A stretch of DNA of 62,101 bases, counting the filler, from Hausera hauseri (lineage: Eukaryota), in NCBI GenBank assembly GCA_046269625.1. It is 12 parts of 12 records of this genome, joined end to end, with 100 filler letters (N's around TTAATTAATTAA, not from the genome) between each part and the next. Parts side by side here need not be neighbours in the genome. Positions count along the whole stretch, not along the records: positions 16,333 to 22,347 come from JBJURY010153088.1; 11 more parts are not named here. One strand, 5' to 3'. A model generated the notes under the pieces. That model had not been told where the DNA came from, did no database searches, and worked only from the letters and a program-made list of their open reading frames with translations. The position numbers and the translations under genes were made by a program. Of the stretch, positions 1 to 62,101 are shown piece after piece (the first letter of the stretch is position 1; every line of letters starts with the position of its first letter).

Positions 1-14300: not shown

Positions 14301-15525
14301 GCAGCATTTCTTGGCATTCTTATTGTATACGCTATGATAATAGCAGATTGACGACCGCGCAGGCGATGGTGACCGGTTTCTAGATGCAGGAGGGGCGCGG
14401 TCAGTAGCAAAATTCCTTCGTCGGAACAGGGAAAGCTCGTTTAATATGTTGTTTATATTGTTAATTGTTGCGTGTAGTGCAATATTTTCAGCACGTAGTT
14501 GATTGACTTGTTGTTCTATTGATATATTATTGGTTTGAATATCGTTATGGGCAGCTGCCGCCAAAACGACTGGTGGGGAATGCAAGTGTAGAACATCATG
14601 CGTTTTATCGGCTAATTCGGTTAATTTCTCAAGAGCCGTGGTGTCCTCCACCAAGGTAAGTAAGGCTCGAATTTGGATGGGTAAAGCGTTAAGAAAGTAA
14701 AGACGCAGTAATTCGGGGTTGTGTCCTTTAGTGACGCCGAGAGTGTGAAGATGTGCCAAAAACGTGAGTAAAAATTTTGATGGTCGTTGTACGCTTGTAG
14801 CATTGTCGTGGAAGAAGCGTTGTATGATGGTGGCCATGGAGGGTTTTGTGATTTTAAGAACAGTATTGGAGAGCTGTGAGTGTAGGTCAGAAAGTTCAGA
14901 TATTTCAAGGATGTTGTGAATGCGTGTTTTGATATTGTTAGGAAGTAAGAAGAGGAGATTGTGTGCCTTGGTTAAGGGATCGGTGATATTGTTTGCCTCT
15001 AGCCACAGTTGATGGAATTACAACCACGTTTTGCTAGAGCCTTGGTTTTCAATGAAGAATTCGGTGCAATTAGTGAAAGGAGCGGAAGAGGTAGTAGATG
15101 AAGTATTATTGGTGGAAGCAGGAGTGGGCTTTCGGAGTAGTATGACAGATTTGGGTTTTGTGGTGGTTTTATTCGTGGTGTCTATGGTGGGCGATGAATT
15201 CATGCCATCACGGATGCCGAAGTGTATGTGGAGGTGAATATAAGTTGAGGAATGCAGCCGTGGTGTGTAAAGTAAAAGTCAGGTGAGCGAAGAAAAGTGG
15301 AGATGATGTTGTAGATAGTATCATTGTTTAAGTGTATTAATGCATTTGTGCAAATATGTTTATTATTTAAAAACGAAAAGGAAATACGGAGAGGCCATGT
15401 AGCCGGGGGCGTGTTGTGGGGTGCCAGCGAGCGGTGCCGCCTGACAAAATGGAGTAGGGTGGGCGGCCGTGGCTTCAGTCTCGCCGCGACGGATCGCGGA
15501 TTTCGGGGTAGCCGAATTCCCCACG
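11367..15525 (-). mobile_element. CsRn1/Kabuki-like Ty3/gypsy LTR retrotransposon, copy 1 (decayed; 3' end runs off contig)
   Basis: Gag with CYYH..NAKKC..C knuckle (14250-14837); protease FLIDTGAAISLL (13757-14116); RT (SPWSSPLHVVQK, YRQLN, DLAKAYHQIP, YIDN) and RNase H (VGAVLHQ, RYSTFDRELLAI) in 12138-13682; integrase (VHIDIVG, RWPEAIPL, WIGRFG) in 11367-11984. Confidence 0.95.
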
Positions 15526-16332
15526 GAAATAGTAGATTTAGGACAATTATAAGGCGATTATATATGGTGGGTTTCCAAGTGCCGTCGAAGAACTTTTTTA
15601 TTCGGGTTTTTATTTTTTCACATCTCTGAAGTGGTTTTGAGGACAGTGGTCGCATATTTAACACATTTTGACAGGCATTAACAATGTTTTCAGATACGGT
15701 CCTTGGTACTTTGATTTTTGCTGCCTTGGGGTTTCCAGCTATGTTATCGTCATACTACAGCACAACGCGACTCTTTTGGACCTGGTCTAAGTCTGTAATA
15801 ATGGGATTGGTGTAAGATATGTAATTAATTCTATTATTTAATAGCGTAATGAACAAAACGTGAGAACGAAGATTATTATCCAGGATATTAAATTGATTGT
15901 AGAATGCTAGATACACGGTTTGCGATGATACAGCACTATCTGATGAAACGTAGTTAAGGGCAGCGATTTCTTCGTCTGCTGAATTTGTATGCTGAGTAAT
16001 TTCATTATTTTCAGGTATAATCAAAACGCTTTTAAATAATTTTAAAAAAACTCAAACATGAGCGCAGAAATACGGAAAGGACTTTTGAAATTGGAAGTGA
16101 GTATAAACACCAATATTACGTTGTCCAAAACACCAATATCGGAACAGCACGGGATAGGTGAGAAAATGTTCTGACACCATTTGTTATGTCTTTTGTATGA
16201 ACTTTCAATTGACTTAGATATTTGATTGATTCNNNNNNNNNNNNNNNNNNNNNNNNNNNNNNNNNNNNNNNNNNNNTTAATTAATTAANNNNNNNNNNNN
16301 NNNNNNNNNNNNNNNNNNNNNNNNNNNNNNNN

Positions 16333-19243
16333 GAGGAATGGCCGTCTGGTGTGATAACATGGCCTAAAAAGTTAATATGCTTTTTGAAAAATTGGAATTT
16401 GTCAAAATGGACTTGGAGATTATGATGGTTGGGACGTTGAAATATTGCGCGAAGGTGTTCGTCGTGTTGTTTGGCCGAAGATGAAACGACTAAAATGTCG
16501 TCGATATAAGGATGTGCAAACGGGAAATCGGAAAGAATTGAATCGATGTGACGCTAAAAAGTTTGTGCGGCATTCCGCAAATTGAATGGCATAAATAGAT
16601 ATTCATAGAGGCCAAAGGAGTATTTACTGCGGTTTTTTCAATGTCTTCGGGTGCCACCGGTATTTGATGGTATGCTTTAGCTAGATCAATGGTTGAATAG
16701 ATGGTGGTTGAATTAAGACGATGCAAGATATCCTTGAGGAGTGGTAAAGGATATGCGTCCATGATAGTCAAGTTATTCAGCTGTCGGTAATCACCGCATG
16801 GTTTAAAAGTACCGTCCTTTTTTGTACAACGTATAACGGTGATGACCAAGGAGACTGGGAACGACGTACTATACCGGAATGTTCTAGCTTGAGTAATTCG
16901 GCTTCTACGGCCTGTCTACGACGAGGTGACGGAGGCCGTACCTTTGGCGTATTGGACGTTGGTGCTGTGACTATATGGTGTAAAGTGCTGTTTGCGGGAG
17001 TAAAGAAACGGTCTTTTTTAAGAACGCGTGGACAAGATGTGTTGACGAACTGTTGTAAAGTTGTAGGTAACTGTGACAGATTTGGTGAATGTTGTGAAAC
17101 GGCTTGAGTAGTAGCAAATGCAATGTGTGAGTTGTTTGGTGATGTGCAGTCAAGTGGTATTTGGTGTAAGATGGTTGAATTGAAAATGGTGTTGGCAGAG
17201 GTAATTTCGTCGAATGAGTTAGCGTTGGTGGCAGTACCACAATTATCGAAATCAAATTTCGATCGTATATCCATATTATTGTTTAAAAATTTACGAATAT
17301 AATTATTGTTATAAAAAATCGAATTATTCAGACTTTTTTAAGATTGACTTCCGCATTCCGGTCGACTGCGCGGTAATCGAAACGCTATTTACATGTCCAG
17401 AAATGTCGCCAACGGTGCCTTTCCTCAAACACCGCTGACTGCAGTTAACCAGTAAGTTGTAGTGTGAGAAAAGTCAGATCCTAGGATTGCCGACTGGACG
17501 TTAGCTACTGTGAACGTCCAGTGGAAGGGTGAAAGAAAATTCGGCAGTAAAAGATAGTTTAGTCGTGCCAGAAATGTGCAGCGGTTGACCTGAAGCAGTG
17601 TATAAGTGTTTGATCTTGAATGGAGTATTTTGTTCGGGAAAAGTTGATGGTAGTAAAGAAATTGCTGCACCTGTATCGATGAGAAAGTTAATAGATTGTG
17701 TTGAAGTGGCAGTGATTGCAGCCTTTAGAGTGAAGACTGAAAAAGAGACGTGTCGGCGTGCAGAACGTGAAACAGTGCCTTTGCCAGAGTTTGCCGTGAC
17801 CTCTGGCGGCGAACTTAGTTTTTTTGAAAAGATGAACTGGGACGACTGTGAGAAGTAAAGGCAGTACGTCCGTCGTTTGTATTGGATTTGAAGTTGCAGC
17901 CGGGGATACATTTACGTGCTTGATTTTTGAATCTTGCATGGTAAATGCAAACAACGGTGTACGAGGAAAAATTCTTGTTGTAAAATTGGCAACCCAGGCA
18001 GCATTTCTGAGCATTTGTGTTGAATCTGCCGTGGTAATAGCAGATCGGCGAACGCGCAGGCGATAGTGAGCGGTTTCGTGACGCAGAACGGGTACGATCA
18101 GCGGCAAAACCCCCTCGTCGGGACAGAGACAATTAGTTCGATTTATTATTGATGTTATTGTTTGTTGCATGCAGTGCAATGTTTTCAGCACGTGGCTGAC
18201 TAAGTTGTTGTTTTATAGATGTGTTATCATTTGCGGTAACTGCTGCTGAAACTACTGGTTGAGAATTTGCGTGTAGGACATCGTGTGTACTATCGGCCAA
18301 TTCGGCCAACTTTTTAAGCGGCGTGGAGTCTTCCACCACGGTAAGGAGGGCCCGGATTTGGATAGGTAGCACATTAAGAAAATAGTGGTGTAGAAGACCT
18401 GGGTTGTGCTCCTTAGTTACGCCAAGAGTACGCAAGTGTGCCAACGAGGTGCGTAGGAAGTCAATGGGTTTTTGTGTCCCCATTGCACTTTCATTAAAGA
18501 AACGTTGCATTATAGAGTCAATTGAAGGTTTTGTATGTTTTAATACAACGTTGAATGGTTGGGTATAAGGGTTAAGGTGTTGAAAGGTGTCTAGTAAGTT
18601 ATGGATTGAGGCTTTTATGAAGTTTGGGAGAAGATAGAGTAGGCTATGGGCTTTGGATAAGCAGTCTATGATATCGTTGGACTGTAACCAGAGTTGATAG
18701 AAGTGAAGCCACGTTTTACTGGACTTTTCATTATCTATGAAGTATTCAGTGCGTGTGAAGTATTGGTAGGATTTTTGTGATAATTTGCATGGATTGAAGT
18801 AGGTGCAGGGTTTGGTTTGGAGTAGTAGAGAATGGGTATTGGCTTTTTTGTGGTTGTATCCGTGGTGTAAATAGTTGGAGAAGAATTCATGCCACCAGGG
18901 ATACGGAGATGTATGTTGAAACGAGCATGATTTGAAAAGGAAGGTAAAGTTTCGTTGAGATGTATGATAGTACCGTGATTTGTGAGGTAAAAGTCAGAAG
19001 AACCAAGGATAGAAGAAATGCGGGTTTGAAGGGTGAAAATGTGTGGATATGTTGTATTGAGGGTATAAATATGTATTTTGTTAAAAAGAAAAAATGGAAG
19101 TTGGAGCAGTGGTGGGCCTGGAGGCATGGTGTGAGGCCGACGCCGGAGGCGCCGTGCGACCGACCGGCGTAGGGTTGGCGGTCGGGATCTCCGCCCCGGC
19201 AGGGTGGACACCAAATTGCAGGGTGCTCGAGTTTCCCCTCAAA
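16333..19243 (-). mobile_element. Same gypsy family, copy 2 (UBL-gag-protease-partial RT; frameshifted)
   Basis: Collinear with copy 1: gag 17815-19127, protease FLIDTGAAIS 17501-17911, RT DLAKAYHQIP and YIDD in 16333-16849. Confidence 0.95.
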
Positions 19244-19249
19244 GGTGCC

Positions 19250-20271
19250 GTCAATGCTGCTCGACATTTCTGAATTGCCATCATGACATCTCTATGTTTA
19301 ACTGCATCGCGTTAGTTCATAACAATCTATATGAATTTCCCTTTATTTAAGTCAATTTAAGTTGTTTGGTGATCTTTCGGGGAGACACCAGTTGTGATTT
19401 GTTTGACCGATGAACTGACATACTTAAATCGTGTTTCGTGCAGCATTGGGGAATCTTGCATTGTTGCATGGTGTATGCTTGAGTACGGTATGGAATTTGT
19501 ATGTACTTCTTTTAAACCATAATTCATAGTTGTTTCAAATCGCGCTAATGCTGTAGGTGAGCTAATCATTAGAGATATTATTTGATTGAGGTTAGAATAA
19601 TATGGTGAATTCCTCAACAATAGATATTTACAAACGTCATAAAGAGCTTCATTATTAAAAGGTATAGACAAATCACACGTATCTAGTGTTGTATGACTAT
19701 GAAATATGCTATTGTCTGGTTCAACGATCGCCGTAGACATTATCAAGCTGGGGAATAATGCCAATTGTATTAGGTTTGTTTTGGGATAACCAACGGCTAA
19801 CTGCTGCATTATCAACGCGCAAACTCTAGACCCCGTATCGTCACCTATACTGTTAATGACGATAAATGCATGCGAATTATTCGTTATGTCAGCTAGTTTA
19901 AATAGCTGCGGTCGAAACAATCTTATTAATCGTACACCAGGATTGAGACTTTGTCGAGCGAAACTGTTACCGGAATCTTCACGGTTAGCAATCATTAATT
20001 CCCTACTAGAAATATTTCGACATGCACCGATCTTAATATTATTTATGCATGTGGGCTGTGAATCGATAAGTATAGCTCTTGGATTGAACATACAGTAGTT
20101 TATTGGTTGGGATAGTACTGTCGTTCGGTCAGGTTTGTTAGCTAAATCATCTTTTAATGTTTTTAGTCCATCTGGATCAGTGGTGTGTTCAGGACACAAT
20201 AATTCCAGCAGTGTACTGGCGCATTGCACACCAAACTGACCGGTATGTATGAAAACCACTTTAGACGGTAT
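19250..20271 (-). pseudogene. Intronless divergent alpha-tubulin fragment (about residues 1-338)
   Basis: IHTGQFGVQ, CPEH..PDG, PRAILID, EDSGNSFAR, STAIVEPDNS, NEALYDVC, NLNQII match alpha-tubulin; GGGTGSG is degraded to GDDTGSR; homology continues past stops (GKFI...DVMMAI) to the gypsy boundary. Confidence 0.9.
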
Positions 20272-20349
20272 GCATTTATAAGGTAATAGTTGTATAATGA
20301 CTGTTGAATGAAAGGTTACCTGGCAGCAGTTATGTATCCTTCGGCCACC

Positions 20350-20550
20350 AATTTCGCAGACACGAGGCTGTTTAGCATTAGTTAATACATCTCCAGATGT
20401 ATGTAGCAAATTTGCCATTTGTTTCATAGTGAGTTCTCGAACAGTGGGAATTCGGAAAGCAACATCAAAAAGATGTGCGGCAATTAATTCAATATTCTTG
20501 ATGTCCTCAATTCGAGTTAATTTAATCAATGCAGAGACATACCATTTCGT
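20350..20550 (-). pseudogene. AP3D1: AP-3 complex delta subunit fragment
   Basis: KWYVSALIKLTRIEDIKNIELIAAHLFDVAFRIPTVRELTMKQMANLL...VCEI resembles AP3D WY..LV.LTR.E...LIA.Q.LDVAIRV..IR.....QM..LL. Confidence 0.75.
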
Positions 20551-20670
20551 TCGATCTTATTATTGAATCGTATCATTTAACATTTTCATACGTGAAAATA
20601 TAAATTCACACGTTCGTGGAGCATGAATATTTAATTGATCAATTTTTTCTTTTATCTGCCTATTGAGCTC

Positions 20671-21261
20671 CTAATAATCAACGAGTTCCCGATTACCGTC
20701 CTCAATTGGTTTAAAACCAACATAAAATACATTAGAAAACCCCAACGGCTGATCAGGTTTAGCCTCCCGAATTCGGTTTAAAATGAACTTTTCGTTTAGT
20801 GTAAGATCTGTGTATTCAACAGTATAAAAAAGCAAAAATGCTGGAGTTAACATTTCCGCTTTACACTTATACTCATTTGCTTTCACTTCCAGTTGGACTT
20901 TAAAATATTTGTCAAATGCGTATTGAGCATCAGTAATAAGTTCGAATGTTTCCTGATTCAAGCGGCTATCTCTAGTGCGATACAGTACCAAATAGGACAA
21001 TGCCGTTATTTTCATAAGTAAACGCTTTTGAACATTGGGCGTTTTTGACACGCCTTATAAACCTTTAGTGTCAATACGCATGTAGCATAGATATCTGTCT
21101 TTCTCTCTCGTGACAGCCGTCCAAACTCCGATTGTGCATCGATTCAATTCGTGAAACTTTCTACTGTCCGTATCAATCATTATTTCAAATTGCCCGCCAT
21201 CGTAAAAATCAACGACAACTTCTTTCGAAACCTTTCTGGCAGTCGGATCAGAATGATCCAT
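20671..21261 (-). pseudogene. Unidentified coding-like fragment(s) within the mosaic
   Basis: Two adjacent same-frame ORFs (21055-21261, 20671-21051) separated by one stop; protein-like composition; no family recognised. Confidence 0.35.
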
Positions 21262-21283
21262 CGTATCACAATTGAACAGACGA

Positions 21284-22076
21284 TTAAACCGATTGGCATG
21301 TCACACAAAGAGCCATCATTTTTTTAAGGATAATGAGCAAATCACCGGTCGTTACCATGCAATTGTAAACACATGCTAAGATAAATTGTGAATGCATTTG
21401 GAAGATGTCATCGAGATTCTGAGCTTTGTCGAGTTTCGTCTCCAAGTCAATCCAAAGAGGCTCAATAACCTCAGTAGTCATATAGTACAATAAGTCCTCA
21501 ATGAATATTCGCATACTATTACCCAGCACATTTGCCTTACTAATTAGTCGGATATTTTTACGACTCTGTGTTGCTGCACTTATTCGTCAACCACATATTG
21601 GAAAGAGCCTGTTTCACATAGTGACAGTAAAAAAGGTGTCTGAACAATATTTGATATTGTTGAACGACAGAAAAATTCAGAACAAGACTGATTGGCCATT
21701 CGGTTAGAACGTTCAACGAAAGAGCTTCCAAAACGTGCAAATTTTTACCGGTAATTGTTTTTGTCGGAATTTTTTCATTTTTACCCGGATCAAATCGTAA
21801 TACAGTAAAAATAAAAGTCAACAGTTCTTGATCACTAAACTCGATCTTGAGATTATCTTTGAGAGATTCGTTGACAGAACATCCAGCTTGAAAGGTAACA
21901 TCTAACACAGATTCCAATTTCATTTTGGAATAATCTGTCACTTTTACACTTAATTCGTCTTTTGCCAAATACCTGAAATGAGACAACCAGTCGCCCTCTG
22001 ATAGTAGGAAGTAATGTTTCGTGAATCTGAGATGATTCTTCAGTTTCTTATCCTGAAACATTATGTCCATCAACAT
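21284..22076 (-). pseudogene. TUBGCP2: Intronless gamma-tubulin complex component 2 fragment (GRIP2 region), frameshifted
   Basis: HLRFTKHYFLLSEGDW, LEALSL...WPISLVLN, YQILFRHLFYCHYV, YYMTTEVIEPLW, NLDDIFQMH match GCP2. Confidence 0.88.
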
Positions 22077-22347
22077 TGATAATTCCGCTATTTAGCAATC
22101 GGTCGATCAGTCTTTCAACCTCTGGCTTCAAGTGAATCGGAAGTCTTCTTGGAGGCTGCGCAATTGGGTCCCCTGTCGTCTCAATGTGATGTTGCACGAT
22201 CTTTGTATGGCCTATGTGAAAAGCTGAAGCCATAAAAATATCACCGTACTTTTGAATCATCCTTTTGAGAGATGGGTGTGCTGCAAAAACTTCCAAGGCC
22301 AACTGTGTCCGCTTCTCTGTCGTCACTTCTTGTGTCGTCTTTTGTGA
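22077..22347 (-). mobile_element. Fragment of a different gypsy RT N-terminus, abutting the GCP2 fragment
   Basis: DIF...IGHTKIVQHHIETTGDPIAQPPRRLP...VERLIDRLLNSGII. Confidence 0.85.
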
Positions 22348-22447
22348 NNNNNNNNNNNNNNNNNNNNNNNNNNNNNNNNNNNNNNNNNNNNTTAATTAAT
22401 TAANNNNNNNNNNNNNNNNNNNNNNNNNNNNNNNNNNNNNNNNNNNN

Positions 22448-24832
22448 ATTTATTCGTTGCCGTATACAGCTGGTGCTCAATCGATCGGATGATCGTTTGA
22501 GGTACAACAGCCTTTGATTGTCCTTCTTCTTTTTCATAGATACGGCGATAATCACCGTGGTCGATTTCTGCCTGTTTCAGCTAGACTCCTTTTGCCCGCA
22601 TTTTCGGTCCACAGTCCGTCAGAAGACTGTAGCACTTTAGGTGTAGGAATATTTATTTCCGATACCGGACACGACCTTCACTTTCATCCTTGAAGCAGCC
22701 GATTTTGTTGTTGATCGCGCTGCTGTACAACGGATGATCCGGTAGGTAGTTAAACGTGTCCAGTGGTCCATCTTCCATCATTTACCGGAGCAGTTGGTCG
22801 CGATTGACGTTTTTCAGCTTAAGAAAAAAGTTATCTGTGTCGCCGGCAACTGTACCTATCTCACAGCCGTCGAATATTTGCCGGTATCGTGCCAAGTCGT
22901 GATACTGGAGCTCATACATTCGCAACTTGCTCAGATACAATACCACTTGTCCGATGTAGCTTGGGCGGTCCAGTACGACTTCTTCCCGGTTTAGAAGCAC
23001 GGCGACCAATCCATCGGCAATGTGCATTGATCGCTTGAACAGAGCCTTGCTGGTATACGTGACCAATCGTTTTTCGCTATTGCATAAGTGTACATTTAGC
23101 CGCTTTTTTTAGATTCTCCACTGTTTTTCCGTACATGGAATTGTTTTTGAGCTTGTAGTAGTCCTTTTCAAACTTTGTACAAGCTGCGGCTTGTTTCTCC
23201 AAATTTCCATCAATGTACGCCTTGAATATCCACGCCTGGTTGAAGAGGATTGCACGATGCAGCTGTGTAAAACTGCAGCAGACGCCAATGAACCACGTAA
23301 TTCGATTTGGGTTCATGTGTTATGAGTAGTTTCTTTACTTTTGAGCCTCCGGGTGGACAATGACTCATTGATGCCACGGGTAATTCGTCCAGAGCGTCAT
23401 GCAGCTCATCCTGTACCAGGAGATCAACTTACATTAGGTAGCCGATTGAGCTGTATTCTGTCATGTTTGCCGCTGTTGCTGCTGGAAGACTGTCCAGCAA
23501 TATATCCAGTTCTTGTTTGTCCATTATCCATTCAAATGAACCGTACGGCAAGGGTTGCGAATGCGCCGAGTCGTACATGTTATTAATGTCGATATACAAC
23601 ATTGATGTGGTATAATCACTGGTTACGTGATACCTTTTGACAAATGTCATGCCGCCGCGAATGCCAACATCAAATAGCCGGTATATTTCCGGGTCTTGGA
23701 ACAGCTCAATTTTGCTGTTCAGCGACATTACTGCCGATGCCCAACTCATTCTCGGTATGGAGTACAATTTTAGCGGCTCCAGCCTATCTTTCATCAACGC
23801 CTTAGCACGAAATATCTGAAACACATCGGCTAACATTAACACGTCCAAGTTCAGATACTAAAGCATGTACTCCAACAGGTTTTTGCAGCCGAGCTCTGCA
23901 AAAAACGACTGTGCTTTGTGATATTCTTCGTCTGTGATACCGGGCCATTGCGGTGGTAATTCGTCTGTCGTCTGGAGCCGCTCATACCATATAGCAAAGT
24001 CATAAGGGAATATGCCTTTGCTGCGTGAAATATGCGCGGAGACCTGTGTCAGTGTCAGCGGCACATCCGGCAAGGCATTTACGAGCTTTGCCAGAGACTC
24101 ATTGAGGAACTGCAATGAGTTAAGAAATCGTACCTGAAACCGGTTTATGCGTGCCGATAGGGACAGGTATTTCTCCATTGTTGTTGGTATTATGGATAGC
24201 TCCCAGTGCGGAAATCCGTTTATGGCTCATTTCATAATATAGTGACCGTCATAATCCCTGAAGTTATGAAATATTACCGGCAGGAATAGCCGCACCAATC
24301 TTGCCAAATTGCATGCGTTGCATGCTGCTCCCAGGTACTGACCAATGAAATGATTGTGATCCTGTGCATCGAACGGCAATATTTTGTGGAACAGGTAATA
24401 TTCGTGTGCCCAGACCAAGGGTATAGCGCTATTATTTTGATACCACGGTGCGATTTCCGTTTCCACTATAGTCTCCAAGTAATGTAGAAAATCACGCACA
24501 CAATTTCTTCCTAGGAAAACATAGTATTGCGGTTGTCCGTCGGCTTTAATAGGCACAACCTGCACGCCGACGGCGATTGGAACATGCTTTTGGACATATA
24601 TATTGTGCCGTGGTATATCGACATATACTACATATGCCGGGCTGTCTGTTTTTGACCAATTAGTGAATCTCAGTTCCTTTTTGACGCGCATGACGTACAC
24701 TATGGTTCCCAAGGAATTGTATTTGCACAGATTCACATGTTTCTCCCATGTTGTTTCCGATCTGAATCCATGCAGACATGCGGGACACCATTTACATCGT
24801 ATACGCTTTTTGATGAACTGGTCATGTTCCAT
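22448..24832 (-). mobile_element. Decayed protein-primed family B DNA polymerase (Polinton/adintovirus-like), relic 1
   Basis: DHNHFIGQYLGAACNACNL, FHNFRDYD (Exo II), DVLMLADVF (Exo III), YIDINNMY (motif A), KLKNNSMYGKTVEN (B), GDTDNF (C); many stops and frameshifts. Confidence 0.93.
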
Positions 24833-26199
24833 GTTTAGCGATTGATTATTGAAATTTTAAAATTCATTATCAAAAAATATGCCCATAGTAAATCCACGTG
24901 TTTTCATGCAATACGTTTTCAGTGATTGTAGTGTGTAACAAACTATCCAACAATCTAATGAACCCAAATGCAAACAACCAATAAAATCACTATCTACAGT
25001 ACTATTACGAATGTAATTGGAATGTTTCTGATATGAATTATCACAAATTTAATGAACAATAAAACAACAATCGAGAATCAAATAATGGTAATATAAGAAC
25101 GTTTCCTTCCATCTTTATATTTATGTATAATATATTGTACACTAAATCGCCGAATTCCTTCATCAAACCCTCTAATCATGTCATACAGCGGACAGATCAA
25201 ACAACCGATAAAATTAAAATACTTCGTACCATTGAGACAAACCGGTCGTGTACAACAACGACAAAAAAAGAATTCTTTAGTCCGATATGGCATTTTCATT
25301 CTTCATCTTTTGCTCGGAGGAATAATCTTCGGACATCCTTTCGGGCATTATTCTTTATTATTCTTCTGAAAACCATAATATCATTTGTCGCATTTATTCC
25401 GAATTTTGTCGTACTTATCTCGACGGCGTGTTAAAACACAACAGACGTTACAGCAAATGGAAAACAACTATCAATGGTTTTTCATCTGTTCCGTAAAGTT
25501 TTATGATAACGGATCTTTAATTTCAACTGGTTATCCTAGTTAGTTTTTTCATGTCGTCGTCTTCGTCTACATTTTCTTCACCAATGCCTTTGTCGTTGTT
25601 GCTTTTATTGTTATTTATACAGTGAAAAATTCTCGGGTCAAGCATAGGTTGTTTCGACTGTGACGTGATTATATCGGCTGTATTCATATGGTGATAGGAC
25701 AAAAATTGTTCACAATACGACTGCCAAATAATAATTGGCGTTGGTGATAGGATTTGTCAGTGAAAATGAACAGCTGCATATGGGCCATGCGTAACTGTTT
25801 GTGGGGGTTGGCGATCGCGATTGAAGACGAACATAATTTCAGAGTCCTCAGCTTATTGGCAATGTATGAGACCGATTTCCATAACCCGCAGATTTGAACA
25901 TGGAGAAATTTTACTTGTTTGAAATTTTCCCATCGATTTTTCCACCTGTTCCTATGGTGTGACCGAGTTGCAGTCGAGTCCATTGCAATCTCCAATATCT
26001 ATTTACCCCTTGTACACATTTTCTCAGTGCTAGAAACATACTTCGCGTTACACGCGGAACATTTCCTGTTTTGCTTCTTTCTCTTCTAGCGCCTCTCTCT
26101 TACATTTCTGTAAGCAGCACCTCCGTTAACTTTTGCTCACCTTGTCACACGCTATCGATATCATCTAATCAGAACCCCTTTGTTCGACCTCATTTCCTG

Positions 26200-26295
26200 G
26201 GGGGGCGGTCGTGAGAAAAAAGGTGAAATACTCGAAATAGACAATCAGATGTGGTAAACTGGTTAACTGACCAATCAGAGAAGTGGGGCGGAACT
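26200..26295. promoter_or_regulatory. GC-box/CCAAT cluster, promoter-like
   Basis: GGGGCGG at 26202 and 26285, and CCAATCAG at 26271, in AT-rich DNA; target gene unclear. Confidence 0.25.
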
Positions 26296-26892
26296 GACAC
26301 TTCTACCTACTGATTTCGAATAATGTATTCGAATATGTAACACCGGTTCAGATTCACCATATATGGTTTCCTGTCTGTCTACAATTAAAGATTTATTGAT
26401 TTCAGTGTGCTTCACCTCCAATTTCGCCCTCAATTGTGCAATCAAAATGATCACCGTTTAATTACTTAGTATTTTTGTGAGGAGGAATTTAAACAAGTAT
26501 TAATGTTTAAATTTAATTCAAAGTTAAATCAATAAACAGCGTATATAAATTCAGGAAATTCAAAAAAAAGGATGAAAAGAAGAATCATTTAATGAGTGAA
26601 GGAGATAATTGTTATACAAACTTTTATAATAAATTTCTTANNNNNNNNNNNNNNNNNNNNNNNNNNNNNNNNNNNNNNNNNNNNTTAATTAATTAANNNN
26701 NNNNNNNNNNNNNNNNNNNNNNNNNNNNNNNNNNNNNNNNATAAATTGGAATATTTCGGCAGATGGTCCATTCGATATGTGGTTGGTAACGATGGAGTCG
26801 CAGCGGAAACTGCAGCTCCTGATGACGACCACAACAACGCGAATTTGATGTTTGTCGCTTTCCCTTTTTTTGAAAAGTTAAACTCATTAAAA

Positions 26893-26941
26893 TGGTGGCA
26901 GCGGTGGGATTCGAACCCACGCCCTTTCGGACTGGTGCTTA
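26893..26941 (-). tRNA. 3' half of tRNA-Leu (probably TAA anticodon) ending in CCA; truncated, not a functional gene
   Basis: Minus strand TAAGCACCAGTCCGAAAGGGCGTGGGTTCGAATCCCACCGCTGCCA-CCA: long variable arm, T-loop and acceptor 3' strand present; 5' half absent. Confidence 0.88.
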
Positions 26942-27199
26942 CACAATACTAAGACCTCTAAAGACAGTATGTACATTAAGTTTCGTATTTTTTACAGATT
27001 GAAGTCTTTGTTTTTTCATCGGAATGGACCGTTTAACCTGGTTGATTATCCGTTTGACAGGTTGATGTGTTTTTGGTAATTTATGGTCTGTTGTAGTTGC
27101 AATTTGTTGTGATGGTAATTGTTGGTCCAAAACAAATTGTTTGGCCATGTTGATCATCTCCTTATGTTCTCGAACAATAGTTTTTAGGTTTTGTAAAGA

Positions 27200-28472
27200 A
27201 TGTAAGATGAAGTTTCGCATGGTATATGCAAACAATTTTGTCTGGACAATGTGGAATGTAATATCTACATCCTAAACAGCATTCATTAGCTTTATTGTTA
27301 AATTTGCTATGATAATAGCACACAAAAGGTCATGTAGGCGATGGTGACCTGTTTCTGGAAACAGAACGAATACGATTATACACAGGAACACTACGTCGTG
27401 GTAATGAAAGATCGTTCAACCTATTATTAATGTTGTTTATTGTCTGTTGTAGTGCTAAATTTTCAGCGCGTTATTGACTCAACTGTTGCTCTATTGTTGT
27501 ATTGAATTTATTGTCGCTTGTTGTGACCGCGGCTGATACAATTGGTTGGGAAGTCAATTGTAGCACTTCAGGTGCTTTATCAGCCAATTCGGCTAATTAA
27601 TCCAACGCCGTAGATTCCTCAACAACGGTAAGAAATGCCCTCATTTGTATAGGCAACGCGTTTAAGAAATATCGTTGCAGAAGGTCTAAATTATGCTTCT
27701 TGGTTACGCATAGCGTTTGCAGGTGAGTCAACGACGTACGCGGGAACTTAGAAGGCTTTTGTGTTCCCATTGCGTTATAATTAAAGAAGCGATGAATTAT
27801 AGAGTCCATGGACGGCTCTGTAAGTTTTATAACTGCATTTTAATTATGAGTATAAGGGTCAGCCTGCTGAAAAATATCTGTAAGATTGTAGATACGAGTT
27901 TTGATGTTGGTTAAAAGAAGGAATAGAAGATTGTTAGCCTTAGCCAAAGAATCAGTAATGTCATAAGATTCAAGCCATAGTTGGTGAAACTGCAACCAAG
28001 TTTTGCTAGAATTTTGGTTGTCAGTAAAATACTCAGTACACTGAGATGGGTTGATACCTGTTTGCTTATGCAGAGAAATCTTATAAGAGTTTTGAGGAGT
28101 TCTTGACGGTTTAAGGTTAGACTGTTTGAGGTAAATAATCGATTTAGGTTTAGCAGGATCGTCCGAAGTGTCAATGGTGGAAGAGGATTGCATCCCACCA
28201 CGGACTCTAGGAATGATGTGAAAACAGATGTAGGAAGGCTTAAAGGCGATGTCTTGAAGACTGTTAAGGACGAAGCCATTGTGAGTCAGGTAAAAATGGA
28301 AGATATGGATTATTGTACGAATATGGTCATGTAAATGTGTAATATCTTTATAGTTTATTACATTTAGAGTATGTACTAATTTATTATTTAAAAAACAAAA
28401 TTAAGAGTGTAGGTAATAGGCAGCCGGTTGGGTGGTATAGCATTCCTGCGCATCGCTCTCCGTACCCCACAG
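27200..28472 (-). mobile_element. Same gypsy family, copy 3 (UBL-gag only, truncated in the second CHCC knuckle)
   Basis: MQSSSTIDT..., SSKTWLQFHQLWLES..ITD, GTQKPSKF, YFLNALPIQMRA; collinear with copies 1 and 2. Confidence 0.92.
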
Positions 28473-29119
28473 CCGTTGGTGTAACAGCTGAAGGATTAGA
28501 TCCATTACAACGGAGTTAAAATATCGGAGGTGAAAAGAGAAGCTTGTCGTAGAATTCAACCGATGGTGTAAGGTGAGAAAAAGAAGCGTTGATTCTAGAA
28601 TCAATCACCTCTCGCCAAGAAATTTGTAATATTTCGATATGGTGATAAACGGGTAGCATTGAAGCGGTACAGAAAACAAAATCCGTTGAGGAAAAACAGA
28701 CGGTTATGTTATGTATTATAGGTTGCCGCGGTGATAGAACATTGTGATGTGATTGTAGAACATTGGATATTTTTCGGACGGGATTTGTAACCTTCGGATG
28801 ATTGAAAAATGAGAATAATGTCATGCACCGTTCGTTAAAGGAAATCCGGGAATATCCTGCAATGGTTCCATCGATTGAATTAATAGTGAAAATAGGTCTA
28901 TCTCGAGATAATGTAATTCGTAATAGCCATATTAATATGTCTTCAAGGTGCAAAAGGGAGATAAATGTCAATATTCCATACGTACCATTTGTATCATCCG
29001 AAAAGTATGGTTCAAAAGACCGTCGGTAATAGTTACCGATAATAATAAAATGGAAGAAACTACGCAATCGGTTAAAATGGGGCTTTTCACAAAGGGAAAT
29101 GTTAAAAATGTTATGAAAT

Positions 29120-29340
29120 GTGTCCATCCATCCCAACCTATCAAAATGTATAACAAAGCATACTTCAGCATTATGTAGCTTAATAAGTTTGTCGAAATCC
29201 TTCGTATGTTTAAACCAACATGGGATTACGACTGTAACCATTGTTTTGAACATTTGGAAAGTATCGGTATCTGTGACTGTATTCGAATTGCGAGGAATAT
29301 TGGATTCAGGAAAAATGACATGTACGACCACTTTGTTCAC
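29120..29340 (+). pseudogene. Possible myosin motor-domain fragment, antisense to the mosaic
   Basis: FVC/KPT..WDYD...EHLESIGICDCIRIARNIGF...YDHFV loosely resembles myosin CIKPN..FD...QL...G.LE.IRI.R.GF....Y..F. Confidence 0.3.
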
Positions 29341-29979
29341 ATTAGAAATGAATTGAAAACCAAAAATAAAGCTGAGAATCGGTGTTGAGAACCGATACAC
29401 TTAACATGAAAAAGGATATGACAAAAATAATTCTGTGTTATCGACAAAAGACGGATAACCGTAAAGGAGTATATTATATTTATTACATGGCAACAAAATA
29501 GATTGTCTCATTCGATGTAAGGTGACGTAGGTCTGTAGAACATAGTCCGTCCACCTGGGCAAACCACAAATCTTCGAGTGCATGCTGGATACGCTTTGAT
29601 TTATATCTTAAGGGAGGGAGTTTGGACAAAAAAGGCGAATCGTAGGCAAAACCCAAAAGGTGTATAACTTTGGATATCGTTGCGAGTTGATCGGATCCTA
29701 TTGGCCAATGTATATAACGTAGTATTCTTGTATAAAAACAGCTACACTTGTCCCTAGAACGGTGTGCAGTATACCTATTTCCGGTAAAATACCAATAAAT
29801 TGGTCAACAGAAACGTACGATTTAGTTTTGACAGCAAATACGTCACGCGTTATAATACCATGACTATCTTCTTCTTCAGTATCTGTCAGAAGTATATCAT
29901 CCATAATTCGTTCCTTGTTAGCATCAGTAGGTGTGCTAGTCGATATTGAACCGGGATTGTCTTTTTCAACAGGTGTAAT

Positions 29980-30255
29980 TGCAATAGCTACACAAACAGC
30001 AGCTAAAACTTCGGAATATTCTGATTTCAGTAAGCTGATAATCAATTCCAATTCACCAATAAAGGATCGTACTATTTCGCCCGTATTCTTAGTATTGTCA
30101 ATACATGGACAAATAGACCAAGCTGCATTAGCTTGTACTTCCGGATTCGGGTTTTTAACAAAGACCAAAGCAACCGTATACCATCTGGTAAGTCGATAAT
30201 AGTCATGCTATGTGATTCCTCGGCACATCGACCGACAGCCCATGCGGTCAACCCA
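29980..30255 (-). pseudogene. ARMC4: ARMC4/ODAD2 armadillo-repeat fragment, frameshifted
   Basis: AVGRCAEESHSMTIIDLPDGIRLLWSLLK/NPNPEVQANAAWSICPCIDNTKNTGEIVRSFIGELELIISLLKS..EVLAAVC matches ARMC4 ARM repeats. Confidence 0.88.
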
Positions 30256-30269
30256 TGCATGTCCACGTC

Positions 30270-32485
30270 ATGCAGTTGGTCACAGAACAATTTAATCAGA
30301 TTATAGCCGTTATCGAAATATTGATAATCGTCGTCTATTTTGTCGCCCATGTCAGTGAATGGAAATGGTGAAGTCACATCTATGGCCGATTGGAATTCAT
30401 CGTTGTATATTTCCTCTGTGGAATAGGTGGGAGCCAAGTTCGACTGGACGTACCAGTAGAAACAGCCAAATGTCTGGATCCAATTGAGTCGTTTCAAGAG
30501 TGACAAAACGGACCCATCTGATAAGACCAGTGAGGTCGGACCGGATAGTAGAAAGTAGATGCGGAGAATGTTCCGAGGAATGTGAGCATAGGTCCATTTC
30601 AAGTGACATAACTGCAGCTGTTCACGCAGAACATCACTAGGATGCAGCGGACCACCGACCTGAGCAATAAGAAGAGCCAGACGGTAGTGTGCAGTGAAGA
30701 CCGACAATTTAGCAGTGGTGGTCATTTCCCTACAACATATTAGATCGGGAATGAGATCGTTGACATGATTCTTGTCTAATGTGCTAATGGTACACTTCAG
30801 TACCGCAGTAACAGCATCCACCAATTTCCCACGGTTTTGTTCCCTGATCCAATGAGACAAAGCCTGTTTACGAGCTACATCTTGCAGACACCCGGGTAAC
30901 GGGTCCTTCGACTCGACGTCCAATCTGCCCCACAACGCGTGGTACATACTAACAATACGCTCGAATGTCTGTCGTTCCTCGGTTGACTGACCAATTGTAG
31001 TGGCATGCACAGAAAGATAAGCGGTCAGTACATCGATACCTTCCGTCGGCTGCATATGAGGACAGCCGGTAATAGACGATGCTCCTGTATGATACGATAT
31101 GACCAATGACGAATCCAATAATTTCATCTGGTATTCGCTGATGTCATACGAATGATTCACGAATCGCAATGAGTTCGGCGACGGAAATCGTTGCATAAAT
31201 GGACGATGTTCCGTTTGTGCTTTGATAACATGTTTCACAAGTAAATGACGACCGGATGCGTCCCTCAATGCCGAATAGATCGCTGGACGAAATCTGCTAC
31301 CAGCACGGAATGCTGGTTCCAAGAAACATTTCTTGTACAGATTAGCGTCTGTCGGTTCCATGGATTTCATTAATCGCATTGGCAGATACAATTGTGTCAA
31401 CGAATTCACATCTTGCAGATAATTAGGAATCTCCAATCGCCGACACTTCTGTACCTTTGATTGTACCGGAGTTGTCGATGAAACAGTGTACGCCACGATC
31501 GGGTTAATGGAACTGTCATCCAAATCTTTGAACGCGGTCATTTCCTTGAAATTAATAACGGCATTGGACTGTTCGACTTTATCTGAACTTCGGAATGGCT
31601 ATTCGAGAAATCCCTCACCCATTTCCATTGATTCAAATTTCTTAGCAAACGGTTCGCATTTATCAAAACCAAACGAACGATTATCGATCGAACGGCGAAC
31701 AGAAAATATGCTGTCAGCCATACACTCGTCATCATCACTCTCATACATCGGCAATCGAATTTCCATGCAGAATAAATTGTGATTTTTAGATATCTGCGCC
31801 AGTTTACTAATTGGCGTTAAAAAACTTATTTCTTCATTTGTCATTGAATCGGCTTCTGCCGATAATACCTCGTATTCGTCATGCGACGATTTATTCGCCA
31901 GTTTTGCCGGTGTTCGTCTAAGCCGACCAGCGTCATTATTCGACAACGGTTCAACGTCATTATCATCATTATCCCAATCAACAAATCGATATTTACCAAA
32001 GAGATAAATTTTAAATACCCACGAACCCGAATAAAACTTGCACCAATTATATTCGTACACCGTTTCAATTTCTGTTCGAAATAATCCGGATTAACATCGG
32101 TGCCACTGTTTCGGTTCAATTCCTCCAGAGATCTGTCTACAAATGATGAAATACTGGCTTCGGTTTTCAGTCTAACTAAGGAAAATGAACTCTCATGTAA
32201 CGAATTGTTGCTGTTAATGAACTTCCGGGATTTATCCCATATGGACGATAGAAAATACGTCCAACATCCGCGTTTCGTGAAAAATGCTCGATTTAAACTC
32301 ATGATTTTTGTCGACGGCCAATCGTCAACATCAAACCCAATGAAGACTTTCGATGGGTTATTTACGTGCAAATTGGAATTCGAGATTTCCCGGCGGACAT
32401 TCGACGAATTGGCTAATTTACCTGAATCGTGTCGTTTGATGACATGCGATAGAATGTTCAAACGGTTGATGTTAGCTTCTGGCAT
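30270..32485 (-). pseudogene. NUP98: Intronless Nup98-Nup96 precursor fragment, frameshifted
   Basis: YFEQKLK...GASF, SGSWVFKI..F.KY (autoproteolysis region), ALWG, ARKQALSHWI, YRLALLIAQ, LRIYFLLSG, LNWIQTFGCFYWY, YNLIKLF match Nup98/96. Confidence 0.85.
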
Positions 32486-33019
32486 TGCTGTTCTGTCATT
32501 TGGTTGGGGCGATTAGNNNNNNNNNNNNNNNNNNNNNNNNNNNNNNNNNNNNNNNNNNNNTTAATTAATTAANNNNNNNNNNNNNNNNNNNNNNNNNNNN
32601 NNNNNNNNNNNNNNNNGGCTTACATTAAGTGGCAGCAGGTAGTAGTGTTCTTTTTTATTTGTATGATGTATTAACCTTATTTTAATGAATATGATGATTT
32701 ATGCAGTGCATTTTGTAATTCTTTATCGAGTAATTTTTGGTTGTAGCAGTTTATTAGGTATATTTTTTTGTATATTTTCTGTACTTGAGAAAAGTGTCAT
32801 GTTCTGTTGTTAAATTCTACTTGCATTTTATTTATTTATTTATAATTTTTTTTGGCTTTTGCACTATGGTATGTTAATAGTGTGAAGAATTAGGGTTATT
32901 GTAGGTGAGTGGTTTGTTTTTATTGGTTTTTGCTTTTTATTGTGTGTATTTGTTATGCGGTGGCCAATTTTTTCTCGAGAAATGTGATTTTTATATGTAT
33001 TTTATTTCTGATAATTTAC

Positions 33020-33545
33020 CTTTGGTTCTGAAGGAATCATGTCAGACTCTACCGGCTTTGCTGTGAATACACAGCTAGCATATTCACAGCGAAGTTGGCA
33101 GAGCATGCATCCATTGAAGCTTTTTTTTTAGCGAATGTAAGACCCGCGGAGTATGTGAATGCGAAATGCCGATTTTGAGTTATTTATTTTTATTATTTGC
33201 TTTTTGACATGCATCTGTTGTGGCGCGAGATAGAGTCGCACCAACTTGGTGACTACGGAAGCTTGCGAAAAAGAAATGGTGTCTGGGTGTGGCTCGTAAG
33301 CGACATCTGTTCCATGTATCTTGGTTCCAAAGGAACCATGTCGGGCATAGCAGTCAGCATATTCATGGTGAAGCTGGCAGTGCGTGCATACACTGAAGTT
33401 TAAATGAGAACTTTGAGGGTTTATTTTTATTCTTTGCTTTTTATTGTGGCACGAGACAGAATGGCACCAACTTGGCGACTACAGAAGGTCACCAAAAAAC
33501 ATGGTGTCCGGGTGCGGCGTCTGAGCAACATGTATACCATTGCTA
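33020..33545. repeat. Diverged tandem repeat of two modules (A-B-A'-B'), with a third B copy near 34140-34230
   Basis: TTGGTTC..AAGGAA.CATGTC at 33022 and 33321; TGTGGC.CGAGA.AGA..GCACCAACTTGG.GACTAC at ~33219 and ~33445. Confidence 0.7.
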
Positions 33546-34827
33546 ATAGGTTGTTTGTTATATTTATAGTCATGAAGATATGTTTCACTATAGAAGTTAG
33601 TTTAAAAAAGGTTGTTTTGAAATGTCTGAAGGGTAATGCTGATATGAGGATGAAGCCTGAGAAAAGTTTTTGATGGTTCTGTTTGGATTTCTTGGTTTAA
33701 GCAGGAATGTTTCTGTTTGTGCACGTTTTGTTAGGAATGTTTTTTGGTTTACTTTTCCTTGTTTGACTATGGAGGAGGTTTATTGTTGACATATGGAATT
33801 GTGAGGTAATTTTTTTTTTTGTTTTTGCAAGGTTTTTTTTTTTTTTTTTCCCTGTAATTTTTTCAGGCTTAGTTTTTTGGAAACTTTACCATCATTTGTA
33901 CTTTTGTTGTTTTATACTTTGTTTCTTGGAAATTTGATCATGGTTTGTTCTTTTGTTATACTGCGTTTGGTTTTTCATTTTGCTGGATGTTTGGTTTTTA
34001 TTAGTTCTGAAAAGAGCTTGTTTTTAATATGTTTTTTGTTTTATGTTGTGTTTTATATTAGTAAGCATTTTGGAATGATAATGTCAAGAATTGGTGTTAT
34101 TTTATGCAGGTGGTTTATTTATTTATTTATTTTGTGTGTGTGTGAAGTAGAATCGCACAAAGTTGGTATGGGAGGTCACGAAGAAAACATGGTGGCCAGG
34201 TGAGGTGTGGTAGATGCATTTGTCCCATTAGTTTGTGCAAAGGTGATCTGAAGAGTACTTGTATAAAATAAATATCTTATAACATTTTGTATTAGTTATT
34301 GGAGGTTATTTTATGTTTAAAAAATTCAGTTGATTTAGGAAGATTATTTGCTAGAAATATATTTTGTACTCTAAAGTATTTACTCACATTAATTTTGGTT
34401 TGGATTTGCTTTTTTTCTTTCAGGTGCTTATTGAATATAAACCTGTAGCAACCTGAAAGATGAAAGAGGGCACATCGGAAATAACCATCATCTGAAGTTA
34501 ATACTTTCGCGCTGAATACAGAAGACGCTTGTGATGTCAAGATTTGGATCCTCGAGTCTTACCTTGTTCCAGATTGTTTTTACAGCTTCAACCTTTCCTC
34601 CGCTATCAGCGCTGTGTGTCTCAAGCTCAACATGAGCTATTATGTTGCCGCATTTATTTATTTTTTGTTATGTAATTGTTTGTATAAGTTTTATGTAAGT
34701 TTTTATTAAATTATGTTACTGTTAAATTAGTGTATCTTCATTTGAATTATACTACTTTCTTTTAACCAATCTGGATTTTCCAATCAATCTCCTTTTTACT
34801 TATGTTATTCAGAATACAGGTACGAGG

Positions 34828-36982
34828 TAGAGATCTGCAGCGGGCCAGGCCTATCAATTTTAAATCGGGCCGGGCCGGCTGAAAACTACGGAGCCCGAAT
34901 AGGACTGAAAACTATATATTAAGGATGGACAATCTGCGGGCCGCAGTTAGTTTTTTTGAGCATTTTATAAATCTTTATAAAATTTTGTATTCTTAAAATA
35001 AATCATAAATAGATTTGCCTATCCACCAAGAATATCGTCATGTTTTCTTTGCAAAGGAGTTTGTTTTCCCCCCAAGATTTCCGAGAAGAATTCTCTGTAC
35101 TATGACAGTCAAACCTACGGATAATAAATTATCTCAGATGAGAAGCGTTTCTTTCAACACGTGAGCTTTGTTGTCCAGAAAAAGACAGCAGGGGTGGACT
35201 GTAGGAGGTCAAATAATCTGTGTTGGGTATTTTGGAAAATAGTAATTACTTTTTTTAGCTCTTCTTATCTGAGCAATCTAAGGATAATAAAAGCTTTGAG
35301 ATAGCATCCTGTGTATTTTTCTGGCTTTGTAGTACCATGCATGCCCGAAAGACGCTCTTGCGAACCAATCAATCAATCTGCTGGCCAGTGTGAATTTGTC
35401 ATTCACTTCCCACCAGTCGTCAAAGTGTGTGTCCAGAATTCGATCCCTGATTCATCATTAAAAGAAATGGTTGTACGATAGTTTTCAAAGAGGCTGGTAA
35501 AGAATGACAAGAGCGTTATTGTTTCGTTTGAGGAGACTTTCACTCCACCAGTGAATAATATAAATCTAAAATTTATGGGCACTTGGACGATTGAGATACA
35601 GGTAACCAGGAGAGGAGGTGAGTCTCTTATGATCCCCTTTTATTTTAGTATTATTGATTTTGTGCTGATTTTCTTTATTTCAATGGAATGAAAATGTATA
35701 TCCATGAGAGAAAATTGCAAATATTCTAAAGTACTTTACTTATTGTTTTTATAAAATTTACGCAAACACGCACAAAACATGGCAATAAAGTGCTTTGTCG
35801 AAATATTTTTGTGTTTTGCTTTAAAAAAAGTTATCTAACATTGAAATGAAGTTGAAAGTTCACGTCTATAAAATTACTGATAAAGAAATACACTCATTTA
35901 TAATTTGGAAACTCATACGTAATCCAAGAGATTGAATGCCGAGTGAAATATTACCGATATTTGCTACTTTAAGTAAATCTCAATCCAAATAGAAACTTGA
36001 TATCGTTAACTGTGACAGAAAGGATAAGTTCGGGCATTTTTTTATGTGTCTACAAAATACCTGATGTTATATGAAAAATTAAATAAATCGTTGAAAACTT
36101 TTGAGGTCGGAAAATGATTAACCTTCCAAAACTTAACAACTGCATCTCATCCCCCGATTTTTATTTACAACGTACATCATCTGCATCTTAAATACCAATA
36201 TTATCATTAATATTTTCATATCTTTGATTATTCTATAAGAAAAATCATTATTTTTATTGATAGGTCATGGCACTTAAATCTGCATATTATCAAAATACAA
36301 TATTTTCAAACTACCTGTTGTCTGAAAAATAGTTTAATAAATTTAACGAACGCTGGAAAAATGATCCCAGTGCAGCTAATAAGATGCCAAAGTTTCTGTC
36401 CTTATCTCTCCCCCCCCCTCCCCCCGAAATAAAAAAAATTAAAAGTTAATGCTAATGGATTGTTAAACTGTACATGTTGAGTTCTTAGAATCTCGAACAC
36501 TTTTAAATATTTCAGAGGAGAAACATTTTACTAGGGGACATTGACTTGTTTCGTAGTTATACCCTCTTGACAACCCCTGTATATAACTTTAAAATTTCGT
36601 TAAACCTCGACTAATCAACCTTGGATTGTGCATGTTTTCATTTGAAATTTTCTGTTATAATGAATATAAAGTATGGGTAGTGCAATCTTGTTACTGAAAT
36701 TTTGTTATGAAACAAAATGATGTATGGATTTAAGTGTTTGAGGACTGGAAACTTATAGCTATTATACACCAGTTACTTTTACCAGATGTCAACTCTAGGA
36801 CTATTTGTTTACTTGGAAAGTTTGTTTATCCAAGTAAAAAAATGAATACCTCTCCTCATTTGATAGAATAACTCATCGGGCCTAAAATTCAAGCTTCTTG
36901 GACGGACCGGGCCTAAAATTCAAAATTTTTGAACGGGTCGGGCCGGGCCGGGCTTGAAATTTCCGGCCCGTGCAGATCTCTA
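34828..36982. mobile_element. Non-autonomous hAT DNA transposon, 2155 bp
   Basis: TIRs begin TAGAGATCTGCA; perfect 8-bp TSD GTACGAGG at 34820-34827 and 36983-36990; subterminal GGGCC(G) repeats at both ends. Confidence 0.92.
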
Positions 36983-37648
36983 GTACGAGGTATCGAATAT
37001 TAAATTGCATTTTTTCACACTCAATAGTTTGTGATGGTAGCAATGATATATGGTATACAGAGTTCTGTATTATAAACTGCACCAAATTTAAATTAACTCA
37101 ATGTACACAAAATCCATGTAAAAAAAGTAATTATTAAAAATCTTTGGTATACAAATGTACACATTTCTATGTTTAAAACTTTCAAAATTGATAATTTTGA
37201 AACAGTTCCTTGGATTAAACTTCCAAGATTAATTATTTACTAGATGGAACCCGTCAAAACTTGACGGTAAAAAAGTTCATAACTAAAAATACAAATTCAT
37301 AACCTGTCTTATCAAATTTAAAATTTATTTGGAATAGGAATGATCAAACAATCTAATTTGCATCCTAAGAGGCCTCAATCAATGCGATCCTTCCCCTGCC
37401 CCTCAAAAAAAAAAAAGATAAGATATTAACATTAAAATAGATAAATAGAATTTTAAATAAAGATTTGTCAACATAGTATATATATATAAAACTATAGATA
37501 AAAATATATAGAGACAAAGACAAGAATCATTTATATAATCATAAATATNNNNNNNNNNNNNNNNNNNNNNNNNNNNNNNNNNNNNNNNNNNNTTAATTAA
37601 TTAANNNNNNNNNNNNNNNNNNNNNNNNNNNNNNNNNNNNNNNNNNNN

Positions 37649-40600
37649 ACTTATGACGTATGCTTGTAAACACGAAGGATCGGTCTCTTTAATTAAAGAT
37701 GTAATTATTCCTCCTCGCTCCGAGATAGTAGTACCTGGGAGAATAGAAGGAGACGTACAAATTACACCCGTGTATTTCAAACCTTTCCCGCGAATAATGT
37801 AGAAACACGACATTCTTATCGCACCACACGTAGACAAGGTGAGAAATGGAATGATTCAATTAAGAATCTGCAATACGGAGAATACAGAAAAGAAACTAAG
37901 AAAAAATACCCGAGTGGGACAAATAACGATGGTTGAGGATGTATTAAAAGAGAAAATTAATTCTACAATTGCGGATGTGGACAAAATTGAAAAAAGGATG
38001 ACGGAGAAGTTCAAGATAGAAACAAATAAAGACCGAGTTAAAAGTGTCAGCATTAATTGGGAAGAAAAATTGCAAGATAATAAAGTATTTAGTAAGGAGG
38101 AGAAAGGAATTTTAATACAGCTGCTGGAAAAAATAATAACAAACTCGTACAGAATGACTATGATTTATGAACAATGAAAGTGATACAGTACGCCATTAAA
38201 TTGAAAAAGGCACAGGAAAAACCCTTGAAGAAACGACCATATCTACTAGCCTATAGTAAAAAGCAGCAGACCCGTAAAATCATGAAAAAAATGAGGGAGA
38301 ATAAGATAATTTGACCCATCTGTTTTCCATGGACCGCACCAGTGGTCATGGTAAAATGAAGGATGGAACTATGAGGTTCTGTATAGATTACCAAGCATTA
38401 AACGAGATAACGGAGACGAATACGTATCCTCTACCAAAAATCGACGAGATAGTGGACAAATTGCAAGGTTCAACTATATGTACGACTATTGATCTACAGA
38501 AAGGATATTGGCAGGTGGAAGTAAAAGAAGAGGACAAACCAAAAACGGCCTTCACGATAGGCAAAGGATTATGGGAATTTAATAGAATGCCATTCGGAAT
38601 AAGAAATCGGACCGCATACATTTCAGCGAGGAATGGAATTACTACTGTTAGACGCACCACATGCCATGGTATACATTGACGATGTAATTATAGCATCACC
38701 AGATTTCCATCAACATTTGAAGGATTTACAGGACCTTTTCGACAGATGTGAAATAATGGGTCTCAAAATAAGTGCAAAGAAATGTTGCTTTGCCCAGGCA
38801 GAAGTCGACTTCCTTGGACATCGAGTTAATAGGCATGATGTAAAACCTCAGGATAAGTTGATAGGTAAAATGAAAGATTTTCCGAAACCGGCCACAGTGA
38901 GAAAATTACTCCTATTTTTAGAACTTGCAAATTATTATCGAAGATTCATAAAAGATTTCAGAAAAATAGCTCGACCACTATACGAGTTATTGCGTGAAGA
39001 TTTAGAGAAGGTGTGATGGGCCGCTGATTGACAAAAGGCATTTGAAATCTTAATAGAAAAATTATGAAACGCGCCAGTTTTGGTCTACAAGATATGACTA
39101 AACCCTTCATATTAGCGACAGACGCAAGTGACTATAAAGTCTGGGCGGTTTTATCACAAAAGGGTGAATATGGAAAAGAACACCCAGTAGCGTATGCATT
39201 AAGAAAACTAAATAAACACCAAAAGAAATATGCGGTCACTGAAAAGGAATTATTTGCCGTAATATTCGCCTTAGAGGTATTCTTACCATACATTAGTGAG
39301 AATAAGCCATTTTTAATATATACAGATTGTCGACCTCTGCAGTGCTTCAGACAACACGAAAACCCAAATAGTCGCTCATTACGATGAGCTCTCAAGTCGC
39401 AACCTTACGCGATAAATTTCCAAATACTACTGCAGGCTACCTATCGAGAATGAAGAAACCGCCAAAAGAAAAGAAAGAAGTAGTTGCAGCTGTATGGAGC
39501 ATGGATAGGTCTGTAGCAAAAATAAAGGACAACCAACAAGAGGACGTCAAAATAAAGTCGATTAGAAGCTACATACAGAGTAAAATTATACCATAAGATA
39601 AGGAGTTAGTCCGCCACCTGGCTCGATTTAGCGATGCCTACGAGAAGAAGGAAAGATTTTTGTATTATACACACCAAGATGGAACAGCATTAGTAATATC
39701 TAATAAGAACAGAACAGTACCATTGGCTAACTACCATGATAAACTTTCGGTGGACATCAGTCGACTCGAAAAACCATAAGTAAATTGAAAAAAAATAATT
39801 TTGGCCGACTATGGCGAAAGATGTTCAAGAATGGTGTGATAGTTGCCACACGAAAAAATACTGAATCAAATTTCAAAGCTCCCCTCAAAGTATGGGAGAA
39901 TCCTCCTGCTCCGTTTGAATTTACCACCATGGATATAACAGAATCATTACCATTAACAAGAAATGGAAATAAATACATCTTTGTCTTTATAGACTACTTT
40001 ACATGATAGGTCGTAGCATTATCTATGCCGGACATGAAAGCGGATACAATCGCCGAAAATTTTGTAGAAAATATTGTGTTCAATTACGGAGCTCCAAGAT
40101 TCTTATTGACAGAACAAGCCTCGAATTTAATTGGGAACGTAGTGCAAGCTATTTATGGTATAATGCGCGTATCAAAGTTACAATCGACTACAGGCCACCC
40201 AGAAAATAATGGCATGTTCTAAAGATGCACTAGTGACTTGAAAAATAAACTACAAACAGTTGTTAGTACTAGACAAGACTATTGGGACGAATATATTAAT
40301 GCCTGCGTGTTCGTAAATCGGACACCGGTGCACGAAACTACGAAAGGAACACCATTCTACTCGATGTTTTTGAGAGGCCAGGCTACCAGTCGATCTGGAT
40401 TTTAATGCTAGACCCATTTCTCATCTGATGGAAGTAGAAGAATACAAACAGTTGATGCAAAAACTTCTACAACTAGCCTATAAGATAATGAAAGACAATC
40501 AGAAAGAGTATAAATTGACCTACAAGAAATACTACGACGCGAAAACTAAGCAACGCAAAATTAAAGTTGGAGATAAAATGATGTTACATACACCATTAGA

Positions 40601-40808
40601 TGAGAAATGCAAAACATCCAAGTTGGATAGGCCTTATAAGGAACCGTACGAAGTAGAAAAAGTGGCCCTACCCAATATATATCTAAAAAAAAATAACGTC
40701 AGAATCAAAGTACATGTCAACAGGTGTAAACCTGTTCCTAAGAAAAGTAAATTAAGAGCAGATGAACAAGAATTTGTAAGAGCCATCAGCCATAAAAGAA
40801 AAGTTTAG
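37649..40808 (+). mobile_element. Decayed Ty3/gypsy pol (RT-RNase H-integrase)
   Basis: MRFCIDYQALN, DLQKGYWQV, KTAF, YIDD, LATDAS, AVTEKELFAV, MDITESLPLTRNGNKYIFVFIDYFT, GPY-like KEPYEV. Confidence 0.95.
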
Positions 40809-40819
40809 ATTACGAAATA

Positions 40820-41605
40820 TTGAAATATTTCTGTCTATTGGTCCTTATAGGAGTATCAGGCCTGTTGGCCCAGTCGACAAAACCGTTTGATCCATGGATG
40901 AGAACATACCCTTTAAAGGAAACATAAAAAAGTAGCCTAATGAAAAGTATTTAGCACGAGATAACCTATACAAGGAAAGGTCGAAAATGTGTAAAGTTCA
41001 TGGTATTTAAAAGGCTACCTAAGCGGTATATGATAGGAATTCAGGCAATCCACGAGGATGATTATGAACGAAGGCCGAAACAAGGAAAGTATGATTGCGG
41101 CATTACTTATTGGGGGAACACAACGGAATGTATAATATATTACTCTGGAAATTATCTTAGATACTATATTCTGATCAAGTTACATAAGAACCACTGTCAG
41201 TGGCAACACACTAAGTTCCGAGGCATTGTACAGGTTCCCAATAGACGAACAATGAACGCAACAAGATTAGATGGAATAATAATAACCCAACTCACCGTTA
41301 AGCCGATAGGATTTAAAAGCGGACGAAGTTGTATCGAAATTAGAACAATGATACCGTTGGAAGAGAACACAGCAGTAAATATAAGACTTACAGATGTACA
41401 AAATGCCATCTAACTGACATACACCTCAGAGTCTGCTGTAATATCCTACAAGGCTAAACTTACTATTTAGAATTTGTGTTAGTACGAAAGGATTCAGGGA
41501 TCGACAAGACTCTAACCCACCAACGGCCCAGAACGTATGTTCGACTTAAAAATGCCTTTGAATATAATGACTAGCAGCAACCAAGTGAGTAGGGGAAAGA
41601 GAGGA
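40820..41605 (+). pseudogene. Putative env-like third ORF of the gypsy element (broken)
   Basis: Signal-peptide-like LKYFCLLVLIGVSGLLAQS directly after pol; Cys residues and N-glycosylation sequons (NTT, NAT); furin-type RGKR at 41591-41602. Confidence 0.55.
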
Positions 41606-41721
41606 CACTGCGCCAATATAAATGTCCTATCTGGAGACCCTTCCAGGATTGAAAATCAGTAATTTTATATGCGAAAAATTTAGAAATCAATATTCTTTTG
41701 ATATCGATTGGCGCAATCGTG
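41606..41721. mobile_element. Possible tiny MITE truncating the env-like ORF
   Basis: Inverted ends CACTGCGCCAAT ... ATTGGCGCAATCGTG. Confidence 0.3.
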
Positions 41722-41965
41722 GTTTCACTATTCCCACCTCCACTTTGTTTTATTTTGCAAGTTCATATAATTACATCTGTGTAACTTGTGAAAAATTTGT
41801 CAAAATGTACACTATGACAAAACATAAGACAAAGAAGTCCGTACAAATATTTATTAATATAACATNNNNNNNNNNNNNNNNNNNNNNNNNNNNNNNNNNN
41901 NNNNNNNNNTTAATTAATTAANNNNNNNNNNNNNNNNNNNNNNNNNNNNNNNNNNNNNNNNNNNN

Positions 41966-43280
41966 AAAACCAGAATTACAAAATTTCAAAATTGAAAGTA
42001 AGCAAATTCATATTTCTCAAATGTTAATATTCCACAAAGATCTACACGATTATCAATAGACCGAGACCGATATTCAGAAACTAATATGTTTACAAGAAAA
42101 GGATCCAGAATTACAAATAATCAGAGAATTTGTGAGAAGAAAGAAAATTAATACGGAAGAGAAGACCATCACTAACCATTTATTAAACCAAGGATCGCAT
42201 TATCTTATTATTAATAATCTGTTAAGATATTGGCACCGGAATAGACAACTAATTGTAATACCATTGGAAAAACTAAAGTCATACTACACCAAGAACATGA
42301 CGGAATGTTGGCGGGAAAAAAATCAAAACAACATATTATTGGAGAACTGTTTAACAGAATGTAAAAAAATGGTGTAAAGATTGTCAAATCTGCTCAACTA
42401 GACGTGCTAGAGGACAATGCAGTAAACCGCAACTACACCCTATAATACCACCAGCAAGGCCGATGGAATTTACTGCGATGGATATTATAGGCCCATTACA
42501 TAAAACTTAAAGTGGCAACCAATCCATACTAGTATTTATTGATTATTTAGCACGATTTCCGGAAGCTTTCCCAATGCCTGATAAGACGGTATTCATCGTT
42601 GGACCTTTGTTTGTCGAAGAAATAGGTTTTCAACATGGTGCTCCACGAAAAATATTAACGGACCAAGGAAGAGAATTTATAAATCGTATGTTTAAAGAGG
42701 TGTGCAAATTATTCACGATATATAAACTTAAAACTGCCTTATATCATCCAGAAACAGACGGAATGGTGGAAAAACTAAATGGAACGTTATTGTCACTGTT
42801 AACGATTGGCAAGATGATTGGAACCTATTTATTCCCGCCCGCATTTTCGCCTTGAGATCTGCTCCACATACGGCAACGCATGAATCTCCCTTTTATCTGA
42901 TGTATGGAAGAGAACCGTAACTACCTATAGATTTAGAATTTATACCAAATGAAGCATTGGCCAAAAGCAAACCAGATTATGTAAATTATTTTAAAAAAGA
43001 CTAACGAAATCTTGGGCCTTAGCTCAGTCATTGACATTAGATTATTAAAAACAGTATAAAAAGCAATATGATAAATATGCCAGGCCCAATAAAATTCAAG
43101 CAGATAGTTGGGTATTGGTTTATGACCATGTAACAAAAAAGGTCTATCACCTAAGCTAACTCGTCCATGGAAAGGACCATATCAAGTTGAGCGAGTTACA
43201 GATAACAATATTTTTATTAAAAAGAAAGTAGGGAAACGTAATGAAGTTGTTTGTTTAGCAGCAGAATGGTGTAAATTGAC
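41966..43280 (+). mobile_element. Decayed gypsy integrase (another family)
   Basis: WCKDCQIC zinc finger, AMDIIGPL, ILTDQGREF, TALYHPETDGMVEKLN, WKGPYQV. Confidence 0.92.
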
Positions 43281-44027
43281 TTCCCAACCTATATCAAAAA
43301 GCAAAAATCCAGAAATAAAACAACCGGAGGATGAAAAGAAAGATAAAATGAAAGTAACAGATATTACTCTACCAACCTGCTCTACCTCAATTGAAAATCG
43401 TATCTCATACGCAACATTTTTTTACCCTAATTTGTTGCTTGGAAATTTACGAATGTCGACCAGCGATATACATGGGATGGAGACATCAAAATCAGATAAC
43501 TTATTTACATAAAAATATTCCTTATACAACTAATACTATTAAAGTTTTAATATTTTACATTTGGAATAACCGGTCAATACAATTTCTGGGTCTTTGTACA
43601 ATTGAACCGCCTGGTGGCGCACGTTTTTATCATGTGGGTAAGCCTATAATACAGCAAATCTTTGCCTTTTTTAATCAGGACTCAATGAAAATCGTTGATA
43701 GATGGAAAACACCTCTTTTACAAACTCCTTCGTTTCGAATTTTTAGAGAGCCATGTGGTGCCTGGAATGCGGCTGCACTGTTTGAGGCTGTCGAATAAGT
43801 GAGAGAATTTTCACCACCATGTTTTGAGTCATCTTTAGTGCGGTAGCTGGATATTACAGATTTACAGATACCAAAAAAGGACGAGCAGAAAAGTTGATAA
43901 CTACTCAAAAGACGTCAGGTGCTATGCAGAAAACGGTTTTGGCAGCTGATAAAGCCAACGACAATATTCAGGATTAAATGATACTGACCAATGCATGAAA
44001 ACATGGATGTTTCTATTTTGTCCACAA

Positions 44028-47000
44028 CTTTCTCTCTCGCTCTGGCTCTCTCTATGTCTTTCTCTCTATCTCTCTCTCCCTCTCTCTCTCCCTCGCTCTA
44101 TCTCCCTTCCTCTCTCTCCCTCTCTATCTCCCTATCTCTCTGTCTCTCTCTGTATGTCTCTGTCTCTCTGCCTCTCGCTGTCTATTTCTCCCTCTTTCTC
44201 TTTTTCTGTCTCTGTCTCTCGGTCTCTCTGTCTCTCTGTCTTTCCCTCTGCCCCTATGTCTCTCTCTCTCTATCCCTCGCTGTCTCTCTCTCTGTCGTCG
44301 TCTCTGTCTCTGTCTCAGATTTGTCTCTGTCTCAGTCTTTGTCACCCTGTCTATTTCTCTGTCTCTGTCTTTGTCTCTCTCTGCCTCTCTCTGTATCTCT
44401 CTGCTTCTCTGTCTCTCTTTGTCTCTCCCTCTCTCTGTCTCTCCCTCCCTCTCTCTCCCTCTCTCTCTATCTCTTTCTCTCTCTCCCTATGTCTCTGTCG
44501 CTCTATGTCTCTCTGTCGCTGTCTCTCTCTGTCTCTCGCTGTCTCTCTCTCTGTCGTCGTCTCTGTCTCTGTCTCAGTCTTTGTCTCTGTCTCGGTCNNN
44601 NNNNNNNNNNNNNNNNNNNNNNNNNNNNNNNNNNNNNNNNNNNNNNNNNNNNNNNNNNNNNNNNNNNNNNNNNNNNNNNNNNNNNNNNNNNNNNNNNNNN
44701 NNNNNNNNNNNNNNNNNNNNNNNNNNNNNNNNNNNNNNNNNNNNNNNNNNNNNNNNNNNNNNNNNNNNNNNNNNNNNNNNNGCTCTGTCTCAGTCTCTGT
44801 CTCTGTCTCTGGCTCTGTCTTTGTCTCTGTCTCTGTCACTCTTTCTCTCTCTCTCTGTCGCTCACACTTCCTCTTTCTTTCTCTGTATCTCTGTTTCTCT
44901 ATCTCTGTCTCTCGGTCTCTTTCTGTCTCTGTCTCTGTCTCAGTCTCTGTCTCTGTCTCTGCCTCTGTCTCTGTCTCTGTCTTTGTCTCTGTCGCTGTCT
45001 CTGTCGCTCTGTGTCTGTGTTTGCCTCTGTTTCTCTCTCTCTGTAACACTGTCTCTCTCTCTCAGTCTCTCTTTGTCTCTGTCTCTGCTTCTCTATGTTT
45101 CTGTCTCTCCCTCTATCTCTCTCTACCTCTCTTTCTCTCTTTGTCTCTCTGTCTCCCTCTCTCCCTCTGTCTGTCTATCTCTCTGTACCTCTGTCTCGCT
45201 CTGTCTCTCTCTGTGTCTCTCTCTGCTTCTCTATCTATCTGTCTCTACCACTCTCTCTCTCTCTACCCCTCTCTCTCTGTCTCCTTGTCTCCCTCGCTCC
45301 CCATGTCTCTCTCTGTCTCCGTCTCTGTATGTGGCTCAGTCTCTGTCTCTGTCTCTGGCTCTGTCTTTGTCTCTGTCTCTGTCACTCTGTCTCTCTCTCT
45401 GTCTCTGTCGCTCACACTTCCTCTTTCTCTCTCTGTATCTCTATTTATCTATCTCTGTCTCTCGGTCTCTTTCTGTCTCTGTCTCTGTCGCTCTGTCTCT
45501 GTCTCGGTTTNNNNNNNNNNNNNNNNNNNNNNNNNNNNNNNNNNNNNNNNNNNNNNNNNNNNNNNNNNNNNNNNNNNNNNNNNNNNNNNNNNNNNNNNNN
45601 NNNNNNNNNNNNNNNNNNNNNNNNNNNNNNNNNNNNNNNNNNNNNNNNNNNNNNNNNNNNNNNNNNNNNNNNNTACCCGCTGTCTCGGTCTCTCTGTCTC
45701 TCTCTCTGTATCTCTGTCTCTCTCTCCCTCTCTGTCTCTTTGCCTCTCTCTGTCTCTGTCTCTGTCTCTCTCCATCTTTGTCCCTCCTTGTCTCTCTCTC
45801 TCTCCGTATCTCTCTCTGTCTCTCTATGTCTCCGTCTCTGTCTCTGTCTCGNNNNNNNNNNNNNNNNNNNNNNNNNNNNNNNNNNNNNNNNNNNNNNNNN
45901 NNNNNNNNNNNNNNNNNNNNNNNNNNNNNNNNNNNNNNNNNNNNNNNNNNNNNNNNNNNNNNNNNNNNNNNNNNNNNNNNNNNNNNNNNNNTTCTCTGCC
46001 GCCTTCTGTCTCTCCGTCACTCCGTCTCTCCCTCCCATTCTCTCACTCCCTCTCTCTGTCTCTCTGTCTCCATCTCTCCCTCTGTCTTTGTTTCTCTCTG
46101 CCTCTGTCTCCGTCTCTGTGTCTGTCTCAGTCTCTGTCTCTGTTTCTCTCTCGATTTTTGTCGCTATGTCTCTGTCTCTTTTGTTGTCGCTCTGTCTCTG
46201 TCTCTGTCCCTCTCCCTGTCTCTGCCTCTGTCTCTGTCTCTGTCCCTCTCTGTCTCCATGTCTGTCTCTTTGTGTCTCTCCCTGTCTCTGTCTCTCTCTG
46301 CCTCTCTCTGTATCTCTCTGCTTCTTTGTCTCTCTCTGTCTCTCCCTCTCTCTATCTCTCCCTCCTTCTCTCTCTATCTCTTTCTCTCTCTCCCTATGTC
46401 TCTGTCGCTCTATGTCTCTCTGTCTCTGTCCCTCGCTGTCTCTCTCTGTCGTCGTCTCTGTCTATGTCTCAGTCTTTGTCTCGGTCTCGGTCTTTGTCGC
46501 CCTGTCTATCTCTCAGTCTCTCTCTGTCTCTGTCTCTGTACCTGTCTGTCTCTCTGTCTCTGTCTCCGTCTCTGTATGTGTCTCAGTCTCTGTCTCTGTC
46601 TCTGGCTCTGTCTTTGTCTCTGTCTCTGTCACTCTGTCTCTCTCTGTCTTTTTTATGTCTATCTTACCCGCTGTCTCGGTCTCTCTGTCTCTCTTTCTCT
46701 CTATCTCTGTCTCTCTCTCCCTCTCTGTCTCTTTGCCTCTCTCTGTCTCTGTGTCTGTCTCTGTCCCTCTTTGTCCATCCTTGTCTGTCTCTCTCTCCGT
46801 ATCTCTCTCTGTCTGTCTTTCTATGTCTCCGTCTCTGTCTCTGTCTCGGTATGTGTCACTGTCGCTGTCTATGTCTCTGTCTCTGACTCTGTCTCTCTCT
46901 CTATGTACTTCTGTCTCTCTATCTCTCTCTGTCTCTGTGTATGTGTCTGTCTCTCTTTGTGTCTCTCCTTCTCTCTGTCTCTCTGCGCTCTCTCTCTGCT

Positions 47001-48290
47001 TCTCTGCCGCCTTCTGTCTCTCCGTTACTCCGTCTCTCCCTCCCACTCTCTCACTCCCTCTCTCTGTCCCTCTGTCTCCATCTCTCCCTCTGTCTTTGTT
47101 TCTCTCTGCCTCTGTCTCCGTCCCTGTGTTTGTCTCAATCTCTGCCTCTGTTTCTCTCTCAATTTTTGTCGCTATGTCTCTGTCTCTTTTGCTGTCGCTC
47201 TGTCTCTGTCTCTGCCTCTGTCTCTCTCTCTCTCTCTCTGTCTTTCTCTGTCTCTCTCTCTGTCGTCGTCTCTGTCTCTGTCTCAGTCTTTGTCTCTGTT
47301 TCGGTCTTTGTCGCCCTGTCTATCTCTCTGTCTCTGTCTTTGTCTCTCTCTGTCTTTGTCTTTGTCTGTCTGTCTGTCTCTCAGTCTCTCTCTATGTCTC
47401 TCTCTGTCTTTGTCTCTGTACCTGTCTCTCTCCGTCTGTCTCTGTCTCTGTCTGTCTCTGTCTCTCTCTCTGTCTCCGTCTCTGTATGTGTCTCAGTCTC
47501 TGTTTCTGTCTCTGGCTCTGTCTTTGTCTCTGTCTCTGTCACTCTTTCTCTCTCTCTCTGTCGCTCACACTTCCTCTTTCTTTCTCTGTATCTCTGTTTC
47601 TCTATCTCTGTCTCTCGGTCTCTTTCTGTCTCTGTCTCTGTCTCAGTCTCTGTCTCTGTCTCTGCCTCTGTCTCTGTCTCTGTCTTTGTCTCTGTCGCTG
47701 TCTCTGTCGCTCTGTGTCTGTGTTTGCCTCTGTTTCTCTCTCTCTGTAACACTGTCTCTCTCTCTCAGTCTCTCTTTGTCTCTGTCTCTGCTTCTCTATG
47801 TTTCTGTCTCTCCCTCTATCTCTCTCTACCTCTCTTTCTCTCTTTGTCTCTCTGTCTCCCTCTCTCCCTCTGTCTGTCTATCTCTCTGTACCTCTGTCTC
47901 GCTCTGTCTCTCTCTGTGTCTCTCTCTGCTTCTCTATCTATCTGTCTCTACCACTCTCTCTCTCTCTACCCCTCTCTCTCTGTCTCCTTGTCTCCCTCGC
48001 TCCCCATGTCTCTCTCTGTCTCCGTCTCTGTATGTGGCTCAGTCTCTGTCTCTGTCTCTGGCTCTGTCTTTGTCTCTGTCTCTGTCACTCTGTCTCTCTC
48101 TCTGTCTCTGTCGCTCACACTTCCTCTTTCTCTCTCTGTATCTCTATTTATCTATCTCTGTCTCTCGGTCTCTTTCTGTCTCTGTCTCTGTCGCTCTGTC
48201 TCTGTCTCGGTTTCTGTCGCTCTGTCCCTGTCTCTGTCTCTGTCTCTCTCTATGTACCACTGTCTCTGTCTCTGTCTCTCTGTCTCTCTC
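44028..48290 (+). repeat. (TC)n/(TCTCTG)n polypyrimidine array with internal N gaps and higher-order duplications
   Basis: Continuous TC/TGTC motifs; ~44790-45510 is nearly identical to ~47493-48213. Confidence 0.98.
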
Positions 48291-48390
48291 NNNNNNNNNN
48301 NNNNNNNNNNNNNNNNNNNNNNNNNNNNNNNNNNTTAATTAATTAANNNNNNNNNNNNNNNNNNNNNNNNNNNNNNNNNNNNNNNNNNNN

Positions 48391-50010
48391 ACTTGTCTCT
48401 TTATGTCAAAGTAGGATAGCGAATTTCTGTGTTGAGTATATGTGTAAACGGTCGATTTGTGTATTTTAAAACCAACATTCGTTCCTCCCTGCGTTGTTTG
48501 TGTGTCTAAGACTTCTAGAAAGGTTTCCTTGTCTAGTTTGTTGTGTTGTTTGGTGAGGCCTTTAGTGCTGGTCTTATCATAGTCTCCAAAGCAATGGTAC
48601 GCTTTACTGCAAAGAGATATCATCCCGTTGCCGGAGAATTCTAATTTATATAGACCGGGAAACCTTTTATCGTATAACTTCTTGTCCCTACATGCCTGGC
48701 AGTCTACCACCGCCTTACCAGCTCTAGCTACAAATAGGAAGCGGTTGGCAGAGCAAACTTCAGCGGGAAACCAACGGTCGTAAACTCGGTAAAATTGGTG
48801 TCTAAGGCGAGGTCTGACTGCTTCGGCTAAGTCGGACACGCTCAAGGCCATATACAAACTGTCCGTGTCCATTTCGCACAACTGGAAATCGGACCTGTCT
48901 ACAAACTTGTCGATAAAGTCGTAGTAAAACTCTAACATACGTAACTTTGCGTGCTGGTACACAAAGAAGCCTATCTGTTGGGGCAGGTCCCAGAATATCT
49001 ATCTCGAACAGGTCGTCGGAAATTTGCGTCATTTTTTTTAATTGAAGGTTGTTGACGTATTTGGTAGTGTCTTTACCCCGACAATAAGATACCGCCGTGT
49101 GCTTGGCTTTGTTGGTCAACGTCTTTCCATAGGCAGAGTTACCGAGCAGCTTCATCGTATCACTGAAAATAGAGTCGGCATCATTCTTATCCTCCTGGCG
49201 CAGCGCGTCGGAGACACTGTCCCCAATTTTTTTAAAACAAGCCACTGGGTGATATTCAATTACCCGATTTATCTTGGTCACTTGTAACCCTTTTTTTCAA
49301 ATACCATTTTAGTAATGAGGTCGCTAGGAGTATCTTGTCGCCTTTGTAGCTTCCTACCAAAGTACGACGTCAAAAGTTTGTTTTTGACAGCGTACTCCCG
49401 CATAAATTCTCCAATGTCATCTCTGGAGATGTCGACGTGTTTATAGATTGGCGTCATTTCAACAAAGTACGCTTTCAGATGCTCTGGCACGTGTATATCA
49501 CATTCTATTAAACCAAAAAACTTGTTTCTCGCCTTGAGAATCTCTTCTTCTGTCAGTGGATGTCGGAGCGTGGTTTGCCCCCTGAAAGGTGTAGGGTTTA
49601 GATATGCACCAATCGGTGCGTCAGCTTTTTTCATCTTTTTCCACTGACATTCCCATGGCTCGTCGACCGTGACTTCACGTGCGTGACATTCTCGCACCTT
49701 GCAAGTTTTTTTGTAAAGAGCTGCCAGGGCTTCTTATTGATGGGGTTCACGACTTAACCTTCCATGATGGAACAATCTGGGTGCCCGTGAAACAGGCACC
49801 CATGAAATTGGTAGGCTGCCTGAGTATGCTTGCACCACCCATCGACCTTGACGTGTTTAGGACCCATCGGCATTTCCCTGCTATTATACTGGGTTTTGAG
49901 GGTTATACCATGCATGTGTTCGATAAAGGCCGGCCATTCCCGGCTTTCTTTGGTGTATGAATTAACGGTGTTTCTTAAACCCATCTTCACAAGTTCTGAC
50001 AATGGCAAAG
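48391..50010 (-). mobile_element. Decayed protein-primed PolB, relic 2 (subtype with inserted PD-(D/E)xK/Vsr-like nuclease motif)
   Basis: VDGWC...AYQFHGCLFHGHPDC, FGLIECDIHVP, KLLGNSAYGKT (B), EMDTDSLY (C), PGLYKLEF, STKG. Confidence 0.92.
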
Positions 50011-52958
50011 TCGGACGTCATATCTTGCATTATGTGGTAGGAAAAGAAATTGGAGACAAGAAAGAGAAAAAGGGAAAATAAATAACTCAGTTGTATTTCG
50101 GGGACTGAGTGAACTTTTCCTTCATTCTAGTATATTCTAGCTTATTCGAGTACGGAAAAGCTAGACACTGAACTGAGTTCTCATGCTTCTCACGTGGACC
50201 AACCGGTGAACACGGAAGCCATTTTTGGGCTGGCGCAATGAGTTAAGAAAGCAGTTTGTTTCGAGAACACCGACCGGACAGGTCGACAGTACAGAAAGCA
50301 GTTGGTTTGAAAACTTTGACCAGACCGGTCAATGCTGCAACTCTGTAGTAATTTTGAAAGGCAAGTCGTTTCGACAAGCAGTAGATTCTTGTTGAGTGTC
50401 AAACAAGAAGAGTCTCTTGGTGTGAGACTGATCTGATAATACAGTTGTATTTCACCTGATCTACGAAGCCTCTGTTAGATTTTCAAGAATTTCTGAGTCA
50501 TCAGTTTGATGCAACGTTATGGTTTTAAACGGGAAATCTACATAATAACAGCAGAAATGGTCGTGAGTATATGTGTAACAAGATAACGCTATAAATTGTT
50601 TAATGATATGCTATGCAAGCATTCATCCGTGACCTCAATGAACCGGTCATGTTTTGTCAACGTGTGTAAAGATTCGTTACGCTCAGGCTTGTTATGAGCG
50701 AAACTAGCCTATCTGAGACCAGATTTGGGTCAGATTCTTCAGTAAACTAGCGCTGTATGTGAAATGTTTTGATTACTTAGCAGCTGAGAGAAGAGAATAT
50801 ATTGCTGAATTTTGTAATAGTTCAAGGTCTTAATTTTGCAGAGAATTGCTCAGCTATTATGATTTTGAAAAAGGAATTGAAGAAGAAATAAATTGTGTGG
50901 TGTAATGTCAAGGTCCTTGTTGAAAAGGGACTCATGTTTTGATTGTGCAAGGCGAGGTGCACACAATTCAAGTAATGCTACGAATTGTCTAGAGCAGCTG
51001 TCAATGAGTTACATGTTTACCAAGAAGTATTTATGAGATTGTCAGAAGTATTTATTCAGCCTTATGATTTGAAGTACGGCGTTTGTCAACAGTTCCAGTT
51101 TTGCTTGTTATAACAATACGCTCCAGTTCCCAGATTTAGCAGCTGTTACTTGTGTTCGTCAATTATGTTATGGTGAAGCCAACGTTATGAAAGTCTGATA
51201 TTTATCAAGAGATAACGAGTCTAAGATATCAGTTCAATTGCTTCCAGTCCTCTTTGTCCATCTTGTCGTTATGTCAGCAAAGAATAGATTGTTCGAGTTC
51301 CTGTTCCAGTTCGAGTTCGTGGTCGTTTGAAGCTGTTCCAGATGTTCCTTACTGTCTACGTACTTCCAGAGTTCGGGCCAACTGGTGGTCTGAATAGAAT
51401 CCGGCTCCAGTCCTGTGTATCCTGTTGAAGACTTACTTGCAGTCTACAATCTGTTCCAAAGTATCCTGTTCCAGTGTGTGTGTTGAAGAAGATTATGACT
51501 CTCGCGACAGTATGAATCACTGTTTCGAGTACGGAATTGGTTATTGACTGAATCGTATTGAATAGTCTGAACAAAGAACTGAATTGTTGAGTCGACTGTG
51601 TTGAAGTTATATGAACATAATAAGTCAAGAGGAAGGAAGAAGACTTACAGTGAAAAATAGGTAACTGCATGTTAGTTTTGTTAATGTGATGTCTATCTGT
51701 CTGTCTCCTATTGTTATATGATCTTTTTAAGTGAGTTGAGCAATTTGTTATTAAATTAGATAATTATATATGATTTCTTGTCAAGTTCCTCCTGTGTGGA
51801 GTTTGAAGTGTTCACTTGTTACGTGGTTGAGGCCTGTGAGTTAGGACAAGCTTACATAGGACCCTGGGCGGCCTTAACAGTCATCCTGAGTTGGATCGTC
51901 ACAACGGGAGTTTACGAAGTACAAGGATCACGATAGCCAAAAGTGCATGTCACCGGTGTTAGTGTGACATTAGTCCGAACCGATTGGTGAGTTCGGCCAC
52001 TATAGATAATTACGATCATATCCGGCCATCCACATCAGTGGAGTGATAGTAGTAGTTCAGCAACAGCAGTGGTTAGTACCACCCGTGAGTATGGGTGTGT
52101 ACTTTGTGTGCTGCAGATAATGATGAAAAAGTAATAAGCTCGCATACGAATAAATAAGAAGAATCCCACACCCTCCTTCAATCTTACGAAGACTATTCTT
52201 AACAGAAAATACACTAGTCACATGCGGATGACCCACTGACCCTGCAGCCGCCGACCTCATCACCCTCGGAAAACAACTTTATCAAGGATTATAATTAAAA
52301 TAAAAACACAAAACAAAAATATGCAAGAGTTATCTGCCCCTTAAAAACATTTCCAAAAAGTTATCTCCCGCTTACCCCGATGCCCTCCCCCCACAGGAGG
52401 AGGGAATATTTTCTTCATTAAGGTATATTCCTCTTCATCCCTCCTCCAGAAATGATAATCGTTTTGCGGGTCATACACTACTCATTTGTTATAGGGCAAC
52501 AATACCTGATTACGTCTGCAACCAACAGCTGGGCTCCCAAATGCAATGAGATTGGTTTCTCTCTCTCGCCTCAGGCTGAACGACGTGTGTATCTCCTGAA
52601 CAGTATAAACACGTTGGCGATTTTAGAGTTTGGAGAATAATGGCCTAGACTGGCTGTATATCGGAACTCACAAACGTCCGAGTTCAACCTTCCTAGGGAC
52701 AAGTACCTCTGGCCGTACAGCACTCTGGCTACTAGGCTCTTAGCCATCGGTCACTCTGGCTGTTTCTATTGCTGCAGCTCAGAAGACTGATTGGGCGTAA
52801 TTTGATTTGTTAGTTTTTTATTTCCCTTTCCTTGTTACAGGTATTATCTCTACTTCATTCCATTCTTCTGGGAGGATTCCCTATTTCCATGATTCATTGA
52901 AGAGTTCTAGTCGTCTGGCTTTCCCATGAGGTCCTAGACTCAATATCAGTTGATCTTT

Positions 52959-52993
52959 ATGTGTGTGTGTGTGCGTGTGTGTGTGTGTGTGTG
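52959..52993 (+). repeat. (TG)n microsatellite
   Basis: About 17 TG units with one CG interruption. Confidence 0.95.
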
Positions 52994-54536
52994 AAAATGT
53001 TGACACTCCGACTAAACTAAATGTTCTAGTGTATCAAGACAAGACAAATTCTAGACAACCCAACCGTTACGTAATGGCGCCCTTGCTGATTCAATGGTGC
53101 CATGCTGAATCTTCTTGCACCTGAGCAGGAAAAGCTTTCATTGTCTGGTATTACTTGTGGGTCTAGACATTTGTGTCCTTCCTGTAAGGCCAATGGGCCT
53201 AAGAGGAAAGATATAAACCCATACTAGTGGTTGAGATTTGATCTAGCAAGAACCGAGACTCATAAAAACTATTACAAAATCCTCTCTCCAAAGCTAATCG
53301 CATGTATGGATTGGCGTCAGTGTTGTTCTGAATAAGAGAATGGAGAGGGAAACTCGAGGCCCGTGACCAAACAGTAAACAAACAAACAAATACGGGTATG
53401 AACAAGGCACTCGATAAGAACAAACCAGACAACAGAAAAAAACAGAGAGGAAATTGGTCAACCCGGGAATNNNNNNNNNNNNNNNNNNNNNNNNNNNNNN
53501 NNNNNNNNNNNNNNTTAATTAATTAANNNNNNNNNNNNNNNNNNNNNNNNNNNNNNNNNNNNNNNNNNNNAATGTGTATTCAACAGACAACCGCTAACAT
53601 CACCAATTCATTGTCCCAATTAATTCTTACTGACCAGTCACAAAAATTCTATATCATTGCCATTCATCTTATTAATGGCAAACTGACTGTCAATATTAGC
53701 TATAGCGATTCTATATTTGACATTAATCATGAACTACTCGATAACACTAGTGTAATTATTACTATCCCTCCTTTGGAATTATTGTCTTTTACAATTTCTT
53801 CTTTAAACAACTGTATATATGCTGTGAAAGTAATCTAACCAAGACGTATATGTATACGCGCAATAAGGACTATAAGTAACCAACACATATACCCAAGCCG
53901 CTCTGACCAATAAGTGATTACACTTCAACACCAGAAGGGTTATCTTTATCCGATTTAGAACCTCTATTCACCTTCGTATCCTATAATTACGTCACCATTT
54001 AACCCAATTCGACAACTATTAACTAAACCATCACTGATATATCTATACTAGACTATAAAGGTGAAATTTTATTACAGAAACAAATGTAACCCAGACATAA
54101 AGTTATCGATTGGAGAGCACCCTTTGCAGGCATATCAGACGATCTGACCCTAAATAAAATCGATAACGAAGACTTCTTACCCCTTCTACAAGATATGCTG
54201 AAGCATAAATTCATTATAAAAACACAGCTAGATCTATTCTTATGCTCACTGAAACTACCTGCCACTCATACCATTGGTTTCTTCGATCTTGGCCGTCATC
54301 CTATCGCTGAAAACTTCTCGACAGCCCTAGTACTCATAATTCGTTTAAGTGAAAAATTACTACATACCACCATCGTTCCTACGTATACTTCACCATTAAT
54401 ACAAGCCCACTTACTTAGACAATTGTATAACCACCTGTCGAACTCATTGTATATTGAAGACACCGATAATTGTATAAATCTTAGTACAATTGAATTAAAT
54501 CTCCATTAATTTTACTTATTTTCAGATTTCCCAGAT

Positions 54537-55610
54537 TGTATGGAATGCCGAGTAAACCTCAATGTAGTATACAGACTTACGCCGTGCTTTCATATGCTAT
54601 GTTTATATTGTACAGATTGAGCCCGATTCCATGTCAGTCAAATGCCTTATTACCCAATTTGTAAATATAAAATTAAATATTGCATCCAGCATAATGACAT
54701 CCACCTGAAGCTGACCAATCCCTACTTGATTTTAAAACATTCGAAATTATCGAACCTACTGACCACATTACATATTACTATACCTTGGATGTGTCAACCC
54801 CTTTTTCTATCCCATATTTCCAACTTCATACTTGTTGTCTACGCCACAAACCCATTAAAACAACATACCAATTTAGCTGCTGTAATGCCGAATATTTCTC
54901 CCATTGCTACCAAATGGAATCTCACCATCGATAACGGATTTGTAACATATGTTATTTTCGTCCTCAATTCATATATTCTTATTTCCGCCAACCTCGAAGA
55001 GCCCTTCTTACTATTGCTAACACGACAATTCTCCAGTTACTGCCAACAAGATATTTTCGACTGGAATAACAATAGTCAGCTAGAAATGAATTTTCAATCC
55101 ATCGTTTTAGCCCATCCGAAATAGTTACACCACCACCAATTACATACAAATTACTTTTACCTCGTATAAAAGTCACGTCTCTTCTACGATAACCATCCTC
55201 GATACTGCATCCACGTTATCATCCTGAACAGATTATTAGACCATTACCTTCATTACCAATACCTACACCTTCAATAACGCCTATACCTAATATATCTCCT
55301 AGTCGTCCACTACCGTCATCATTACAACAAGATTGGTTCCCAGTCTTAAATAGATGCCCAATCGATCTTATTTTTGACCTAGCCTCGCCTGACCTTTGGG
55401 CATCACTGCAAATCTTTTTCTACGATCAGCTCCCAACATATGAGTGTATTATAGGCCTTACCGAACGTATAACTGTGGTCCAATTTCAATGCAACCATAA
55501 TTTATGCGCAACGTGTTTTAATAAACTTCGTTTCCAATTCCTTCAATCAATCGACCCAAACGATGCACTTCGAATTACCTTCCAGAACGGCATCTCATAT
55601 CCATACTGCC
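54537..55610 (+). pseudogene. Decayed ORF(s) with two RING-HC (C3HC4)-like fingers
   Basis: CMEC..(12)..CFHMLCLYC...YPIC at 54537-54662; CIIG...CNHNLCATC...YPYC at 55445-55609; stops and lost ligands. Confidence 0.65.
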
Positions 55611-55754
55611 ATCAACCATCAGTTTATTATCATTTCTCTTATACATACGACAACCGTACCCACCTATTATGCCACTGGATCAACCCAGTGAACGATACGA
55701 CATTAACAATGGGACCCAGAAACCTCAGCTTTATTGATGTCAGTACGCAGTGAT

Positions 55755-55800
55755 CCGGAGGACCGAATCCTTTTTCAAAGGGGGAGAAATGTTAGGGTTC
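55755..55800 (+). mobile_element. Gypsy-type polypurine tract and start of 3' LTR (TG at 55790)
   Basis: GAGGAC...TTTTTC AAAGGGGGAGAAA TGTTAGG, the typical Ty3/gypsy pre-LTR arrangement. Confidence 0.75.
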
Positions 55801-58117
55801 GTTGTTTAAAATAACAAAACCTGAACCCCAAAAGATGAACCCCGAAAGAATTTAATTCATTTACAACAAAATTCAGTTACAAAAACTTTGACTTTTAATT
55901 TTTTTTTCTGCTTTGCCGAACGTCGTGACTTCTCAAACATTATAAACTATGACAGTGTGAATATTGATGTTATAATTTATAAACCTTTGTATATAATTCT
56001 GTCTCCTTGCATTATTGTTAAACCCATGATGGGTGTTCTTTCCGTATCTGTTTTGTGTACAAGTATTGTTAACCAAAACGGCTAACTAATAATTAACAAC
56101 GTAAATTAGAAAATTAGATCACTAAACGGAATAACATAAATTACCACCACATATATATTACCACAACTTGCAGAACATCAGGAGGATACAATGAAAATGG
56201 GTGAAACATGTGAGTATGAACAATTGACTGATTATACATTTGTAATACTCAAAATAAAATATATGAAAGAGGTACGAAGAATTAAATTATGGAAAATAGA
56301 GTTATGTTTACCAAAGTAAAAAACTCCTTAAGAAATATGGAAAATAATAATAATTTTATGAGAGGAGATTAGAAAGGAACAATATTTTTAAATGATTAAT
56401 TAGCAATAATTGAAAAATCCAAAAATCTGACTAATTTTTAAATGACAAATTTGGAAAATTCAGAAAATCTATGATCAATATGATCACTTGGAATTGTCAC
56501 TTGAACAACACATACTATTTTAGAAATCCATTCAGAATATGCGTTTAGTCATAGGAAATTACATGCCTAACATCTGAGTACGAGCTAGAAGACATATTGG
56601 TTGGAATTTTGGAAATTCCAAAATTCCAGAAAAAAACGCTATAAATATCGCCTATTCACTCACAAAAATTAATACTCACACACACAGTTCAACTCTTAAC
56701 TTCTAACACTGACAAATTCAGACAGTTGCAATCAGCAGTGTACTGAATGATATCGAGAATTCTATTAACCAGACACTATCGATTACTCTAAAATAGAGAA
56801 TCTGTATACGAGAACAACTAACGAAAGAAATTAATATCCGGAGAATAATTCCATAATCTGTTATCACAAAGTACATACGTTAGTTTGTCCAAAATTGACT
56901 GAAATTATTCATTTGTTAACTCGTGAATTTCTTCGAAAATATCACTATGAATCCAGCTAGAAATGAAGACATTTACGGAAATGAACAAGAGCAAAATTGT
57001 ATGATTTTTATTAATATAATAAATGCCGTAAATAAAATGTACATTATTTTGTGAATAAAAATTTTGATTTTTAAATGAGAAACTTTATTTCCGAATTGAG
57101 AAAGATATTTAGATACCCCACGACTCAGCGATAATTGACATTCTTTTAGAGCATGACAAATGAAATTAGACCGAATTATGTCAGTACCAATAGAGTGAAA
57201 CAGCGAGGATGCATTCAGTCAATTCAGTACGAGATGCTAGTTCAAACCGGTAATCAATTGCATATTATTCATTGACTACAAGGAAATGTGATAAGCATCC
57301 TGAAAACAACCTAGACGAGGAATCGTAATTTACAGTTACCCAAATAGCTAAATTTAATCTGTCATGAACTATTAGTTCATTTTTGTTCACTTATTTGGTG
57401 ACCATGATTAACAAAAATTTATCTTTAAAAGTTATATTAGTGTAATATACGGTCTCTAGTTGACTGAATTTGATAAAAAATATATTAACGAGGTTTAGTA
57501 GAAGTGCCTGACTAGAAAGAAGATAATAACATGAGAGTCATCAATCATCAAACAATATCTTAAGAGTCAATACTACTTGAAGAGAGATTTGTTGTAACAA
57601 GAATATATCGACGACTGAGTGAAATAAAGAATTTAATGTNNNNNNNNNNNNNNNNNNNNNNNNNNNNNNNNNNNNNNNNNNNNTTAATTAATTAANNNNN
57701 NNNNNNNNNNNNNNNNNNNNNNNNNNNNNNNNNNNNNNNTTATTCCATGAAAATGTACTATATAGATACAAAATCAATATTTCGAATTAAGCAAAATGTG
57801 CATTTAAAGCCCAGTGTAGCGGAAATCGATAAATCTAATAGCGGGACGGGATAGGAAGTCATGTATGTTGAATCGGAATATGATGTTAGATATTCAAAAT
57901 CGAGCTTTGAAGTCGAATACTTAGCTATTCGAACTCGAATATTCGGTCAAGCATGCATTATTCGAAGAATCAAATGAAATCATTCGATTCCCATGGTCGA
58001 AAACCTTAAATTTAGCGCCGCCATGTATTTAATTGATGCATTAAAACCAATCGATAAGCGAGGCAGTACATGGTGCTATGGCAATATATTTCATTATTTC
58101 CAAAATCACTTCAAAGA

Positions 58118-61100
58118 ATGGTGAGTTTTTTAATTGTGCTCCTCAAAATAATTGGTTGATTTTTAGATGTTCAAACTTTACAGCGAATGTTTGGCTCAAA
58201 TCCATGAGCCCGAAAATTGCTACAGTATTATGAAGAAGTACTTTAGCCATGTATACAACAGGGTTCAGTATTATATATGCCCTACATATGAGATAGTGTG
58301 CCAAACCAATTATGAAGACTTTTACAATGTCCATAAAGAGAACTTGATTTCTTCACCTAGTCAAAAAACAAAATATTCAGTACCAATATGCCAATAATTA
58401 CTTTCGTGCCAAAGGAAAATCAAAGATACTGTTCATATGTGTATTGCACATGTTCAATACACAACCCTCAGAATTGCCACAGTGCCATGAGAAACTATTA
58501 TGGTCACAACGTCAATAGGAATTTCTGTTATATTTTCCTAGAATTTGCGACTGAATGTGATGGAGAACACATACAGTTTTATGAAGATCACAAACACCAT
58601 TTGAATGATTTCACATAAAAGTCAAAGACGATCATCTTTAACAAACATATGGCAGTTGCACAGCCTGCAGTACAACCAAATGCAGGAATAAAACGCCCAT
58701 CAGGCGCAGCAGCACCAGACGCATCAGACGCACCGGCTCCGCCAAAAAGCCAAAGACAGCGGCCAGTTGATGCGTCAGCATTAAAGAGGAAATGCCGCAA
58801 ATATGTCATTGAGGCAGCTGGTCAAACAATCATCAAGGGGTTCCTGAAATATGCAAAGGAAAAAACAGAGAGGATTCTTTAGGACAATGTGATTGAACTC
58901 AAAGCCCTTAAAGTCAATATAAAACTGGAGGCCACATACGTCAATGTTGATGGCGAAGAGTCCAAAAGGGCTTTCAAGACTAAAAATAAACCCATATCGG
59001 AAAACACCAATATAGTGGAATAGCTTAATGAAGAACATTGGAAGCTGATCCGTGAAGACGACGAGAGCCAAAATAAGAAGATTGGATGGATTCTGTCAAT
59101 CATCAAGAGACTGATTGTGTATGTGCACAAGTACTCTCCAATGAGGAGCAATTCCTATATACAGCTTCCGGAATGGATCGCTAATAAAAAGGCGTGTGTC
59201 AATGTCCTTAATGATGACAACAAGTGTTTCATGTATGCCATTTTATGTAAACTCGTACGGGATCAAAAACATGTAGCAGATCGAGTTTGGCTGTATAATG
59301 ATCTGCAGTACAACTATGACTTCCAATGTATTAAGTTCTCGCCATCCATAGATGAAGTCAAAAAATTCGGGCGACTGAACAACATGTCCATCAACATTAT
59401 TGGATTGGATGATGAGGACAAATTCTATCCCCTGCAGATATATGATGCTGAATTGGAAGATCATAGGGATCTGCTCCTCCTAGATGATTGTGAAAAGAGG
59501 CATTTCATCTGGATAAAGAACTTTCAACGTCTAATCAGATCACAAATTACGAAACATAAAGAAAGAATCGAAATATGTAAACGATGCTTGTCCAATTTTT
59601 GGCGGTGATATTACAATGGATAAGCTTGCAGAGCACAAGATGTACTGCAACACAATTATTGTATCAGACCAGAATTTTCCAAGGAGGACTACACTGAATT
59701 CAAGAAGTTTGAGAAGAAGATCAAGGTCCAAATATTTATCTATTGAGACTATGAAGCGATCCTGCGTCTAGTTCACAGCTGCACTCCCAGTCATTAAAGT
59801 AGCAGCACAACGGCATACCAATATCATGAACTCCCATCGTATTACATCTATGCTAAAGGACTGGACAGTAAACCACATCTATTCAGAGGTCCAGGTGCAG
59901 AAGAACATTTTGTGAAACGACTTGAAGACATGGCTCATAAGCTTGAAAACATGCTTCAGCAGCAGAAGGATCATATGAGCATGTCGTGGAAACAAGAAGA
60001 AGAATGGTGCAAGGCAACATCATGTTACTTGTGCGACAAGTCCTTCACCAAGGAAAATTAAAAAGTCAATGATCACTGCCATTTTACAGGTGCATATCGA
60101 GGGGCTGCATGCAACAATAGCAATCTGCGTTGCAAAACATGTACATATGTGCCTGTACTGTTCCATAACCTTAGTGGCTATGGTTCCAATTTCATTGTTC
60201 GGGAACTGGGAAACATTGATGGTAATATATATGCAATCCCAAACAATGAGGAGATGTATATCACATTTACGAAGCATATTGGTAAAATCCGATCTTGCTT
60301 CATAGACAGCTTTCGTTTCATGTTGTCTTTACTGGATAGTTTAGTGAAGAACCTCCCTGCAGAAGAACTCAAGAAGACGAGGCGGTTCTTTCCCACTGCA
60401 TTTGACCTCGTCAAGGGCAAAGACGTGTTTCCCTATGACTACATAACTTCATTGGAAACAGTGGATGAGACCTCATTGCCGGCCAAGAATGACTTTTGCA
60501 TTATCCTCTCTGATTGCGATATCAACGATGCTGACTACCAGCATGCTCAAAACGTCTGGCATGCATTTCAATGCAAGACAATAGGGGAATACAGTGATAT
60601 TTACCTCAAGACTGACGTGCTGCTGCTGACAGATGTCTTTGAGAGTTTCAGGGATGTTACAGGGAAGAGCCATGCTTTGTATACAGCTTATTTCCTTACG
60701 GCTCAAGGGATGAGTTAAGCAGCAATGCTGCGCTATACTGGTATTAGGCTGCAGATCATTAAGGATTATGATATGATCCTTATGATCGAGAGAGGCATTA
60801 GAGACGGAATATACCAGGCCATTCACCGGAATAGTGAGGCCAACAACAAGTATACGGCCGAATACGACCAAACAAAGGTATCCTCATATATTGGCAATGA
60901 GCGCCCCATTGCCATAGGATAACTTTAAATGGGTCGAGCATCCTGAAAACATCCCTATACTGGACCTGGATCCTACTTGAGATACGAGATGCATACTGGA
61001 GGTGCATATGGAATATCCGGTTTCTATCCACGCAAGGCATCAACAGCTGCCTTTCCTCCCTGAGCGCAAGCCTCCGCCTCATTGAAAGCATAGAAAGTTG

Positions 61101-62052
61101 CTTTGTCATCTGGATAATAGGGAGAGGTATGTAGTAACTACATCAATCTCCAGCAGGCAGTTAGACATAGACTTCGTATTACTAAGATCCATAGAGCCCT
61201 GCAGTTTAACCACTCCATGTAGCTGCAGTCATGCATAGATCTCAAAACGAAGCTGCGGACTAATGCCAAGAACGATTTTGACAAAAACCAATTCAAACTA
61301 TATAACAACAGCGTTTTTGGCAAGACCATGGAGAATATCCGCAACAGAATCAACTTTGAGCTAGTATGTGACTGGAAGCGAGGAAAGAAGCTCATTGCCA
61401 AGCCTAACTTCCATAGTAGCACCATATATACTGAGAACTTGGTAGGCATCCATATGCTGCAAACAGCATTGGTATTCAACAAGCCCATATATGTGGATAT
61501 GGCAATCCTCGACTTGTCAAAGACCCTAATGTATAATTTCCACTACGGCATCATGGTCGCCACATTCAAGTCCATGCAGCTGATTATATGGATACTGATA
61601 GTTTCATCTATCAGATCCATACATATGATATTTATAAGGACTTTGCACAATTGGCCGTACATATGGATACCTCGGACTATCCAAAGGAATATCCCGACTA
61701 TTAAATTGCCAACAAAAGGTTCCTTGGGAAATTCGAGGTTAATGGAGCAATAATCTAGAGGTTTGTAGCTCTTGAATCCAAAATATGTGCTCTAGACGTA
61801 TGTGGCCAGATCAAAAGGAGAGCCAAGGGCGTTCAAAGGTCTACATTGGCCAAGAAGATCAGTTTTGAGGACTATGTGAGAGTTCTGCAGGAGCAGACTC
61901 ACATCATATAGGAAATGAGAAGGATCCAAGCTAGGGATCATAACATGCAAACAGTAACACTGCATAAGAAAAGCCTAGATTGAATGGATGATAAGAGGCA
62001 GATACTGAGCGATGGAATCCATACACTACCTCACGGACATGTAGCATTGTAA
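58118..62052 (+). mobile_element. Near full-length but pseudogenised protein-primed PolB gene (Polinton/adintovirus-like), relic 3
   Basis: SYIQLPEWIANKKACVNVLNDDNKCF, DHCHFTGAYRGAACN, FHNLSGY, VFPYDY, YLKTDVLLLTDVFE, KLYNNSVFGKTMEN, YMDTDSF, DDKR..L.DGIHTLPHGH then stop; motif A (DxNNLY) deleted near 60890. Confidence 0.95.
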
Positions 62053-62101
62053 ATATTGTTATTCATTGTTTTTCTTTGTTTACTAAATCTTGTATAGAAA
62101 C

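Follow-up and report, generated by a model that had tools for sequence, protein, structure and literature searches.

Intronless host gene fragments, probably gathered by template switching and kept in one reading frame, upstream of gag in a CsRn1-type gypsy element of Hausera hauseri

Introduction

How does a row of truncated, co-oriented host gene fragments come to lie directly ahead of the gag-pol region of a gypsy retroelement? The question is raised by a short contig of the Hausera hauseri genome (assembly GCA_046269625.1; record JBJURY010153088.1). The contig, contig 4 (16333-22347), is one of the small contigs, separated by N44-spacer-N44 joints, that make up the window, i.e. the whole stretch of DNA analysed here (62,101 nucleotides, filler included). 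An earlier note had described it as a mosaic of partial, decayed and apparently intronless pieces, and had interpreted it as a concatemer of cDNA fragments built by repeated template switching of reverse transcriptase (RT), amounting to a record of co-packaged transcripts. The comparison contigs used below came from one public run (run-X1), which contains this DNA with half of its words and is possibly not the source of the assembly.

Results

Composition of contig 4

On the minus strand the contig reads, in succession, as an RT fragment, GCP2, an NTPase of the GBP/atlastin clan, AP-3 delta, alpha-tubulin and the gag-pol, preceded by a likely ubiquitin-like domain (UBL), of a CsRn1-type gypsy (Table 1). 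The mosaic is real: every piece named in the earlier note was found on the minus strand, in the order given and inside one contig, and the host pieces are partial. The decay ascribed to the pieces is present but only mild, most of the mosaic forming a single frame. No Rfam family was found in 11367-32516 and no tRNA in the window.

Table 1. Features of contig 4 and the corresponding upstream segments of contigs 6 and 3 (positions in the window)
Feature	Position	Strand	Basis and remarks
N-terminal RT fragment of another, high-copy LTR family	22078..22347	-	out of frame with GCP2; PDB foamy-virus PR-RT, E=2.7e-4
GCP2 (TUBGCP2) C-terminal-domain fragment, intronless	21146..22077	-	PF04130, E=7e-26 and 7e-17; GCP2 starts at 22076
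Site of lost 39-nt GT..AG intron, phase 0	21424..21425	-	insert in one low-depth run-X1 contig
Site of lost 40-nt GT..AG intron, phase 0	21231..21232	-	insert in one low-depth run-X1 contig
GBP/atlastin/RHD3-clan NTPase fragment	20580..21145 (ORF 21144-20581)	-	Atlas 0.95/0.93, recognition 2780; 2 stops in 188 codons
AP-3 delta fragment, residues ~409-481	20350..20579	-	E=9e-9; same frame as the NTPase piece
Stop-free linker in cargo frame	20266..20349	-	stop-free by chance in ~20% of shuffles
Alpha-tubulin, near start to ~residue 340, multi-copy	19258..20265	-	residues 3-294, E=2e-54; Tubulin_C, E=1e-5
Tail common to contigs 3, 4 and 6 (49 codons)	19081..19245	-	coding pattern in cargo frame; ends at shared TAA
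Likely ubiquitin-like domain	18891..19100	-	+1 frame relative to tail; ends GG directly before gag Met
gag, decayed, two CX2HX9CX3C motifs (18042, 17949)	17817..18890	-	ends in A-rich slippery run
pol from protease to RT, decayed and truncated at the contig end	16333..17830	-	RVT_1; 74% identical to contig-3 element over 2.6 kb
Second cargo, contig 6	28519..32090	-	Nup98-96, ARMC4, near-open segment, then tail, UBL and gag
Third upstream segment, contig 3, near-open	15540..16232	-	in UBL frame, not in tail frame

The upstream RT fragment is unlike the RT of contig 3 and does not belong to the family of the downstream element; at 22077, 11 run contigs continue as RT. All 30 homologues found for the GCP2 piece are of the GCP2 type, the named ones being metazoan (31-36% identity). 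Together with an ARMC4 gene and introns of 39-40 nt (see below), this makes an animal the most likely host. The reading frame of the GCP2 piece is broken twice, near 21566 and near 21298. Beyond the second of these the earlier note had listed two unknown ORFs; both are present and can be assigned. The first (21297-21146) most probably represents the tail of GCP2 after the frame break: against a profile of the 30 homologues it scored 8 to 10 bits above three controls, with the likeness reaching ~21235. Beyond this point (21234-21146) the likeness to GCP2 lacks significance, since 112 of 300 shuffles scored equally well; in pairwise comparison with GCP2 this end takes a collinear place in three of the four best alignments, and we infer that it belongs to the same tail. 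The second (21144-20581) is the NTPase piece, for which equally few stops occurred in 1 of 2000 shuffles. It had no real match in PDB, and its AlphaFold model was of unusable confidence. The piece resembles ZFYVE1/DFCP1, a name to be taken as tentative. ZFYVE1/DFCP1 is described as being like GBP1 and atlastin (PMC10329651).

The linker between AP-3 delta and tubulin is possibly the tubulin 5' UTR. The tubulin piece itself shares ~36% identity with tubulins of solved structure, a value obtained by manual counting in the alignment, and the homologue search with its ORF yielded only three weak and distant tubulin-family matches among 2202 candidates. It has no stop in its first 291 codons and three near its end, whereas neutral decay simulated to 40% identity (200 runs) gave a mean of 10.4 stops and a minimum of 3 in place of the 0 observed in 291 codons. 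A divergent parental paralogue would also explain this lack of stops, and the parent of the piece could have been such a gene.

Intron loss in the GCP2 piece

Three inserts relative to the window were among those listed in run contigs. Two of them read GT..AG on the coding strand and lie at exact codon boundaries within GCP2; in the window, both sites show precisely the sequence that splicing would leave. The third insert reflects the replacement of a stretch in a copy of tubulin. No parental sequence was seen for AP-3 delta or tubulin. The absence of two such precise inserts from the window points to an RNA origin of the GCP2 piece and argues against its capture at the DNA level. The claim that the pieces lack introns is therefore borne out for GCP2 alone, and a cDNA origin of this piece is supported. 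Retained parental introns, which the earlier note had regarded as speaking for DNA-level capture, were looked for in GCP2, and two introns are precisely missing, which speaks against a Pack-MULE or Helitron capture of this piece.

Junctions and related copies

The junction between the NTPase and AP-3 delta pieces (20579) is bridged by a 279-nt run contig with one difference, and three contigs have other upstream sequence at this point. The RT|GCP2 and GCP2|NTPase junctions are not spanned by any of the 8 pieces listed (of 363). A 1624-nt run contig, 91% alike, matches only from 21145 onward, and among the same 8 listed pieces 20871-21066 is covered by a 91% relative only. A long intron at its boundary was considered and dropped in favour of a gene-to-gene junction; the boundary may be an intron end.

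Misassembly of short repetitive contigs is another explanation to consider: the window is a bin of small unplaced contigs, the run used for comparison contains only half of the words, and two junctions are unbridged among the pieces listed. We regard this as the least probable of the explanations considered: the bridging contig matches across 20579 with a single difference in 279 nt, the window differs both from the intron-bearing and from the 88-91% relatives, and errors of assembly would neither excise introns precisely nor preserve a frame.

The AP-3 delta/tubulin part of the mosaic has many diverged copies. Each listed tubulin site is represented in 7-20 run contigs, with the listed pieces 85-88% identical, which marks the tubulin part as multi-copy and old; the listed GCP2 and NTPase sites have one run contig each. 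Summed contig depth, not taken here as a copy number, is 105-245 over tubulin and 14-30 over GCP2. One contig, 12% divergent, spans tubulin and linker; another, 84% alike, runs from tubulin through to 19234, extending less than 31 nt beyond the junction. At 19243 another upstream sequence is found in eight run contigs, and in another copy a single contig joins tubulin (19494) to pol (17217).

Among the differences listed between the tubulin piece and its other copies, 12 of the 19 best supported fall at third codon positions (P=0.007) and only 7 of these 19 are synonymous (P=0.20). The 20 differences listed for the NTPase piece (4 synonymous, 15 not) look neutral. The run contigs also depart from the window at both frame breaks of GCP2 and at two of the three tubulin stops, hence some of the decay is specific to this copy or to the assembly.

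The same element family with other cargo

Elements of this gypsy family also lie on contigs 3 and 6, with a DNA identity to contig 4 of 74% and 67%, respectively, and the DNA upstream of them is unrelated. In contig 6, a Nup98-96 fragment (~residues 860-1506, ~650 codons, with the autocleavage-site region included) runs in frame and without a stop into residues 819-912 of ARMC4, an outer-dynein-arm docking gene. The third segment of this cargo has 4 stops in 481 codons, a number as low being reached in 0 of 2000 shuffles. A break occurs near 32090, the mosaic region as a whole extending over 28519-32516 on the minus strand, and a stop lies inside the tail (28518). For the contig-3 segment only a faint hint of dynein light chain was obtained (E=0.24). 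No real PDB match was found for the near-open ~480-codon segment or the 5' part of contig 6, or for the contig-3 segment. We also considered that the cargo might be in frame with the UBL itself, an arrangement that holds for contig 3 only and was rejected.

The window includes the 5' side of three copies of the family, and in all three homology ends at about the same point and gives way to a different near-open sequence on the strand of the element. This shared endpoint bears on a further explanation, namely that the cDNA was made in trans (by LINE-type retroposition or in the patching of breaks) or was gathered by a Helitron or Polinton, the gypsy copies being later neighbours. Such an origin would suit the lack of an LTR in these contigs, the Polinton-type polB remnants on other contigs of the window and the derivation of the upstream RT piece from another family. 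It leaves unexplained why three of three copies share an endpoint while differing in their near-open upstream sequence, always on the element's strand; in addition, no fragment end has a poly(A) tail, and the introns of the GCP2 piece are lost. We consider it very unlikely.

One frame across the junctions

From 21297 to 19258 one frame contains 7 stops in 680 codons, while the other two contain 49 and 73; shuffles of the same stretch had a mean of 43.7 stops, and 0 of 2000 reached 7. This frame is common to the GCP2 tail, the NTPase, AP-3 delta, the linker, tubulin and the tail that follows. Over contigs 4 and 6 together, every host-host junction keeps the frame (5 of 5, P=0.004), although two of the five lean on the unnamed segment of contig 6 or on the inferred GCP2 tail; where the matches on both sides are firm the count is 3 of 3 (P=0.037). 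With all junctions included, 7 of 9 are in frame (P=0.008), the exceptions being RT|GCP2 and the junction of the contig-3 cargo with the tail, and the figure becomes 7 of 10 (P=0.02) once the break near 32090 is also treated as a junction. The excess of in-frame junctions, together with a layout that recurs with other cargo, points to selection. As a purely passive record of co-packaged transcripts, the description in the earlier note is therefore incomplete.

The same origin by template switching could instead have produced a neutral concatemer of junk, whose frames agree by luck and whose tubulin derives from a host paralogue that had diverged beforehand. Two of the nine junctions are after all out of frame, the NTPase differences look neutral, the synonymous excess in tubulin is not significant, and only three loci are concerned. 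Luck would nevertheless have to account for five in-frame host-host junctions out of five over two independent cargoes, for a stop-free linker, and for the coding pattern and common stop of the tail; on balance we judge this account unlikely.

The co-orientation might also reflect selection on the host, the locus being a unistrand source of small RNA, as the earlier note had suggested, or a domesticated chimeric gene. That all pieces lie on one strand and that element fragments are nested among them would agree with this. A small-RNA source has no evident need of an open frame, however, the cargo is sense to the element and there are many diverged copies, so that a host locus of either kind appears highly improbable.

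The tail, the UBL and the downstream gag-pol

In the 49 codons of the tail, 14, 23 and 11 of the first, second and third positions, respectively, are invariant, the second being the most conserved (P=0.027, for a frame picked after the data were seen), a weak coding pattern that is in register in the three copies. The UBL, which lies in the +1 frame, overlaps the shared stop at the end of the tail. The codon directly before this stop is AAA or TTT, so that a +1 shift into the frame of the UBL is formally possible; shifty stops of the AAA/TTT-stop kind are known. Folding of the tail RNA was no better than that of shuffles (z -0.4 to -0.8).

The domain before gag is plausibly a UBL, every score for it lying below threshold. 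Its best PDB match is SDE2, over a stretch ending in LRVRGG (E=0.25, sub-threshold), and Atlas leads to the ubiquitin clan (0.80-0.82, below threshold), so that the leads agree with each other; GG stands right before the gag Met in two of the three copies. No ubiquitin-family Pfam match was obtained, and the AlphaFold model had a pLDDT of 43. None of 197 longer proteins contained the UBL-gag combination, which is weak evidence, and no relatives were found in viral or metagenome contigs.

Four matches to CX2HX9CX3C occur in the window, two of them in the contig-4 element. No LTR pair was found among the repeats of these 5-6 kb contigs, and contig 4 ends inside RT on both sides; the host fragments may or may not be cargo of a giant retroelement, as the earlier note had suggested. 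A tRNA-Trp primer site is given for the CsRn1 clade (PMC2582038); inspection by eye of the shared 5' boundary, with no LTR to anchor the site, revealed nothing convincing.

Other features of the window

The sense strand of the element is G-poor over 11367-19250 and 27200-28530 (GC skew -0.2 to -0.4). Tubulin (-0.08) and the last piece of contig 6 (-0.15) deviate slightly in the same direction, and the outer pieces do not (GCP2 +0.09, NTPase +0.11); the skew of the cargo may track the time spent in the element.

Decayed remnants of protein-primed polB (Polinton/Maverick-like) occupy 22448-24856, 48391-49900 and 60062-61750, as judged from PF03175 matches in contigs 5 and 12 and by eye only in contig 10. 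Two more decayed gypsy pol/integrase remnants, mutually related, lie on the plus strand in 38000-43500 (contigs 8 and 9). On the same strand of contig 11 (54090-55753), short ORFs include a weak RING finger match and a stretch that looks exonuclease-like by eye; they may come from a virus or a Polinton. Long degenerate satellites extend over 6878-11266 (~4.4 kb, TCGT-type) and 44031-48290 (~4.2 kb, TC/TCTCTG-type), and 32800-34230 (contig 7) holds short dispersed direct repeats (46-133 nt, 72-82% alike) with T-rich flanks.

Discussion

We propose that contig 4 contains a decayed copy of a CsRn1-type gypsy element in which intronless host fragments were fused in one frame upstream of gag through RT template switches and were kept in frame by selection, a reading to which we would give a probability of about 0.62. 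Its first half agrees with the cDNA concatemer of the earlier note, as template switching fits the partial, co-oriented pieces, the intron loss in GCP2 and a mechanism already established for metazoan LTR elements, in which switching onto co-packaged mRNA yields partial, multi-gene and re-copied chimeras, some of them constrained (PMC5131818). The second half is an addition: template switching explains why the pieces are partial, sense-oriented, intronless and layered in age, but does not by itself explain why the frame was retained, and the simplest further step would be translation through the upstream ORF.

In such a scheme RT would switch template inside the particle onto co-packaged mRNAs, and fragments would be added upstream of gag. 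Capture would have proceeded in layers, with AP-3 delta and tubulin acquired first and then spread (their copies being 85-88% alike), and the NTPase and GCP2 presumably added later. The RNA of the element would be translated through the upstream ORF, and captures containing stops would be lost, either through coupling of gag translation to that of the cargo or through degradation of such RNAs. At the conserved stop of the tail the cargo frame comes to an end, and from there ribosomes might, more conjecturally, reach gag by a +1 shift or by re-initiation; with similar reserve, host deubiquitinases might cut after the GG of the UBL and release a gag whose N-terminus is the same for any upstream cargo. 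The cargo would be free to grow as long as it stayed free of stops.

The locus shares with LTR-mediated retrocopies the joining of partial mRNAs to LTR-element sequence and the presence of several genes in one chimera, a described mouse case combining four genes and an Alu (PMC5131818). The flanks are co-oriented here as well, with an RT piece upstream and gag-pol downstream, which however belong to two families, and re-copying is apparent from the 7-20 contigs per tubulin site and the joint of tubulin with pol in another copy. In the retrocopies as outlined in that source, the captured sequence stands in for a portion of the internal ORFs, 'in-frame' being meant relative to the parental protein (PMC5131818). 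Here, in contrast, the cargo lies upstream of a normally arranged gag-pol, successive host-host junctions keep one frame, and varied cargoes occupy the same slot. The best reading is therefore a multi-gene LTR retrocopy of the known template-switch kind that fills an additional ORF ahead of gag which selection has kept open, the latter being the novel part.

Two features recall the CsRn1 clade of Ty3/gypsy, the CX2HX9CX3C motif of gag and a slippery run at the gag end that is compatible with the -1 overlap of some members (PMC2582038). The element differs in its duplicated motif, the likely UBL before gag and the upstream cargo frame, none of which figures in the parts of the clade description relied on here (PMC2582038). 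The planarian giant gypsy Burro/GYPSM1 likewise combines host-like domains, including a Ubi2/SUMO-like one, in its polyprotein with accessory upstream ORFs, and is portrayed as having a CCHC gag at the N-terminus followed by whole regulatory domains (PMC6431247). The contig-4 element, with a CHCC gag and, ahead of it, truncated housekeeping fragments that vary between copies, is not a giant gypsy of the Burro type. In the literature outside subscription journals and repeat databases, no CsRn1 element with a CHCC gag or UBL-gag and a variable in-frame host cargo ORF was found.

A more distant parallel is offered by pestiviruses, which capture host RNA fragments in frame and in which a ubiquitin or UBL unit, cut after GG, releases a viral protein. 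There the events are those of RNA virus recombination within one polyprotein, whereas here the UBL and the cargo are in different frames and their link is only inferred.

Host mRNA fragments are likely picked up by this element family in the course of reverse transcription, and selection has likely kept them translatable. A stronger form of the idea, which we entertain only tentatively, is that of a built-in cargo slot: an extra ORF before gag would take up host mRNA fragments in frame, different ones in each sub-lineage, with coupling by a +1 shift and with UBL cleavage to free gag.

Should the frames prove random, the locus would be an ordinary, if rich, example of a known mechanism. Multi-gene LTR retrocopies are known as occasional products; here a single family appears to carry, at the same site and in one frame, multi-gene cargoes that differ between copies. 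If confirmed, this would permit a direct test of the filter acting on captured RNA, be it translation reaching gag, degradation of RNAs with stops or a function of the cargo itself, and layered junctions would order the capture events in time. The question bears on retroviral transduction of host genes and on the origin of chimeric genes. Were the cargo slot real, the family would be a continuous, selection-filtered machine for domain shuffling, whose copies log germline mRNAs and which makes multi-domain decoy proteins containing parts of microtubules and of the nuclear pore.
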